Origin: Pirellulales bacterium
GTDB taxonomy: Bacteria; Planctomycetota; Planctomycetia; Pirellulales; PALSA-1355
Reading direction: 5' to 3'
Length of the DNA: 64,000 nt
Assembly: GCA_963733035.1 (NCBI GenBank)
Contig: CAVTBU010000005.1
Location: 704,001-768,000, forward strand
Shown: positions 1 to 64,000 of the stretch, in pieces
Layout of the letters: the number at the start of each line of letters is the position of its first letter
Numbering within the stretch: position 1 is the stretch's first letter
Program-made: the position numbers and the translations under genes
The notes under the pieces: model-generated
The model's input: only the letters and a program-made list of their open reading frames with translations
Databases searched by the model: none
What the model was told of the DNA's origin: nothing

Positions 1-581
1 GTGAACCGGTGCATGAACTCAAGGCCGAAAGTGTTGCGCTGCAGATCGATGTCAACACGAAAGGGGTGATCCTGGGCACGCAGGCCGCGGCCGCCGCCAT
101 GGTGCCGCGAAAACGGGGAAGAATCGTCAACGTCGCTTCCATGGCGGCCTTGGCGCCGATTCCCGGCATCGCCGTCTATTCGGCGAGCAAGTTCGCCGTG
201 CGCGGTTTCTCGTTGGCTGCCGCGCAGGAATTGGAAGCCTCCGGCGTCCACGTGAGCGTGGTCTGTCCCGACGCGGTTGATACGCCGATGGTCGATTACC
301 AGCTCGATCATGCCGGCGGAGCGATGACGTTCTCCGCGCCGCGAATCCTATCGGCGGACGAAGTGGCCAGCGCAATCGTTGATCTGCTAACGGGGAAGCC
401 GCGTCTCGAAGTCTTGCTGCCTCGCAGCCGGGGTTGGCTGGCAAAGTTGAGCTCGCTCTTGCCGCGATTCGTCCAGCGTCGGATTACGGCCAGCCTCACG
501 CGTAAGGGACTGGCGAGGCAGGCGCAACTGCGCGGTCAGCGCGATGCGAGCGGACGTGCGGCATCGATATCGATAAAATAG
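1..581 (+). CDS. SDR family NAD(P)-dependent oxidoreductase (5'-truncated by window edge)
   Basis: GRIVNVASMAA and catalytic YSASK (YxxxK) motifs, VCPDAVDTPM; the N-terminal Rossmann motif lies outside the window. Confidence 0.9.
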   Translation, partial: EPVHELKAESVALQIDVNTKGVILGTQAAAAAMVPRKRGRIVNVASMAALAPIPGIAVYSASKFAVRGFSLAAAQELEASGVHVSVVCPDAVDTPMVDYQLDHAGGAMTFSAPRILSADEVASAIVDLLTGKPRLEVLLPRSRGWLAKLSSLLPRFVQRRITASLTRKGLARQAQLRGQRDASGRAASISIK

Positions 582-817
582 TGCGACCGCGTTGGTTGTC
601 GTCGCAACTTCTGCCGACGTCGCCCACATAGCCAACGTTTGTCTCTCGGAGATTGCAAGTTGTCCGTCAGCTTGTTTTCGAGGGGCCAATTCTCTAAGAT
701 TGGGCCGCTGGCGTTCGACCATGATCCGCTCCGCTCGCTGAGACGCGTTTTGCGGATTATTTGATCGAACTGCTCGCACACTCCGTTCGCCGCAACGATG
801 CAACGAGCGAGGCCAGG

Positions 818-1873
818 ATGTCGGGAGTGGGGTTCGGAAGCTTGCTGATAATCGCGGCGGCGGATGCGTCGTTGCGCGATCTGTCCATCTTTGAGCCTGC
901 CTCCTATTCCGCCAAGTCGATTGTCACGCTTTCGCTGCTGGCCTTTGTCGTCGCGGCGCTGATCTTCCTGGTGGTTGAGGGGATCCTCTTTTACACGGTT
1001 TTCCGCTTCCGGCACCGGGGCCGGGCGGGCGGTTCGCATACGGCGCAGTCCCAGACCAGCGAGCCGCCGCAGGTCTACGGCAGCAACCCGATCGAAATCG
1101 CCTGGACGGTTGCGCCGACGATGATCGTCTTCTTTCTTGTGCTGGTGACGGCCCGCACATTGTGGGAAGTCAACGCCGCACCGCCAAGCACGGAAACTGA
1201 AGCGGGCATGCTGGAAGTGACCGTGATCGGCCGGCAGTGGTGGTGGGAGTACCAATACAAATCGTATGACGGCCGGGAGCTCAAGTTCATCACGGCCAAC
1301 GAATTGCACATTCCGGTCAGCGATGATGATCAGGTACGTCCGACCAAGCTGACGCTCGAATCGGCCGACGTCTGCCATAGTTTTTGGGTGCCGCGGCTGG
1401 ATGGCAAGATGGACGTCATTCCCGGCCTGCACAACACGCTCTGGCTGCAGACGAAGGAAACGGGGCTCTTCCTTGGCCAATGCGCCGAGTATTGCGGCAC
1501 GCAGCATGCACACATGTTGTTGCGGGTCGTCGTGGAAACGCCTGAGTCGTTTGAGAACTGGCTCGCCAACCAGGCGCAAACGGCCGTCGAAGATCCGGCG
1601 GTCGCCGAAGGAAGGCAGGTGTTTCTTTCTGAATCATGCGTCAACTGCCATCGCATTCGCGGCACGCCGGCCGCGGGCAACTATGCACCGGACCTGACGC
1701 ACTTGATGAGCCGCCAAACGATCGCCGCCGGCATCATCGCCCTTGACGCCCACACGCTGGAGCGTTGGGTTCACGATCCGCAGGATATCAAGCCTGGTTG
1801 CCTGATGCCGGCATTTGGCCTGGACCGGAAAAAGGAAGACCTGATTGTTCGCTACTTGCTAACCCTGCATTGA
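818..1873 (+). CDS. ctaC: Cytochrome c oxidase subunit II with C-terminal cytochrome c domain (caa3-type)
   Basis: Two TM helices, EIAWTVAP, GRQWWW, CuA ligands HSFW...CAEYCGTQHAHM, C-terminal CVNCH...MP. ATG 818 preferred over TTG 761. Confidence 0.96.
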   Translation: MSGVGFGSLLIIAAADASLRDLSIFEPASYSAKSIVTLSLLAFVVAALIFLVVEGILFYTVFRFRHRGRAGGSHTAQSQTSEPPQVYGSNPIEIAWTVAPTMIVFFLVLVTARTLWEVNAAPPSTETEAGMLEVTVIGRQWWWEYQYKSYDGRELKFITANELHIPVSDDDQVRPTKLTLESADVCHSFWVPRLDGKMDVIPGLHNTLWLQTKETGLFLGQCAEYCGTQHAHMLLRVVVETPESFENWLANQAQTAVEDPAVAEGRQVFLSESCVNCHRIRGTPAAGNYAPDLTHLMSRQTIAAGIIALDAHTLERWVHDPQDIKPGCLMPAFGLDRKKEDLIVRYLLTLH

Positions 1874-1894
1874 ACGAGAAGACGCGGAACCGAT

Positions 1895-3555
1895 ATGGCT
1901 GTTGTCGACCACAAAGTTGATCTGCAAAGTGCGGCCGAAGATGCACGGTTGGGGTTACCGTCGATCTTGCACGAGTGGACGACAACGGTTGATCACAAGA
2001 AGCTCGGCGTCATGTACGTGCTGATGGCGGTCGTGTTTCTGGTGATCGGCGGCATCGAGGCCCTGCTCATGCGTTTGCAGCTTTGGAACGCGAATGCCGA
2101 CCTGGTGGGCCCCGACTTGTTCAACCAACTGTTCACGATGCACGGCACGACGATGGTCTTCTTCGTCGGGATGCCAATTCTGATCGGCATGGGCAACTAC
2201 CTGGTACCGCTGATGATCGGCGCGCGCGACATGGCTTTTCCACGGCTGAATGCCCTGGGACTGTGGACGACGCTGTTCGGTGGCATTCTCGTATATTGCA
2301 GCTTCGCCACCGGGGGCGCGCCCGCGTTGGGGTGGTTCGCCTACGCGCCGCTCACCGAAACGACGTTTGCCCGCAGCGCGGCCACGGACTTTTGGGCGCT
2401 GGGCCTAATTACCACCGGCGTCGGCACGCTGGCCGCCGCGGTGAACTTCGTGGCCACGATCCTGGGCATGCGCGCCCCGGCATGACGCTTCGCAAGCTCC
2501 CGTTTTTCACCTGGACGATGCTGTGGACGAGCTTCCAGATTTTACTGGCCATTCCGCCGTTGACGGCCGGCCTGGTGATGGTGTTGTTCGATCGTGAATT
2601 GGGGGCCCACTTTTTCGACGTGCAAAACGGCGGCTCGGCGATTTTCTGGCAGCATTTGTTTTGGTTCTTCGGACATCCGGAAGTTTATATCCTGATTCTG
2701 CCGGTGTTCGGCATGGTCTCGGAGATTATTCCGGTCTTCTCGCGAAAAGTGCTGTTCGGTTATGAGTTCATGGCGGCGGCCACGATGGCGATTGCCTTTA
2801 TCAGCCTCGGCGTGTGGGCGCACCACATGTTCTGCGTCGGCATGAGCCGCACGGTCGATCTGTTTTTCGTCGTCGCCAGTCTTCTCGTATCCGTTCCCAC
2901 GGGCATCAAGTTCTTCAATTGGCTGGCCACGATGTTCGGCGGGCGGTTGTGGTTTGCCTCGCCGATGTTGTTTTCGTTTGGTTTTTTGTCGATGTTTCTG
3001 ATTGGCGGGTTGACCGGCATCATGCTGGCGCTGGCGCCGTTCGACTTCCAACTGTCCGACAGCTACTTCGTGGTGGGGCATTTTCACTGGGTGTTGATTG
3101 GCGGCACGCTGTTCGGCACGTTTGCCGGCATTCACTATTGGTATCCGAAGGTGACCGGCCGCATGCTTTCGGAACGGCTGGCGCGGTGGCAATTCTGGCT
3201 GCTCTATATCGGCTTCTTTCTGACGTTTGGCCCAATGCACGTTTCTGGCATGCTGGGCATGCCGCGGCGGATCTTCACGTATGAACCGGATCGGGCCTGG
3301 GAATTGTGGAACCAGATGGCCACGGTCGGAGCGTTCATTCAGGCCCCCAGCTACTTGATCTTTGTCTACAACCTGCTGGTGTCCTTAAAAAACGGCACGC
3401 CCGCTGGTGACGATCCCTGGGACGCATGGACGCTCGAATGGACGACCAGTTCACCGCCGCCGGGCTACAACTTTGAATCCATTCCCACCGTGCACAGCCG
3501 GCGTCCGCTGTGGGACCTAAAACACCCGGACGACCCCGACTGGCAATACGAATAG
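1895..3555 (+). CDS. ctaD: Cytochrome c oxidase subunit I, A1-type (frameshift at ~2475-2478, probably a sequencing error)
   Basis: DHKKLG, MHGTTM, DMAFPRLN in the first ORF; WFFGHPEVY, WAHHM, PTGIK, HFH, GMPRR in the second. Adding one C to CCCC restores MRAPGMT. Confidence 0.96.
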
Positions 3556-3565
3556 CGAAGCGACC

Positions 3566-4195
3566 GTGAATAACCACGCCGAGATTTATGACACGCAGGG
3601 CGGCCCGGTGACGAACTTGCCGGTTCCGCCGGATGTCGTGCCAGAACATAACTTGAGTGCGCCCGAATGGGGAATGCTCAGCTTCCTCCTGTCGGAAGTC
3701 GCATTCTTCACCACGCTTATTGTCGCCTACGTGATGTTCAAAGGCACCGACACGGTGGGGCCGACACCCGGCGAAGTGCTCTCGCTCCATTTGGTAATCG
3801 GCACGACGGCCTGTCTGCTGTCGAGCAGCGTCACGGTCCATTTCGCCACGCACGCGCTTACCGGTGGACATGCGACGCGATTCCGGCTGCTGTGGACCGC
3901 CACGATTGCGCTGGGCGTCGCGTTTTTGCTTGGCACGGGGTACGAATGGTACGGTCTGATTGTTAACGACCATTTGACAATCAGCCGCAACCTGTTTGGC
4001 ACGACGTTCTATACGCTCGTAGGCTTTCACGCCCTGCACGTCTCGGTGGGCGTGCTCATGATGTCCATCATTCTCGTACTCGCGCTCGTGCGTCAGATTG
4101 GCCCGCAGCACACATTGGCGCCCCATCTAGTTTCCTGGTATTGGCATTTTGTCGACGCCGTCTGGATCGTTGTCTTCAGCGTGGTGTACTTGTAA
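3566..4195 (+). CDS. ctaE: Heme-copper oxidase subunit III (short form)
   Basis: FLLSEVAFF, TxxLLSSS, GFHALHV, WYWHFVDAVW motifs. Confidence 0.95.
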   Translation: MNNHAEIYDTQGGPVTNLPVPPDVVPEHNLSAPEWGMLSFLLSEVAFFTTLIVAYVMFKGTDTVGPTPGEVLSLHLVIGTTACLLSSSVTVHFATHALTGGHATRFRLLWTATIALGVAFLLGTGYEWYGLIVNDHLTISRNLFGTTFYTLVGFHALHVSVGVLMMSIILVLALVRQIGPQHTLAPHLVSWYWHFVDAVWIVVFSVVYL

Positions 4196-4211
4196 ACGTC
4201 GCAATTAACGC

Positions 4212-5484
4212 ATGGCCGACTCTCCCCCCACCACCGAAGTTCATGAAGCCGGCGTCGAGATGCCGCAATCAACGGCCGCGCCACTCGTGCTTGCACTCGG
4301 CATTTCGCTGTTGGCGGTCGGTTGGGCCACGAATGTTACGTTCGTGATCGTGGGGGCAGTGCTGTTCGTCGCCGGACTAGGCTCTTGGATTTCCCACCTG
4401 CTGCCCGGTCGGGGGCACGCAATCGAACCGCTGGCCGAACCCGCGCGGCGTGCCCACGCTGCTGAACCAAAAGTTGGCACGGTGGACCGACTGCGCCGCG
4501 GCATGCCAGGGCACCGACTGCGATTGCCAGAAAAAATGCATCCCATTTCGGCGGGCGTGAAGGGGGGCATCGTCGGTGGGATCGTGATGCCGTTGCCGGC
4601 CATGATCTACGGCGTCATGAGCGGGCACGGCATCTGGCTGCCAATCAACCTGCTGGCGGGCATGGTTCTGCCGGGAGTCGAGCGGCTGAGCCTGGAACAA
4701 TTGGACCGCTTTGACCCGACACTATTGACCGTGGGTGCCGTGATTCACGCGACCATATCCGTGACGTTTGGGTTGTTGTATGGCGTTTTGTTACCGACAT
4801 TGCCAACCATCTCGCGGCCGCTGGCTTGGGGCGCTATTGATGCCACTGTTGTGGACGGCCGCCAGCTTCTTGGCCACCACCATGGTCGATCCGACCGTTC
4901 GCGGCCTGATCGACTGGCCCTACTTCGTATTGTCGCAGTTTGTTTTTGGCGTTGTGGCTGCTTTGGTAGTCATGCTGTTCGATCCACAGCGACACGTTCT
5001 AGGAGGCCTCGTCGGTGGCATCGTGGGAGGCGTGTTGATGGTGGTACCCGCCATGCTGTGGGGCTATCTATCAGGTCACGGCATCTGGTATCCGGTGAAC
5101 TTACTGGTCGTCATGGCGTTGCCCCAGGGAGATGCGCTGTCGGTCGACGATATCGAACAGTATCATGCCAACTGGTTCGCCACGGCGACGGTCCTGCACG
5201 CCACGCTGTCGATCGGTTTCGGCCTGCTGTATGGCCTATTGCTGCGGCGATTGCCGCGCATTCCAGGGCCCTTCGCCTGGGGCGCGATGATGATGCCGCT
5301 GCTCTGGACCGCGACGAGCTACGCCATGATGGGCGTTGTCAATCCGGTGCTACAAGAGCGGGTCGATTGGCCGTGGTTCGTCGTGTCGCAGTTTGTCTAT
5401 GGTCTGGCGGTGGCGATTGTCGTCGTGCGATCCGAGCAGGTGTTCATCGCGCCTGCCGGCCAAGCAGCGAAAGGCGAACGATGA
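4212..5484 (+). CDS. Polytopic membrane protein with two internal repeats (frameshift at ~4831-4834)
   Basis: The N-part (frame of 4212) and C-part (frame of 4768) join to give two copies of GGIVGG..P(A)M..G..SGHGIW.P.NLL...HAT.S..FGLLYG.LL...AWGA..MPLLWTA...DWP.FV.SQFV.G. Stop overlaps the next ATG. Confidence 0.8.
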
Positions 5485-6248
5485 GACGTGCCGAGCAAGC
5501 AACCAAGACTTGGCTATGGGCAATGCTGATCGCCTGCGCCGCCGGCTGCCACGACGAGCTACCAGGAAAGCCCAATCCGGCAAATCGCCCCAAGACGCCG
5601 GCGCAGATCACAGATTTCTCATTCCTGTATCGCCAGAATTGCAGCGGCTGCCATGGCGCCGACGGAAAACTGGGGCCAGCGCCGCCGCTGAACGACCCGC
5701 TCTTTCTGGCGATCGTGCCAGACGACGTGCTGGTCGACGTGATCACGCATGGCCGCTCGGGCACGCCAATGCCGGCCTTCGCCCGCCGACTCGAAGGCGC
5801 ACTCACCGACGAACAAATCAAGATCATTGCCGACGGACTTAAGAAAGATTGGGCATCAGACAAGATACTTACCGTCAATCTTCCGCCCTACGAGCTTTCC
5901 CAGGTGGAATCGGCCGCTACGGAAGCATCGATCGAACGGGGCGAGAAGATTTTTTCCCAGGTTTGCGCGTCATGTCACGGCAAACAAGGCGCTGGTTCCG
6001 ACCACGGCGAATCCCCCGGCCGCATTAACGACTCAGCGCTGCTGACGCTGTTCAGCGACCAGGTGTTGCGGCGGATCATCATCACAGGTCGACCTGATCT
6101 GGGAATGCCTGATTTCTCCAGCGACGAGGGGCGCGACGGCGACTTCAAGCCGCTGACATCCGAACAAATCGATGACCTGGTGGCGTTACTTGCCCACTGG
6201 CGGTCCGGCTCGCCCAAAGTTGCCGCGGCCGACGCTCAACGTGAATAG
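5481..6248 (+). CDS. Diheme cytochrome c, probable lipoprotein
   Basis: ATG in an ATGA overlap; lipobox-like IACAAGC; CSGCH...MPAF and CASCH...MPDF heme motifs. Confidence 0.9.
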   Translation: MRRAEQATKTWLWAMLIACAAGCHDELPGKPNPANRPKTPAQITDFSFLYRQNCSGCHGADGKLGPAPPLNDPLFLAIVPDDVLVDVITHGRSGTPMPAFARRLEGALTDEQIKIIADGLKKDWASDKILTVNLPPYELSQVESAATEASIERGEKIFSQVCASCHGKQGAGSDHGESPGRINDSALLTLFSDQVLRRIIITGRPDLGMPDFSSDEGRDGDFKPLTSEQIDDLVALLAHWRSGSPKVAAADAQRE

Positions 6249-6267
6249 CTAGTTTCGAGACGAAATC

Positions 6268-6822
6268 ATGGACACGAAATTGCACCAAGGGGATTCGCCA
6301 ACGGACGTCACCGCGCCTCAGCGCCGAAGTTTTCTGGGAATGCTGGCGACAGGCCTCGGCGTCATCGCCGCAGCGTTGGTCGCGGTGCCGTTTGTCGGGT
6401 CGGTGCTTGGCAACCGCAAGCGAAAAGTCTATTGGGTCGATCTCGGACCAACGTCCGACTTTGACCTGCATCAAACACGACTCGTTACGTTTGACAACCC
6501 GCTGCGTCAGCCATGGGACGGCGTAACCTCGCAAACCGGCGTGTACGTCCGCTACCAGGGAGCCGAAGTAAAAGACACCGAGCAGTTCCTGGTCCTCAGT
6601 GTCAATTGCGCCCACCTGGGTTGTCCGGTATCCTGGTTTCCGCAATCGGAATTGTTCCTCTGCCCCTGCCATGGCGGCGTCTATTACTCCAACGGCGCGC
6701 ACGCTTCTGGCCCGCCGCCGCGAGGGCTCTACCACTGCGTGTGGCGGGTGCGCGACGGCAAACTTCAGGTTCAAGCACCGCACTACCCCACGCTGCACGA
6801 CACGTTGCAGCAACCGGCCTAA
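6268..6822 (+). CDS. qcrA: Rieske 2Fe-2S subunit of a quinol:cytochrome c reductase
   Basis: Tat-like RRSFL plus TM helix; CAHLGC and CPCHGG boxes; GPPPRGL. Confidence 0.95.
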   Translation: MDTKLHQGDSPTDVTAPQRRSFLGMLATGLGVIAAALVAVPFVGSVLGNRKRKVYWVDLGPTSDFDLHQTRLVTFDNPLRQPWDGVTSQTGVYVRYQGAEVKDTEQFLVLSVNCAHLGCPVSWFPQSELFLCPCHGGVYYSNGAHASGPPPRGLYHCVWRVRDGKLQVQAPHYPTLHDTLQQPA

Positions 6823-6842
6823 GAGTTCCAAGGAACGGCAGC

Positions 6843-8363
6843 ATGTGGCACCTTTTAAAACGCATTGGAACCTGGTTTGATCGGCGACTGGCCGTCAGCG
6901 AGGTGATACTGCCGACGATGCGACACCCGGTGCCCCGCGCCGTCGACAGCGCGATGGGTTGGTGGTATGTGTTCGGTAGCGCCTCGCTGACGTTTCTGTT
7001 GATCCAGATCCTCACGGGCATCGGACTGGCCATGACCTACGTGCCAGCCGCGAATGAAGCCTATGACAGCCTGTTGTATTTGGACTACGAACAACCGTGG
7101 GGATGGTTTCTACGAGCACTGCACTACTACGCCGGTTCCGGCATGGTCGTAATGGTACTGGTGCATATGACGCAAGTGTTTCTGCAAGGTGCCTACAAAT
7201 ATCCCCGCGAACTGACTTGGATCGTAGGCGTCTTTCTGCTGGTCTGCGTAATGGGCATGTTCTTCAGCGGGCAAATCCTCCGTTGGGATCCCGATGCCTA
7301 CTGGGGGCTGGCCGTGGCTGGGTCGATGGCAGGTCGCGTACCGCTGGTCGGGCCGCAGGTCGTGCACGCCCTGCTCGGCGGCGATATCATCGGCGCTTCG
7401 TCGTTGAGCCGGTTCTTCACCTTGCACGTATTCGTCATTCCCGGCGCGCTGCTCGGATTGTTGGCAGTGCACTTGTGGCTGGTGCTCAAGTGCGGTATCA
7501 GCGCTCCGCCGGTTCGCGGCGTGACGGTCGACCCGAGTACTTACGACAAGCAGTACGATCAGGAGTTGAAAGCGGGCGTTCCGTTTTTGGGCGATGCCCT
7601 GTGGAAGGATATTTTCTTCTCGGCGTTGGCCACGATTATCGTCGTGGTAATTGCGGCCGTGGTGGGGCCCAAGGGACCAAGCGAGCCTCCCGACCCAACG
7701 CTAGGCGGGGCGAACCCGCGACCCGAATGGCCGTTTCTGTGGCTGTTTGCCATGCTGGCTCTCAGCCCTCGCGACGTTGAAACGTTCATCATGTTGGTGT
7801 TTCCGGTCGTAGTGATTGGCATCCTGTTGCTGGTGCCGTTCGTCAGCAATCGAGGCGAACGAGCACCGAGTCGACGGCCCGTGGCGGTGTTGGTGGTCAT
7901 CGTGACCTACACGACGATTGGCGTGTTGACATATCTGGGAGCGACCGCCCCTTGGTCGCCGAAGATGGACGCCTGGACTGGCGATCCGGTGCCCATTGCC
8001 ATGGTGAAGCAGAGCAACGTTTCGGAATTGGTCGGCGGCGCCGTTTTTCAATACAAGAATTGTCGCAACTGTCACGCGTTGGACGGCATTGGCGGACGCC
8101 GTGGCCCCGACTTGACGACGGTTGGCGCGCGTTTGACTCGCGATCAATTGATCGATCAGATCAGCAACGGCACGCCCGGTGGTGGTCTGATGCCGGCGTT
8201 TGGAAAGCAGATCACGCCGGCACAAATGACAATCCTGGTTGATTTTCTGGTCGGTCTCCGTCCCGAGGGACAGCCCCCCGCTGGCTGGTCGACCCCGGGT
8301 CCATCTCTTGGAATGGAACCGGAGTCGGCCGAGAAGGACGAACCTTCGCCCAATGCGTCATGA
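6843..8363 (+). CDS. qcrB: Cytochrome b (b6 + subunit IV regions) fused to a C-terminal cytochrome c
   Basis: QILTG..LAMTYVP, RALHYY...VHM, YPRELTW, RFFTLH...VH, PEWP loop, C-terminal CRNCH...MPAF. Confidence 0.95.
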   Translation: MWHLLKRIGTWFDRRLAVSEVILPTMRHPVPRAVDSAMGWWYVFGSASLTFLLIQILTGIGLAMTYVPAANEAYDSLLYLDYEQPWGWFLRALHYYAGSGMVVMVLVHMTQVFLQGAYKYPRELTWIVGVFLLVCVMGMFFSGQILRWDPDAYWGLAVAGSMAGRVPLVGPQVVHALLGGDIIGASSLSRFFTLHVFVIPGALLGLLAVHLWLVLKCGISAPPVRGVTVDPSTYDKQYDQELKAGVPFLGDALWKDIFFSALATIIVVVIAAVVGPKGPSEPPDPTLGGANPRPEWPFLWLFAMLALSPRDVETFIMLVFPVVVIGILLLVPFVSNRGERAPSRRPVAVLVVIVTYTTIGVLTYLGATAPWSPKMDAWTGDPVPIAMVKQSNVSELVGGAVFQYKNCRNCHALDGIGGRRGPDLTTVGARLTRDQLIDQISNGTPGGGLMPAFGKQITPAQMTILVDFLVGLRPEGQPPAGWSTPGPSLGMEPESAEKDEPSPNAS

Positions 8364-10696
8364 ACTCCGCACTCGACGCCTTTTTGCGTTCGTGGCCCTC
8401 CGAGCCTGGCTTGGTTGCGATGCTCGCGGCATCGGGCGCGGTGTATTTTCGCGGCTGGCGAAAACTGCGTCGCCATGACGCGGATCGTTGGAATTTCGGC
8501 CGGCTGGCGACCTTCTGGGGCGGCCTGCTGACGATCTTCGCGGCGCTTGCTTCGCCGATCGAGCCGTTTGCCAATCTGCTGTTGCAAGTGCACATGCTCC
8601 AGCACATGCTGCTGCTCGTCGCGGCACCGCCGCTCATTTGGCTTGGCGCGCCTCTGCTGCCGATGCTGCGGGGGCTGCCCAAGCGGTTGCGGGTTTCGTT
8701 CGTCGTACCGATCTTACGATCGCCGGTGGTGCGCGATGCCTTTACATTCTTAGTGCATCCGCTCGTGGCCTGGCCGTTGCTGGTCGGTGTTGTCTGGCTC
8801 TGGCACTCTCCGCGCGGCTATGAGCTTGCGCTCGACGACCCGGCGTGGCATGTTATCGAACATCTCAGCTTTACGGTCGCCGCCCTGCTGTTTTGGTTTC
8901 CCGTGGTGTTGCCATATCCCAGCCGGCCGCGCTGGTCGCGCTGGATTGTCTTGCCGTATTTGATCCTGGCGGACGTGCAGAACACGATTCTGGCTGCCTG
9001 GCTTACGTTTGCCGCGGTACCAATTTATCCCCACTACAGCGAAGTTCCGCGGGTGGGCGGTTGGTCTCCGCTGGCAGACCAACACGTCGCCGGCGTGTTG
9101 ATGTGGGTTCCCGGATCACTTGCGTTCCTACTACCCGTGTGCGTAATCGGTGTGCGAATGCTTTATGGCCCGTCGCAAACACGAACCGTGATGCGACGCA
9201 AAGGCGTACCGTCTTTGGGCGCGCTACCGGTCCTGACGGAACACGACCTTCGCGCCAAGCCACGCGTTTCGCACGCGCCGGCGTGGGACCTTCTCAGGGT
9301 GCCGCTAGTCGGCCGCTTCCTACGTCGCCGGTGGGCTCGTCCGGGATTGCAACTTATCATGCTGGGCTTGGCGGTGCTTGTGATCCTAGACGGACTATTG
9401 GGGCCTCGCGTCGGCCCGGCAAATCTGGCGGGCGTCGCTCCCTGGATTCACTGGCGCGGACTCGTGATGTTGGGGCTGCTTGTGGGCGGAAACTTGTTCT
9501 GTATGGCCTGCCCCTTTACCTTGCCACGCAAGCTGGCCCAACGCTGGCTACCCGAGGGCAGAAGTTGGCCGAGAGCCCTAAGAAGCAAATGGCTTGCGAT
9601 CGTGCTGGTTGCATTGTTCCTTTGGAGTTATGAAGCGTTCTCCTTGTGGAACAGTCCTTGGCTGACCGCCTGGATCGCGGTGGCCTACTTTGTCGCGGCG
9701 TTTGCAGTCGACGGACTGTTTCGAGGCGCGGCTTTCTGCAAATATGTCTGTCCGATCGGCCAGTTCAACTTCGTGCAGTCGCTTGTCTCTCCGCTGGAGG
9801 TCGGCGTGCGTCAGCCAGCCATCTGCGCTGGCTGCAGCAGCAAAGAGTGCATTCGCGGTAGTGCGGCTGCGGCTGGCTGCGGCATGCAGCTGTTTCAACC
9901 GCGCAAAAACGGCAACTTTGATTGCACTTTTTGTTTCGATTGCGTGCAGGCCTGCCCACACGAAAATGTTGGCGTGTTCGCGACATTTTCCGCCGGTCGA
10001 CTCGCCGATACGCGATTGTTCCGCTCGGGAATTGGTCGGTTAGGCCAGCGCGGCGACGTGGCGGCGCTCGTATTGCTGTTAGTGTTCGGCGCGTTTGCCA
10101 ATGCCGGAGGCATGATTGGCCCCGTCGTGGCTTGGCAGGACGACTTGCGATTGCGGTTCGGCAATCCGCCACACATTGCGGCCGTGAGCGTGTATTATTT
10201 TATAGCCATTGTCGTTGCACCGCTGATGGTCGTCTCGCTGGCCGCGATGGCTAGTGGTTTGTGGAACGGCACGGCACGGTCGCTGTTCCGCATTGCCACG
10301 CGCTACGCCTATGCGTTGATCCCTTTGGGGTTCGGCATGTGGCTGGCACATCATGGATTTCATCTCTTTACGAGTTACGGCACGATCGTGCCCGTGGCTC
10401 AACGGATGACGATCGATTTCGGCTTCTCGAATTTGACCGAGCCGCAATGGCAACATGCCTGCTGCCTGGGCGTAGCCGATTGGATCATCAAATTCGAGCT
10501 GCTGGCGCTCGATGTGGGGCTGATTGGTTCTCTGATGGTCGCTTATCGCGTCGCAGTGGATGACGTCGGCCAGGGAAGACGGGCATTGGCAGCCATGCTG
10601 CCCTGGGCTCTGGTCATCTGCACCTTGTTTGCCATCGGTGTGTGGATTGTGCTGGAGCCGATGCAGATGCGCGGCACATTGCCGATGGGTGGATGA
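8360..10696 (+). CDS. CtaG-type caa3 assembly domain fused to a membrane polyferredoxin (NapH/MauN/FesM-like) domain
   Basis: N-half: HMLQHMLL, WH.P, EH, DQ..AG..MWVPG. C-half: FCMACP, FCKYVCP, CAGC...C, CTFCFDCVQACP. Confidence 0.88.
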   Translation: MNSALDAFLRSWPSEPGLVAMLAASGAVYFRGWRKLRRHDADRWNFGRLATFWGGLLTIFAALASPIEPFANLLLQVHMLQHMLLLVAAPPLIWLGAPLLPMLRGLPKRLRVSFVVPILRSPVVRDAFTFLVHPLVAWPLLVGVVWLWHSPRGYELALDDPAWHVIEHLSFTVAALLFWFPVVLPYPSRPRWSRWIVLPYLILADVQNTILAAWLTFAAVPIYPHYSEVPRVGGWSPLADQHVAGVLMWVPGSLAFLLPVCVIGVRMLYGPSQTRTVMRRKGVPSLGALPVLTEHDLRAKPRVSHAPAWDLLRVPLVGRFLRRRWARPGLQLIMLGLAVLVILDGLLGPRVGPANLAGVAPWIHWRGLVMLGLLVGGNLFCMACPFTLPRKLAQRWLPEGRSWPRALRSKWLAIVLVALFLWSYEAFSLWNSPWLTAWIAVAYFVAAFAVDGLFRGAAFCKYVCPIGQFNFVQSLVSPLEVGVRQPAICAGCSSKECIRGSAAAAGCGMQLFQPRKNGNFDCTFCFDCVQACPHENVGVFATFSAGRLADTRLFRSGIGRLGQRGDVAALVLLLVFGAFANAGGMIGPVVAWQDDLRLRFGNPPHIAAVSVYYFIAIVVAPLMVVSLAAMASGLWNGTARSLFRIATRYAYALIPLGFGMWLAHHGFHLFTSYGTIVPVAQRMTIDFGFSNLTEPQWQHACCLGVADWIIKFELLALDVGLIGSLMVAYRVAVDDVGQGRRALAAMLPWALVICTLFAIGVWIVLEPMQMRGTLPMGG

Positions 10697-10703
10697 CCTT
10701 GTT

Positions 10704-11243
10704 ATGAAACTCACAAATCGACGCCGCTGGATGTTTGCCGCCGTCTTGACTGTTTGGTTCCTGGCCTCTCGGCCCGAGCTTGCCGGGGCCGACGGCGGTA
10801 CCGTTCGGGCGATCGTACGCGACGGCGGACTTCAGATTTCGGTTTTTACGTCTCCCGTCGTCCTGGTGGCGGGGGACGCGGACATCAGCATTCTCGTGCA
10901 GGACGCTGATACCCTGGCCACACTTCCGGTGGCGCACGTGGAGATATTCATGGTGCCCCGGGGTCGCAACTATGCTGCCGAGCGGCATCTTGCCACGACC
11001 GAAGCCGCGACGAACAAGTTGTTCCGAGCATGCCATGTGCAATTGACCCCTGGATTGTACGACGTCGAGGTCGCCGCCATGACAGACAATCGCCACGGGC
11101 AGGCGACATTCACAATGCAAGTCGCCCCCCCACCGACCAAAGCTACGATGTTTTGGCCATGGTTCAGCTGGCCGGCCGTGCCAATCCTGTTGCTGGCCGC
11201 CCACGCATGGCGCCGTCGGACGCGAGATGCCCGAGCCGTGTAA
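10704..11243 (+). CDS. Exported membrane-anchored hypothetical protein (possible YtkA/FixH-like beta fold)
   Basis: Signal peptide ending AGA-DGG, beta-rich core (ATNKLF...PGLYDVEV), C-terminal TM followed by RRR; starts 7 bp after the previous stop. Confidence 0.65.
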   Translation: MKLTNRRRWMFAAVLTVWFLASRPELAGADGGTVRAIVRDGGLQISVFTSPVVLVAGDADISILVQDADTLATLPVAHVEIFMVPRGRNYAAERHLATTEAATNKLFRACHVQLTPGLYDVEVAAMTDNRHGQATFTMQVAPPPTKATMFWPWFSWPAVPILLLAAHAWRRRTRDARAV

Positions 11244-11268
11244 CGCCGGCTATCCCGATCCGACTAAC
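11239..11268 (+). promoter_or_regulatory. Candidate ECF sigma promoter TGTAACG-N15-CGACTAAC upstream of the redoxin gene
   Basis: Identical bipartite motif and spacing recur at 25354-25383, next to the ECF sigma gene. Confidence 0.65.
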
Positions 11269-11363
11269 CGTGGGGCGGACGGTGGGGCCGACACGATCTA
11301 TAATCAGATCCGTTCGACGGAGGGGCTCGTCATCGTCAACGAGCACGGAGAAAGGCACATCGC

Positions 11364-12404
11364 ATGTACGCAAAATTTGAACAGACGCTTGGCTGGCAGG
11401 TCGGCATTTGGATCGCTAGCCTGATTATTTCATTAACAAACGAACTGGCGTCGGCCGCCAAACCAGATGCCGCCGAGATTCCGGCCCCGGCTTACGTTAC
11501 GTTAATGATGGCCCGCGACCCGGCAGTGCAATCGGAGTTGAAACTCACTGCCGCGCAACTTACCGCGGTCAAAGCAGCGATTGCGGAGGTCGATCAGCCG
11601 TTTTGGCAATTGCGCGACGTGCCTCCGCAAAAGTGCGCCGAGAAACTCGATGCCGGCTTGCTCAAGCTCCGTGCGCGACTGGCCAAGGCCATGACGCCCG
11701 ACCAGCTCATACGTTTCGATCAGCTTGTCATGCAAGCCCGCGGCGCACGCGCTTTGGTCGCCCCCGATGTGCGCCAGCGGCTTAAGTTGGGCGAGGTCCA
11801 GGTCGCGAAGATCGACGAATTGGTGGCCGGGACAAAGGAGGGCGGGCTCGACTCACAACAGGTGATGGCCCTACTAACTCCCGAACAACAATCGCAATTG
11901 ACGACGATGTTCGGCCCGCAGTTCGACTTGAGCCGCGTTACTCGCGTCGGTTGCATGGCCCCCGAAATTCGGTCGGTCAGCGCGTGGGTCAATAGCCAGC
12001 CGCTAACGCTCGAAGCGCTGCGCGGGAAGGTCGTCATCGTGCACTTCTGGGCCTTTGGATGCATCAATTGCATCCACAATCTGCCGCACTATCAGGCCTG
12101 GTACGACAAGTTTCCACAGTCAGACGTGACGATTATCGGCATCCATACTCCGGAGACATCCGCCGAGCGTGACTTGAGCAACCTGCAAGCAAATATCGCC
12201 GAGCGGGGAATTAAGTATCCTGTGGCTTTCGACGCCGCCGCCGAGAATTGGAAAGCGTGGGCAAATAACGTGTGGCCGGCGGTCTACCTGATCGATCGCC
12301 GCGGTCAGGTGCGAGCCTGGTGGTATGGCGAGTTAAACTGGCAAGGGGCGCGCGGCGAAGAGTCAATGCGCAAACAAATCGAGGCGCTCGTCTCAGAGCA
12401 ATGA
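11364..12404 (+). CDS. Exported redoxin (TlpA/DipZ-like thioredoxin fold) with N-terminal helical repeats
   Basis: RBS GGAGAAAGG; signal peptide; LRGKVVIVHFWAFGCINC, IGIHTPE, WPAVYLID..G, GE motifs. Confidence 0.88.
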   Translation: MYAKFEQTLGWQVGIWIASLIISLTNELASAAKPDAAEIPAPAYVTLMMARDPAVQSELKLTAAQLTAVKAAIAEVDQPFWQLRDVPPQKCAEKLDAGLLKLRARLAKAMTPDQLIRFDQLVMQARGARALVAPDVRQRLKLGEVQVAKIDELVAGTKEGGLDSQQVMALLTPEQQSQLTTMFGPQFDLSRVTRVGCMAPEIRSVSAWVNSQPLTLEALRGKVVIVHFWAFGCINCIHNLPHYQAWYDKFPQSDVTIIGIHTPETSAERDLSNLQANIAERGIKYPVAFDAAAENWKAWANNVWPAVYLIDRRGQVRAWWYGELNWQGARGEESMRKQIEALVSEQ

Positions 12405-12434
12405 CGCCGACACAAGCGCCGCTGACGTGGGAAG

Positions 12435-13151
12435 CTACGGCCGCTGGTCGCGCGGCTGGCCCCCCCGAGCGAACTCGTTCAACCCAGCAGACGGGTTTGA
12501 CGCCAGATTCAGATTCAGGCTTCGCAGGAGATGAAAGTCCTGGCCATGAATGAATTGGCAGCCAATTAGATAGTTGGGGCCGACGCAGAGCGACCAGCGA
12601 ACCTTTAGTCGCAGCGTTTCTTCGCCATTTGGCGTTTGGACCAGCGTGTGAATACTGCGCGTTTGTTCCGGCGCCTGGCTGGTCATCAAACATAGACCAC
12701 CCTCGGAAAGGTCGCGAATCATTCCTGGTATGCGCGGTGCTTCACGCGACCAGCGTATGTCGACGGGAATTCGCGTTTGAAACCGTATGGCCGATCGCCG
12801 CTCGAGCAGGCCGCTGGCTACCAGTTCGGCAAATCGTGTTTCGCTCATTCGCTTGTCGAACTCGCACTCAATCAACCAGTCGCCCGTCGGGTTGAGCCGG
12901 GCCCAGGCGATTTCGCCGAAAATTACCAGCGTGCGCGTGAGCTTTGAGCTGACCAATCTCAGTCGACAACGACAGGGTAGTTCCGGCGGTCCGGCGACCA
13001 GCAATTTGGCACTGGCCGCCGAAATCTCCCGCAACTCCGCGCCGCAGTCGGCCGGCAGTTCTCCATCGCTGGGAGAGAGAATCATGGCATCGACCAACTC
13101 TGGATGAACCAAAGGATAGGAGCGGTCGCACCTGGTAGACGCTATCGACAT
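12435..13151 (-). CDS. PilZ domain-containing protein (degenerate N-terminal PilZ + canonical C-terminal PilZ)
   Basis: ERRSAIRF (RxxxR) and RDLSEGG (DxSxxG), V.W...GCQF; the first half has RSYP...EISAAS...WAR...ECEF. Start uncertain. Confidence 0.8.
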   Translation of the reverse strand: MSIASTRCDRSYPLVHPELVDAMILSPSDGELPADCGAELREISAASAKLLVAGPPELPCRCRLRLVSSKLTRTLVIFGEIAWARLNPTGDWLIECEFDKRMSETRFAELVASGLLERRSAIRFQTRIPVDIRWSREAPRIPGMIRDLSEGGLCLMTSQAPEQTRSIHTLVQTPNGEETLRLKVRWSLCVGPNYLIGCQFIHGQDFHLLRSLNLNLASNPSAGLNEFARGGQPRDQRP

Positions 13152-13594
13152 GGTCAAACTCGTGGTTTCAATTGGGAGGCTGAACTCCCAACTGTAGGTC
13201 GAGACGGCGCGTTGTGGGAGCAAAAAAACCAGTACGGACCTGGACAATCGAGGGCGTGACAACGCGCGGCATGTACACGGCAATGCTGCGCATGCCCTAA
13301 AGTCTGCCTTGCCAGCCGGTAAAATCGCTACGATTTTCCTACGTGCACTGCCATCGCCGACTTACGTGACCCGCATTCGTCGGCCGCTCGCGAAAGTCGT
13401 AATTGCTTGCCCGCGCATACCAATTGGCAATGCCGTCAGATAGCACACGCAATCAAGGCGATAAACGCAAGTTACTTGCGAATTTCATGGACAGCTAGCA
13501 TCGAATTTAATCATAATCTACGTGACTTGTCGGGTTTGGCTTCCGTGGCGCGAAGCAACAAGTCCCCCTCTCTCTTCCGCGGCAATTGCACGTC

Positions 13595-16229
13595 ATGGCG
13601 AACGTGGTCGATCCGAATTCCTGGCGCATGATTCCACTCCCAGATCCCCAACGTACCGGGCCGACCGCCGACCCTATCGGCTCCGAGGTCCAGGCACCGG
13701 AAAGTTTGGCCGCCTCGCGGCAATCAACCATCGACGTGTTGACCACTGTTCTCGAGGGATCCTTCGCGGCCCCTGGTGACCGAGTTGTGTGGAACCTGTC
13801 GGAACGTCTGTCGAATTTAGCCGCAGACGGGAAGCAGCTGCGTGTCGATTCACAACATGAGATTGCCGCGCCAGCCGCCCAATTTCCAGAGCAACCTGGC
13901 GTCGATTCCGAAGCGCCTGCACCACGGCCGTGGCTGGTGCTGGTGGAAAATGCGAGCGGCGTCCAAACGGTTACGCAGGCCGAGCGACTGCGCAGCGATC
14001 GATCTTGAATCGCAACTTCTCGTCGTACTTTGCGATGTGGACGATTCTCAGCTACGACACGTTGACACGCACGAAGCAAGTGGGGCCGCGCGTGTCGCGG
14101 ACCGGTTGCAATGCGATTTTGTAGGCCCATTGGACGCGGCCAACCCGGGCCAGCTGAGCGAGGCCTTGGCGCGTGTCAAGCAGAGTGGTCGGTCGACCGT
14201 TTTATATGTTGACGCACGGACTTTGCAGGCCCCAGCCCCTCATTTCGCACCGGTTGACCGAGCGTCAGACGGCGAATCGACGGTCGGCGCTGGAGAGCGG
14301 CTGCGGGATATCGCGTCGGGGGCTCTGGCAACGCTGGCCGCCAACGATCGGCGAATTGCCGTGTATTCAGCAGACGACGATTCGCTGTTCAAGACGACAG
14401 CCGAATCCAGTATTTCGCAAGAATTGCCGCTCGATGAGCGCGTGCCGATGGCCATCGACCAATGCGCCTCCCTCGCCGCGCGGGGCGGCAAACCGTTTCT
14501 CTTTATGTCGGCAGACGAAGTGCAGAACCATCTCGGTCGTATTCGTCGCGAGATTTGCCTCGATCGACGTGGGGTGACGCTCGTCATCGAGGCACGCCGT
14601 GCTGGCGCGGTGTCCGAAGTCATCGGTTCGGCGAGTCTGTCGGGCATTCGCCACTTGCCAGACATTTCATTGTTGGCACCTAAGGACGGCACCGAGCTTT
14701 GTCAGATGCTTACTTGGTGCGTGGATCAAGCTGACCCGGCGGTGATTTGGCTTTCCGAACAGTGGGAGCCACCGGTTCACTGGCCGCCAGGTGACGAAAT
14801 TGTCCGCGGTCGCGCCGAGCGACTGGGAAAAGGGACGGACGTGACGATTATCGCGTGGGGCTCCCAGGCCGCTGCGGCCGCGATTGCAGCGGAGAATCTG
14901 GCACAGCAGGGCATCGTTGCCACGGTTGTCAACGCCCGCTTCGCGCAACCACTCGATGTAGAGACCTTGGCCCGCGCTTGCTCCGACGCGGCCTACTTGG
15001 TGATTGTGGATGATGCTCCGGCCGGGGGCGGCTTTGCGGGATGGGTCTCGGAGCAGCTTGTCCGACGAGGAGTCGTGCAGAGTATTACGATCGTTTCCTC
15101 TGCGAATCTCTCGGAACGCTCCCATTCCGACGACCCGCATGACCAGTTGGCGTCGCACATTGTTGATCGCTGCCGTTGGCTGAGCGAGCCGATGTTCGGC
15201 CAACGGGTTGATCCGGAAATGCGGGTCGTGTCGGTGGAGAGGCCCGTATTTCCGAGCTACCCGGTAGCGCGGATTTTCGAGACGGCAGGGAGTTCGGACG
15301 TTCAGCAGCAAATCCTTGCGCAGCAATTCAGTCCGTTCATCCAGCGTTGGGTCGAGCGATACGCTCTGGTCGGCAGCCGTGACGTATATTTGTGGCGTTG
15401 GTGTTTGCACGGACTGGGGTTGACGACGCTGTCGTGCGTCCCGGTGGCGTTGCGCCATGATTTGTGCGATACGAAGCTGCTGGCGGTGATGTATGGCGTC
15501 ATGCTAGACGACGTGGCCGACCAGGCGGGAGGCGACGAATTTCTAGCGGCCCTGATCGGCATCATCGCCGGTGAGTCGGAGCGCAATTTTGGCGCGTTCT
15601 CCAGTGAACAGCAAGAGTACGCTCGGTTTACATGCGATTTGTGGGACACGTTTCGAGGTCGTCTGGAATGCTCTCCCTGCTACCAGGAATACGCAGAGCT
15701 GTTGGACTACGACCATCGGCAGATCCTCAACACGTTTGCGTACTCTTGCATGGTGAACAAGCATCCGGCGCTGCTCAACGTGCAAGAACACGACATGTAC
15801 ATGCCACACAACATGCAAATGATGAGTTTTGCCACGATGGACCTGATGTGCTCGCCGAAGTTCGATCGAAACGAACTCGGGAGATTGCGAGAGGTGATCT
15901 GGCACGCGCAGAGCATGGGGCGTATCGGCAACCTCGTCAGCACGTGGCAGCGAGAGATTGCGGATCGAGATTTTACCAGTGGAGTATTCGCCCGAGCATT
16001 GCGGCAAGGCGACCTGACGCCGGACGACCTGCGTTCGGCATCGGCCGAGTCGATCGAAGCGGCCGTTCGGCGTGGCGGACACGAACAATATTTCTTCCAG
16101 AAATGGGAGACGCACCGGCGTTGCATCCTGGGGTTGGCTCCGGACATCCATAGCGTCGACGTGGGTCAGTTGCTAGGGGCGCTGACCCAGCTGATGGACA
16201 TGGAGATCCATAGTCGCGGTTTGAAATAG
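13595..16229 (+). CDS. Degenerate DXP-synthase (DXS)-like protein fused to a class I terpene/isoprenoid synthase-like domain (frameshift at ~13990-13993)
   Basis: DXS-collinear segments: GDRVVW, LLVVLCD, FVGPLDA, LAARGGKP, LAPKDGTEL, GTDVTIIAWG, VVNARFAQPLD, GGGFAG. The C-terminal helical domain has DDVAD (15507-15521) and RIGNLVSTWQRE (~15921-15956). Restoring GC at 13990 joins the ORFs (RLRAAIDLESQ; ~878 aa). Confidence 0.8.
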
Positions 16230-16252
16230 CGCGTTTTTGCGCCCGGCACTTG

Positions 16253-19386
<3,134 letters not shown>

Positions 19387-19390
<4 letters not shown>

Positions 19391-20556
19391 AGCGAGAAAT
19401 ACTCTACGTCGACGATGAAATGGAGAATCTGGTCGTTTTTGAGGCCACGTTCGAGGACTATTTCGACGTCGTTACCGCCTCGAGCGGAGCCGAAGCGTTG
19501 GCCCTGCTCGAGCAGCGCTCATTCCCCGTCGTCGTCGCCGATCAGCGAATGCCCAAGATGAGCGGTGCCGAGCTATTCGAAGTCATGCGGCGTAAGTTTC
19601 CGCACACGAAACGGATCATGCTTACCGGGTACGCCGATTCCAAGGCAATGCTTAGTGCCATCAACCAGGGCCAGGTGTTCTATTTCATCAAGAAGCCTTG
19701 GGAGCAGGATGACGTTTTCTCAATTCTGCTGCGGGCCATCGAAGCCTACGACATGTCGCTGTCGAACGTGGTGTTGCAGGATCGACTGGTTGCCGCCGAC
19801 CGCTGCGCCATGCTGGGTCGCTCGGCCGCACGGCTCGCTCACGAAATGGGCAACCAGCTATGTATGTTGCCGCTGCTCGAACTGATTGAGGACGAATACA
19901 GCGATCACGAAGACCTCGTGCGGATGGCGTCGTTCGCGCGATCAACCTACGATCGGCTCGTGCAGATCGTCGAAGAAGTAAAATCCTTCGTTCGTTTCGA
20001 ACGCGAGGAAATGGTTACTCAGCCGCTGGAGTTGTCCGAGGCCGTGCACGAACTGGTGGAGTTCCTGCGCTTTGAACGAAGTCTGCCGATGGACCGCTTG
20101 ACGGTCAATGTGCACGGCGAGAGCTGGGTGCGTGCCAATCGAATCAAGATTCAGCAAGTGCTGATCAATTTATTGAAGAACGCCGAGTTCGCGACACGCA
20201 ATCGCGACGATGGACACATCACGCTCACCTTGTCCAACGAGGGAGAGCGGGCCATCCTCACGGTCGCGGACAACGGATGCGGGATGACGGCTGAGGTGGA
20301 ACAGCGAATCTGGGAACCGTTTTTCACGACCAAGGGTGAGCAGGGCACGGGGCTTGGCCTCGACGTCGCCAAATCGATCATCGAGGGACACGACGGCAGC
20401 ATCGATTGCACCACCGAACCCGGCGCCGGCACTTCGTTCACGATTCGGTTGCCGCGCATCGAACCCACCGATCCCGCCGCGAGCCTACAGCTTCCCATCG
20501 AGGGAACGGCACTCCACGATTTTTCGTCGCTTTCCACCCCGATGTCGCTCAACTAA
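19387..20556 (+). CDS. Hybrid response regulator/histidine kinase (REC-HisKA-HATPase)
   Basis: YVDDE, ADQRMP, LTGY, KPW; AHEMGNQL; NLLKNA, DNGCG, FFTTK, GTGLGL. ATGA overlap with the upstream kinase. Confidence 0.95.
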
Positions 20557-20603
20557 ACGCCCAGCCGGACTCCCGGCCCAATGGAGACGGAGATCGTTTG
20601 ACC

Positions 20604-21539
20604 ATGAAGATACTACTGGTTAGCCCTCGCGGTTTTTGTGCGGGCGTCAACATGGCGATCGATGCGCTCGAACAGGCCATCAAAATGTTCGGTACACCGC
20701 TCTACGTGTTCCATGAAATCGTACACAACCGCCATGTCGTGCAGCGGTTCAAGGACAAGGGCGTCGTGTTCGTCGATCACGTGCATGAGGTTCCGCGCGG
20801 CAGCCACCTGATGTACAGCGCCCACGGCATTTCTCCCGCCGTACGAGAACAGGCCCGCGAGCGCGAATTACAAGTCGTCGATGCCACGTGCCCACTCGTC
20901 CGCAAGGTGCATCTCGAAGCGATTCGCTTTGCGCGCTTGGGTTACTCCATCGTCCTGGTTGGCCATCGCGATCACGATGAGGTCGTCGGTACCTTGGGCG
21001 AGGCCCCCGGCCAGATCGTACTCGTGGAAACCGTCGACGACGTCGATCGCCTGCACGTTGCGGATCCCAACAAAGTTGCCTACCTCACGCAAACGACTCT
21101 CAGCGTCGACGACGCGGGCGTTATCATTGATCGACTACGAGCAAGATTTCCCAATTGCGTCGGTTCGCCGAAAGAAGACATTTGCTATGCCACGCAGAAC
21201 CGGCAGGAGGCCCTTAAGGCTGGCGTCGAACGGGCCGACGTCGTCCTGGTTTTTGGCAGCAAGAACAGTTCCAACAGCATCCGTTTGACGGAAGTGGCCG
21301 CCGAGTTCGGCCGTCCGACACATCTGGTTGACAGTGTCGAGGAAATCGATCGCGATTGGTTTCGTGGCGCTGAAACGGTGCTGATCACCGCGGGCGCCAG
21401 CGCGCCGGAGGATCTGGTAATCGCCTGTGTGGATCTGCTGACCCAAGAATTCAATGCGACCGTCGAACGCCTGGCCGTGCGCGATGAGAATGTGGAGTTT
21501 CCCCTCCCGTACGAGATTCGCCCGCTGTCGGCCGGTTGA
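20604..21539 (+). CDS. ispH: 4-hydroxy-3-methylbut-2-enyl diphosphate reductase
   Basis: PRGFCAGV, HEIVHN, SAHG, DATCPLV, HDEV, QTTLS, ICYATQNRQ, SSNS, TAGASAPE; all three Fe-S cysteines present; RBS GGAG. Confidence 0.98.
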   Translation: MKILLVSPRGFCAGVNMAIDALEQAIKMFGTPLYVFHEIVHNRHVVQRFKDKGVVFVDHVHEVPRGSHLMYSAHGISPAVREQARERELQVVDATCPLVRKVHLEAIRFARLGYSIVLVGHRDHDEVVGTLGEAPGQIVLVETVDDVDRLHVADPNKVAYLTQTTLSVDDAGVIIDRLRARFPNCVGSPKEDICYATQNRQEALKAGVERADVVLVFGSKNSSNSIRLTEVAAEFGRPTHLVDSVEEIDRDWFRGAETVLITAGASAPEDLVIACVDLLTQEFNATVERLAVRDENVEFPLPYEIRPLSAG

Positions 21540-21785
21540 TCTTTCGGCGGTCGCTTTGCCGCTCGGTTTCGTGCCGGTCGTCCCAGCCGCCATTCGGTGT
21601 ACAAGAAGATCCTCAACTTGCGAGCTCGTGATTTTCGAGCGAATCCTTCCAGTCGGCACGTGATGCCGTTCGATTAAGTCTATACGGAGACTGGACTTAA
21701 GATCGACTTTTCCGGTTAGGCAAGCTCGGCAAAGCCACTTCCGGCCGAGGCCACGGTTTCGTTCTTTAGGGCGATGGAGCGCTTC

Positions 21786-23054
21786 ATGAAGCTGCGTCGA
21801 ATTCTTGCCTGTTCGGGTCTGCTACTGCTGCTGGTTGGCCCCACGTTGGTCCGCGCCGATGGCCTAATTCTGGACGGCGTCGGCCCAATCTCGAGCGGTC
21901 GTGGCGGTACGAATCAGGCTTTTTCCGACAACGCTGCGATCATCCTCGACAACCCGGCCGGCATGATGAACGTCGCTGGCAACGGCTTGGCCGAAGCGGG
22001 CGTCGATACCGTGATTCCCGTCGTCAACTACTCCGACCCGTACAATGATGTCCAAAGCAAGATTCGCCCGCTGCCGGTTCCGAACCTGGGCTTGATCCGA
22101 AAAAGCGCCGACGGACAGTGGGCCTGGGGCATCGGTGCATTCATGCCAGCGGGCTTCGGAGCGAGCTACGGTGTGCTAAACAATCCCGTCACGGGATCCA
22201 ACCTGCTTCGGTCGCAAGGCGGCCAGGCGAGGTTGTTGCCCGCCCTGAGCTTTCGTGCGACCGAACGTCTCTCACTGGGGATCTCCGTGGGAGTTGGGCT
22301 CAGCTATGCTTCGCTCGACGGCCCGTTGTACTTGCAGTCCGGGGCACTGGCTGGCGCGCCCTCGATTATCGACGTCGAGGGGACAGGTGTCGCGCCGATC
22401 GGTTCGGTCGGCATGCAATACCAGTTGACCGAGAAGACAAGGATCGGTGCCACGTACACCGAACAAGCCAACTATTGGTGCCATGGCGGAAGCAACGCGA
22501 CGATTATCACGGGCTTGGGCCCTCTGCAAAGCCACTTCAATAGCCAATTCAGGATCCAATGGCCGCGAAGCGTAGCCTTCGGTCTGAAGCACGACTTTTG
22601 CCCACATCGCCACTTCTCGGCCGATGTGATTTGGTACGACTGGGCACACGCATTCAACAACATTCAACTGTTATTCTACGACGCGACGAACCCGTTGCTC
22701 GCCGGCCAGATTAGCCAGACGCTGCCGCTAAACTGGACCGATAGCGTTTCGATGCGGCTGGGATACCAGACGGAGTTTACGGAAGTCGATACCTTCCGCT
22801 GCGGCTATGTTTATCACTCCAGCCCTTCGCCAAACTCGACGTTGAATCCCTACATTGACGGCATCCTGCAGAATGCATTCAGCTTGGGCTATAGCCGCAC
22901 TTTCTCCCGCGCAATCTTCAACGTGGCATACCAATATCACTTCAGCAATACCCGCCACGTTGTCAACAGCGGGTTGATCGGCGGGCAATTTGATAATACG
23001 ACCATGCGAGCTCAAGCACATTTCGCGATGCTGAGCTTGCTGGTGCCGTATTAG
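21786..23054 (+). CDS. OmpP1/FadL/TodX-family outer-membrane channel for hydrophobic compounds
   Basis: Signal peptide; hatch-like N-terminus GRGGT...DNAA...DNPAGM; amphipathic beta-strand pattern; aromatic C-terminal residue. Confidence 0.88.
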   Translation: MKLRRILACSGLLLLLVGPTLVRADGLILDGVGPISSGRGGTNQAFSDNAAIILDNPAGMMNVAGNGLAEAGVDTVIPVVNYSDPYNDVQSKIRPLPVPNLGLIRKSADGQWAWGIGAFMPAGFGASYGVLNNPVTGSNLLRSQGGQARLLPALSFRATERLSLGISVGVGLSYASLDGPLYLQSGALAGAPSIIDVEGTGVAPIGSVGMQYQLTEKTRIGATYTEQANYWCHGGSNATIITGLGPLQSHFNSQFRIQWPRSVAFGLKHDFCPHRHFSADVIWYDWAHAFNNIQLLFYDATNPLLAGQISQTLPLNWTDSVSMRLGYQTEFTEVDTFRCGYVYHSSPSPNSTLNPYIDGILQNAFSLGYSRTFSRAIFNVAYQYHFSNTRHVVNSGLIGGQFDNTTMRAQAHFAMLSLLVPY

Positions 23055-23124
23055 TCGCCACTCACCCGAAGCGGCGGCGCAAGAGATTGAGGCGACGGCC
23101 CCAATAGTGCGACGTTTTGGCGTA

Positions 23125-23655
23125 CTATTGCGACGCAGCCCCCGTCGGCTCTGCCTGGCAAGGATCGCCCGATGGTTCTAGCGGCTCGCTGTCAGGAGAC
23201 CGATTTAGTCGGGTAAACTCGATCGCGTATACGTCGTATTCGAACGAGTACGTTATCGATGTTCTGGTTGCCGTCACGCTGATCGGCAGCGGAAATATTG
23301 CCTCCCAGACAAAGTACGGCAATAAAAAGAACACGAGACCGCCGGACCGGATGACGTTCAACAGGGGGCCGCGGTAGCAAATCAGGAGCACGCCGTAGAG
23401 AACAACGGCTGCGGCCAAAGCGATCACGACGCCCCATCGCCGCAGCTGACGTTGACGGGACATGAGTTCATAACAAGTCGTGCAGGCTGGCACCTGAATG
23501 GTTCGAGCGGCAGGCTTTCTAAAAAGCCAACGCCAATTGGCGTCGGGGCTTGCTGACAGTTCCAATGAATCGCCGGGGCCTTGATGGCCACAGAGGATGC
23601 AACGATCCGGAAAACGCGCATTTCGGGTTACATCCAGCGTCACGCTTGTACTCAT
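23125..23655 (-). CDS. Hypothetical membrane protein with two CxxC pairs (paralog A)
   Basis: RBS GGAGGT; FPDRCILCG, VPACTTC, two TM helices, YAIEFTRLN. Confidence 0.75.
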   Translation of the reverse strand: MSTSVTLDVTRNARFPDRCILCGHQGPGDSLELSASPDANWRWLFRKPAARTIQVPACTTCYELMSRQRQLRRWGVVIALAAAVVLYGVLLICYRGPLLNVIRSGGLVFFLLPYFVWEAIFPLPISVTATRTSITYSFEYDVYAIEFTRLNRSPDSEPLEPSGDPCQAEPTGAASQ

Positions 23656-23739
23656 CACCTCCGTACGCCTTCCTTCCCTGCCCCATCACTCGCTGCCGTG
23701 CCACGGACCGCTCGAGGGCGAGTCCAAACTCGAATGGCT

Positions 23740-24234
23740 CTACTGGTCGCCGCTGGGCGGCAGGGTGGAATGCGCCTGCACGCCATTTAGTTCCGCAAAC
23801 TCCTCGGCATAGTCGTGATTCTCAAAATCGAACCGGAGACCGTCGCCCAGGATGACCAAATTCAGCGGCCTGGGGTGCTGCATCTCCCACAGAATATAGG
23901 GGAGTGCGCCGATCGCGCCGGCGAGCGCCAACAGCTTGTACTCCCTCATTACTTCCCTGCCAATCATATCACTCAGAAAGACGAAGGTAGCCGCCATGCA
24001 GGCCAAAAGCGCGAACCGTCGGCGGTAAGTGATCCATTTCAATCGACGATCACATGCGTCACAGCCAGGCAATTTGATCCAACAAAATGGCCAAAAACTC
24101 GATAAAATGGGGGCGGTGGAATCAAAGGCCACCGTGCGCAACTTCAATTGATCGACGGGCTCATCTAGGCCGCAAATTGGGCACCAATCCGGAAATCCGG
24201 GTCGTTCCGTTTTTGATACTTTGACGTAGCGCAT
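23740..24234 (-). CDS. Hypothetical membrane protein with two CxxC pairs (paralog B)
   Basis: FPDWCPICG, LPGCDAC, two TM helices, YAEEFAELN; same layout as its neighbour. Confidence 0.75.
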   Translation of the reverse strand: MRYVKVSKTERPGFPDWCPICGLDEPVDQLKLRTVAFDSTAPILSSFWPFCWIKLPGCDACDRRLKWITYRRRFALLACMAATFVFLSDMIGREVMREYKLLALAGAIGALPYILWEMQHPRPLNLVILGDGLRFDFENHDYAEEFAELNGVQAHSTLPPSGDQ

Positions 24235-24339
24235 GGCCAGCGCTCCCAAGCAAGTGAATGCGCACAACGACATCCACCACTATAGTGCACGCGGAACTAC
24301 CCACAAGAGGTATTCTCGGGCCGTGGCAGTTGCCCGCAA

Positions 24340-24627
24340 CTACTTGGTTCCGTCGCGCATCGCTTGGACGATTCGCAGCCGGGCCGTATCGGACAAACCG
24401 GACTGTTCATCGAAGCGTTCCACATGGGCAGCCAAGGCGCGCGACATCCGCCGCAGAAAGTTGAGTTGCCGGTTGAAATGCCGGCAGCTGTGGCACACCA
24501 GCAGGTGTCCTGCCAATGCCAGCTGATCCACCAAGGGCAATCGCTCGTCCATGCGGCGTGAACTCAATTCAGCCGCCGACTGGCAAGAGCATGCCAAGAC
24601 GTGTTTCACCCGCTCCCAACGCCGCAT
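24340..24627 (-). CDS. Zinc-finger (zf-HC2/ZAS) anti-sigma factor
   Basis: C...HLLVCHSC (HxxxCxxC), directly downstream of the ECF sigma gene. Confidence 0.88.
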   Translation of the reverse strand: MRRWERVKHVLACSCQSAAELSSRRMDERLPLVDQLALAGHLLVCHSCRHFNRQLNFLRRMSRALAAHVERFDEQSGLSDTARLRIVQAMRDGTK

Positions 24628-24640
24628 GACGCTCCTCGGC

Positions 24641-25273
24641 TCAGGTTTCGCCTTCGTTGCCAAACCAACGCTTTTCCAAGCACGCCCGCAAAAGTTGGCG
24701 AGCCCTAAATAATCTCACGCGCACATTGCCAGCACTTAGCGCGAGCGACTTCTGCAATTCGTTTGCATCCATCCCCTCCAGTTCACGCAACACGAACGCG
24801 CTGGCGAGTGCCCGTGGCAATCGCGCGAGGCACCCGTCCAGGACGCGCCAGAACTCTCGATCTTCCACGATCCGCGACGGTGTTTTCCAACTGGCCACCG
24901 CGTTTCGCCACGCACCCTCGGCCGTAAACCACTCGGAAGCATCCACGCCGCCAGGCGAATCGATGTCGCCGCGCGCACGGGCCGCGGACACTTTCCGATA
25001 GTGGTCCACGATCTTACGACGCAGGATCGAGACGAGCCAGGTGCGAACGCTGGACTGCCCGCGAAAGGGTTCCCGCGCGCTCATTGCCGCGAGGAACGTT
25101 TCTTGCACGAGGTCTTCGGCGGTCTCTCGCCTACCAACTCGCATCCTCGCGAAGCGATACAGCGCGTCACCATGTTCGCCCAGCCAGTCTTCTGCCCGCT
25201 CCAACGTCTCGGGGGCGTCAGCACGGACAGCGACATTTGGGCGCCCCTTGGAATCCGACTGTGAACGATTCAT
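24641..25273 (-). CDS. ECF-type sigma-70 family RNA polymerase sigma factor
   Basis: AEDLVQETFL, TWLVSILRRK, CLARLP...FVLRELEG...VRVRLFRAR; C-terminal CLEKRWF. Start uncertain. Confidence 0.95.
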   Translation of the reverse strand: MNRSQSDSKGRPNVAVRADAPETLERAEDWLGEHGDALYRFARMRVGRRETAEDLVQETFLAAMSAREPFRGQSSVRTWLVSILRRKIVDHYRKVSAARARGDIDSPGGVDASEWFTAEGAWRNAVASWKTPSRIVEDREFWRVLDGCLARLPRALASAFVLRELEGMDANELQKSLALSAGNVRVRLFRARQLLRACLEKRWFGNEGET

Positions 25274-25353
25274 ACCGAAACTTGTCTCCTCATCTGCAAA
25301 TCGTCGTCTCATTCGCAAGGCCCGTCAAGCTGGAAAAACTTTCGTCGGAAGGT

Positions 25354-25383
25354 TGTAACGTTTGACTTTGTCGTTCGACTAAC
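25354..25383 (+). promoter_or_regulatory. Candidate ECF sigma promoter TGTAACG-N15-CGACTAAC facing the spondin/PEP-CTERM gene
   Basis: Exact repeat of the motif at 11239-11268; lies in the intergenic region beside the ECF gene. Confidence 0.65.
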
Positions 25384-25658
25384 TCCCCAACATAACTTCC
25401 AACGCCGCCCGCATTGCCAGTCGGCGTCCAACGGCCCGCGACAGCACAATGAAACCTCTGGAAGCGCCAGTGACCTGAGAATCTCGCCCCGATACGTCGT
25501 TTGGAACAAGACGCATCGTCCGAAGCCGCCCGCGAAGTCCCTCATTCTTCGCTTCGAGCTGCCGCCATCCCTGCGAGTATTCGTGCTTGGCGTGCGCGCC
25601 GGCGGTTCGCTTCACCGCTGTTAACATTCATCAACTTCGACCTGAGGAGCATCACGAA

Positions 25659-26480
25659 ATGTCGCCCCGATCTCTTAAAACCGCGCTGCGCAGCCTGTTG
25701 CTCGCCGGCGTTGCCTGCGTGTCCGCGACCGCCTTGGCCACGGATCTGCAAATCACAATCACGAACCAGAATCCCGCCGGCGGCTTCGCTTTTTCAGGTG
25801 TGTGGTTAGGCATTCATAGCGGCTCGTTCGATAACTTCGATTCCGGCAGTGCGGCCAACGGCGACGTTGAAGCCGCCGCGGAACTGGCTGACTTGGGCCC
25901 CGTTTCGACGACGTTCACGGGTCAAGGACCTCAAACGGTGCTGGCACCGGGTGGCCCTTATGCTCCGGGCGCAACCGCGACGACGACGATTAGCGTTCCA
26001 TCACCCGCGACGACACGCTTCGTGAGCTACCTGGCAATGGTTGTTCCATCGAACGACATGTTTTTTGGCAACGACGATCCACAGGCAGTGGAACTGTTTG
26101 ACGCCGGCGGAACTTTCCTCGGACCGACGACAATCAACGTCTTTGGTGGAAACGTGTGGGACGCCGGAACCGAAGTAAACAACGCTAACGACGGGGCTGC
26201 ATTCCTCGTCGGTCAGGACGCCACACTCGGCACGGATGAAAATGGCACCGTCGGCCTGTTTCTTGATCGTCCCGACGCGGCTACCTACCTGGCCAGCATC
26301 CTTGGGAAAACTACACCCGCGGGCTACGACATCAGTGAATTGATTAGCGCCCAAGGTTTGATCGCCACGATTCAAATTCAGGAGGTTCCCGAGCCCGACG
26401 CTTTGGCCCTGGCCGGCGTCGGCGCGGCGGCGTTGGTGCTTACCGGACGACGTCGACACGGTCGACGTCGCCCACGCTAG
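25659..26480 (+). CDS. Spondin-domain secreted protein with PEP-CTERM sorting signal
   Basis: RBS GAGGAG; signal peptide; SGVWLGIH...FD.G..A...AELAD, MVVPSNDMFFG, WDAGTEVN; C-terminal VPEP-TM-RRR. Confidence 0.88.
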   Translation: MSPRSLKTALRSLLLAGVACVSATALATDLQITITNQNPAGGFAFSGVWLGIHSGSFDNFDSGSAANGDVEAAAELADLGPVSTTFTGQGPQTVLAPGGPYAPGATATTTISVPSPATTRFVSYLAMVVPSNDMFFGNDDPQAVELFDAGGTFLGPTTINVFGGNVWDAGTEVNNANDGAAFLVGQDATLGTDENGTVGLFLDRPDAATYLASILGKTTPAGYDISELISAQGLIATIQIQEVPEPDALALAGVGAAALVLTGRRRHGRRRPR

Positions 26481-26549
26481 CGGAAATTCGTCAAAGAGGC
26501 AGAAGCGGCCCGTGCGGAACGACACCGGGCGTCTGGGCCGGCACTTGGC

Positions 26550-28954
26550 TCAGGCGCCCGGTTGCCGGCGCGAGACCCCAAGCGCTCGGTACGTCAGCAG
26601 CTTGGCAAAATCGTTGACCACGAACCACGCCAGGGCATATCCCCATACGACGAACGCCCATCCCCAACCGATGGGATTCATCAATCGGAATCCATACACG
26701 GCAATCAGAGTCGCCAGCAGCTGCGTGGTGAGCACGGCCGAAAGCAGGGCCTTCGACGGGGCGAATGACCAAAACGGCCCACGCGTACGCGTCAGGAAGA
26801 TTGTCAGGTGCCCGGCCACGGAGAGCTTCAGGTACATCAGCGTCTGAATCGTATCGCGGTCGAGTTTGAATACCTGTTCGCCCAGGTAGAACAAGCCGAA
26901 CGACGCGAACACGCCAAAGATTCCCAGCACCGTGGCCAGCGACAATACGCGTCGCATATCCCAGGCTTCCGGTCGATTCGCATACAGCACATGATCGTAG
27001 GCGATCGAGAGGATTGCTCCGTCATTCAAGAGTGCCAACAAGACGATCATAACCGCCGTTACGGGATAAAAGTTGAACGCGATTATCGACAGCGTCATGA
27101 ACAGCAGCACCCGGACCGTCTCGGCGATCCGGTAGATCGCGTAGCTGTTCATCCTCTGAAAGATTTTGCGGCTTTCCTTGATCGCATCGATGATCACCGA
27201 CAGACCCGGCGTCAACAGCACGATGTCGGCGGCCGCTCGCGCCGCGTCCGTCGCTCCCGAGACAGCAATGCCGGCATCGGCCTTTTTGAGGGCGGGCGCA
27301 TCGTTCACGCCGTCACCGGTCATGCCCACAATGTGCTCGCGTCCTTGCAACAATTCGACGATCCGATACTTGTGCTCGGGAAACACTTGGGCAAATCCAT
27401 CGGCGGCTTCGATCGCCTGGACCATGTCGCTGTCGCTTTTGTTTGAATCGCTGAAAAGCCGTGCATCGAGAATGTCGGTTCCGAGACCGATTTGCCTGGC
27501 AATCTCTTTGCCAATGGCGACCTGGTCGCCGGTGACCATCTTCACATCGACGCCCATGCCGCGGGCGGTGGCAATCGTGGCGGCTGAGTCGTCGCGTGGC
27601 GGATCGAAAAGCGGCAAGACTCCGAGGAACCGCCAGGGACCGTTGCCGTCGCGCCGCGCTACACCCAGTGAGCGAAATCCTCGCTTGGCAAAATCATCCA
27701 CCGCCTGTTCGACGGTTGGTCGCACCTGATCGGCGTTGGAAACCAACTCGGTAATGACCTGCGGTGCGCCCTTGGTGACCTGAAAGCTCTCGCCACCGGG
27801 TCCACGAATCGCGGCTTCGGTTCGCTTGCTCACCGGGTCGAATGGCTGGTAATGCGCAACTTGATACGCGTCGAGCTTCGCGGCAGCCGGCAAGGCCGCC
27901 AGAACGGCATTGTCGATCGGATCGTCGTCTTCCGACCGCGATGCCAACGCGGCACTCACGACAACGTCGCCGGGAAGAACTCCATCGAGCGTAAAAGGAT
28001 CCGCGAGCGCAAGTTGATTCTTCGTCAGCGTGCCAGTTTTGTCGGAGCAGAGCAGGTCCATCCCTGCCAACTCCTCGATCGATACCAACCGGCTTACGAT
28101 TGCTTGGCGCTGCGCCAACTTTCGAGCACCCACGGCCATCGTCACCGAAAGGACCGTGGGCATGGCCACCGGAATGGCCGCAACGGTGAGGACCAGCGCG
28201 AATTGAAAGGTCTCGAGCATGGGGTCGCCGCGCCAGAAGGCCACGGCAAGAATCAATGTGACGAGCGCCACGGCAATCACAATCAGGTAATTGCCGATCT
28301 TCAGCACGGCTTTCTGGAAGTGGCTTACGGTATGGGCAGCCGCCACGAGGCTGGCTGTCTTGCCGAAATAAGTGTGCACGCCAGTTCCGGTCACAACCGC
28401 GTCAGCTTCTCCCTGGCGAACGATCGAGCCGGAATAAACCGTTTCGCCCTGCTTACGCGTGACGGGGAGTGATTCGCCCGTGAGTGCGGACTGATCGACT
28501 TCCAGCGGATCTCCGGGCGCAGCGCGGCGTCGGCGGGCACGATATCGCCCAGCCGCAGTCGCACGAGGTCATCGGGCACCAGCTCTCGTGAGGCGATTTG
28601 GATCCATCGGCCGCCGCGTTTGACGCGTGCCTTGAGGGCCAGGCGTTCTTTCAACGCCGCAATCGCATTGCCGGCCTGAAATTCTTCCCAGGCACCGACG
28701 ACGGCATTAGCCACGAGCAACAGCAGGATAATGGCGAAGTCGTCCCAATGTTCGACGATCGCCGAAAGCACCAGGGCCGCCTCGATCATCCACGGAATCG
28801 GCCCCCAGAAGTAGCCTAGGAATTTAAGAAGCGGATTGTCCTTTTTCTCCGCCAGTTCGTTATATCCCCAGCGCTCGAGTCGCTCGGTCACTTCGCTGTC
28901 CGTGAGTCCGCCGGACGAAACCCCACTGGTAACATCGACGTCCTGGGCATGCAT
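26550..28954 (-). CDS. Plasma-membrane proton-efflux P-type ATPase, P3A/Pma1-like (frameshift at ~28515)
   Basis: FWGPIPWMIE, GDIVPAD, DQSALTGES (after frame correction), IPVAMP, CSDKTGTLT, KGAPQ, TGD, GDGVNDAPALKKAD, TM6 LLNDG...AYD. Confidence 0.93.
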
Positions 28955-29251
28955 CGCAGCTCTCCATGGGGTGCCGGTGAGTGCCACACGTCATTTTTAA
29001 CGAATGTGGGCGATCGGAAAAGGCCAGGACTAAACTGCTCGCTCGATTGAATTCCCGCCGGAATAGCGACGGAAGTCTTCGAAATGCTTTGCAAACGGAG
29101 GTTTCATCCTGCTTCTGGCAGCGTGACGAGACCGCGCGGTGCTACTCAGGGAAAATAGGGGAGCGGTGTTTCCTGAATTTTCAGACAGCAATTCCGATAT
29201 CGTCGGAGCGCGCACAATGTCCAAGTTATCGACCCGAAATGCCTCAGGCAA

Positions 29252-30208
29252 TCACAAACCTTCGCGAGCGGCCTTCACCGGGTTGGTTAGCGTACCGACG
29301 CCTTCGATCTCGACCTCCACCTTGTCTCCCGGCTTGATTGCGCTAGTGCGACCGGAAGTACCCGTGAAAATCAGATCGCCCGGGTGCAGGGTGACATGGT
29401 GGCTGATGAAACTCACCAGTTCCGGCACGCTATGAATGAGTTGGCTGGTACGTTCCGCTTGTTTGACCTCGCCGTTGAGTTTGAGTTGCACGAGGAGGTC
29501 GTCATAGTTGAGGCCGCTGGCGATCAGGGGGCCCACCGGTCCAAACGTGTCGCTTCCTTTGGCCCGCCACCACTGCACGTCTCCTTTCTGCCAATCTCGC
29601 GCGTGAATGTCGTTTCCGCAGGTGACACCCAAGATGCAGCGTTTCGCTTCGGCCTGGCTCACGTTTTTCGCTTCGCGGCCGATGACGATCACCAGCTCGG
29701 CCTCGTAGTGCACCTCCTTGGTGCCCGGCGGAATCACGATCGCCTCGCCATCGGCTATTAGGCAAGAGGGCGTCTTGAAGAAGACTTGCGGGACTTGAAA
29801 CTTCTTGGGAATCTCGCCCGGCTTTTCGGCGTCGACCGTGGTCTGGCTGTCGGTCTTCGTTTCGCCGGTTTTGGGATTGGTGGTTACTTTCGTGGTCGTG
29901 ACGATCGTGGTGACGAAGTCACCCGCGCCCAGATGGCTCTTGTAGCTGCCGGCCAGCGCGATCACCTGGCTCGGCCTTTCGACCGGTACCAACAGTTTGA
30001 CGCTTGAGAGGGGAAAGCTGCGTTCGCCGGCCTTCCATTCATCGAACAAGTCGCCGTCGATCTGGCGAATCTGGTCGCCTTCCACCACGCCGTAGGCCGT
30101 GGTGCCGCCGACTTGGAATCGCGCATAGCGCGTCACTTCACCTTGTGCGGCAGCTGCCGTTAGTGCGATGAACAACAAGCTGGAAGATGCCCAAAGTCGA
30201 TGATTCAT
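29252..30208 (-). CDS. Fumarylacetoacetate hydrolase family protein with signal peptide
   Basis: FFKTPS, HYEAELVIVIG, GND..ARDWQ, RAKGSDTFGP, TLHPGDLIFTGT; N-terminal hydrophobic AxA signal. Confidence 0.92.
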   Translation of the reverse strand: MNHRLWASSSLLFIALTAAAAQGEVTRYARFQVGGTTAYGVVEGDQIRQIDGDLFDEWKAGERSFPLSSVKLLVPVERPSQVIALAGSYKSHLGAGDFVTTIVTTTKVTTNPKTGETKTDSQTTVDAEKPGEIPKKFQVPQVFFKTPSCLIADGEAIVIPPGTKEVHYEAELVIVIGREAKNVSQAEAKRCILGVTCGNDIHARDWQKGDVQWWRAKGSDTFGPVGPLIASGLNYDDLLVQLKLNGEVKQAERTSQLIHSVPELVSFISHHVTLHPGDLIFTGTSGRTSAIKPGDKVEVEIEGVGTLTNPVKAAREGL

Positions 30209-30302
30209 GGCGGATAGTCCTCGCGCGAAAAATGTTTCTTCGTGTCCTTATGTCGGCAAAGCAGGCGGCAACTATCTTACCCCGGGCGAATCGCCGCGTC
30301 TC

Positions 30303-30785
30303 TCACGACCACCGCGGCGCCGGCTTGTTTTTCCATTGCCAGATGATCCAGTCGACGTTTTTCGGCTCGCCGCCAAAATCCCGCAGCCGCGTCATGCACT
30401 GTCCACGATGATGCTGGGTGTGCAACGCGGCCTGGACGAGCGCATCGGAACTGCTCAAGACGCACGGCGGCTCGGGAATCCAGGGAATCAGAACTTGGCG
30501 AGAAAGGTCTTCCTCGCTCAACGACGCCAGGTACTCGCTCATTTGCCCGTGCAGCTGCTCGGCCCACCGCTTGAGTTGGTCGTAACCGGCCGGCGGGCCG
30601 TCAGGCGGCAGCCCGGCGTCCTCGCCCTTGAGAACCGACATGAAGCCTTGCTGGACGCCGAGAATGTGTTCAACCCGGCGCCGCAGCTCTTCGTGGTCGC
30701 GCGCGGGACCCTTGCCCCAGGCATGAAAGAACACTCCGTCCGCCCACTCACAGTACGCAAACAGGTTTCGCAAGAATTCCAGCAT
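30303..30785 (-). CDS. DinB family protein
   Basis: RBS GGAGA; H (EHILG) and HTQHHRGQ metal-binding motif, G..P..DWI.W tail. Confidence 0.88.
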   Translation of the reverse strand: MLEFLRNLFAYCEWADGVFFHAWGKGPARDHEELRRRVEHILGVQQGFMSVLKGEDAGLPPDGPPAGYDQLKRWAEQLHGQMSEYLASLSEEDLSRQVLIPWIPEPPCVLSSSDALVQAALHTQHHRGQCMTRLRDFGGEPKNVDWIIWQWKNKPAPRWS

Positions 30786-30986
30786 CGCAGCATCTCCTGG
30801 CCGATACCAAAGCCGATTTGTCTCCAAACGATTCTCGCAGAGTACCGGCACCGTCCAGTGGATTCAAGCAAAACGAGACGTTTAAGAGAACGCCGGGCGA
30901 GGAAGCGGCGTCGAGCAATGCGTGGCACGTTGGACTAGATTTTGCATCACAGCACCGGGCAGGTCCGTTGCGGCATGAAGTGCGAG

Positions 30987-31784
30987 TCAGGCATCGACAA
31001 CGTATTTAAGCCATGCGACCAGATTGGCCGATTCATTGGCGACGTTGTGCAGCAGGATTGGCCATACCAGGCTGCCGGTACGCGCACGCAACCAGGCGAA
31101 GACGAAACCTCCGAGCAGGGGAAGAAAACCGGCCATCCAATTCAGCGTTACCGTCCAATCCGAAGAGATGCCGACGGCGTGCACGGCGGCAAACAAGACC
31201 GACGTAGCGACCACGCCCAACCCCAGGTCGGCCCCCAAGACACGGCGCCGGGGCGGCGCGACTCGGTCAACGAGCGCCAGGAGAACGCCACGGTACATTA
31301 GCTCTTCGCTTAGCCCAGGAAGCGATAGTTGAAACACATGGTCTTCGAGGCTCGGTACAGCCGGACCAATCAAGAGCCAAAACAGCGGAAGCTCGATCAA
31401 CAAAACACCGCCCACCGCAATCACCGCGGGACGAATTGAGCCCGGGCGCTGCTCTAGCGTCAGCCCCACTTCCTTCGGACTGACGAGACGAAACACGTAG
31501 ACGCAGGCAAGGCCCAGCGCGAAACTCAGGATCTTTCCGCCCCAATTGTAGGCGAACCCTTCCGGGCGGATGAGCGGAATGGCCCGTGGCAGGGTGAGCA
31601 GCAGTTCGTCGGCAATGGCGATCGCGGCGAATGCAGTCAGCGCCGAAATTGCGCAACGTTGCCTGGCCGACCGCGCCGGCAGCACGAACAGTAAAGCAAT
31701 TGCCGTCAACACGGCTTGCAAGACAACGCTTGGGATCAGGAGTTCGATGGGAAATATCCCTCGTGTGGGCTTCGAGTTTTGCAA
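30987..31784 (-). CDS. CPBP (Abi/CAAX) family intramembrane metalloprotease
   Basis: EELMYRG, FAAVH, TGSLVWPILLHNVAN motifs; multiple TM helices. Confidence 0.9.
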   Translation of the reverse strand: MQNSKPTRGIFPIELLIPSVVLQAVLTAIALLFVLPARSARQRCAISALTAFAAIAIADELLLTLPRAIPLIRPEGFAYNWGGKILSFALGLACVYVFRLVSPKEVGLTLEQRPGSIRPAVIAVGGVLLIELPLFWLLIGPAVPSLEDHVFQLSLPGLSEELMYRGVLLALVDRVAPPRRRVLGADLGLGVVATSVLFAAVHAVGISSDWTVTLNWMAGFLPLLGGFVFAWLRARTGSLVWPILLHNVANESANLVAWLKYVVDA

Positions 31785-31927
31785 TTCCAGCCGGCGGATC
31801 TTCCCATTTCATCAAACGCTTGAATTCCTAGCGCGGAAAACGATCTCAAATGCCAGGGTGGCGTTGACGCTCGATTCAGGCGGAAATCGAGTGGGTCGAT
31901 TCTGGTTGCTACCCGATCTTGTTGGAC

Positions 31928-33547
31928 TTAGGGGCGGAATTCGGCAATGACGAAGCAACACTGGCAGGCGATAACGGCCAATACGCTCCACAGCAAAGTG
32001 CGATGGACGGCTCGGGCCAGATCATCTTTGGCCTGCGAGGGAACGATGCCGCAGAGGGCTGCGATACTGCCTCCTAGGAATCCAGAGACGACGATCTTGC
32101 CAAAGAGATAGTGCGACCAATGCGGCGCGCGATCGAGTCCGTCGACCATTAGATCTACCGTGAGCGACAACGATGCTCCCTCATGTCCGGCCACGTAGAC
32201 GAAACCGGCCAGCACCACCCCGGCTACCAGGGCTAGCAGGGTGCCGATGGTCATGCACAGGACTTGGGCGATTACCGCTGGAACGAGGGCGTAGGCTTCG
32301 ACGCGCCAGCCGGCCATCGCCAGAGTTTCGAGCAAACCACCGCGCACTGCCGCAGCCAGGCGCGCGGCTTGAGCGGCCCCAAGCTTGGTCGTAATCAGCC
32401 CGCACGCACCCAGCGGCAGGACCACGCGCACCAGGGTATGTCCAGTCACGATCATCATCTCTGGTAGCAGCAATGGATCGAGCAATTCCGGCTTGGGGAG
32501 ACGCTCAAAAATAAAATAGGCCGCGGTGCCGGCAATTAGCAGGCAGCCGACCAGACTGAAGGCATGCGTGCCCGGTCCAATCGCATCAACAACGATCCGG
32601 CGCAACAAAAAAAGGGGCCGGTGCGGACCGAACAGTCCCCAGACAAACGCCAGCGGGCTGAGCGCGAAAGCGCCGAGAAGCCCCAGAGAACTGGACGCTT
32701 GAGAAACGATGAATTGGGCCAGCGATTTTTTTGTCGGAACGCTTTCCAACCGCAGCCGCGCCACCGTCTTGATATCTTTAGGGCGCCCCGCCGCATCGCC
32801 GACCTCGCATTCGATGATTCGGACCGCGTCTGCATCGCCCGGCCCGCAAAGTCGGAGTCCCTCGACGAACAGGTCGGGCTCATGCGTGATCACCAACACG
32901 ATGCACGCGGCGCTGCGTGCCAGTTCGATCAGGGCGCTGGCCATCGCTTGCGCCGACATACTGTCGAGCGCCGAGGTGGGTTCATCGGCGATGATAACCT
33001 CGGGCATGACGTCAATCACCTGGCGGGGCAGCAGCCCGCGAACGGCCGACATGCGAATGCGCTCGCCGCCCGAGGCACTGGCCAGGCTGCGCGGCATGGA
33101 TGTCAGGCGAAACTGGCCGGCCAGACGCTCGATCTCCTCGGCGGCGACAGCGCGACCCAGGTGCGAAAAGAGCGTCAGATTGTCCGTCACCGACAAGGCG
33201 TCCACGAATCCAAGCTTCTCCGCCTGCGGCAAAAATGCGATATGAGCACGTGCCGCCGGGTAGTAAGTCGCATCATTCCAGAGCATGTGCGTACGGCCCG
33301 TTGCATCGCTAAGCGAGACCGCCGCACGGCACTCCGTGACCGGACTGGAAAGTTCGCCGAAGCCAAGCAGCGCCCGGGCAAACGAGGACTTACCGCTGCC
33401 CGAGGGACCCACGACGAGATACAGGCGGCCTGCCTCTAGCGCGCAGTCGTGGTCGAGTCGCAGCCGTCTGGCGCCCAAAGATACTTCAAGCCGACCAAGT
33501 TCCAGCTTGGGGGGCAACGATCGCTGCGTCGGCACGTCGGAATTCAT
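31928..33547 (-). CDS. ABC ATPase fused to a MlaE-like permease domain
   Basis: Walker A GPSGSGKS, SGGE signature, IIADEP, ITHE. C-half resembles MlaE (RVVLPL...KLGAAQAARL...LETLAMAG...YALVP...KIVVSG). Confidence 0.82.
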   Translation of the reverse strand: MNSDVPTQRSLPPKLELGRLEVSLGARRLRLDHDCALEAGRLYLVVGPSGSGKSSFARALLGFGELSSPVTECRAAVSLSDATGRTHMLWNDATYYPAARAHIAFLPQAEKLGFVDALSVTDNLTLFSHLGRAVAAEEIERLAGQFRLTSMPRSLASASGGERIRMSAVRGLLPRQVIDVMPEVIIADEPTSALDSMSAQAMASALIELARSAACIVLVITHEPDLFVEGLRLCGPGDADAVRIIECEVGDAAGRPKDIKTVARLRLESVPTKKSLAQFIVSQASSSLGLLGAFALSPLAFVWGLFGPHRPLFLLRRIVVDAIGPGTHAFSLVGCLLIAGTAAYFIFERLPKPELLDPLLLPEMMIVTGHTLVRVVLPLGACGLITTKLGAAQAARLAAAVRGGLLETLAMAGWRVEAYALVPAVIAQVLCMTIGTLLALVAGVVLAGFVYVAGHEGASLSLTVDLMVDGLDRAPHWSHYLFGKIVVSGFLGGSIAALCGIVPSQAKDDLARAVHRTLLWSVLAVIACQCCFVIAEFRP

Positions 33548-33581
33548 GAATGGTCATTGCGCCGAGGATCGGTGCACCCAA

Positions 33582-34778
33582 TTAGCGGAGTAGCGGTTGA
33601 TAAACGAACTCGTTGGATTCGTCGCCAGCGGTCGGTGCCAAGATGAGCAGCGGCGCCGTGCTGATATCCAAGTAGCTGCGGAGAATGAAGGCGAACTGCA
33701 GGCGTGGCCCCCCCTCACGATTCAGCAGGCGTCGCTCGGAGAAGTCGCGGACGTAGGTTTCAATGGCGGCGATGACTTCCTTCTGATGCGCTTGCCAGGC
33801 CGGTTCGACAACACGCTCATAGAGCCGACCGGACCAGCGATCCGTAAATGCCTTGTCGAAATCCGCGCGTTGCGCATCCACCGACTTCTTGAATGCCTCG
33901 ATGATCTGCCCGCGGTGCTCATTCCAGAACGCCAACACTTCTTCCTCCAAGGCGGCCTTGAGGGCGTTGCTCATCTCGGCCGACAGAAACGGACGGACCG
34001 GCGCGTCCTTGCTCATTTCGATACCCTGCAGCCACGACCACCAGTCGACGGCGCTCTTGGCCAGGCCGACGACGTTGCCGCTGGTGGCTCGCAGCGCACT
34101 GCCGGCAATTCCCTGCACGCCGACAATGGTCCAGGCCCGACGGGCCAGTCGCTCGATGAGTTCGCCTTCGAGTGGCTCGATGGATTCGCGCAGGCTGGCG
34201 GCAAACCGCGCCAGGAGTTCGGCATCCTCGGATTCTGGATCGGTAAGATCGCTGGAAATCTCTCTGACCAATCCGTCCATGATCTCCGGCAGGAGGTTCT
34301 GGCGGATGCTCGGCCAAACAGTATCGCGTGCCAGCGTGGCCTCCTCGGTCGGCGTGTTGGGGCTAACCAACAGCCGCACGGCATCGCTAAGACTGAGCGA
34401 CGCGGGCGCCCCTTTCAAGACGCCGCCCTGCCGCGACACGGGGGCGCTGTTGGCGCTGAGGCGAATCGTCAGGTTGTCTTCACGGCCACCGATCGACTGC
34501 ACATCGACAACGCGACCAATTACCTGGGCGATGCCGTCCTCGCGCTGGCGGTAAACCAGCGTGCCCACGCGAGGCAACAATGCGGCCGGAACCTGAACGT
34601 GAATGATTTGCCGAGCCGGCAGGAACTGCTCACGCGCCAGATCGCGCGCCCCGGCCAGCGTGCGGTCGGCAGCCGACGTACGGGCCAGTAGCGCTAGGGC
34701 GACGAGCAACGACAAAACCACCGCGCATCCGGCAGTCAGCCGAACGTACTGTTGCCATCGATACGAGCGGTCCCACAT
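33582..34778 (-). CDS. Membrane-anchored protein, possible MlaD/MCE-like N-terminus with long helical C-terminus
   Basis: N-terminal TM; VGTLVY...QVIGRVVDV resembles an MCE strand; co-oriented directly upstream of the ABC/MlaE-like fusion. Confidence 0.6.
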   Translation of the reverse strand: MWDRSYRWQQYVRLTAGCAVVLSLLVALALLARTSAADRTLAGARDLAREQFLPARQIIHVQVPAALLPRVGTLVYRQREDGIAQVIGRVVDVQSIGGREDNLTIRLSANSAPVSRQGGVLKGAPASLSLSDAVRLLVSPNTPTEEATLARDTVWPSIRQNLLPEIMDGLVREISSDLTDPESEDAELLARFAASLRESIEPLEGELIERLARRAWTIVGVQGIAGSALRATSGNVVGLAKSAVDWWSWLQGIEMSKDAPVRPFLSAEMSNALKAALEEEVLAFWNEHRGQIIEAFKKSVDAQRADFDKAFTDRWSGRLYERVVEPAWQAHQKEVIAAIETYVRDFSERRLLNREGGPRLQFAFILRSYLDISTAPLLILAPTAGDESNEFVYQPLLR

Positions 34779-35034
34779 GACCAGTCCACTCCTGCGACCA
34801 CCTGCGACTGACGCTGTTGTACCCCTCTCGCCAGCGCACGGGCAAGACGGACATGCGAGAGCCTGATCAGGAGCAGGGATGTGGAAGCCGGGGCCGGTAA
34901 CCCGCCGAGGGCACTATTTCACGTTCAAGTGACCTCGCCTGTCGGCAATCCAAGTGGGTAAATCGCTGGTGCCGACTGACCAAAACGTGGTTGCCCAGCA
35001 GCGCGACGGGCCTGCCCTTCAACGATACATCGCA

Positions 35035-36921
35035 TCAGGGACGGCGGGTAATTGCCGCCGACTGCTCGGGCTTGGCGGCTGCCTTATCGGCTGGCGCTGC
35101 GACCGCCGACTTGGCCCGGTTTTTCTCCGCCAACTTGGCGGGCAGACTGGGTGTTTCCTCGACGGTCGTCCGCACGAACCAGCCGATCATCATTTCGTCC
35201 CAGGTCTGCTCGCCCCAACCGACCGCTTGGGTGGGGTCGGGGTTGGCGAGATTATCCTCGGAGTTGTCGAAATGCGCCGTGCAATAAAGCTTGGCTCCCT
35301 TGGGCACGAACTTCGGTTCGGCGAGCACGTACGTGTTTTGCCAATTGAAGTCGTAGCGGGGAATGTCTAACAGCGTTTCGACCTTGCCATCGGGATAGTG
35401 CAAGTCATATCGGAACGCCTTGCCGCGCAGATGCAGGTGGGGCATGAACGACAAGAGCAACGTATCCTCGCGGAACCGTCGCCACGAGGTAACCTCATAG
35501 TCACTCGCTCCGGCGGGAATCTTGAAGGACATGTTAATCGCCAGGTCGGTTTGCACTTCGCGAGTAACCGTGCTGGGATCGGCATAGACCAAACCCACGG
35601 AACTCAAATCTTCCTGTTCGGCGCCGTTGGCAGTGTAGTGCATTTGGAAAAGCAGTTTGGACCCGGCCTCAATGCGCTTCGCCATGCCTTTTGGGCAACG
35701 CGTCGGCGGATTGCCGGGCGCCGTGCCGACCAGCAGATCGCGAGACCCCATGCCTTCACCCATCTGCGTAACGCGTTCGCCTGGCGGCACGATGAACACA
35801 ATAATGTGGTGGACGACGGCGCTGTTGCCGGGACGGGCCTCCGCCTCGCTGACCCACACGTCCTCGGTGAAGCCCGGATCGACGACGAAGTATTGGTATT
35901 CGACTTTCCCCTCGGCCGGAATATGGAACGGCTTGTCGGCCATCGCAATCACGCGATCGGGCTTGGAGATTTGCCAGCCCGGCGTGAATTCCTTGGGCGC
36001 GGGTAGATCGCGGGGATCTCCTTCAGGCGCGCCTGCATCCACCCAGGCAGCGATCAATTCTTTCTCTTGGTCGCTGAGTCGGCAATCGTTAGAGAACGTG
36101 CCGACCTTGGGATCGGCGTGCCAGGGCGGCATCCGATTTTCTCGCACGACTTCATCGATCATTGGCGCCCAACCCACCACTTCGTCGTAACTCGACAGGC
36201 TAAAGGGAGCGATTTCTCCCTCGCGATGACAGTTCACGCAACGATCCTGAAAGAGTCGCGAGATCTGGTTCGAGAAGGTGACTTCCGATTTCTCGTCCGC
36301 TGGTTGCACGCGGCCGATCAGGCAACCCGGAGCGCGAGTCACGGATTTGGCGACTTCGCTACCGGCGAGCAGTTGGTCGATTGCGTCGGCCAACTCGCGC
36401 TCGACCGCCTCTTTGCGCTGATAGCCAACGCCCGTTTGAAAGCCGTATTGGTCGTCGATGCGGCCGCGATAGCGAACCACACGGTTGGCATCGAGCACGA
36501 ACGCCTCGGGCGTGCGCTGGGCACGGAACTTGTCGGCCACGCCGTTACCTGAGTCTTTGAGGAAGGGAATCGTCATCCGATAGGTCCGAGCGAAGTGCGA
36601 CATCTCGGCCAGCGAATCCTGGGCGTTTGAGTCAATGGCCAAGAAGACAACTCCCCGATCGCCATATTCCTCGGCCAGCTCCGATAGACGTGGCGCGTAG
36701 AGTTTTGCCAAGGGACACTCGACGCCCATAAACGTCACAACCACCAGCGGCGCATCTTTCAGGTCGGCCAAGGTGTAGGTGACCCCTTGGAGGTCCTTGA
36801 GTGCGAATTGGTCCACCGCGTGGCCAACGGTGGCGGGCTGCGCTGGAACGGCGACGACCGATTGAACCGTCACCAGGCAGATACAAAATAGGGTAGCGAT
36901 GACAACGCTTATTGGTCGCAT
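35035..36921 (-). CDS. Secreted redoxin-cytochrome c-copper monooxygenase-like multidomain protein
   Basis: Signal peptide; VECPLA redoxin with YRGRIDDQY; CVNCH...MPPW; HH, MHY, PHLHLRG and DEMM motifs typical of type II Cu-monooxygenase-like domains. Confidence 0.85.
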   Translation of the reverse strand: MRPISVVIATLFCICLVTVQSVVAVPAQPATVGHAVDQFALKDLQGVTYTLADLKDAPLVVVTFMGVECPLAKLYAPRLSELAEEYGDRGVVFLAIDSNAQDSLAEMSHFARTYRMTIPFLKDSGNGVADKFRAQRTPEAFVLDANRVVRYRGRIDDQYGFQTGVGYQRKEAVERELADAIDQLLAGSEVAKSVTRAPGCLIGRVQPADEKSEVTFSNQISRLFQDRCVNCHREGEIAPFSLSSYDEVVGWAPMIDEVVRENRMPPWHADPKVGTFSNDCRLSDQEKELIAAWVDAGAPEGDPRDLPAPKEFTPGWQISKPDRVIAMADKPFHIPAEGKVEYQYFVVDPGFTEDVWVSEAEARPGNSAVVHHIIVFIVPPGERVTQMGEGMGSRDLLVGTAPGNPPTRCPKGMAKRIEAGSKLLFQMHYTANGAEQEDLSSVGLVYADPSTVTREVQTDLAINMSFKIPAGASDYEVTSWRRFREDTLLLSFMPHLHLRGKAFRYDLHYPDGKVETLLDIPRYDFNWQNTYVLAEPKFVPKGAKLYCTAHFDNSEDNLANPDPTQAVGWGEQTWDEMMIGWFVRTTVEETPSLPAKLAEKNRAKSAVAAPADKAAAKPEQSAAITRRP

Positions 36922-37336
36922 GGCACTCGAGCCTCGCTGAGGGTAAGGAGGTTGGCGTCCGGCGATCGAGATGCGAGCAAAGTCCGCACGCATATCGGGT
37001 CATTCCCTCGTGCAAGCACTTTGTGTGCCAGAAATAGAATTGACGTTCTGTTTTTTTGTGTTACGATGCAAGCTATTACAAATGCGACATTTACAACCAT
37101 CGCAACGGATCCAAACAGGTCAACATTGAGTGCGACGACTCGCCGCGCAGGACTCCGTATCGCACATACGTGTGCGGTGCGCTGCGCGCTGATAAGTCGC
37201 GGCAACGCGCGATCTTGGGAGAATAGACACGTATGACCCCGTTCGGGTGCCCCTCGACGCGGACATTCAAATTCGTACTGACACAGCCGCACAGATAAAT
37301 CCGGGCCCAATCGTGATCCGGCGTGGTTAGGCCGAG

Positions 37337-37837
37337 ATGAACTCAATGATCCAAACGCACTGGCAGGTCGAGGCGGTCAGAGCGCTGCTGGAAGACTACG
37401 CCCAGCGCGGCGTGTTTCGAGGTTTCTGCGCTGGAGGAGCGCGGCGCGGCAAAGCCGCGTTTAGAATGATCTGGCATCGGAACCGCCCCTTCGAATTGAT
37501 CGTGGATTCCGAACAAGGAGAGCTGCGGTTCGCAAACATCTTGCCGAACGTCCCCGCCGACTCGGCGATGTATCGCGACCTGAAGAAATACGTCAAACAG
37601 CGCCATCATGATGCGTTGCCAGAGCACCGGCGAATCGACCAAGCGAAGGCACAAGTCCGCACGTACAATCGACAGGGTAACGTGTCGCTCGTGCTCAAGT
37701 TGACCGGCGATGATTTTGAATACGGTACGCGGAAGTTAGTCCATCTGGTGCAGGAGATCTTCCTGGATTTCCTCGTCGAAGGAACTTGCCTTGAATACAC
37801 CGTGGAAACGTTTGAACTCGATCCAGACCACATCTGA
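37337..37837 (+). CDS. Hypothetical protein
   Basis: 166-aa ORF with natural-looking composition; first of three co-oriented genes. Confidence 0.65.
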   Translation: MNSMIQTHWQVEAVRALLEDYAQRGVFRGFCAGGARRGKAAFRMIWHRNRPFELIVDSEQGELRFANILPNVPADSAMYRDLKKYVKQRHHDALPEHRRIDQAKAQVRTYNRQGNVSLVLKLTGDDFEYGTRKLVHLVQEIFLDFLVEGTCLEYTVETFELDPDHI

Positions 37838-37887
37838 ACGACCGCCATCCTAGATTCTGGAATAGAGCCGCCCTAGGGGAAAACAAA

Positions 37888-38358
37888 ATGCCGAAACGAA
37901 CGGCCACCTGGATTGTCGCTGGCCTGCTATTCGTCGCCACGACCATACTTTTGCCGAGTAGAAGTTCCGCGGAAGGTCCCTCCTCGCAGGACGACGACGG
38001 CCGCTTGACCCAGGAGGAGGCAAAGCAGCTCAAGAATCCGGTCCCGTTCAGCAAGGCTTCGATTGCCCGCGGGAAGATCCTTTATTTGCGCGACTGCACC
38101 GAGTGTCATGGGGCCGACGGCAAATCGCAGGTCGACGTAATCGCCAATGCCACGGATTTGACCGATCCGCGGTATTGGGCTAGTGGAACGACCGAGGGAG
38201 AGGTGTTCCGCAGCATTCGCGACGGCGCGGGCGATTCGATGCCGCCGTTTAGCGACAAGATCGACAAGGAGGAGGACCTCTGGCACATGGTTAATTTTGT
38301 CCAAAGTCTTTGGCCGCAGTCCGCCAGACCTAAAATCGTGGAATCACCAGCAAACTAG
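37888..38358 (+). CDS. Monoheme periplasmic cytochrome c
   Basis: Signal peptide; NPVP...SIARG, CTECH, MPPF...W.MVNFV. Confidence 0.92.
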   Translation: MPKRTATWIVAGLLFVATTILLPSRSSAEGPSSQDDDGRLTQEEAKQLKNPVPFSKASIARGKILYLRDCTECHGADGKSQVDVIANATDLTDPRYWASGTTEGEVFRSIRDGAGDSMPPFSDKIDKEEDLWHMVNFVQSLWPQSARPKIVESPAN

Positions 38359-38395
38359 ACGCTCGCCAAAACCAGCCAGCCCAGGAGTTGTAACG

Positions 38396-40366
38396 ATGAA
38401 GCGCGACAGCAAACCCAGCGGCGACCAGGCCAACCAGCCGGATGCGACGCGGCGGTCCTTTCTTCTTTCGTCCGCCGTCGGAGCCGGAGCCATTGTGGCT
38501 GGAGTCGTGGAAAACGCCCAGGCGCACGCCGGCGCGACGAGCATTCCCTCGATCACGATTCCCAAGGAAATCCCCGAGTCGATAAACGAAGCCCCCAAGC
38601 CGGGCTCGTTCGAGGGGCGCGGCATGACGGGCGCTGAGGTGTTCGCCTCGCTCTGCAAGCAGGAAGAGTTGGCGGCGATGTTTTGCTGCCCGGGCAACTA
38701 CACCGTGATCAACGCTATCGCGGCGGCCGGCATTCCCAGCTTTGGCGGCCGCACGGAAGGAGCCATGTGCGCCGCGGCCGACGGCTTTTCTCGCGCCACC
38801 GGCCAGGTCACCGCCTGCTCGGGAACCGAAGGGCCGGGGCTGACCCACATGATCATGAACATCGCCTCGGCGGCGGCGGCGCGTACGCCCCTGCTGGTGC
38901 TGGCCAGCAACATGCAAATCGCGGGGGACGATCGTGAGGCCTTCATTCAAACGGGCTATCAGCAGCCGATCACAACCGGCATGAAGAAATATGGCAAGCG
39001 GTTGATCGCGCCGGACCGCGTCTGGGAATATGGCGGCTACGCTTTCCGAAACCTGAAGTCTGGCGTGCCCAGCCCCGTGCATTTGGACTTTCCTGGCGAA
39101 GTCGCCAGGGCTCGCTTCACCGATCCGGCGTCGCTGAAAGACTACTACACCAAGGATAAATACCGTAGCGAGTCGGAAATGCACCCCGATCCGGCCGACG
39201 TGAAGAAGGCGGTGGAAATGATCGGCCGCGCCGAACGCCCGCTCGTCATTGCCGGTCAGGGTGTGTTTCAGAACAAGGGCTGGGACGCGCTGCTGAAGGC
39301 CGCGGAGAAGAATGATCTGGCCGTGGTTACCTCCGGGCCCACGCGCGGGCATTTTCCCGACGATCATCGCCTCTCGGTAAGTCTGGCTCCCGATGCCATG
39401 ATGAGCGCCGACCTGGTGGTCTTCGTGGGTCAGTATTGCATGCCGAGCCCCGGCGAGTTCCGCTTCAACCCCGATGTGAAGGCCATTCGCGTTCATCCGG
39501 TGCCGGAAGATTTGGGCCGCAACTGGCCGCTGGAACTCGGCATCGTGAGCACCGAGCGGGCCTTCTTGGAGGCCCTGGCCGAAAGCCTGCCCAAGCGTTC
39601 GCGCGATGCCTGGGTGAGCGAGTTGGCGGCCGCGCGCGACAAGTTCGACAAGTACATACACGACCAGTACGAGATGGGCTTGAAGCACAGCCAAAAGACT
39701 GAACGGTTGCACCCGGCCGTGCTCTGCAAGGAAGTTCATGATTTCCTTTACAAGGGTGATCTCGATCCGAAGCAAACGGTGACCGGCTGGGGCGGCTGGA
39801 CGATTGGCACTTATGCGGGGCGTTGGTTACGCGCCTTCCGCCCGGCTCAAGAGATCGTGTGTCCTTACCAATATGGCGCCATTGGACCAGACGTGGCGAT
39901 GATGATTGGTGCCAGCGCCGCCGTGCAGGAAGGTGTCGGCCCGCAAGCGGCTTACAAGGGGGCCCCGACGGTTTGCGTGAGCAGCGATGCAGGCATCGCG
40001 CATAGCTTGTTCGACCTGGATACGGCGGCCAAGTACAAGCTGCCGGTGATCGCGGTTATTTACAACAATGATTGTTGGGGCATGTGGCCCGCCGCCGTAT
40101 CGTCGGCGCGCTCGATGCACATGTACCTCTTCCAGCAGAACCTCAGGTACGACCAGTTGGCAGAAGGTCTTGGCGCCCGCGGCGAATACGTGAGCACGCC
40201 GGAAGAATTGCGCGAAGCACTGAAGCGCAGCTACCAGGCGGCGGACAAGGACCGCGCTTCGACGCTGATCAATTGCCAGGCTATCAAGGAGTTCACCTCC
40301 GCGCGCGATTACCCGCCAGGCGTGTCACTCAACCCCGAGCCCGGCTGCGGCGCGGTGGCGCACTAG
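38396..40366 (+). CDS. Thiamine diphosphate-dependent enzyme (acetolactate synthase/2-hydroxyacyl-CoA lyase-like fold) with Tat signal
   Basis: RBS AGGAG; TRRSFL signal; MTGAEV, RTEGAM (catalytic Glu), GPGLTH, PVHLDFP, ThDP motif variant SDAG...NND. Confidence 0.88.
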   Translation: MKRDSKPSGDQANQPDATRRSFLLSSAVGAGAIVAGVVENAQAHAGATSIPSITIPKEIPESINEAPKPGSFEGRGMTGAEVFASLCKQEELAAMFCCPGNYTVINAIAAAGIPSFGGRTEGAMCAAADGFSRATGQVTACSGTEGPGLTHMIMNIASAAAARTPLLVLASNMQIAGDDREAFIQTGYQQPITTGMKKYGKRLIAPDRVWEYGGYAFRNLKSGVPSPVHLDFPGEVARARFTDPASLKDYYTKDKYRSESEMHPDPADVKKAVEMIGRAERPLVIAGQGVFQNKGWDALLKAAEKNDLAVVTSGPTRGHFPDDHRLSVSLAPDAMMSADLVVFVGQYCMPSPGEFRFNPDVKAIRVHPVPEDLGRNWPLELGIVSTERAFLEALAESLPKRSRDAWVSELAAARDKFDKYIHDQYEMGLKHSQKTERLHPAVLCKEVHDFLYKGDLDPKQTVTGWGGWTIGTYAGRWLRAFRPAQEIVCPYQYGAIGPDVAMMIGASAAVQEGVGPQAAYKGAPTVCVSSDAGIAHSLFDLDTAAKYKLPVIAVIYNNDCWGMWPAAVSSARSMHMYLFQQNLRYDQLAEGLGARGEYVSTPEELREALKRSYQAADKDRASTLINCQAIKEFTSARDYPPGVSLNPEPGCGAVAH

Positions 40367-40392
40367 CAAGATTTGAACTCCCTGAAATTATC

Positions 40393-40437
40393 AAAGTGGC
40401 ACTGCCGGCTTTTCCGCACATGGCAGCGCCAAACTTT
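40393..40437. terminator. Possible bidirectional hairpin between the convergent ThDP gene and tRNA
   Basis: AAAGTGGCACTGCC...GGCAGCGCCAAACTTT imperfect inverted repeat. Confidence 0.3.
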
Positions 40438-40459
40438 GCAACTCGGGGCTTACAGCGAG

Positions 40460-40533
40460 TATCCGCGACTGGACTCGAACCAGTAACCTTCGGCTTCGGA
40501 GGCCGACGCTCTATCCAATTGAGCTACGCGGAC
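40460..40533 (-). tRNA. tRNA-Arg (anticodon CCG)
   Basis: Reverse complement GTCCGCG-TAGCTCAATTGGATAGAGC-G-TCGGC-CTCCGAA-GCCGA-AGGTT-ACTGGTTCGAGTCCAGT-CGCGGAT-A folds as a cloverleaf; CCA not encoded. Confidence 0.97.
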
Positions 40534-40561
40534 AAGACGTTCAAGTATAACGACTTGCAGC

Positions 40562-41345
40562 CTAGGCGGAAGACCCGGCGGGGTGTCTAGTCACCGGCGT
40601 GATCACGGGTCGGCTCGGCGGCAATCGGCGGCCGCGATACACGACAACCGGCGAGCCGTCGGCAAGGAAAGCTGACACCGGCGGAGCGGTTAGTGCCTCA
40701 GCGAACGATGCGCCGTAAAGGGTCGCGACCTCGCCAGTAAAGCATGCCGTGCGAGCGGGCCACAACTTCCAGCGCCGATGTTCGACCTGGTACTCCACGG
40801 TCGCGCGTCCTGGCCCGCCCGAGTAGCCCCAGTAGTGTTCGATGATGAATTCGTCGAGCGAGTCGGGCGAGGCCACGTGACCGTCTCCGTCGGCGCAGCA
40901 TTACGAGCCGGCACTCGCGGCCGGACCAGCGCCAACAGTAGCTGGCCTCAAAGGCCCCGCCGCTTGCACACTCGATCGCGTGCCCCATGGGTACGGTGGC
41001 GTAGTTCTCGCCGTACAGGCTCCGAGCGACCCAGGACACGGCCCGGCGCGGCACCAGCTCGCGCAAAAAACAGACTCCGCGCCGCCAGCCGTCATTCACG
41101 CGCCGCCGAATATAGAACCGCAGGTTCACTTCCTCAAAGTTGCGGTGGAACGGAATCGCGTAGCCGCAAACGCGGGTGTCGCGAAACTCAAACCCGACCA
41201 GGCTGATCAGGGCGCGGCCTTGCCAGAGGTCCAATTCGGTGCCCCACGGCACATGGGGCGCGAGGATGTCGGAGTCGATCTCGTAGTTGACGACCACCAG
41301 GTTGCGCCACTGGGCCGTAAGAAATGCAGTCGGATTGCGCTCCAT
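40562..41345 (-). CDS. DUF2071/YqjF family protein (frameshift at ~40893-40896)
   Basis: FLTAQWRNL..VNY, FEEVNLRFY, LYGENY in the first ORF; FIIEHYWGY, YQVEH..W, SAFLADGS in the second. Confidence 0.85.
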
Positions 41346-41497
41346 CGTGAACCTCCGTCGAGTTACCAACCGCAAACGCCCAAAGTCGTTCACATCTTCG
41401 GCTTTGCTCGAATTGCTGGGGTATTAAACCGCAGGCTGCCGACGCGGACCACACCACTCCCAAACCCACGCCGAAAAATTTCTTCTGGCCTTGTAGC

Positions 41498-41537
41498 TTG
41501 ACTTTGCCAAGCGACATCTATAAAACCAAATTTAGTT
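41498..41537 (+). promoter_or_regulatory. Sigma70-like promoter (TTGACT-N17-TAAAAC) overlapped by near-palindrome AACCAAATTTAGTT (candidate BlaI-type operator)
   Basis: AT-rich patch ~40 bp upstream of the blaI-like ATG. Confidence 0.5.
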
Positions 41538-41577
41538 AACCAAATCACAATCCACGGCCGAACGCGAGACAGACGTG

Positions 41578-41958
41578 ATGGCACGCCCCGCCAAAGAATT
41601 GACCGAACGGGAACTGGAAGTCCTGCAGATCTTTTGGAAGCAGGGCCAGATCACGGCCCAGCAGGCTCGCGATGCGTTGGCCGAGGGGGGCGTCGATCGG
41701 GCGTACACGACAATTGCCACGCTGGTAAGGATCCTGAACGACAAGGGATACCTGGAGCAAACCACCACCGAGCGACCGTTTCTGTATCGGGCCGTTCGTT
41801 CGTACGAAGAGGTCTCTCGCAACTTGTTGGGCGACCTGGTGGACCGCGTATTTGGCGGCTCCCGCGAGCAACTGCTGATGCGGCTGTTGGATCAAAAGAA
41901 GCTCACGGCAAAAGAGCGGGCACGCCTGGAACAGATTCTACGGGAGAACCAAAAATGA
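41578..41958 (+). CDS. BlaI/MecI/CopY family transcriptional repressor
   Basis: LTERELEVLQIFW, AYTTIATLVRIL..KG, DRVFGGS...L. Confidence 0.93.
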   Translation: MARPAKELTERELEVLQIFWKQGQITAQQARDALAEGGVDRAYTTIATLVRILNDKGYLEQTTTERPFLYRAVRSYEEVSRNLLGDLVDRVFGGSREQLLMRLLDQKKLTAKERARLEQILRENQK

Positions 41959-43995
41959 ACGCCTGGGGAATCACGCTGTTGTGGATGGCGGTTCGTGTGG
42001 GGCTACTTTGCGGCGTGGGCGCCTGCTTATATCTCGCAACCCGTCGCCGCAATCCGGCGGCGGGTGCCTGGACAATCGCCGTGGTCATTTCTGTCGTCAT
42101 CGGCCTGTCGGCAGCCGCACTGGCACCTGTTCTGCGCGACTGGTCGATTGAATCACTGCCATGGAAATTCAGCCCAGAGCAAACGAGTGCTCCCAGAAAC
42201 GGCGAACATACTGCGGCGCCCAGCCAAGCGGAAGCGTCCGAAACGCGTCGACCGACGGCGACGACGAAATCCGATGATGCGCAGGCCAAACAGGCGGCGC
42301 TCAACTCGGCATGGCGGCAATTCCTGGCTGAATTCCGCGATCAACTCTCCACCACCGACGCAGACACCGGCTGGCGTTGGCCGGCCTGGCTCGCAGTGAT
42401 GATGCTGGCGGGAGTGGGACTTGGAGCAGCCCGTATCGGGACCGCGCTACTGGCAACCCGTCGCTATGGATCGCAGGCCAGACACATCGCGGATCCGAAA
42501 GCGTGGTCCATTCTGAACGAAATCGCATCTCAGTTGGGGCGAGACGCGCCACATCGAGCTCGCGCAGTCAGACGAACTGTGCTCGCCCTGCACCTTGGGC
42601 TGGATCAATGCAGTTGTCGTCTTGCCCGCCGACTGGAGAACGTGGGCCGAATGCGAACTGCGCTGCGTGTTGGCTCATGAAGTTGCTCATGTTGCCCGTG
42701 GCGATTTTGCGCTTGGAATTCTGGCACATTTGGGCGTCGTGCTCCACTTTTACAACCCACTTGTCTGGTGGCTCGCACGGCAACTCCGGCTGGAACAGGA
42801 AATGGCTGCGGATCTTTGCAGCGTGCAACTCGCCGGTGGACGGCAAACCTATCTCACCACGCTGGCACGGATGGCGCTGCGTCAAGGTGTTCCACCTTTG
42901 GCGGCGCGCCCGTTTCTGCCAGCACGCGGCACCTTGCTTAGGAGAGTTGAAATGCTAAACGGCGAAAAGCTACTGCCCGAGAGTTCGATGTCGTGGTCGC
43001 GGCGCGCGGCCGTAATGGTGCTCTTGATTTCGGTCGGTGGGGTGCTGGTGGGTGTTCGTGGACCGGCAGGTCGGACGCTCGCTGCCGCGCCTACCGCGAA
43101 GTCGGAAACCAAAGACGAGGCAGGCGAGCATGGTTACTTCTTGCGCGGTCGAATCGCTGAGTTGCAACACAATCTCCAGGAGATTGAGGATTTCCGCCGC
43201 AAAAACCCGCAGCGGAATTCCACTGAAACCAGCAAGATGTACCGCGAAATGAAGCGACGTCTCCTCGAAGCCGAACGGGATCTGGCCGAAGCGGAGAGCA
43301 ATTCGAATGCTTTCTGGAAAGACCTGGATCCCGCGGAACGGCGCGTCAGGGCTCGTCAGGCATTCCTGCGAAGCGAATCCGTCGAGAAGCTGCTGCAAAT
43401 GGGAATCGCTCTTTATAATTACTATGACAAGCACAAACGTTTTCCGCCGGCCGTCGTCATGGGTCCCGATGGCAAGACGCCGCACAGCTGGCGGGTGGAA
43501 TTGCTGCCGTACTTTGAGATCGTCGGCGAGGACCTCTACAAGCGCTACCACCTCGATGAGCCGTGGGACAGCGAGAACAACAAGAAGGTGCTGGCCGACG
43601 GTGCCGAACTTTTCAGTGTGCCGGCTGAAGAACCGACGGGCGATTGCGGATATTTTGTGCTTATCGGTTCGGACTCCATGTTCACTCCTGCGACGGTGGC
43701 GAGCCGCATCCGTGACGACCGCGACGGCTCGTCCAAGACCATCGGCGTGGTCGAAGCGAAACGTTCGATTCCCTGGACCAAGCCCGAAGATATTGAGTTG
43801 ACGGAGGAGGGACCGTTTCCCAAGCTCGGGGGATTCTTCGAGGGCGGATTCAACTCGCTATTTATGGACGGCTCGGTGCACTTCCTGCCCGCCGACATTG
43901 AAGAGCCCGTACTGTAGGCGCTTGTGACCAAGAACGGTCGCGAGCACTTGGAGTACGACAAAACCAGCGACCGTTTGAAGCGGGTAACAGACTAG
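41955..43995 (+). CDS. BlaR1-like M56 metallopeptidase fused to a DUF1559-like domain (frameshift at ~42545-42549; in-frame TAG at 43915-43917)
   Basis: ATGA overlap with the blaI-like gene; AHEVAH (HExxH), HFYNPLVW, EQEMAAD. C-terminal HSWRVELLPY, DEPWDSENN, PWTKPED, FMDGSV, continuing ALVTKNGRE past the TAG. Confidence 0.85.
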
Positions 43996-44017
43996 CGCAA
44001 AACGGCAGACTCGGTCG

Positions 44018-44974
44018 TCATACATCCGCCGGGGCCGGCTCCAGGCGCTCGGCTTCGCGGGCGGTGATGCGGTGTTGGCGGAGCATGCGCAGCGAGTCGA
44101 TCGAGTAGATGCCGACGGCGGTCCAGATCAGCGAGAGCGAGACGACCTTGGCGGTCGTGAGCGGTTCGCGGAACAGGAACACGGCAATCAGGAACTGGAT
44201 GGTGGGGGCCAGGTATTGCAAGAAGCCCAGGGTCGCGAAACGCAGGCGGCGGGCGGCGGCGGCGAACAGGAGCAGCGGCACGCAGGTGACGATGCCGCTG
44301 GCCATCAGCGTCAAGCACATGCTGGGGTCGCCCAGCACAAACGCGGACTTGCCGAGCAGGTGCAGGTACAGGACGAACCCGAGCGCAAGCGGCGCAAGCA
44401 ACAGCGTCTCGATGAACAAACCGAGCAGCCCGTCGGCAGCGACTTGTTTGCGAAGCAGTCCATAGAACGCGAACGAGAGCGCCAGCGAGACGGCGATCCA
44501 AGGCACACCCAAGATCGCAACGCCGAGCGCGGCAAGCGCCACGCTGGCCAGTTGCCAGCGCCGCAAATGTTCCTTGAGAATCACCACCCCGAGGACCACG
44601 TTCACCAGCGGGTTCAAGAAGTAGCCCACGCTGGCTTCCACCACCTGATTGGTCGTCACCGCATAGATATAGACGAACCAATTGAAAGCCAATAGCAGCG
44701 TACTGGTCGCCAACGTCGTGATCACTGGTCGCGAACGGAGCGCCGGTCTGACGTCGCCCCAGCGGCGCAGCACCGTAATCACCACGGCCAACAGCACGAA
44801 CGACCAAACCACTCGCTGGGCCACGACTTCCTGCGGCGCCACGCTGGCCACCAGTTTGAAATACAGCGGCACCAGCCCCCACAGACCATACGACAAAACC
44901 CCATAGATCACGCCCTGGCGCGAGTGATTGCCGGGTGAATGGTTGTCCGAGGAGGTGGTAACTTTTCGCAGCAT
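44018..44974 (-). CDS. rarD: EamA-family transporter RarD
   Basis: WGLVPLYFK, RVVWS, NWFVYIYAV, EASVGYFLNPL, YGLLRK, GFLQYLAPT. Confidence 0.93.
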   Translation of the reverse strand: MLRKVTTSSDNHSPGNHSRQGVIYGVLSYGLWGLVPLYFKLVASVAPQEVVAQRVVWSFVLLAVVITVLRRWGDVRPALRSRPVITTLATSTLLLAFNWFVYIYAVTTNQVVEASVGYFLNPLVNVVLGVVILKEHLRRWQLASVALAALGVAILGVPWIAVSLALSFAFYGLLRKQVAADGLLGLFIETLLLAPLALGFVLYLHLLGKSAFVLGDPSMCLTLMASGIVTCVPLLLFAAAARRLRFATLGFLQYLAPTIQFLIAVFLFREPLTTAKVVSLSLIWTAVGIYSIDSLRMLRQHRITAREAERLEPAPADV

Positions 44975-45116
44975 CGTCGAGGTCGCAGTGCGGTCGGGTC
45001 TCCCGTGCAGCTACTGACACCCAACCTACGTGCGTGGTTCACGTGGCCAGCGTCACGGTCGAGTTTTGGATTCCGTTATAGTACGCCGGCATGGCGTGCG
45101 CGAATCCGAAAAGAGA

Positions 45117-45950
45117 TTAGCGTTTTGTTTCCTCAGCCGGGGTCGATTGCTGCGCCCCACCTTTCGCGTCGTGCGCGAGCGCGGCATACTTTCTCGCCAG
45201 CTCGCTGACGGCGTCGTCGCTGTTGTCGACTTGCAGATTGAGCCAATCACCTTCGACGCCGGGTTTGCCAACCACGATGCCGGCGGCCAGGCGACCGCGA
45301 TGGTCTCCTCCGGCCTCGTCGCCGGCGACCAGCGCGGCCATCAGCCGGTCGGCCAGCGAGCCGTCGGTGGTTTCGTAGGCTTTGGCCATCTCGGTGATGA
45401 CCTGCCTGCCGGCGAGCGTGTTTCCCTGGCAGGCGTAGTAGCGACCGGCGGCGGCGCCCCACCATCGGCTGCGGTTCGGGGCGTCGACGGGGTTGAGCTG
45501 CGCGGTACTGCCGCGTCGATCGATGATCGCTAGTTGTCTGCCCCCCTCCCCTTCGTCATCGCGCGTTAGTTCGGCAAGAACCTCGCTGGGCGACTTGCCT
45601 TGCTCAAGCCACTCCAGCGCCCGGGGGCCGAACTCAGGATTGTGAAAGTGCTGCGTGCAAAAGGCTCCGACGCCGCCGCGGACGTAGGGGACGACTTCGC
45701 CGACTGCCGGATACTTGCTGGCCACGGCCGCACCGCAGACGCCGGTCTCTGGATCTGCCGCGACGATCGAGAACGTCGCTACGACGCAAGCAGATGCCGT
45801 CCTGCTTGCGGCCGGTGGCTGTTCAACCGTTTTCGCCTGGGGATCGGTGTGCCACACGCATCCGCTTACGGCCAGGGTCAACAGGAAAGAGGCCAGGCTG
45901 CCGCCCAATTGACGCAAGGTTTTTTCGGTGATCAACAGATCGCATCCCAT
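45117..45950 (-). CDS. DUF1028 family (Ntn-hydrolase-like) protein, probable lipoprotein
   Basis: TFSIVAADPETG..GAAVAS, RQLAIID, QGNTLAG, AGGDHRG; lipobox-like AVSGC. Start uncertain. Confidence 0.85.
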   Translation of the reverse strand: MGCDLLITEKTLRQLGGSLASFLLTLAVSGCVWHTDPQAKTVEQPPAASRTASACVVATFSIVAADPETGVCGAAVASKYPAVGEVVPYVRGGVGAFCTQHFHNPEFGPRALEWLEQGKSPSEVLAELTRDDEGEGGRQLAIIDRRGSTAQLNPVDAPNRSRWWGAAAGRYYACQGNTLAGRQVITEMAKAYETTDGSLADRLMAALVAGDEAGGDHRGRLAAGIVVGKPGVEGDWLNLQVDNSDDAVSELARKYAALAHDAKGGAQQSTPAEETKR

Positions 45951-46053
45951 CAGAACAGATCCACGGACACTCCAAAGTGGGGCCACTGTCTGCTAAGGTA
46001 ATGTTTTAGCATTGGCCCAGGTAGAGCCCACAGAGAAACCAGGAAAATCGGAA

Positions 46054-49000
46054 ATGTTGCGCTCCCAATTGCTGGTGTGTTTCGTTTTGTGTGCGGCGTT
46101 TGCAACTCCCTCGTTGGCCGCCGAGAAGGAACCCGTTGGTGAACTTCCACGCGCGACAGATGGTAAGCCGCTGAATCTCGATTTCGAAAAGGGCACGCTC
46201 GAAGACTGGACCGCCTCGGGTGACGCGTTCGCCAAACAGCCAGTGCGTGGCGATACGGTCACGGCGCGTGGACGCGGCATGGCAAGCGAGCATGTCGGCA
46301 CGTTTTGGGTGGGAGGCTTTGAAATCGCGCTCAGCGACGAGCCCAAGGGAGAACTCGTCTCGGCGCCCTTCAAGGTGACGCAGCCGTGGGCCAGCTTTCG
46401 CGTCGCGGGCGGATCAAATAAATCGACTCGCGTGGAACTGGTCGACAAAACTTCCGGCAAGGTCATCTTCACACGACCCGGTGACAACACTGAAACGCTG
46501 AAGCCAATTGCCGTTGACCTGACCAAACACCAAGGCAAGGAAATCTTCATACGGCTCGTTGATAGTTCGAGCAATGGCTGGGGACACCTGAATTTCGACG
46601 ACTTCAAGCTGCACGCCACCAAGCCCGAGTTTCCCACGGCGCCAGAGGAGCAGCCGCAAGACGACTATCCCTTCGCCGGACTCTCGCCCGAAGAAGCCGC
46701 GAAGGCGATGGTTGTACCCGAGGGATTCAAGGTAACGCTGGGCGCCGGCGAGCCCGACGTGATGCAGCCGATTGCGATGGCGATCGACGATCGCGGCCGG
46801 CTATGGATTGCCGAGGCCTATACCTACCCGATCCGCGCACCCGAGGGGAAAGGCAAGGACCGCATCCTGATCTTCGAGGATGCCGACGGCGACGGTCGCT
46901 TGGAAAAGCGCAAGGTGTTCATGGAAAATCTGAACCTGGTGAGCGGCTTGGAAGTTGGCTTCGGCGGCGTGTGGATCGGCGCGGCGCCTTATCTGCTGTT
47001 CGTGCCCGACCGGAACGGCGATGACGTGCCCGATGGCGAACCCGAGGTTCTGCTCGACGGTTGGGGTTACCACGACACGCACGAAACGCTGAATGCGTTT
47101 ATCTGGGGACCCGACGGCTGGCTGTACGGCTGCCATGGGGTGTTCACCTATTCGCTGGTCGGAAAACCCGGCACGCCCAAGGAAGACCGCACGCTGCTGA
47201 ACGCCGCGATTTGGCGGTACCACCCCACGCGGCACGAGTTTGAGGTGTTCGCGCACGGAACGAGCAATCCGTGGGGTGTTGATTTCAACGACTACGGGCA
47301 GGCGTTCGCCACGGCCTGCGTCATCCCGCACTTGTATCACATCATTCAGGGAGGGCGTTACCAGCGGCAGGCTGGCCTGCATTTCAATCCGCACACTTAC
47401 GACGACATCAAGACGATCGCCCTGCATCGCCACTGGATCGGCTCGACACCCCACTCTGGCAACGACAAGTCGGACGCCGCCGGGGGCGGTCACGCGCATG
47501 CCGGCGCGATGATCTACCTGGGAGGAAGCTGGCCCGCGAAGTATCGCGACCAGATCTTCATGAACAATATCCACGGCCAGCGGCTGAATGAAGACTTGCT
47601 GCTGCCCAAGGGCTCGGGCTACGTCGGCGACCGCGCGCCGACTTCTGCCTCGCGCGTGACCGCTGGTCGCAGATCATCAACTTGCAATATGGCCCCGACG
47701 GGCAGATGTGGATGATCGATTGGTACGACGCGAACGCGTGTCACCACCGGGAGCCAGATGGTCACGACCGCTCGAACGGCCGGATCTTCAAGGTCTCGTA
47801 CAAGAATGCAAAACCGGTGACGGTCGATCTCAAGAAGCAGTCAGACGACGAACTTGTCGAAATGCAACTGAACGACAACGACTGGTATGTCCGCCACGCC
47901 CGTCGCATTTTGCAGGAGCGCGGCGGCAATCCGGCAGTGCGTTCCAAGCTAAAGGAGATCGCGGCCAACCATCCGCTCGAACGCCGCCGGCTACGCGGTT
48001 TGTGGGCACTACATTGCTGCGGCGGGTTGGACGAGCCGACCGCGCTGGCCCTGCTGGAAAACGACTACCCCCACGTGCGGGCCTGGACGTTGCAATTGTT
48101 GACGGACAAACCGGCGCGCGAGCTCTCGACAGCGGTGCTCCAGCGATTGACGGCCTTAAGCAAGGACCCGTCGCCGGTCGTGCGTCTGTATGTCAGTTCG
48201 GCGCTACAGCGATTGCCGCTCGAGAATCGCTGGAACGCGCTGGCAGGACTGCTCTCGCATTCGCGGGACGCGGGCGACCACAATCTGCCGCTGATGAACT
48301 GGTACGCGGCAGAACCGTTGGCAGAGGTCGACGCGAAGCGGGCACTAGGGCTTGCGGCCGACGGCAAAATTCCATTGGTGCTGTCGTTCATGGCGCGCCG
48401 CGTGACGAAGATCGGTACGCCCGCGGCGCTCGACGTCGTCGTGGCCGAACTGGGGCGAGCCAAGCAAACCGAGACGCAATTGCTACTGTTGGCCGCGATG
48501 GAGGAAGGTTTGCGCGGCCGTCGGCAGGTGCCGATGCCCGACAGTTGGTCGGCGCACTCCGATGCACTGGTGAACAGCACGAACGCGGACGTCAACGCGC
48601 AGGCCACGGCACTGGCACTCAAGTTTGGCGATCCGGCGGCGCTGGCGAAATTGCGCGGTGTGTTGGTCGACGAGCGCAAGCTGCTTGGCGAACGCCAGCA
48701 AGCGCTCGACGCGCTGCTGGCGCGTCGAGATCCTGAATTGGCCCCCACCCTGCAAACGCTGATCGCCGATCAAGCCTTACGACGGCCCGCCCTCCGGGGC
48801 CTGGCATCTTACGATCATACCGACACTCCAGCGGCAATCCTCGCCGTGTACAAGGACCTGAATCTGGAAGAAAAGCGGGACGCCCTTAACACGCTGGCCG
48901 CGCGGGTGCCGTATGCCTCGGCCTTGCTGTCGGCGGTCGACGAAAAGCAAATCGCGGCCACGGATCTGTCGGCTGATTTGATCCGGCAGCTACGCAACCA

Positions 49001-50087
49001 TAAGAACGAACTGCTCAACAAGAGGATCGGGGAAGTTTGGGGGACGGTGCGCGACTCGAGCGCCGAGAAAGCCAAATTGATTGCCGAGTACACGCACCTC
49101 ATCGAGCAGGAAGATCCGCCGGTTGACCCTTCCCTCGGCCGGGCCGTGTTTGCCAAGACCTGTTCGCAGTGCCACACTCTGTTTGGCACGGGCGGCAAGA
49201 TCGGGCCTGAGCTAACCGGTTCGAACCGCGCCAACCTGGAGTACATACTTTCGAACGTTCTGGATCCCAGCGCGGTGATGGCCAAGGAGTATCAACCGAG
49301 CGTGATCGTGACGACCGACGGGCGCGTGATCACCGGAATTGTCAAGCAACAGGACGAAAACTCGCTGACCGTGCAAACGGCCAACGAACTGGTGACGCTG
49401 CCTCGCAACGAGGTCGACGAAATGCAATCCAGCCCGCAGTCGATGATGCCCGACGATTTGCTCAAACAGCTCAAGCCCCATGAGGTACGTTCGCTCATAG
49501 CGTATCTTGCCGCGCCGGCTCAGGTGCCGATGTTGGCCACGCCAGACAACATCAAGAGCTTTTTCACGGGAACAGACCTATCCGGTTGGACCGGAAACGA
49601 TTCACTATGGAGGGTCGAGGACGGACAGATCGTTGGCACGTCAGCCGGCTTGAAGTCGAATGAGTTTCTTACGAACGACCTGTCATTGGGCGACTTTCGG
49701 CTTCGCTGCCAGGTGCAACTGGTCGACAATCGGGGCAACAGTGGCATCCAGTTCCGCAGCGAGGCCCTGCCGGATGGCCTGGTAAAGGGCTATCAGGCCG
49801 ATATCGGCGCCGGCTGGTGGGGCAAGTTGTACGAAGAGCACGGGCGGGCCCTGCTGTGGGAAAAGAGCGGCGAATCGCACGTCAGGCCGGGTTGGAACAC
49901 GTACGAGATCCTGGCGGTCGGCGACCGAATCGAAACTCGGATCAACGGCCACAAGTGCGTCGATCTCGTCGATGCGGCCGGGGCCAAGCGGGGGATCATC
50001 GCCTTGCAATTGCATTCCGGCGGTGCGACGGAAGTGCGGTTCAAGAACTTTGACATCGAACTCGATCCACCGCGGGACAGCAAATAG
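46054..50087 (+). CDS. PVC-type heme-binding CxxCH protein: beta-propeller dehydrogenase-like + HEAT repeats + cytochrome c + DUF1080-like (frameshift at ~47638)
   Basis: PIAMAIDDRGRLW, WGPDGWLYG, NPWG.DF, GPDG...DWYD, CSQCH...IGPELTG, SMMP, NSGIQFRS...GYQAD, WNTYEI, LQLHSG. Confidence 0.9.
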
Positions 50088-50095
50088 CGCGATCC

Positions 50096-51783
50096 ATGTC
50101 GTCGAATCCTACCGCGTTTGCCGCGGAACAGAATCGTCTGGGACTAATCGCCGGCCAAGGCGGCCAGTTGGCAGCGGCCGTGGTACACTTTCGCAAAGCG
50201 GTGGCTGCGCAGCCCGATTTGCGCAGGCACACAACAATCTAGGCGTCACGTTGGAAATGCAGGGACAGTTGGAAGCGGCCGCGGCAGCCTACCGACAGGC
50301 CGTGACGATTCGGCCCGACTATGCCGAGGCTCATAACAACTTGGGTGTGGCGCTTGAACGACTTGGACAATTTGAGGCCGCCGTCGAGTCGTGCCGGCGG
50401 GCGATTGCACTTAAACCAAACTATATCGAGGGCTACAACGCTCTCGGCGTGGCGCTTCAGCGGCTCGGACATTTCGAGGAAGCGGTAAATTGCCTCAGGC
50501 ACGTTGTCGAGCAACGCCCCAACTTTGTCGAGGCTCAAAGTAATCTGGCGGCCGTGCTCGAAAAGTTGGGCCAGACCGATGAGGCCATCACCTTGCTCGA
50601 ACGAGCGATTGCATTGCGTCCCGACATCGTTGGTGCCCACGTGAACTTGGGTCGGGCTTACGAGCGACAGGGGCGCCTCTCGCCCGCTGAAGACTCGTTT
50701 CAACGAGCGCTGACTCTCGACCCGAAATGCACGGACGCCCAGCTCAACGTCGGCCTCCTGCAAGTTCGGCAGGGCCAGATTTCGAAGGGAGAACAGGCAT
50801 TTCGTCAGGCACTGGCCATCGACCCCAATTGCGCGGCAGCCAATTTGAACCTAGGCCTCAACCTCCTGCAGCAAGGCAGGCTTGCCGAGGGCTGGCCGTT
50901 CTACCGCTGGCGGGCACGCGTCGAAAACCAACCGACACCGTCCTTCGAGCAGCCGCAGTGGGACGGTTTTTCGCTCGCCGGGAAGACAATCCTGGTTTGC
51001 GAGGATCAGGGAGCGGGCGATAATATTCATTTCATTCGCTATGCCGCGCAACTTGAAGCACAGCAGGCGCGTGTACTAGTTCGTTGCCGCCAACAATTGA
51101 TGCGCCTCTTCGCCCGCTGTCCTGGCGTGCACCAGGTGTATTCGCTGTCCGACTCGCTGCCGCCGTTCGACGTTTACGTGCTGATGTCCGATATTCCAGG
51201 CGATTTGGGAACGACGCTGGAGAACATCCCGGCAAGGGTTCCTTACTTGTTCCCCGATGAATCACTCGTCCGCCAATGGAGCGAGCGGTGGCGCGAGGTT
51301 CGTGAGTTGAAAGTCGGCCTCGCCTGGCAAGGTGATCCAAGGAACAAGGCAGACCGCTACCGCTCGATTCCGTACGAGCACATCGCCAAGCTAAGCCAGA
51401 CGTCCGGAGTGCGGTTTTTCAGCCTGCAGTTCGGGTCTGGCCGCGAGCAGCTTCAATCGGGCGATTCGGCGATCTGCGATCTGGGCGAAGAGTTGGGGGA
51501 CTTTCACGACACAGCGGCCATTGTGAAGAACATGGATCTCGTTATTACCTGCGACTCGGCACCAGCACATCTCGCTGGAGGCCTGGGTGTACCGGTTTGG
51601 GTGGCACTGTCTTGGACCGCTGACTGGCGATGGCTACTCGAGCGGAGCGACAGTCCTTGGTATCCAACCATGCGACTCTTCCGCCAGGAGAACCTCGGCG
51701 ACTGGGGCGAAGTCTTCGAGCAAATCCGCACCGAGCTGGCAGCATGGGTACGTCGGCGAGCCGAACGCGTCTCGCAATCCTAG
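50096..51783 (+). CDS. TPR-repeat protein with C-terminal glycosyltransferase (GT9-like) domain (frameshift at ~50218-50220)
   Basis: Repeated AHNNLG/NLG TPR units; DQGAGD.I.F.RY, VGLAWQG, MDLVITCDSAPAHLAG, DWRW...SPWYPT. The true N-terminus MSSNPT...QPDF is in another frame. Confidence 0.88.
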
Positions 51784-51834
51784 CTTTCGAAGCGGTGCAT
51801 TCAATTGAGCCGACGGTTGAGCCGAACGGCGGCG

Positions 51835-53121
51835 CTAGATCTCGACCAGCATCCGCATCGGCTCTTCCATGACTTCCTTGATTCGCTTGAGGAACGTCAC
51901 GGCACCCTGACCGTCGACGATGCGATGATCGTAGGTGAGCGCCACGTACATCATCGGGCGAATCACGACCTGCCCTTGGTGGGCCACGGGGCGATCTTGA
52001 ATGGAATGCAGACCCAGGATGCCGCTCTGCGGAGGATTGACGATTGGCGTCGACAGCAACGATCCGTAAACACCGCCGTTCGAGATGGTGAAGGTGCCCC
52101 CTTGCAACTCTTCGAGCTGCAAGGCGTTCTTGCGAGCGCGCGTGGCCAGATCGGCGATCGTCAGCTCGATGTCGGCGAAGCTCATGCGGTCAGCGTCGCG
52201 GAGCACGGGAACGACCAGCCCTTTGCCACCACCGACGGCAATGCCGATGTCGAAATAGTTGTGGTAGACGATGCTGCTCTCGCGAATCTCCGCGTTGACG
52301 GCCGGCACCAGCTTGAGGGCATCGATGGCCGCTTTCACGAAAAACGACATGAACCCTAGCTTGATGCCATACTTCTCCTCGAATACTCCCTTGTGCTCGT
52401 TGCGCAGGGCCATGACCGACGACATGTCGATTTCGTTAAACGTGGTGAGCAGGGCCGCGGTTTGTTGGGCCTCGACCAGCCGCTGGGCTATCCGGCGGCG
52501 AATCGGGCTCATCGGCACGACTTCTTCCTCCCGACCGCCGCGCGACACTTGCACGTGCGGCTTGGCACCGCCCCGTTGGATTTCGCGTGGGCGCGGAATC
52601 TGTCGCGGTACGTCGGGACTAATCACGAGCCCCTGTTCGTCGCTTTCTTCGACGCGCCGCTGGTTCACGAGATCGTCCGAAATGTGTCGAGCGATTTGAC
52701 CGGCCGCCGGGTGCGTCTTGGCCGCAGGCTGGGGTTCGCCATGGGGTGAAATCACACGCGGTTCCGGAGTGCGTCCCGGTTCCGGCGGGCGCACGCTTTG
52801 TCGCTCAATCGAGTCGGCAGCCTGTGCCTGGGCCGCGGCCGTAGCCACCTGATCGGCGCCCGCATCGACCGACTCACCATCGGCGCCTGGCTCCATGTAG
52901 CCGATCACCTCGCCCACCTCGGCCGTCTCGCCACTGCGCTTAAGCACTTTCGAAACGCGGCCGGTAACCGGCGCGACGATTTCCACCGTTGCCTTGTCCG
53001 TCTCGATTTCAACGAGGTTCTCGTCCTTTTCGGCGACCTGACCTTCGCCCTTGAGCCACTGACCGATCTGCACTTCGGTAATCGACTCGCCGACGGTGGG
53101 CACTTTCAATTCAACGGCCAT
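51835..53121 (-). CDS. sucB: 2-oxoglutarate dehydrogenase E2, dihydrolipoyllysine succinyltransferase
   Basis: Lipoyl domain [31 protein letters not shown]. Confidence 0.96.
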
Positions 53122-53213
53122 GGATGGCGACTTCCCCTGCTTCAGCAGTCTGGTTTTTTGCTCGATCGACGCACACGCGAACGTTGGGCCGCGCATCGCG
53201 CCAAATCGCCTAG

Positions 53214-56038
53214 TTAAATGCAGCCGAACGCTTGCATCAATAGCTCCTTCTGTTCCATGCGGTGGGCGCTTGCCGAACCCGTCGCCGGACTCGGGGACCC
53301 GCGACGATAGATGCCCGAGAACGGCAGGCGATCGAAGAGTTCTCCGCCAAACCGAGCGAGCAGAAACCGCCATGCGCCCATATTCTCCGGCTCTTCTTGC
53401 ACCCAGTAGACCGGCGTGCCGTTTCGATACGGCGACAGGGCTTCCTTCAGGCTGCCAAACGGCAGCGGATAGAGCTGCTCCATCCGTACGATCGCAACGT
53501 CATGCCGGTTAAGGTCCTCACGTTCCTTGGCAAGTTCGTAGTAAATCTTGCCCGAGCACATTAAAACGCCTTCAACTTCAGGACGCTCGGGGGTTTCGTC
53601 GGGGATTACCTTTTCCCAGTGTCCGGAGGCGCACTCGTCGAGCGTCGAGACGGCACGCGGATGACGCAGCAAGCTCTTGGGAGTCATCACGACCAGCGGC
53701 TTGCGAATGGGCCGCAGGATTTGCCGCCGCAAGGCATGAAAATACTGGGCCGGCGTCGTGGGGTTGATGATCTGGAGGTTGCACTCAGCCGACAGCGACA
53801 AGAATCGCTCCAACCGGGCCGAGGAGTGTTCCGGCCCCATCCCCTCGAAGCCATGAGGCAAGAGCATTACCAGCCCGCTCAGCCGCTTCCACTTGGTCTC
53901 GGCGCTGGCAATGAACTGGTCGATGATCACCTGAGCGGCATTCACGAAGTCGCCAAATTGAGCTTCCCAGAGCACCAAGCCGCTGGGGCAATCGAGGCTG
54001 TAGCCGTATTCGAAGCCCAGCACCCCGGCCTCGGAAAGCGGACTGTTGATGATTTCGACTGGGGCCTGCCCCTTGGCGACATGCTGGAGCGGCGTGTAGC
54101 GGTGGCCATCGTCGTAGTCATGAAGGACGGCGTGCCGCTGACTGAACGTGCCGCGCGTGCTGTCCTGGCCGCTCAGGCGAATCCGATGGCCATCACACGC
54201 CAGACTGGCAAACGCCATCGCTTCGGCAGCCGCCCAATCGAGCCCCTTCTCGCCGCGGGCCATTTCGCGCCGTCCCTCCAGAAACCGCTCAATTTTGGGA
54301 TGCGGCTTGAAATCCGCCGGCAGCGTTGTCTGCGCGAGCAACTGAGCGCTAAGCTTCTCACGGTCAACGGCCGTATTTGCCTCTGGAACGTTTTGATCGC
54401 GGCCGCCTACATAGCCCTTCCAGACTCCCGGATGATGGTGCGGCCTGGCAACGTACTCATCGCTTTTGGCCACCGAAAGCTCCTCGTCGAGCAGCCGCGT
54501 TTGTTCCTTTGCGATGTGGTCGGCTTCCTCGCGAGTGATTTCACCCAGCTTTAGCAATCGTGCGAGATAGCTGTCTCGCACCGGCTCGCGCTTGTCGATC
54601 GTTCGATACAGCACAGGGTGCGTGAACGAAGGCTCATCGCTTTCGTTATGACCGCGACGGCGGTAGCAATACATGTCGATTACGACATCGCGTTGAAACT
54701 GGTGTCGGAAGTCCATCGCCAGACGCACGACAAAGGCCACGGCCTCCGGATCTTCACCGTTGACGTGGAATATTGGGATCTGCAGCATCTTGGCCACGTC
54801 GGTGGCATATGTGCTCGATCGGCCTTCGGAAGGGGATGTCACGAAACCGATCTGATTGTTGAGCACGACATGCAACGTGCCGCCCGTGCGGTAACCTTCC
54901 AATTGGCTTAGGTTGAACGTTTCCTGGACCACCCCCTCGCCGGCAAACGCGGCGTCGCCGTGGATGAGCATGGTCAGGGTGTGGCTCCGCTTCGCATCGC
55001 CGAGCCGATCCTGCTTGGCGCGCGTGCGTCCGATGGCAACCGGCGAGACGAATTCCAAGTGGCTGGGATTGAAACACAACGAGAGGTGCACCTTGTGCCG
55101 TGCGGCGGTAACCCAGTCGGTGCTGTAGCCGAGATGGTACTTGACGTCGCCGCGGCCAAGATGCAGCTTTGGATCGAGGTCGGCGAACTCGCGGAAGATC
55201 TCCTGCGGGCTTTTACCCATGATGTTGGCCAGCACGTTCAGCCGACCGCGGTGGGCCATGCCGAACACGATCTCGCGGACGCCCTGATCGCCCGATTTTT
55301 CAATGGCCAGATCGAGCAGCGGAATCAAGCTTTCGGCGCCTTCGAGCGAAAAGCTTTTGGCGCCGGTAAACCGTTTTTGAATGAATTCCTCGAAGATCAC
55401 CGCATCGGTCAAACGCGTGAGAATCCGCAACTGTTCCTGCTTGGTAAGCGTAAGCCGGTTCTCCGTTTCCTCCATTCGGTCCTGGAGCCATTGCCGCACG
55501 CTGAGATCGTCCATGTGCATGAATTGCACGCCGATCGATCGGCAATAGGTGTTGCGTAGCCGTTCCAGAATCGTACGCAGCGTGAGCACGTCGGGGCCGC
55601 GAATCGTATCGGTCGAAAACGGGCGGTCCATGTCGGCTTCGGTGAAGCCGTAGTATTCCGGATCGAGCTCCGGCAGGTGGGGCCTCGGCATACCCAACGG
55701 ATCGATGTTCGCCACCATGTGACCGCGGACGCGGTAGGCACGAACCAATTGGTCGACGCGGTCCTGCAGCAGGGCCGTTTCGGTTTCTCGCGCGGCCGTG
55801 CCGCGGCCATCGGAGCGGTCGCCAGCGGGGTTAAAGATGCTTCTCGGCTTGAACGAAGGCTCCGGCGCATGGGGACAATCGCACCGCTGCCGTTGCTCAT
55901 CGATTTGAAATAGCGACGCCAATCGGCCGACACGCTCGCCGGATCCTGTTGGTAGGCGGCATACATCTCTTCGATGAAGCCCAGGCTCAGACTGTTTAGC
56001 CCGGCTTCGCGGTTTTCATGCTTGCTGGATCTGAGCAT
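53214..56038 (-). CDS. sucA: 2-oxoglutarate dehydrogenase E1 (frameshift at ~55871-55874)
   Basis: N-terminal IEEMY..Y..DP.SV..DW in one frame; [34 protein letters not shown] in the main frame. Confidence 0.96.
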
Positions 56039-56653
56039 CGCGAATTCACCACTACGTCGATTCATCGCATTCCAATTCTAGGTTGCCGGGACCCGCGATT
56101 TCGGTTTTCAACGACTAGGTCGATTGCAGCCACCAGCACGGTTACGTTTATTCTACCGAGCCGGCGAGTGAGCGTGCCGGACCATTGGCGTTGCGCGGCT
56201 GTTCCTGGGGAGGGGATAGAAGCGTACCGAGGCGGAGCTTTTCTTACAAATTCAGTTTTTGTTCGTTGAACGGCTTTTCCGGCGCCCCAACAAATAAAAA
56301 ACCCATCTGTGCAACACACAGACGGGCCACCTACCGCCAATGGACCATGCAACCTGAAAGACACCGCCCCGTTTCTGACGCTCCAATCGCTAAAACCGCC
56401 AGTATGCTAAGGCCGCCGGGCCGAAAGTGTCAAGATGATCGGGAGCCGGAGTTTTGCGTCCGACGCAATCATCTAGTTAGGAGCAACTTATCCCTACGGG
56501 GCGTTTCTCTGTAAATCCCCGGGGCGGGTCATTTTCGACAAGGGCCCTTTGTCCTATCATGGAGGGGTAACTCCTCTTGCCCGCCGGAACCCCGCGGCCG
56601 CGACGATCGGGCATCTACAGACCCGATCAAATGCGCGCGGCAACTCTAAAGAT

Positions 56654-57115
56654 ATGAATGTCACCTTCTCCTGTCCGCGTTGCGATCAGGGCGTGCGTCT
56701 GGGTGTGCCACCCGATGCCACCGCTCTCGAGTGCCCCCATTGCCATCAGTCTGTCGTCGTGCCGCAGGGTGCCCTGGAAGGAGGCCAGCTTCGCCGCTGC
56801 CTGGTCTGCCCCAGCACGGACTTGTTTATCCGCAAGGACTTTCCGCAACGCCTGGGCGTGGGTATCGTCACGGTCGGCATCCTAGCCAGTTGTGTTACCT
56901 GGGCGATGTCGGAAATCGTGGCCACGTTTGCCATTTTGTTTGCCACGGCCTTGATCGACGTGGTGCTCTATTTGATCGTGCCCGATGCCTTGATGTGCTA
57001 TCGCTGCGGCGCCATGTACCGCCAGGCCAAAGGCAGTGGACACGGCCCGTTCAACCTGGAGACGCACGAACGCTATCGTCAACAAGCCGCCCGCATGGCG
57101 GGTCAGTCCCGCTGA
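56654..57115 (+). CDS. Zinc-ribbon membrane protein, hypothetical
   Basis: Four CxxC pairs (CPRC, CPHC, CLVC, CYRC), RKDFPQ, two TM helices. Confidence 0.75.
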   Translation: MNVTFSCPRCDQGVRLGVPPDATALECPHCHQSVVVPQGALEGGQLRRCLVCPSTDLFIRKDFPQRLGVGIVTVGILASCVTWAMSEIVATFAILFATALIDVVLYLIVPDALMCYRCGAMYRQAKGSGHGPFNLETHERYRQQAARMAGQSR

Positions 57116-57210
57116 CGTATCGTAATCGCCGTTCGAGGGGGCCGACGAGCCGTGGGCGTCTGGTCGAACCTCGGCTCGAATTAGCGCGGCGCCGCGAAGC
57201 GCCATTTGCC

Positions 57211-60186
57211 ATGGACCCTGACAGGGAACGAATTCAGGCCGACCTGCGAGGACTCGTTAAGGGCGACGTCCGCTGCGACGACGTTTTTCTCCAGCTCTAC
57301 TCGACCGACGCCAGTATCTATGAAATTCGGCCGCAGGCCGTCGTCCGCCCCCGCACGTTGGCCGACGTGGTGGCCTGCCTCGAATATGCTGCCGAGAATC
57401 AGCTCCCGATCCATCCACGCGGCGCCGGCACCGGCTTGGCAGGTGAATCCCTAGGCGGCGGCATCGTCCTCGACTTTTCCCGCTACATGCGTCGCGTACT
57501 GGAACACGGCGATCATCACGTTCGCGTCCAGCCGGGCATCGTCCACGCACAACTCAACGATTTTTTGCGACCCACGGGTCGACACTTTGGTCCTGACCCG
57601 GCGATGAGCAACGTGACCACGATGGGGAGCGTCGTGGCGATTGATGCCGGAGGAAGCCATTGGCTCAAGTACGGCTCGGCCCGGCAGCACGTGATCGGGC
57701 TGCAGATCGTCCTGGCGGACGGCGACGTGTTGGAGATCGGACGCGAGCCGCTTGCGCAGCCGCCCACCGAGACCGAATCGGTTCGAGGACATTTGGTCAG
57801 TGCCCTGGCCGATGTCCTGCGGCGCAACGCTGACACAATCGAAGCCCACCAACCCAAGAGCGTGGTGAACCGCTGCGGCTACCACCTCGACGTGCTGTCG
57901 GACCGGCATCTCGATTTGGCCGGACTGCTCACTGGGTCGGAGGGGACGCTGGCCGTAATCACGGAGATTACCGTCGCGACGCAGCCGCTACCGCGGCATC
58001 GCGGCGTGGCCCTACTCTTATTCGATCGCCTGGAGGCTGCGGCCCGTGCCGTGCTCGAGATTTTGCCGCTGGGGTGCAGCGCCTGCGACCTGATGGACCG
58101 CCGTCACTTGAGTTTGGCACGCGAGTCGACGGTTCAATTCGACCTGCTGATTCCATCTCAAACCGAAGCCGCTTTGCTCATCGAACAGGAAGGCGACACG
58201 TTGGTGGAAGTCAGCGACAAGCTGGCTCAAGTGATCGATCGCGTGCGCCGCAAAAAGCGGCTGGCATTTTACGCCATCCAGGCGCAGGACCGCGAGGAGA
58301 TCGACCTCTATTGGCGGCTCTCGCGCAAAGTCGTGCCCACGCTCTATCGAATGAAAGGCGCCACGCGTCCTCTGCCTTTCATCGAAGACATGGCGGTGCC
58401 GCCCACCGAACTTCCTGATTTCCTGGTGCGCATGCAAAATGTGCTCAAGCAGCATCAGGTGACTGCCTCGCTGTTTGGGCACGCCGGCCATGGACAGTTG
58501 CACCTGCGACCGCTGTTGGACCTATCCGATCCGTCCGACGTGACGCGGATGACTGAGCTCGCGACGGACCTTTACGGCGAAGTGATCGCCGTGGGCGGCA
58601 CGATCAGCGGCGAGCATGCGGACGGATTGAGCCGCACCTCCTATATCCGCCGTCAATACGGTCCGTTGGCCGACGTGTTTCGCGATGTGAAGCGGGTCTT
58701 CGACCCGCTCAACATCCTGAACCCTGGCAAGATCGTCAGCGACGATCCGGATCTGTTGACACAGAACCTGCGGCACTTGGTCGCCGCGGCGCCGGTTAAT
58801 GGCGAAGCCGATGGTACGACAAACGAACCTCAGCCGACGAACCCAGCGGCACCTCAAACCTGGCAGCTCAACTGGAATGGCGACGAAATCGCCCAGGCAG
58901 CGCGCGATTGTAATGGCTGCGGATCCTGCCGCTCGCAACTGACCGACGTGCGGATGTGCCCGATCTTTCGCTTCGCCCCGGCCGAGGAAAGTTCTCCGCG
59001 AGCCAAGGCGAACTTGATGCGAAGTATTCTGACCGGCGAACTGCCGCTCACCACGCTTACAAGTGACGACTACAAGTCGGTAACCGACCTGTGCGTGAAC
59101 TGCCACATGTGTCGGCTGGAGTGCCCCGCGAGCGTCGACATACCGAAGCTGATGATGGAGGGCAAGGGGTCCTACGTCCAGATCAACGGACTGTCGGCAA
59201 CCGACTGGTTCATGTCGCGGATTGATCGCCTTAGCGCGCTGGGCGGGCGATTCCCTCGGTTGGCTAATAGCGCGATTCGTCACGGCTTTGCTCGGTGGGT
59301 GATGGAAAAGGTGCTCGGCATCGCCCAGGGGCGCAAACTGCCTCGCTTTGCAACTCGCAATTTTTTGCGGACCGCCAGCCGCCGCCGACTGACACGGCCC
59401 ACGCGACGCGACGTGTCGAAGGTGTTGTACTTCGTCGACACCTATGCCAATCACCACGATCCACAACTGGGCGAAGCGCTCGTCAACGTGCTCGAGCACA
59501 ACGCCGTGGCCGTTTACGTTCATCCGGGACAACAGGCCTCGGGCATGCCGATGATTTCGCTCGGTGCGCTGGCCGCGGCGCGAAAAGTGGCCGAGCATAA
59601 TGTGGCTCTGCTGGCCGAAGCCGTGCGACAGGGATATCACGTCGTGGCGACCGAGCCATCGGCCGCGCTGGCGCTGACGCACGAGTATCCGGCGTTATTG
59701 GCCGACGATGACGCACGGCTCGTGGCAGAGCACACCAGCGAGGCCTGCTCCTACTTGTGGCGGCTCCATCAGGGCGGCAAACTGCAGCTTGATCTGCAAC
59801 CCATCAATGCCATTTTGGGCTATCACTTGCCTTGCCACATGAAGGCGCTGCAAGCCGGTTCGCCCGGCGAAAACCTGTTGCGGCTCATCCCGGGGCTCGT
59901 CATCGAACGCACCGAAAACAGTTGCTCGGGCATGGCCGGCACGTTTGGCCTGAAGCGGGAAAATTACCGCGCGAGTCTCCGCGCCGGTCGCACTCTGATT
60001 GGAAGCCTCCGCAGCCCGCGGTTGCAGGCAGGCACCACGGAGTGCAGTGCCTGCAAGATTCAAATGGAACAGGGTGCGGGCAAACCGACGATTCATCCGG
60101 TAAAACTTTTGGCACTGGCGTACGGCCTGATGCCCGAATTGTCGGAAGTCCTTTCCGCGCCCGTCGAAGAATTGGTGGTGACATGA
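57211..60186 (+). CDS. FAD-linked oxidase fused to Fe-S/CCG domains (GlcD/GlcF-, GlpC-like 2-hydroxyacid dehydrogenase)
   Basis: YSTDAS, PRGAGTGLAG, GSEGTL, GHAGHG.LH, SGEH.DG, NPGKI, CNGCGSC, CVNCHMC...CP, CHMK, CSGMAG, ECSAC. Confidence 0.92.
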   Translation: MDPDRERIQADLRGLVKGDVRCDDVFLQLYSTDASIYEIRPQAVVRPRTLADVVACLEYAAENQLPIHPRGAGTGLAGESLGGGIVLDFSRYMRRVLEHGDHHVRVQPGIVHAQLNDFLRPTGRHFGPDPAMSNVTTMGSVVAIDAGGSHWLKYGSARQHVIGLQIVLADGDVLEIGREPLAQPPTETESVRGHLVSALADVLRRNADTIEAHQPKSVVNRCGYHLDVLSDRHLDLAGLLTGSEGTLAVITEITVATQPLPRHRGVALLLFDRLEAAARAVLEILPLGCSACDLMDRRHLSLARESTVQFDLLIPSQTEAALLIEQEGDTLVEVSDKLAQVIDRVRRKKRLAFYAIQAQDREEIDLYWRLSRKVVPTLYRMKGATRPLPFIEDMAVPPTELPDFLVRMQNVLKQHQVTASLFGHAGHGQLHLRPLLDLSDPSDVTRMTELATDLYGEVIAVGGTISGEHADGLSRTSYIRRQYGPLADVFRDVKRVFDPLNILNPGKIVSDDPDLLTQNLRHLVAAAPVNGEADGTTNEPQPTNPAAPQTWQLNWNGDEIAQAARDCNGCGSCRSQLTDVRMCPIFRFAPAEESSPRAKANLMRSILTGELPLTTLTSDDYKSVTDLCVNCHMCRLECPASVDIPKLMMEGKGSYVQINGLSATDWFMSRIDRLSALGGRFPRLANSAIRHGFARWVMEKVLGIAQGRKLPRFATRNFLRTASRRRLTRPTRRDVSKVLYFVDTYANHHDPQLGEALVNVLEHNAVAVYVHPGQQASGMPMISLGALAAARKVAEHNVALLAEAVRQGYHVVATEPSAALALTHEYPALLADDDARLVAEHTSEACSYLWRLHQGGKLQLDLQPINAILGYHLPCHMKALQAGSPGENLLRLIPGLVIERTENSCSGMAGTFGLKRENYRASLRAGRTLIGSLRSPRLQAGTTECSACKIQMEQGAGKPTIHPVKLLALAYGLMPELSEVLSAPVEELVVT

Positions 60187-60428
60187 ACCTGCAAATACGA
60201 TTGTTTGCCGTGGCCCGACAACTGGCTGGCCAGGAAAGCGTCTCGCTCAAGGTCCCGGAGGGCTGCACAGTGGAACAACTGCGAGAGCAACTCGCCGCCT
60301 CGTATCCGGAATTGGCGACATTGCTGCCACACGTGCTGTTCGCGGTGGGTTCGGAGTACGTGGGGGACGAGCACACACTTGCGGAAACACCCGAGATCGC
60401 GTGTATTCCACCGGTCAGCGGAGGATAA
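60183..60428 (+). CDS. moaD: Molybdopterin synthase sulfur carrier subunit
   Basis: LFA, C-terminal IPPVSGG; ATGA overlap with the upstream gene. Confidence 0.93.
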   Translation: MNLQIRLFAVARQLAGQESVSLKVPEGCTVEQLREQLAASYPELATLLPHVLFAVGSEYVGDEHTLAETPEIACIPPVSGG

Positions 60429-60437
60429 AATAGAGCC

Positions 60438-60881
60438 ATGATTGAACTCACATCCAGCCCGATCGACACGGCGTGCGTCCTGGCTCACGTGTCCTCGCCC
60501 GAGGCTGGTGCCGTGGTGTTGTTTTTGGGCACGACGCGCAAGTTCACCGCGGGCCGAGAAACCGAATCGCTCAAATACGAATGCTACGCAGAGATGGCCC
60601 AAGCCAAGTTGGCAGAGCTCGAGGCCGAAGCACGTCATCGCTGGCCAATCATTGAATGCGCGATCGTCCATCGCGTTGGACATTTGAAAATCGGCGAAGC
60701 CAGCGTGGCCGTGGCCGTGAGCACGGCGCACCGCGAGGCGGCTTTCGATGCGGGTCAGTGGCTGATCGATACTCTCAAACAGGTCGTTCCCATCTGGAAG
60801 CAAGAGAATTGGAGCGACGGTACCGCGCAATGGGTACACCCAGGACTGGAAGTTCCCACGCAAACGAAGTCCGCGTCATGA
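60438..60881 (+). CDS. moaE: Molybdopterin synthase catalytic subunit
   Basis: GAVVLFLGTTR, LKYE.Y..MA, HRVG, HR..AF, LK..VPIWKQE. Confidence 0.95.
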   Translation: MIELTSSPIDTACVLAHVSSPEAGAVVLFLGTTRKFTAGRETESLKYECYAEMAQAKLAELEAEARHRWPIIECAIVHRVGHLKIGEASVAVAVSTAHREAAFDAGQWLIDTLKQVVPIWKQENWSDGTAQWVHPGLEVPTQTKSAS

Positions 60882-62014
60882 AACTCGTTGTCCGCAGACA
60901 GCTCGTGGCAAGCCTAGCGATCGTGCTGCTGATCGCGTCGGCGGATGCTGCCGAAAAGATCTCCTTGGATGGGTTTCGCGACGGCATTCGGCATTGGAAG
61001 AATGGGCAGAACGTCGACGGCTATTCCCAATACCGCGATCATCAAGTCCATGAAATCGCCGACAACCTGCTGCTGTACCAGCGAGGCAACGGCGGCTGGC
61101 CGCCGAACTTCGATCCCACTCGCGTTTTGATCGGTGCCGACCGCCAAAGACTGCTCGACGAGCGAGACCGCGAAGACACGTCGTTCGACAATCGTTCCAC
61201 ATACACGGAGGTCGACTACTTGGTCGCGGCCTTTGCGCAGACTGGCGATGCCAGGCATCGCGACGCTGCCTTGCGCGGCATCGAATTCATTCTCGCGGCA
61301 CAGTACGACAACGGTGGTTGGCCACATTCCTATCCCAGCAAAGCCAACTATCGCCCGCACGTCACGATCGTCGACGACGTAATGACCGGTGTGTTGCGTA
61401 CCCTCCGCAAGATCGATTCCGCCGAGCCGCCCTACGATTTTATCGACCGTCAGCTTCGCCAGCGTGTTGCCGGCGCGCTGCGACGCGGCGATCGGTGTTT
61501 GCTCGCGCTGCAGGTGAGAGTCGACGGGCAGCTCGCGGGCTGGGCCGCGCAATACGACGAAGTGACGCTCGAACCAACCACCGGCCGTAGCTTTGAATTG
61601 CCGGCCCTGATCAGCAGCGAAAGCGTGGGTGTGCTGCGGTATTTGATGAGTATTGAGGAACCACGCCCAGAAACGAAGGCGGCGATCCACGCCGGCGTCG
61701 CCTGGCTGCGGCGCTCGCAAATCGATGGGTTGCGCATCAAACGGGTTCCGGCCGAAAGAGTCCGCTATGCGCACCACACGAGCGATTTCGACGTGGTCGC
61801 CGTAGCCGATTCGAGTGCCCCGCCAATTTGGGCTCGGTTTTACGAAATCGACACCAACCGCCCTTTCATGGCCAATCGCGACGGGCGAAAGGTTTACCGC
61901 CTGTCCGAAGTCGCACGCGAACGCCGCACAGGTTACGCCTGGTATAGCAATTCCCCTGAGCGGCTCTTGCAGCAAGAGTTCCCTGCCTGGGAACAGAAAT
62001 GGGGGCAGCCATGA
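60878..62014 (+). CDS. pelA: Pectate lyase, polysaccharide lyase family 10
   Basis: Signal peptide; Q..NGGWP.N, SFDN..T, AQYDNGGWP, DD.M, WAAQYD..TL.P..GRSFE, WARFYE, ERRTGYAW. Confidence 0.88.
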   Translation: MKLVVRRQLVASLAIVLLIASADAAEKISLDGFRDGIRHWKNGQNVDGYSQYRDHQVHEIADNLLLYQRGNGGWPPNFDPTRVLIGADRQRLLDERDREDTSFDNRSTYTEVDYLVAAFAQTGDARHRDAALRGIEFILAAQYDNGGWPHSYPSKANYRPHVTIVDDVMTGVLRTLRKIDSAEPPYDFIDRQLRQRVAGALRRGDRCLLALQVRVDGQLAGWAAQYDEVTLEPTTGRSFELPALISSESVGVLRYLMSIEEPRPETKAAIHAGVAWLRRSQIDGLRIKRVPAERVRYAHHTSDFDVVAVADSSAPPIWARFYEIDTNRPFMANRDGRKVYRLSEVARERRTGYAWYSNSPERLLQQEFPAWEQKWGQP

Positions 62015-63010
62015 CGACTGACGCCCCACTGATCGACTCCTTCGGCCGCGTGCACACGAACCTGCGGGTGAGCGTGACCGACCGCTGCAACATCCGTTGT
62101 TTTTATTGCATGCCGGCCGAGAACGTGCGATTCAAACCTCGGCGCGAGTTGCTCACGTTTGAGGAGATAGAGCGATTCGTGCGCGTAGCCACACGGCTGG
62201 GTGTGAACAAAATCCGGCTCACGGGCGGCGAACCGCTGGTACGACACGAGCTACCGCTGTTGGTTCGCAAACTTGCCGGCGTATGCGGCATCGACGACAT
62301 TGCGTTGACCACCAATGGCATGCTGCTTGCCGAGCACGCGGAGGCGCTCAAGAACGCCGGACTGCGTCGGCTCAACATCAGCCTCGACAGTTTGGACGCG
62401 GAGACCTTCTTTCGCATTGCCCGGCGCGAGGGACTCCAACAGGTACTCGACGGGATACAGGCGGCCAAGCGAGTTGGCTTCGACAAGATCAAGCTCAACG
62501 CCGTGGCAATCCGCGGTATTTCCGAGCTCGACATCGTACCGCTCGGGCGATTCGCGCGAGCATGGGCTGGAGATGCGGTTTATCGAGTTCATGCCGCTGG
62601 ATGCCGACGGCAATTGGGATAACGATCAGGTGCTGACCGGCCGACAGATTCGTGAGGTCCTCGAAGCGGAAATCGGTTCGCTGATTCCCGTCCACCGCGA
62701 CGACCCAAGCCAACCTGCCACCGATTTTGACTTCGCCGACGGTCAGGGGCGAATTGGGTTCATCAACCCGGTGACGCAGCCGTTTTGCCAGAGCTGCAAT
62801 CGTCTGCGATTGACGGCCGAGGGCCAGGTTCGCAATTGCCTGTTCTCGACGGAGGAATGGGATGCCCGGGCGTTACTGCGCGGCAAGGAATCGGACGACG
62901 ATGTGGCAGCTCTGATTCGGGCCAGCGTGGGAGCCAAGCGGGCCGGGCACGGAATCAACAGCGACGAATTCTTGAAGCCCGCGCGTGCGATGTACCAGAT
63001 TGGCGGTTAA
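62011..63010 (+). CDS. moaA: GTP 3',8-cyclase (frameshift at ~62553-62558)
   Basis: LRVSVTDRCNIRCFYCMP, RLTGGEP, NISLDSL; second frame RFIEFMP, FCQSCNRLRLT..G..RNCL, C-terminal IGG. Confidence 0.96.
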
Positions 63011-63037
63011 CCAAATCGCTTGAGGCGCCTTCATTCC

Positions 63038-64000
63038 ATGTCTCAACCTGCCGCCGAACTGTCCCGGATTTACCTCGACAATGCCGCCACCAGCTGGCCC
63101 AAGCCGCCGGCCGTGTACGAAGCCGTCGATGACTATCAGCGGCGTCTGGGTGCGCCAGCCGGCCGCAGCGGATACGCCGAAGCATCGGAAGTCTCGGGAC
63201 GGATTGAAGCCGCCCGACGCCGAATCGCCAATCTACTCGGCCTTGCGGATGCGAACCATTTAGTCTTTACGTTCAACGGCACCGACTCGCTCAACATCGT
63301 GCTACACGGACTCCTACAGCGCGGCGACCACGTCGTCAGCACGGTGGTCGAGCACAATTCGGTTCTGCGGCCACTGGCCGATTTAACACGGTGCGATGTA
63401 ACCGCGACCTACGTGGGCTGTTCGGACGTGGGCATTGTCGAACCGGATGCCGTTCGCGCGGCCCTGCGGCCTAACACCCGCCTGGTGGCGGTCGCGCACG
63501 CGTCAAACGTCACGGGAGCGCTTCAACCGGTCGCCCAGATTTCGCGAATTGCCCGAGACCATGGGGCGCTGGTCTTGTGTGACGCCGCGCAAACGGTCGG
63601 GCATTTGTCGGTCGACATTCATCAGCTCGGTGTCGACTTCCTCGCGGCCTCGGGCCACAAGGGCCTGCTGGGACCACTGGGAACCGGCATCCTGGCAATT
63701 CGACCGGAGATCTCCGGCGAGCTGCGCAGCGTTCGACAGGGCGGCACGGGAACTCAGAGCGAGGGCGGTCAGCCAGAGGACCTCCCCGCGAAATTCGAGT
63801 CCGGGAATCTCAATGTCCCTGGCATCCTTGGTTTGGACGCGGGCGCCCGCTACTTGACCGAGCGAGGACTCGCAGACGTTGACCGGCACGGACGTCAGTT
63901 GTGCCAGCAGTTGCTCGCGGGCCTCGGCGAGATCTCTGGAGTGCGGATTTTTGGGCCAACCGATGCTCAAGACCGAGTGCCACTAGTCAGCATGGTGTGC
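63038..64000 (+). CDS. Cysteine desulfurase-like class V PLP enzyme (3'-truncated; absent from the ORF track)
   Basis: Read directly from the DNA: MSQPAAELSRIYLDNAATSWPKP, EHNSVLRP, HASNVTG, DAAQTVG, SGHKGLLGPLGTG. Confidence 0.92.
   Translation, partial: MSQPAAELSRIYLDNAATSWPKPPAVYEAVDDYQRRLGAPAGRSGYAEASEVSGRIEAARRRIANLLGLADANHLVFTFNGTDSLNIVLHGLLQRGDHVVSTVVEHNSVLRPLADLTRCDVTATYVGCSDVGIVEPDAVRAALRPNTRLVAVAHASNVTGALQPVAQISRIARDHGALVLCDAAQTVGHLSVDIHQLGVDFLAASGHKGLLGPLGTGILAIRPEISGELRSVRQGGTGTQSEGGQPEDLPAKFESGNLNVPGILGLDAGARYLTERGLADVDRHGRQLCQQLLAGLGEISGVRIFGPTDAQDRVPLVSMVC

Follow-up and report, generated by a model that had tools for sequence, protein, structure and literature searches.

A degenerate DXS domain retained in fusion with a putative class I terpene synthase in a Pirellulales bacterium

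The window is a stretch of 64,000 nt (positions 704,001–768,000, forward strand, of contig CAVTBU010000005.1, assembly GCA_963733035.1) from the genome of a soil planctomycete, a Pirellulales bacterium. The ORFs 13586–14008 and 13842–16229 constitute one fusion gene in two frames (13595–16229, plus strand, ~878 codons), in which the N-terminal ~560 codons are DXS-like and the C-terminal 315 codons encode a class I terpene-synthase fold (Table 1). In the alignment with nine longer relatives (811–911 aa, 43–67% identical), the fusion gene is read in frame 1 until ‘...RLR’ and in frame 2 from ‘AIDLES...’. The product is best read as one cytoplasmic protein of ~878 residues.

Table 1. Features of the fusion gene and its neighborhood in the window.
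Feature	Positions	Strand	Content or evidence
PilZ-domain protein, divergent	12435..13283	-	Pfam; conserved upstream in full-length family loci
Fusion gene, frame 1 segment	13595..13993	+	Start codon, variable stretch, start of degenerate DXS domain I; translation, alignment of relatives, motif table
Conserved N-terminal peptide MANVVDPNSWRMIPLP	13595-13642	+	Translation and alignment with relatives
Frame break, reads CTGCGCAGCG	13988..13997	+	~93%-identical contig (run X3) has an extra GC behind 13989
Remainder of degenerate domain I (PP-like)	13995..14303	+	LLVVLCDVDDS for the NDN motif; FVGPLDAA for GPVDGH
Degenerate domain II (Pyr-like)	14304..14807	+	Transket_pyr E 0.014; catalytic Glu, YSTFLQR and DGPTHH replaced
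Domain III (Transketolase_C)	14808..15071	+	PF02780 2.6e-19, 69.8 bits; VNARFAQPLD, GGFAG
End of domain III and variable linker to synthase domain	15072..15281	+	Linker dN/dS 0.66; a relative's model has pLDDT <50 here
Class I terpene-synthase-like domain and stop codon	15282..16229	+	LDDVAD, NLVSTWQRE; AF2 pLDDT 95.9; Foldseek
Hybrid histidine kinase, multi-pass	16250..19390	+	Pfam, hydropathy
REC-HATPase protein	19387..20556	+	Pfam
LytB/IspH	20580..21533	+	Pfam, 297 bits
FadL/TodX-type outer-membrane channel for hydrophobic compounds	21774..23054	+	PF03349, 7.6e-31

The frame break corresponds to a GC missing from a GC run (GCGC in the assembly, where GCGCGC is expected). A ~93%-identical relative from another study (run X3) is frame-intact across this site, and so are four genomes from the family, with both of the searched genomes from the genus among them; the comparison at the break rests on X3 and these related genomes, the near-identical run X1 having no contig across 13906–14006. 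Both flanks of the break match family-conserved residues, with no further stop. Frame breaks were found in 4 of the 18 compared genes of the window, COX1 included, and those in COX1 and two others are similar to this one. An assembly error near 13990 is most likely, because the relatives' frames are intact and similar breaks recur within the window, in line with the initial annotation, which took the frame to be open apart from one probable error; a real, recent frameshift in this strain is the less likely case. A programmed frameshift was rejected because the relatives read straight through.

The N-terminal ~560 residues are descendants of DXS. Comparison of the family profile with a profile of 12 true DXS using hhalign gives a probability of 100 (E 5.5e-40) over 491 aligned columns, with positions 49–539 of the family matched to 47–633 of the 642 positions of DXS, and this likeness is far above chance. 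The closest solved relatives in a PDB sequence search are DXS (6xxg, 7.8e-31), as are the closest folds in a Foldseek search (6ouv_B, E 2.6e-21, 592 columns). Curated models mostly miss the region, as expected because the DXS copy is degenerate: Transketolase_C (PF02780) is the sole Pfam model passed in the DXS-like part (69.8 bits vs a gathering cut-off of 25.9), Transket_pyr stays below threshold (15.5 vs 27), and so does the DXS model TIGR00204 (EC 2.2.1.7; 78.3 bits vs 465.95, match spanning 14448–15086), DXP_synthase_N does not match the fusion protein, and the first 140 residues (P0001) have no Pfam or NCBIfam match. The domain had been described as a full-length scaffold collinear with all three DXS domains. 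The collinearity stands, the PP, Pyr and C-terminal domains being present in the DXS order in both the hhalign and Foldseek alignments, but domain I is shrunken (~96 DXS columns are unpaired), and therefore ‘full-length’ is only approximate. The AF2 model, that of a relative, is poor in domain I (pLDDT 25–70) and mediocre over the full-length protein (pLDDT 64, pTM 0.42).

All the motif replacements listed in the initial annotation, namely those of DVGHQ, GDG...NDN, GPxDGH, IAEQH, YSTFxQR and DGxTH, appear when the fusion protein is aligned by MAFFT with the DXS of its own genome, a true dxs encoded on a different contig (686 bits). In this alignment, WDTGHQ becomes WNLSER, GDG becomes ENA (VENA), NDN becomes CDV, GPVDGH becomes GPLDAA, GICESH, in the place of the cofactor-activating Glu (IAEQH), becomes DERVPM, YSTFLQR becomes SADEVQN, and the DGPTHH segment is unalignable. 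The fusion protein keeps 37 of the 112 DXS-invariant positions (11/56 in domain I, 9/33 in domain II and 17/23 in domain III, the best-kept one). Of 13 catalytic or binding positions compared across 11 family members, 12 are substituted in every member, and the remaining one, H372, is kept in a single member; D147, N174 and N176 of the ThDP/Mg motif GDG...NDN are among those substituted throughout (11/11). The former active site carries, instead, the family-conserved charged residues of VE.A, LSLDE and VEAR. At the level of sequence, the loss of ThDP binding and catalysis is evident, and the domain is predicted to be dead, which agrees with its original designation as a DXS-derived pseudo-enzyme. 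Compared with true DXS, the window's domain retains the domain order and fold, the domain III motifs and the predicted dimer surface, but differs in the loss of the ThDP and catalytic motifs and of most invariants, the shortened domain I, the score below the curated cut-off, and the fusion to a terpene synthase.

Despite this degeneration, the dead domain is retained by purifying selection and is not decaying, as had been surmised from the open frame. In the only unsaturated pair available (L007 vs L008, dS 0.12), dN/dS is 0.09 in the synthase domain, 0.22 over 505 codons of the DXS-like part, and 0.66 in the linker. Compared with the X3 relative over 13640–14175, 17 synonymous and 19 non-synonymous codon changes are seen among the 38 listed differences. 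The DXS-like part thus has the features by which a pseudoenzyme domain is recognized: it is homologous to an enzyme, its catalytic residues are gone and, in that single pair, it is under purifying selection. According to PMC10675008, the plant class 3 homologues of DXS, SlDXS3 and AtDXS3, have no DXS activity and, by prediction, do not bind the cofactor. The window's domain resembles them in being a DXS homologue that presumably lacks DXS activity; in contrast, the plant proteins are stand-alone, plastid, unfused, far less decayed in sequence and of independent origin.

The synthase domain is modeled with high confidence (AF2 pLDDT 95.9) and has 36 PDB matches in Foldseek at E ≤ 0.001, led by class I terpene synthases of bacteria, with TM values reaching 0.64. 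The likeness to such enzymes (7zrn, 9kgb, pentalenene synthase 9c7k) consists in the full-length alpha-helical fold and in two motifs, LDDVAD and NLVSTWQRE, which correspond to the DDxxD and NSE/DTE (N..T..E) metal-binding motifs of class I enzymes; the differences are an identity of 9–17% and the large N-terminal modules carried by the window's family. Across 47 sequences, each of the motif residues D76, D77, D80, N217, T221 and E225 is either invariant or conserved to 90% or more. The window's copy has no match to PF19086 or PF03936 even at E 10, although the family member P0178 passes PF19086 (34.6 vs 23.7). Judging from the motifs and the model, the domain is probably a working enzyme. The family comprises 750 representative clusters. 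Stand-alone synthases account for 48 of 160 members; in others, the N-terminal position is held by PilZ (8), cNMP-binding (4) or REC-PilZ (1) domains, and in some by RibB or FAD domains.

The kinase encoded next to the fusion gene contains ~6 hydrophobic segments followed by HAMP, HisKA, HATPase, REC and a second HATPase-like domain. Of 22 metagenome loci, 17 have such a kinase gene downstream of the synthase gene, as do all seven genome loci examined. Together with the REC-HATPase protein, the kinase suggests that the terpene, or its synthesis, has a part in signalling. The IspH of the cluster is the second of two genomic copies.

Near-intact DXS-terpene synthase fusions exist in other Planctomycetota (P0047/P0184, 915 aa, and loci L021, L028 and L029), and these intact-type fusions carry the plain name DXS at the source. 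In P0047 and in six metagenome loci, 108 of the 112 DXS invariants survive, compared with the 37 kept in the window gene, along with all the motifs but one: the His of DVGHQ is Asn in 7/7 sequences. The two-part architecture, the synthase family and the cluster with IspH, the HAMP kinase and the REC-HATPase protein are the same as for the window gene. A search with P0047 at E ≤ 1e-150, a threshold that is probably too strict, found the fusion in 0 of 401 genomes of the phylum, a sample that may lack it. In the synthase-domain tree, the clade with intact DXS falls beside the large degenerate clade, not within it, the fork being unresolved. A single fusion followed by decay would be the parsimonious history. 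Its starting point was probably a functional ThDP enzyme fused to a synthase, and the cluster with its own IspH would resemble a precursor-supply arrangement; in the window's lineage, catalysis by the fused copy may then have become dispensable because the genome has a separate dxs. No DXS-terpene synthase fusion and no PilZ- or kinase-linked terpene synthase was found described in the literature, and the available part of PMC10663253 does not treat such fusions.

Selection is best read as keeping the DXS-like part as a folded module. The homodimer predicted for two copies of the DXS-like part of the relative P0005 scores 0.72, vs 0.00 for the best control, on a scale where 20 of 30 solved pairs, and 1 of 23 single chains, reach the dimer mark; the run was made on this 60%-identical relative, and the score may stem from solved DXS dimers that the model had learned. 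Contacts agree to at least 92%, and the partner pLDDT is 71 or higher. The predicted interface maps to DXS positions 397–405, 435–442 and 565–590, domain II supplying part of it, and coincides with the region of monomer interaction given in PMC10203381. The DXS-like part would hold the protein as a symmetric dimer through the old monomer-contact surface of DXS, in domains II and III, and, once dimerised, may serve as a scaffold, and perhaps also as a gate, for the class I terpene synthase at the C-terminus. Taken as a whole, the locus is probably best explained by a dead DXS that serves as a dimerising scaffold or regulatory module for the synthase and derives from a working fusion, the frame break being an error.

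Other explanations differ from this one in the role they assign to the dead domain. In the case of a decaying remnant, a highly improbable one, the break would be real, the DXS-like part junk, and only the synthase part (759–795 codons, from an internal start) would be made. The frame is indeed broken in the window's assembly, the public gene call (P0003, 759 aa) has an internal start, and the near-identical X1 contigs are absent over the break; however, the dN/dS of 0.22, the intact frames of the relatives, the family-conserved residues on both flanks with no other stop, and the same kind of split in 4 of 18 window genes, COX1 included, which suggests assembly indels, all argue against decay. 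Still less credible, and indeed most improbable, is a re-tooled enzyme that catalyses a new, ThDP-independent reaction: the family-specific acidic and basic residues conserved at the old active-site positions would fit such a scenario, but domain I is reduced in size and has little order in the model, the domain lacks any known catalytic motif, and conservation is lowest at the old active site (11/56, 9/33) and not in the non-catalytic domain III (17/23). The dead domain could also pair with the genome's active DXS, regulating or recruiting the native enzyme. The surface by which DXS dimerises is the one used in the predicted self-interface, and tomato DXS isoforms co-precipitate, according to PMC10675008; nevertheless, the interface residues have diverged from DXS, the true dxs is on another contig, and a self-dimer is predicted with confidence, which makes such a heterodimer very unlikely.

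Class I terpene synthases generally do without a 560-residue scaffold. A purely structural role leaves the retention of the module unexplained, because many family members, the 48 stand-alone ones, have no scaffold. The ligand- or phospho-sensing domains (PilZ, cNMP-binding, REC-PilZ) found at the same position in paralogues favor a sensor role: the dead DXS domain would bind a metabolite (IPP, DMAPP or a sugar phosphate), shift its conformation or dimer state, and tune the synthase to MEP flux. Also consistent with a sensor are the second IspH in the cluster, the new family-conserved charges at the old active site, and the predicted interface, which is the same surface at which real DXS is reported to go from dimer to monomer with IPP/DMAPP in PMC10203381. 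There, IPP/DMAPP binding is placed at the monomer contact region, not at the ThDP site, so that inhibition at the ThDP site, treated as established in the initial annotation, is contested. Of the four residues to which IPP/DMAPP was docked there, R398 and F435 are replaced in 11/11 family members, and Q397 is kept in 4/11. The ThDP diphosphate motif and the substrate-binding positions checked are lost, with the single exception of H372 in 1/11, and the residues compared, with GDG...NDN lost in all 11 members, lend no support to the proposal that prenyl diphosphates are sensed where ThDP once bound. The His that we presume to correspond to H122 of DXS has no aligned counterpart, and none of the computed results indicates a ligand. 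On balance, a sensor is unlikely. A further reading is decidedly doubtful: the dead DXS would be a metabolite-operated dimer switch, inherited from DXS, that sets the synthase by precursor level, and the terpene would be a signal read in the membrane by the six-helix kinase.

The window gene belongs to a graded series: within a single phylum, and always in the same conserved cluster, the DXS module ranges from near-intact through degenerate and truncated to absent, which makes it suited to studying how enzymes turn into pseudoenzyme domains. The synthase part belongs to a large, uncharted terpene-synthase-like family, the window's copy of which lies outside every Pfam model. To our knowledge, regulated or signalling terpene synthesis in bacteria is poorly known; the nearly constant pairing of this family with a membrane histidine kinase and its frequent fusion to second-messenger receptors point to it. 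If the switch reading were true, the cluster of synthase, kinase, REC-HATPase protein, IspH, FadL and PilZ would amount to a signalling circuit built on a terpene, of a kind not yet described and widespread among Planctomycetota.

The fusion gene is spread in the window over two overlapping ORFs (see the table). Nine full-length relatives (811–911 aa, 43–67% identical) match frame one until '...RLR' and frame two from 'AIDLES...', so that the two ORFs represent one gene of ~878 codons, with the ATG at 13595 and one frame break. Of the 33 matches (E ≤ 0.001) found in a search of 5.8 billion proteins, 13 belong to one family (P0003–P0015, E ≤ 9e-102), and the remaining 20 (E ≥ 3.7e-16) comprise true DXS, transketolase-type and E1-beta proteins. 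At the N-terminus, the initial 16 residues (MANVVDPNSWRMIPLP) are near-invariant among relatives with only 40–60% identity, and the sequence after them varies strongly; the 16 residues may form a short motif for binding or targeting.

The break reads ...CGACTGCGCAGCG... in the window. A 641-base contig of run X3, from another study and ~93–94% identical, carries an extra 'GC' behind position 13989 (GCGC becomes GCGCGC), which restores the frame; contigs of the near-identical run X1 end at 13901 and restart at 14031, leaving the break uncovered. Among 151 genomes of the order searched, four of the same family, two of them from the same genus (G090 and G017) and two others (G060 and G141), have the fusion gene frame open across the whole profile. 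In a comparison of the window with its syntenic regions in G090 and G017, four of the 18 G090 ORFs with a window orthologue proved to lie across two frames in the window, namely the fusion gene, COX1 (cytochrome oxidase subunit I), a 423-aa gene and a DUF2071 gene. The kinase was rejected as a fifth case, its multi-frame row being a paralogue match. Because breaks occur about once per 11 kb and affect a respiratory core gene as well, assembly indels are indicated; the COX1 split looks like one, and the fusion gene break is very probably an error.

Features of the window and of the loci with near-intact DXS fusions
Feature	Sequence	Position	Strand	Remarks
COX1	window	1877–3552	+	break near 2476–2479; Pfam COX1 1–149 and 149–436 in different frames; one base short in a C/G run
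Split 423-aa gene	window	4236–5472	+	break near 4835; compared with the orthologue in G090 and G017
PilZ-domain protein	window	12435–13283	-	divergent, upstream of the fusion gene
ORF	window	13586–14008	+	140 aa
Near-invariant N-terminus	window	13595–13642	+	16 residues
ORF	window	13842–16229	+	795 aa; overlaps the 140-aa ORF
Hydrophobic segments of the kinase	window	within 16250–17050	+	about six, ahead of HAMP
IspH/LytB	window	20580–21533	+	one of two genomic copies
FadL/TodX-type outer-membrane channel	window	21774–23054	+
Split DUF2071 gene	window	40622–41372	-	break near 40905; compared with G090 and G017
Near-intact fusion	L021	7001–9748
Near-intact fusion	L029	7001–9748
Near-intact fusion	L028	1650–4394
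Near-intact fusion, DXS part	L026	1274–3076		intact type; overlapping ORFs in different frames
Near-intact fusion, synthase part	L026	3019–4059		overlapping ORFs in different frames
Near-intact fusion	L024
Near-intact fusion	L027

The DXS likeness of the N-terminal part is faint for curated models: Transketolase_C is the sole Pfam model above the cut-off (69.8 bits), Transket_pyr is below threshold (E 0.014), and TIGR00204, matched over profile positions 363–578, reaches 78 bits where the cut-off is 466. Profile comparison, by contrast, is conclusive. Alignment of the family with 12 true DXS by hhalign gives a probability of 100 (E 5.5e-40) over 491 columns (family 49–539, DXS 47–633 of 642; 21% identity). 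A profile search of PDB sequences places DXS on top (6xxg, 7.8e-31; 2o1x, 2.3e-30), above transketolase and E1-beta, and the best Foldseek match of the AF2 model of the relative P0005 is also DXS (6ouv_B, E 2.6e-21, 592 columns), the model being mediocre overall (pLDDT 64) and good in domains II and III. The full-length DXS scaffold proposed in the initial annotation is accordingly collinear but trimmed, given that ~96 columns of DXS lack a partner, most of them in domain I, where the P0005 model is poor.

The motif replacements listed in that annotation were all borne out by an alignment of the window protein (with X at the break), the DXS of the same genome, 11 other DXS, the near-intact fusion P0047 and the family members. 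Among the 112 columns invariant across the 12 DXS, the window protein keeps 37 (11 of 56 in domain I, 9 of 33 in II and 17 of 23 in III), and ten other family members keep 31–42. At the 13 catalytic or binding positions checked (H43, H74, D147, N174, N176, H256, E370, H372, Y392, R398, R420, D427 and H431, own-DXS numbering), each of the 11 family members compared has a different residue, with the exception of H372, retained in one. A true dxs with all motifs lies on another contig of the same genome (686.5 bits). Judging from the sequences, loss of all cofactor and catalytic motifs supports the interpretation as a pseudo-enzyme.

Purifying selection acts on the DXS-like domain, though less tightly than on the synthase. 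In the only unsaturated pair, L007 and L008 (dS 0.12; four other pairs are saturated, with dS 1–3 or undefined), dN/dS is 0.22 for the DXS-like part (505 codons), 0.09 for the synthase (308 codons) and 0.66 for the linker (34 codons), so that retention rather than decay, as originally suggested, holds for this pair. Between the window and X3 (13640–14175, the least conserved part), 17 codons differ synonymously and 19 non-synonymously among the 38 differences listed (106 more exist), the non-synonymous share being about one third of what neutrality predicts.

No Pfam model matches the C-terminal 315 residues. The structure predicted from 47 aligned sequences (pLDDT 95.9, pTM 0.93) best matches bacterial class I terpene synthases in the PDB (7zrn, E 7.6e-5; 9kgb, TM 0.64), among them pentalenene, avermitilol and T-muurolol synthases; the 47 sequences show little or no variation at LDDVAD and N-x3-T-x3-E, and in the Atlas the domain neighbours 'terpene synthase family' clusters. 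From this fold, these matches and these motifs, the domain is probably a live enzyme.

A profile of the synthase domain retrieves 750 representatives at E ≤ 0.001 (434 at ≤ 1e-30), with the domain C-terminal in nearly all of the 150 matches listed. Among 172 pooled sequences, the 160 with a near-complete synthase domain comprise 72 with a degenerate DXS-like N-terminal part, 48 stand-alone forms, 8 with PilZ, 5 with near-intact DXS, 4 with a cNMP-binding domain, one each with RibB and a FAD/geranylgeranyl-reductase-like domain, and 21 with other or unrecognised parts, a class that may conceal more such domains as the Pfam scan covered 43 of these proteins. Fusions with PilZ, REC-PilZ or cNMP-binding domains are P0104, P0114, P0117, P0126, P0135, P0144, P0146 and P0174, and P0116, P0133, P0138 and P0155; those with RibB (DHBP synthase) or the reductase-like domain are P0044 and P0170. 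At L034, a RibB gene lies divergently beside a stand-alone synthase.

P0047 (915 aa) has all three DXS Pfam domains above the cut-off and keeps 108 of the 112 invariants; the 13 members of its 90% cluster come from separate contigs, and one of them, from a Phycisphaerae bacterium, is called DXS by its source. Six metagenome loci (60–96% identical to P0047) share all its motifs, and in all seven sequences the His of DVGHQ is Asn while every other DXS motif is kept; these proteins may be ThDP enzymes of altered reaction, not plain DXS. The two-ORF layout of L026 stems from a natural split or else from a frameshift introduced in sequencing. L029 and L041, different ranges and orientations of the same 100-kb metagenome contig with identical ORF maps and scores, may reflect an inverted duplication or an assembly artefact and were counted as one locus. 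In a FastTree phylogeny of the synthase domain, the intact-DXS clade (support 96) and a 78-row clade (support 95) with 64 of the 72 degenerate forms meet in an unresolved fork.

The gene order PilZ (-), fusion gene, hybrid histidine kinase (HAMP-HisKA-HATPase-REC-HATPase), REC-HATPase protein and LytB/IspH is common to the window, L006, L007, L009 and L010, with REC-HATPase evident in the window, L007 and L009 and a matching ORF without a Pfam match in L006 and L010. The same kinase type comes after the stand-alone synthase of L013, and a different kinase comes after the truncated form of L011. Across 22 distinct metagenome loci with the synthase domain, this hybrid kinase lies downstream on the same strand in 17 (four of the other five end <660 bases from the synthase gene) and LytB is present in 11. 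The window kinase has no large outside domain, a layout that suits sensing inside the membrane; hydropathy reveals no hydrophobic segments in the fusion protein. The FadL-type gene of the window lies behind the kinase genes and IspH, and another gene of this type immediately precedes the truncated fusion of L011. Since paralogues carry PilZ fused to their synthase domain, the upstream PilZ protein may be a c-di-GMP-dependent partner of the fusion.

The initial observation is real and was correctly read, and its context is richer than was apparent. For the proposed sensing of prenyl diphosphates, the residues tested, at the old cofactor site and the proposed IPP/DMAPP site, give no support. According to PMC10203381, IPP/DMAPP bind DXS off the cofactor site, likely at the monomer contact (docking: H122, Q397, R398, F435), and drive monomerisation. 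All 11 family members have other residues at R398 and F435, four of them, including the window protein, keep Q397, and the His taken as the equivalent of H122 has no aligned partner, so that neither this site nor the old cofactor site is recognisably kept. The domain may still have a sensor role that uses new residues, a reading that gains plausibility from the PilZ and cNMP-binding domains which paralogues carry in its place. Two copies of the DXS-like part of P0005 have a predicted dimer score of 0.72 against 0.00 for the best control (20 of 30 solved pairs and one of 23 single chains reach the mark), with contact agreement of at least 92%, partner pLDDT of at least 71 and an interface at DXS 397–405, 435–442 and 565–590; because DXS dimers are already solved, this score may reflect likeness rather than binding.

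Inactive DXS homologues are already known from plants: class 3 DXS such as SlDXS3 fail in complementation and are predicted not to bind the cofactor, according to PMC10675008. Our literature search found no description of a DXS-terpene synthase fusion or of a kinase- or PilZ-linked terpene synthase. A domain of DXS origin that has lost its motifs and is under purifying selection is fused here to an intact-looking synthase within a conserved kinase/IspH cluster; the domain would now act as a scaffold for dimerisation or as a regulatory part, and would be the relic of a precursor-supply fusion.

Follow-up and report, generated by a model that had tools for sequence, protein, structure and literature searches.

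A candidate terpenoid-signalling cassette in Planctomycetota, built around a DXS-terpene synthase fusion and a membrane sensor kinase

Introduction

Why should genes of isoprenoid metabolism lie directly beside a phosphorelay? Pairs of an autoinducer synthase and a membrane sensor kinase are familiar from Vibrio (CqsA-CqsS), Legionella (LqsA-LqsS-LqsR) and Ralstonia (PhcB-PhcS-PhcR). No terpenoid is, to our knowledge, known to act as a dedicated bacterial cell-cell signal with a receptor of its own, and planctomycete signalling is almost unexplored. Here, we analyse a locus from a soil planctomycete (Pirellulales bacterium), found within a stretch of 64,000 nucleotides (the window), in which a terpene-synthase-like gene stands next to a sensor kinase gene.

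Gene content of the locus

The ORF list confirms five co-oriented genes on the plus strand (Table 1). First comes a fusion of a degenerate DXS with a class I terpene-synthase-like domain; a double hybrid kinase of the 6TM-HAMP kind and a REC-kinase follow, then a second, intact ispH and finally the gene for a FadL-family channel. The initial annotation had described these genes as tightly spaced, and both its positions and its domain assignments agree with our gene calls and with Pfam and NCBIfam. The gap between the fusion and the kinase gene is 23 nt, as annotated, if the kinase starts at the alternative ATG 16253; the kinase and REC-kinase genes share an ATGA overlap, and a further 47 nt separate the REC-kinase gene from ispH. 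The annotated spacing of about 245 bp between ispH and the FadL gene holds when counted from the second FadL ATG (246 nt), whereas the called ORF start gives 234 nt. Scanning the locus for promoters and terminators gave counts not above those of shuffles (3 vs 3.2 and 15 vs 11.9), which are uninformative on operon structure.

Table 1. Coordinates of the features of the locus within the window.
Feature	Position	Strand	Basis or remark
PilZ-domain protein	12435..13283	-	Divergent transcription; Pfam PilZ 44 bits
N-terminal piece of synthase fusion	13595..14008	+	Other frame than the rest; conserved N-terminus of homologues
Synthase fusion, main ORF	13842..16229	+	ORF list; degenerate DXS-like part, then class I terpene-synthase-like domain
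Frameshift site	13985..13995	+	GC run 2 nt shorter in the window than in a related strain
Pseudo-DXS region	14100..15185	+	Homology to DXS residues 243-623 only; without TPP-binding domain
Class I terpene-synthase-like domain	15303..16229	+	DDVAD at nt 15507-15521; N..T..E at nt 15930-15956
Double hybrid histidine kinase	16250..19390	+	Pfam, hydropathy, model with HAMP match
REC-histidine kinase without output domain	19387..20556	+	Pfam REC 5-112, HATPase 252-357
Cassette-specific IspH (HMBPP reductase)	20604..21539	+	Pfam and NCBIfam scores, alignment to solved E. coli IspH
FadL/TodX-family outer-membrane channel	21774..23054	+	Pfam Toluene_X 107 bits

Family f1 loci have a PilZ gene on the upstream side of the synthase, a conservation limited to the window's own family. 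The PilZ protein is a possible accessory of the cassette.

The synthase fusion

The fusion had initially been taken for a single open frame from 13595, overlooking a 2-nt deletion near 13989 that splits it. The N-terminal piece starts at ATG 13595 ('MANVVDPNSWRMIPLP...') and ends at TGA 14006-14008, and the remainder lies in the frame of 13842..16229. In a contig of a related strain (~94% identical, run X2), an inserted 'GC' behind 13989 restores the frame, and the fusion frame is unbroken in homologues P0002-P0011. Using tblastn, we found that relatives carry the N-terminal piece in frame with the rest of the fusion; their open frames are 863-945 aa long (863-875 aa in genomes of the same genus), against 802 aa in the window. 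Among the pieces listed for the near-identical run X1, none spans the site. The deletion may be real or may be an assembly error. A genuine deletion might reduce or abolish production in the source genome.

The first part of the fusion corresponds to the C-terminal side of DXS. In a BLASTP comparison with the DXS of the same genome, residues 87-448 are 24% identical, the DXS side beginning at residue 243, and Pfam places the DXS C-terminal domain Transketolase_C (PF02780) at fusion residues 323-410 with 69.8 bits. There is no Pfam match in the fusion to DXP_synthase_N, the N-terminal TPP-binding part of DXS, and the NCBIfam model for full-length DXS (dxs, TIGR00204; cut-off 465.95) yields 78.3 bits, from positions 363-578 only. 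In Phycisphaerae, the synthase is joined to an intact DXS. We propose that the synthase descends from a fusion with a functional DXS, and that the DXS part turned into a pseudo-enzyme in the Pirellulales. The motifs, the fold and the relatives with intact DXS all bear out the initial reading of the protein as a pseudo-DXS followed by a terpene-synthase-like domain.

This second domain carries both metal-binding motifs of class I synthases. The Asp-rich DDxxD motif is present as D556 D557 V A D560, invariant in 10/10 close homologues, and across 32 diverse homologues D117, D118 and D121 are 90-100% conserved. The NSE/DTE motif, defined as (N,D)xxx(S,T)xxxE, is represented by N697, T701 and E705, again invariant in all ten close homologues, with N258, T262 and E266 conserved in alignment A2. 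A structure model of the domain (pLDDT 88.9) has the alpha-helical class I (isoprenoid synthase) fold, and its top matches with Foldseek and VIA-align are terpene synthases throughout. At the level of sequence models, the window's domain matches no Pfam entry, PF19086 (Terpene_syn_C_2) included, and searches of Pfam and PDB sequences with the domain alone returned nothing useful; 12 of 32 relatives match PF19086 at E<=0.01 (best 2.6e-7), and one relative (P0174) scores above the cut-off. The family as a whole comprises 653 cluster representatives and is unannotated.

A protein of this kind could also lack catalysis, or turn over slowly, and serve to sense isoprenoid diphosphate pools; together with the kinase it would balance MEP flux or membrane isoprenoids, with IspH as the controlled step. 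Such a role would suit a protein whose DXS part is already a pseudo-enzyme and whose gene lies as little as 3 nt from that of the kinase; a REC protein directly downstream of a distant subfamily member, and a weak PilZ domain N-terminal to the synthase-like domain of one relative, point the same way. However, the residues of the metal-binding motifs do not vary within the family, as would be expected of catalysis, the Phycisphaerae version retains its intact DXS and gains a monooxygenase, and an outer-membrane channel is ill-suited to a purely cytoplasmic sensor. We regard a sensing role for the synthase-like protein as quite improbable. We take the domain for a putatively active enzyme, whose product would be a small terpenoid.

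The sensor kinase and relay

The kinase gene encodes six hydrophobic helices (~nt 16319-17044) followed by HAMP, HisKA-HATPase, REC and a second DHp-HATPase core. HAMP, HisKA, HATPase and REC all score above their Pfam cut-offs, as for a hybrid histidine kinase, the six hydrophobic segments ahead of HAMP are evident from hydropathy, and the translation contains the H-box SHELRTP and a second one, AHEINN. In the sensor part, residues 1-260 have no counterpart in Pfam; of 177 NCBIfam matches to the kinase, the best 25 all fall on the kinase cores, and a model of the sensor domain has no match beyond HAMP among solved folds. A weak lead to MASE10 in Atlas lies below the recognition threshold. Orthologues of the REC-kinase occupy the corresponding place in cassettes of type A and of Phycisphaerae. 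The window's version of the cassette encodes no output regulator. The kinase may perceive the product of the synthase.

Conservation of the cassette

To see how widely the locus is conserved, we searched for related loci using alignments A1 and A3. Among 401 genomes of the order, 40 contain the synthase domain and 41 the sensor domain; the latter are the same 40 plus one genome that is 78% complete. Wherever a genome locus extends at least 1200 nt downstream, the synthase is followed by the sensor kinase (45/45 loci, gaps 3-505 nt). The same holds for 39/40 metagenome loci with a synthase of 43% identity or more; below 43%, relatives mostly lack the sensor kinase (1/13). Conservation of the neighbourhood had been named beforehand as a check on the annotation, and the neighbourhood is indeed kept in two Pirellulales families, in another order of the class and in Phycisphaerae. 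In a genome of the other order, the synthase-kinase pair is retained despite wholly different flanks. Since all taxonomically labelled examples are Planctomycetota, these counts are inflated by kinship. The gene arrangement is far beyond chance and functional coupling of the cassette genes is well supported, though the conserved adjacency would be equally expected if the kinase controlled the pathway in answer to some other cue.

At least three cassette types exist, two of which coexist in some genomes. The Phycisphaerae cassette combines the intact DXS-synthase fusion with ispH, kinase, REC-kinase, FadL and an additional FAD monooxygenase, while a second Pirellulales version (type B) ends in a REC-HD-GYP regulator, present in ~24 type B loci. 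We also considered a prenyl-chain synthase as a cassette member and rejected it: one is nearby in only 5/134 loci, each near an ispA-like gene, and three of these five loci adjoin the housekeeping ispA-dxs pair.

The variable partners bear on whether this is an ordinary terpenoid cluster, with MEP genes that boost precursor supply, a relay that senses an external or envelope cue and toggles the pathway, and a protective, membrane or allelopathic product leaving through FadL. Extra copies of dxs or ispH inside terpenoid clusters are a known actinomycete pattern, and the FAD monooxygenase gene, a plausible tailoring function, occurs in 6 Phycisphaerae-type and 3 Pirellulales loci. A dedicated pathway switch, however, is hard to reconcile with the regulators: Pfam reveals no DNA-binding regulator in any cassette version inspected, and type B has as its output a regulator of the c-di-GMP phosphodiesterase type, global in reach and not tied to one pathway. 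Nor would it explain why the sensor family is confined to synthase-bearing genomes (the single incomplete genome above aside) when the other partners vary. An ordinary cluster seems rather unlikely.

IspH and the outer-membrane channel

The cassette IspH looks catalytically intact from its sequence. It matches PF02401 (LYTB) with 297.5 bits and passes both curated models (NF002190, 409.4 vs 389; TIGR00216, 308.3 vs 187.85). Its three cluster-binding Cys and its catalytic His, Glu, Thr, Ser and Asn align with identical residues of the solved E. coli IspH. The initial annotation had suggested looking for a housekeeping ispH and an intact dxs; both are present elsewhere in the genome, and the cassette ispH is a second copy, its product 62% identical to the housekeeping one. 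In the window's family, 17/19 synthase-positive genomes have at least two ispH matches, while 12/14 synthase-negative genomes have at most one, and 4/5 genomes with two cassettes have three. The gene also lies within 30/32 of the genome loci that extend 9 kb or more downstream. One housekeeping ispH plus one per cassette is the rule. The IspH of the Phycisphaerae cassette belongs to a very different LytB lineage (30% identical, on a long branch), suggesting that ispH was recruited independently.

The channel gene matches Toluene_X with 107.4 bits (cut-off 29.7) over model positions 27-393 of 421. With at least 9 kb downstream, FadL is found in 20/32 genome loci and 9/13 metagenome loci, and is absent from 12/32 of the long genome loci. 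Because further FadL paralogues exist in the family, the channel cannot serve as a strict marker of the cassette.

Those FadL/TodX channels that have been characterised work as importers, and in a distant planctomycete with a kinase of another type FadL adjoins the synthase. Both observations would fit a cassette that takes up an exogenous hydrophobic compound through FadL and senses it with the kinase, the synthase and IspH being co-located for an unrelated metabolic reason. This reading leaves unexplained the strict pairing of synthase and sensor, the one-ispH-per-cassette rule and the cassettes without FadL, and we consider it very improbable. If the cassette makes its own ligand, the channel may serve to export it.

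Discussion

We give about even credence to the locus being a self-contained cassette that makes and perceives a small hydrophobic terpenoid. The extra IspH would raise the local supply of IPP/DMAPP, and the class I synthase domain would ionise a prenyl diphosphate and release a terpenoid. This compound would partition into membranes, pass the outer membrane via the FadL-type channel and be detected by the six-helix kinase domain, from which the relay may run from core 1 to REC, core 2 and the REC-kinase. In the window's version, the output of this relay would be encoded elsewhere. The sister version ends in REC-HD-GYP, so the currency is likely c-di-GMP. Both the six hydrophobic segments ahead of HAMP and the FadL channel are in keeping with a lipophilic ligand. 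The role may be cell-to-cell rather than cell-autonomous.

A bolder form of this proposal, towards which we are somewhat sceptical, is that these cassettes are the first bacterial family of terpenoid autoinducers, with orthogonal synthase-receptor pairs. Here, a small and possibly volatile terpenoid would be made straight from the IspH product, exported via FadL and read by the six-helix kinase of neighbouring cells, driving a c-di-GMP lifestyle switch. Because the cassette lacks a chain-elongation enzyme but holds both ends of the MEP pathway (DXS and IspH), the product could be a hemiterpene, which, if true, would give bacteria a hemiterpene synthase of the terpene-synthase type.

The cassette is a testable candidate: a single enzyme would have to be expressed and a single kinase reconstituted, and the proposal makes a clear prediction for both. 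The locus also brings to light a natural DXS-synthase fusion decaying into a pseudo-enzyme and a sizeable unannotated terpene-synthase family, the one-extra-ispH-per-cassette rule could steer genome mining and pathway engineering, and the cassette hints that isoprenoid metabolism and control by c-di-GMP are linked in planctomycetes. A full-text literature search found neither a published description of such a cassette nor a terpenoid acting as a dedicated bacterial cell-cell signal with its own receptor.

Among known bacterial class I synthases, this family stands apart: no Pfam or NCBIfam family model describes it, it is fused to DXS or its relic, and a sensor kinase always accompanies it. 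Solved synthases, among them LrdC (E)-biformene synthase (6oh6), 10-epi-cubebol synthase (7zrn) and linalool/nerolidol synthase (5nx4), share only 9-13% identity with it. The non-canonical classes ID-IF, mined in actinomycetes, were likewise recognised by fold rather than by sequence models; as far as their description goes, on which this comparison is based, it mentions no DXS fusion, kinase pairing or planctomycetes (PMC11234867). Compared with actinomycete terpenoid clusters that bear MEP genes, the cassette shares a second ispH, and ancestrally a dxs, beside a terpene synthase. It differs in that DXS is physically fused, and a pseudo-enzyme in Pirellulales, in that no prenyl-chain elongation enzyme is included, and in that what stays constant beside the synthase is a signalling relay, not tailoring enzymes.

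The closest parallel in layout lies with the CqsA-CqsS, Lqs and Phc systems, where a synthase gene also adjoins a kinase with a multi-helix membrane sensor suited to lipophilic ligands. As with Ralstonia PhcR, the next relay protein is atypical, here a REC domain fused to a kinase core. However, the synthase has a class I terpene-synthase fold, whereas CqsA, LqsA and PhcB are acyl/PLP or methyltransferase enzymes; the kinase has two cores, with no sequence relation of its sensor to CqsS, LqsS or PhcS seen; and the cassette adds a precursor enzyme (IspH, ancestrally also DXS) and an outer-membrane channel. The cassette looks like a variant of these synthase/sensor-kinase signalling cassettes in which a terpenoid would be both made and sensed, a combination previously undescribed in bacteria as far as we know.

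Organisation of the cassette

The window corresponds to C5:704001-768000 of genome G000. The initial annotation had described five co-oriented genes, and the ORF list and translations place all five on the forward strand, within 13842-23054. The quoted spacing is also borne out, at 20-23 nt (TTG or ATG start), an ATGA overlap, 47 nt and 234-246 nt.

Cassette genes and their positions in the window
Gene	Position	Strand	Source
Synthase fusion, main ORF	13842..16229	+	ORF list
Kinase	16250..19390	+	ORF list
REC-kinase	19387..20556	+	ORF list
ispH	20604..21539	+	ORF list
FadL	21774..23054	+	ORF list

Transketolase_C (69.8 bits) is the sole Pfam domain in the main ORF of the fusion, which reaches 78.3 bits against the NCBIfam dxs equivalog (cut-off 465.95), covering model positions 363-578. 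In Pfam, the kinase carries HAMP (264-315), HisKA (360-427), HATPase (474-584) and REC (634-745) domains, and Pfam/NCBIfam place a second ATPase core at ~923-1009. The REC-kinase combines REC (5-112) and HATPase (252-357) domains (Pfam). H-boxes and receiver aspartates are visible in the translations of the cassette kinases, suggesting a relay in the order core 1, REC, core 2, gene-3 REC, core 3. The domain scan of the window's cassette genes found no output domain. The ispH product matches LYTB at 297.5 bits and exceeds the cut-offs of the IspH models (Pfam/NCBIfam), while the FadL gene product matches Toluene_X at 107.4 bits (Pfam). Elsewhere in the window, a large respiratory block (761-10696, +) encodes cytochrome c oxidase subunits II, I and III, multi-haem cytochrome c proteins, a cytochrome b/c fusion and a 778-aa CtaG-like assembly factor. 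It is followed by a redoxin gene (11364-12404), which close relatives also keep in synteny with the cassette.

An apparent frameshift in the synthase fusion

The fusion had been annotated as one frame from 13595. This does not hold, as that start and the main ORF differ in frame: the conserved N-terminus (MANVVDPNSWRMIPLP...) starts at 13595 and is ended by a TGA (14006-14008), after which homology resumes in the frame of 13842..16229. The fusion is unbroken in 10/10 homologues aligned, and the open frames in same-genus genomes are 863-875 aa long vs 802 aa in the window. On the contig of a ~94% identical relative, an extra GC behind 13989 restores the frame; no piece listed from a near-identical sequencing run spans this site. 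Judged from sequence, the two nucleotides missing at 13989 would fit a real deletion and an assembly error alike. A P-type (E1-E2) cation ATPase is also split, inside its E1-E2 domain, into two overlapping ORFs (26550-28394 and 28391-28987, both on the reverse strand). The window thus has two apparent frameshifts, which hints at indel errors in this assembly and makes it more likely that the indels here are of that kind.

The synthase domain and its DXS-like partner

Searched alone, the synthase domain (the last ~310 residues of the fusion) matched neither a Pfam model nor a PDB sequence. A protein search returned 653 cluster representatives at E<=1e-3 (291 at E<=1e-30), the domain either standing alone (~310-350 aa) or forming the C-terminal part of 600-950 aa proteins. 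Among the 40 members taken into a domain scan, 12 carry Transketolase_C, several retain fading relics of the DXS N-domain, and one (P0057) includes an entire DXS, with DXP_synthase_N at 296.8, Transket_pyr at 166.9 and Transketolase_C at 115 bits. Weak matches to PF19086 (Terpene_syn_C_2) occur in seven of these 40, one exceeding the cut-off, and in 12 of the 32 diverse members of a family alignment (best 2.6e-7).

The N-terminal part of the window's fusion is 24% identical to the genome's own DXS, aligns only from DXS residue 243 and lacks the TPP-binding domain, and by this alignment is therefore a pseudo-DXS. A Phycisphaerae fusion is 40% identical to the same DXS over 629 residues, with GDG...N and ...DGPTHHG segments visible in the alignment. 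A fusion with a pseudo-DXS might also be a metabolite-sensing pseudo-enzyme, which we consider improbable.

Other fusions were also seen. In P0182, the C-terminal part of HMG-CoA reductase precedes the synthase-like domain; this would be a fusion to the mevalonate rather than the MEP pathway, although the contig is 2.5 kb and the call may be truncated. In P0109, the synthase-like domain is preceded by a weak PilZ match that, at 20.9 bits, misses the cut-off. Elsewhere in the window's genome (G000), a 642-aa open frame contains another weak DXS-C-terminal-like match (69.5 bits; C7:692663-693385, reverse strand, locus L005).

Conservation of the neighbourhood

Relatives come from Pirellulales and other Planctomycetota. 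The synthase domain occurs in 5/401 sampled genomes of the phylum and 40/401 of the order, mostly in the window's own family (f1, 18/32) and a second Pirellulales family (f109, 17/17). The first 320 residues of the kinase (membrane domain and HAMP) were found in 41 of the same 401 order genomes, namely all 40 synthase-positive genomes and one that is 78% complete.

The initial annotation had called for a check of conservation in other genomes, and the neighbourhood is indeed conserved. The synthase-kinase-REC-kinase-IspH-FadL order recurs in 5/5 relative loci with flanks. From 48 loci retrieved in the order, a kinase with a homologous sensor lies downstream of the synthase on the same strand in 45/45 with at least 1200 nt downstream (gaps 3-505 nt); the 32 with at least 9 kb downstream include ispH in 30, a REC-kinase orthologue in 26 and FadL in 20 (all neighbourhood counts here and below include kin). 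Such pairing would also suit a biosynthetic cluster under regulation by a kinase that senses something else, a reading we find possible if rather unlikely. The cassette could instead be an import/response system, which we regard as very improbable.

Cassettes in the order are of two types: type A has a fused synthase, as in the window, and type B a stand-alone synthase followed by a 6TM-HAMP-HisKA-HATPase-REC-REC-Hpt kinase, a REC-HD-GYP regulator, IspH and FadL. A REC-HD-GYP regulator stands at the relay end in ~24 type B loci and in the G128 locus. Synthase and sensor trees (FastTree) both sort by cassette type, with 3 and 4 label changes respectively vs shuffled means of 20.9, although, with labels shared among kin, this carries little weight as evidence.

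Three other contexts lie outside the order. A genome of another order pairs a stand-alone synthase with the same double kinase (40% identity, full length) and a REC-kinase (51%); its flanks are unrelated, and no ispH or FadL lies within 10 kb. In a genome from another family of the phylum, FadL and the fusion are followed by a Ser/Thr-kinase-AAA-TPR-GAF histidine kinase, then by a REC protein and a REC-HD-GYP protein. A Phycisphaerae contig carries, in this order, an unknown gene, an intact DXS-synthase (100% identical to a protein record labelled Phycisphaerae), genes for an FAD monooxygenase, LytB, a 6TM-HAMP kinase and a REC-kinase, a further unknown gene, and FadL.

A metagenome scan gave 206 relatives. 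Among the best 80 loci of these 206, which include some near-duplicates, a sensor kinase lies within 4 kb in 40 of the 53 with at least 1200 nt downstream: 39/40 where synthase identity to the window's reaches 43% or more, and 1/13 below. The 13 of these best 80 with at least 9 kb downstream hold the sensor in 12, ispH in nine and FadL in nine.

A more distant subfamily (L166-L191, ~40-42% identity) is without the 6TM kinase; in L191 (9890-11680) a REC-domain protein comes directly after it, and TonB receptor, YfiR-like, CHASE8-HAMP and PAS-kinase genes adjoin. Phycisphaerae-type cassettes (L121/L122, L132, L142, L156, L161) have an FAD-dependent monooxygenase between synthase and LytB, and in three type A loci of f109 (L074, L087, L092) the fusion has a homologue of it (40-42% identical) upstream. 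This enzyme may be a tailoring step.

Isoprenoid genes and ispH copy number

A second ispH and an intact dxs, which the initial annotation had suggested looking for, are both present on contig C7 of the window's genome (C7:313009-313836 and C7:583411-585258, the latter at 686.5 bits). The genome also has three polyprenyl synthases, none inside the cassette, and a single copy of the synthase domain. The cassette IspH is 62% identical to the other copy and aligns end to end with the solved E. coli IspH, with the cysteines that bind the cluster and the His, Glu, Thr, Ser and Asn positions of catalysis all retained.

Across the 33 f1 genomes, 17/19 synthase-positive genomes have at least two ispH matches, the exceptions being one whose cassette runs into a contig end and one that is 78% complete, and 12/14 synthase-negative genomes have at most one. 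In synthase-negative G673, the two matches are adjoining pieces of one gene. In G678, scored synthase-negative and 72% complete, a contig opens with part of an ispH (C30:1-492) and then has FadL (1068-1850), probably the tail of a cassette with its synthase and kinase unassembled. Three ispH occur in 4/5 f109 genomes with both cassette types. These counts fit a housekeeping ispH plus a further copy for every cassette. In a quick IspH tree built with the f109 housekeeping copies left out, 21 f1 housekeeping copies form one clade (support 99); type A cassette copies (f1, f109) fall outside it, type B copies lie closer to it, and the branch of the LytB from the Phycisphaerae cassette is very long.

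Possible function and relation to known systems

We see about an even chance that a small hydrophobic terpenoid is both produced and sensed by the cassette. In this reading, IspH would provide a dedicated precursor supply, FadL outer-membrane passage and the six-helix domain of the kinase the receptor. The likely downstream currency would be c-di-GMP, because of the REC-HD-GYP protein in type B and, more weakly, a divergent PilZ gene upstream in f1. This PilZ-domain gene lies at 12435-13283 (reverse strand) in the window, upstream of the synthase as in f1 loci. The weak PilZ domain of P0109 is a third, separate link to c-di-GMP.

A chain-elongation (prenyl-chain) enzyme lies near the cassette in only 5/134 loci while DXS and IspH are recruited, which leaves room for a C5-derived product without demonstrating one. 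The five loci with a nearby ispA-like gene (L078, L086, L104, L066, L108) span three families; in the first three, from genus g296, the cassette adjoins a housekeeping ispA-dxs pair.

Neither a pairing of terpene synthase and sensor kinase nor a DXS-terpene-synthase fusion is described in the literature searched (including PMC10663253 and PMC11234867), whose scope mostly excluded subscription journals, and a published account may exist outside it.

Signalling by a synthase and a sensor kinase is the logic of CqsA/CqsS, LqsA/LqsS/LqsR and PhcB/PhcS/PhcR. The chemistry of the window's cassette would differ from theirs, and no homology to their parts was found among the model and fold matches listed, but by analogy its logic appears similar.
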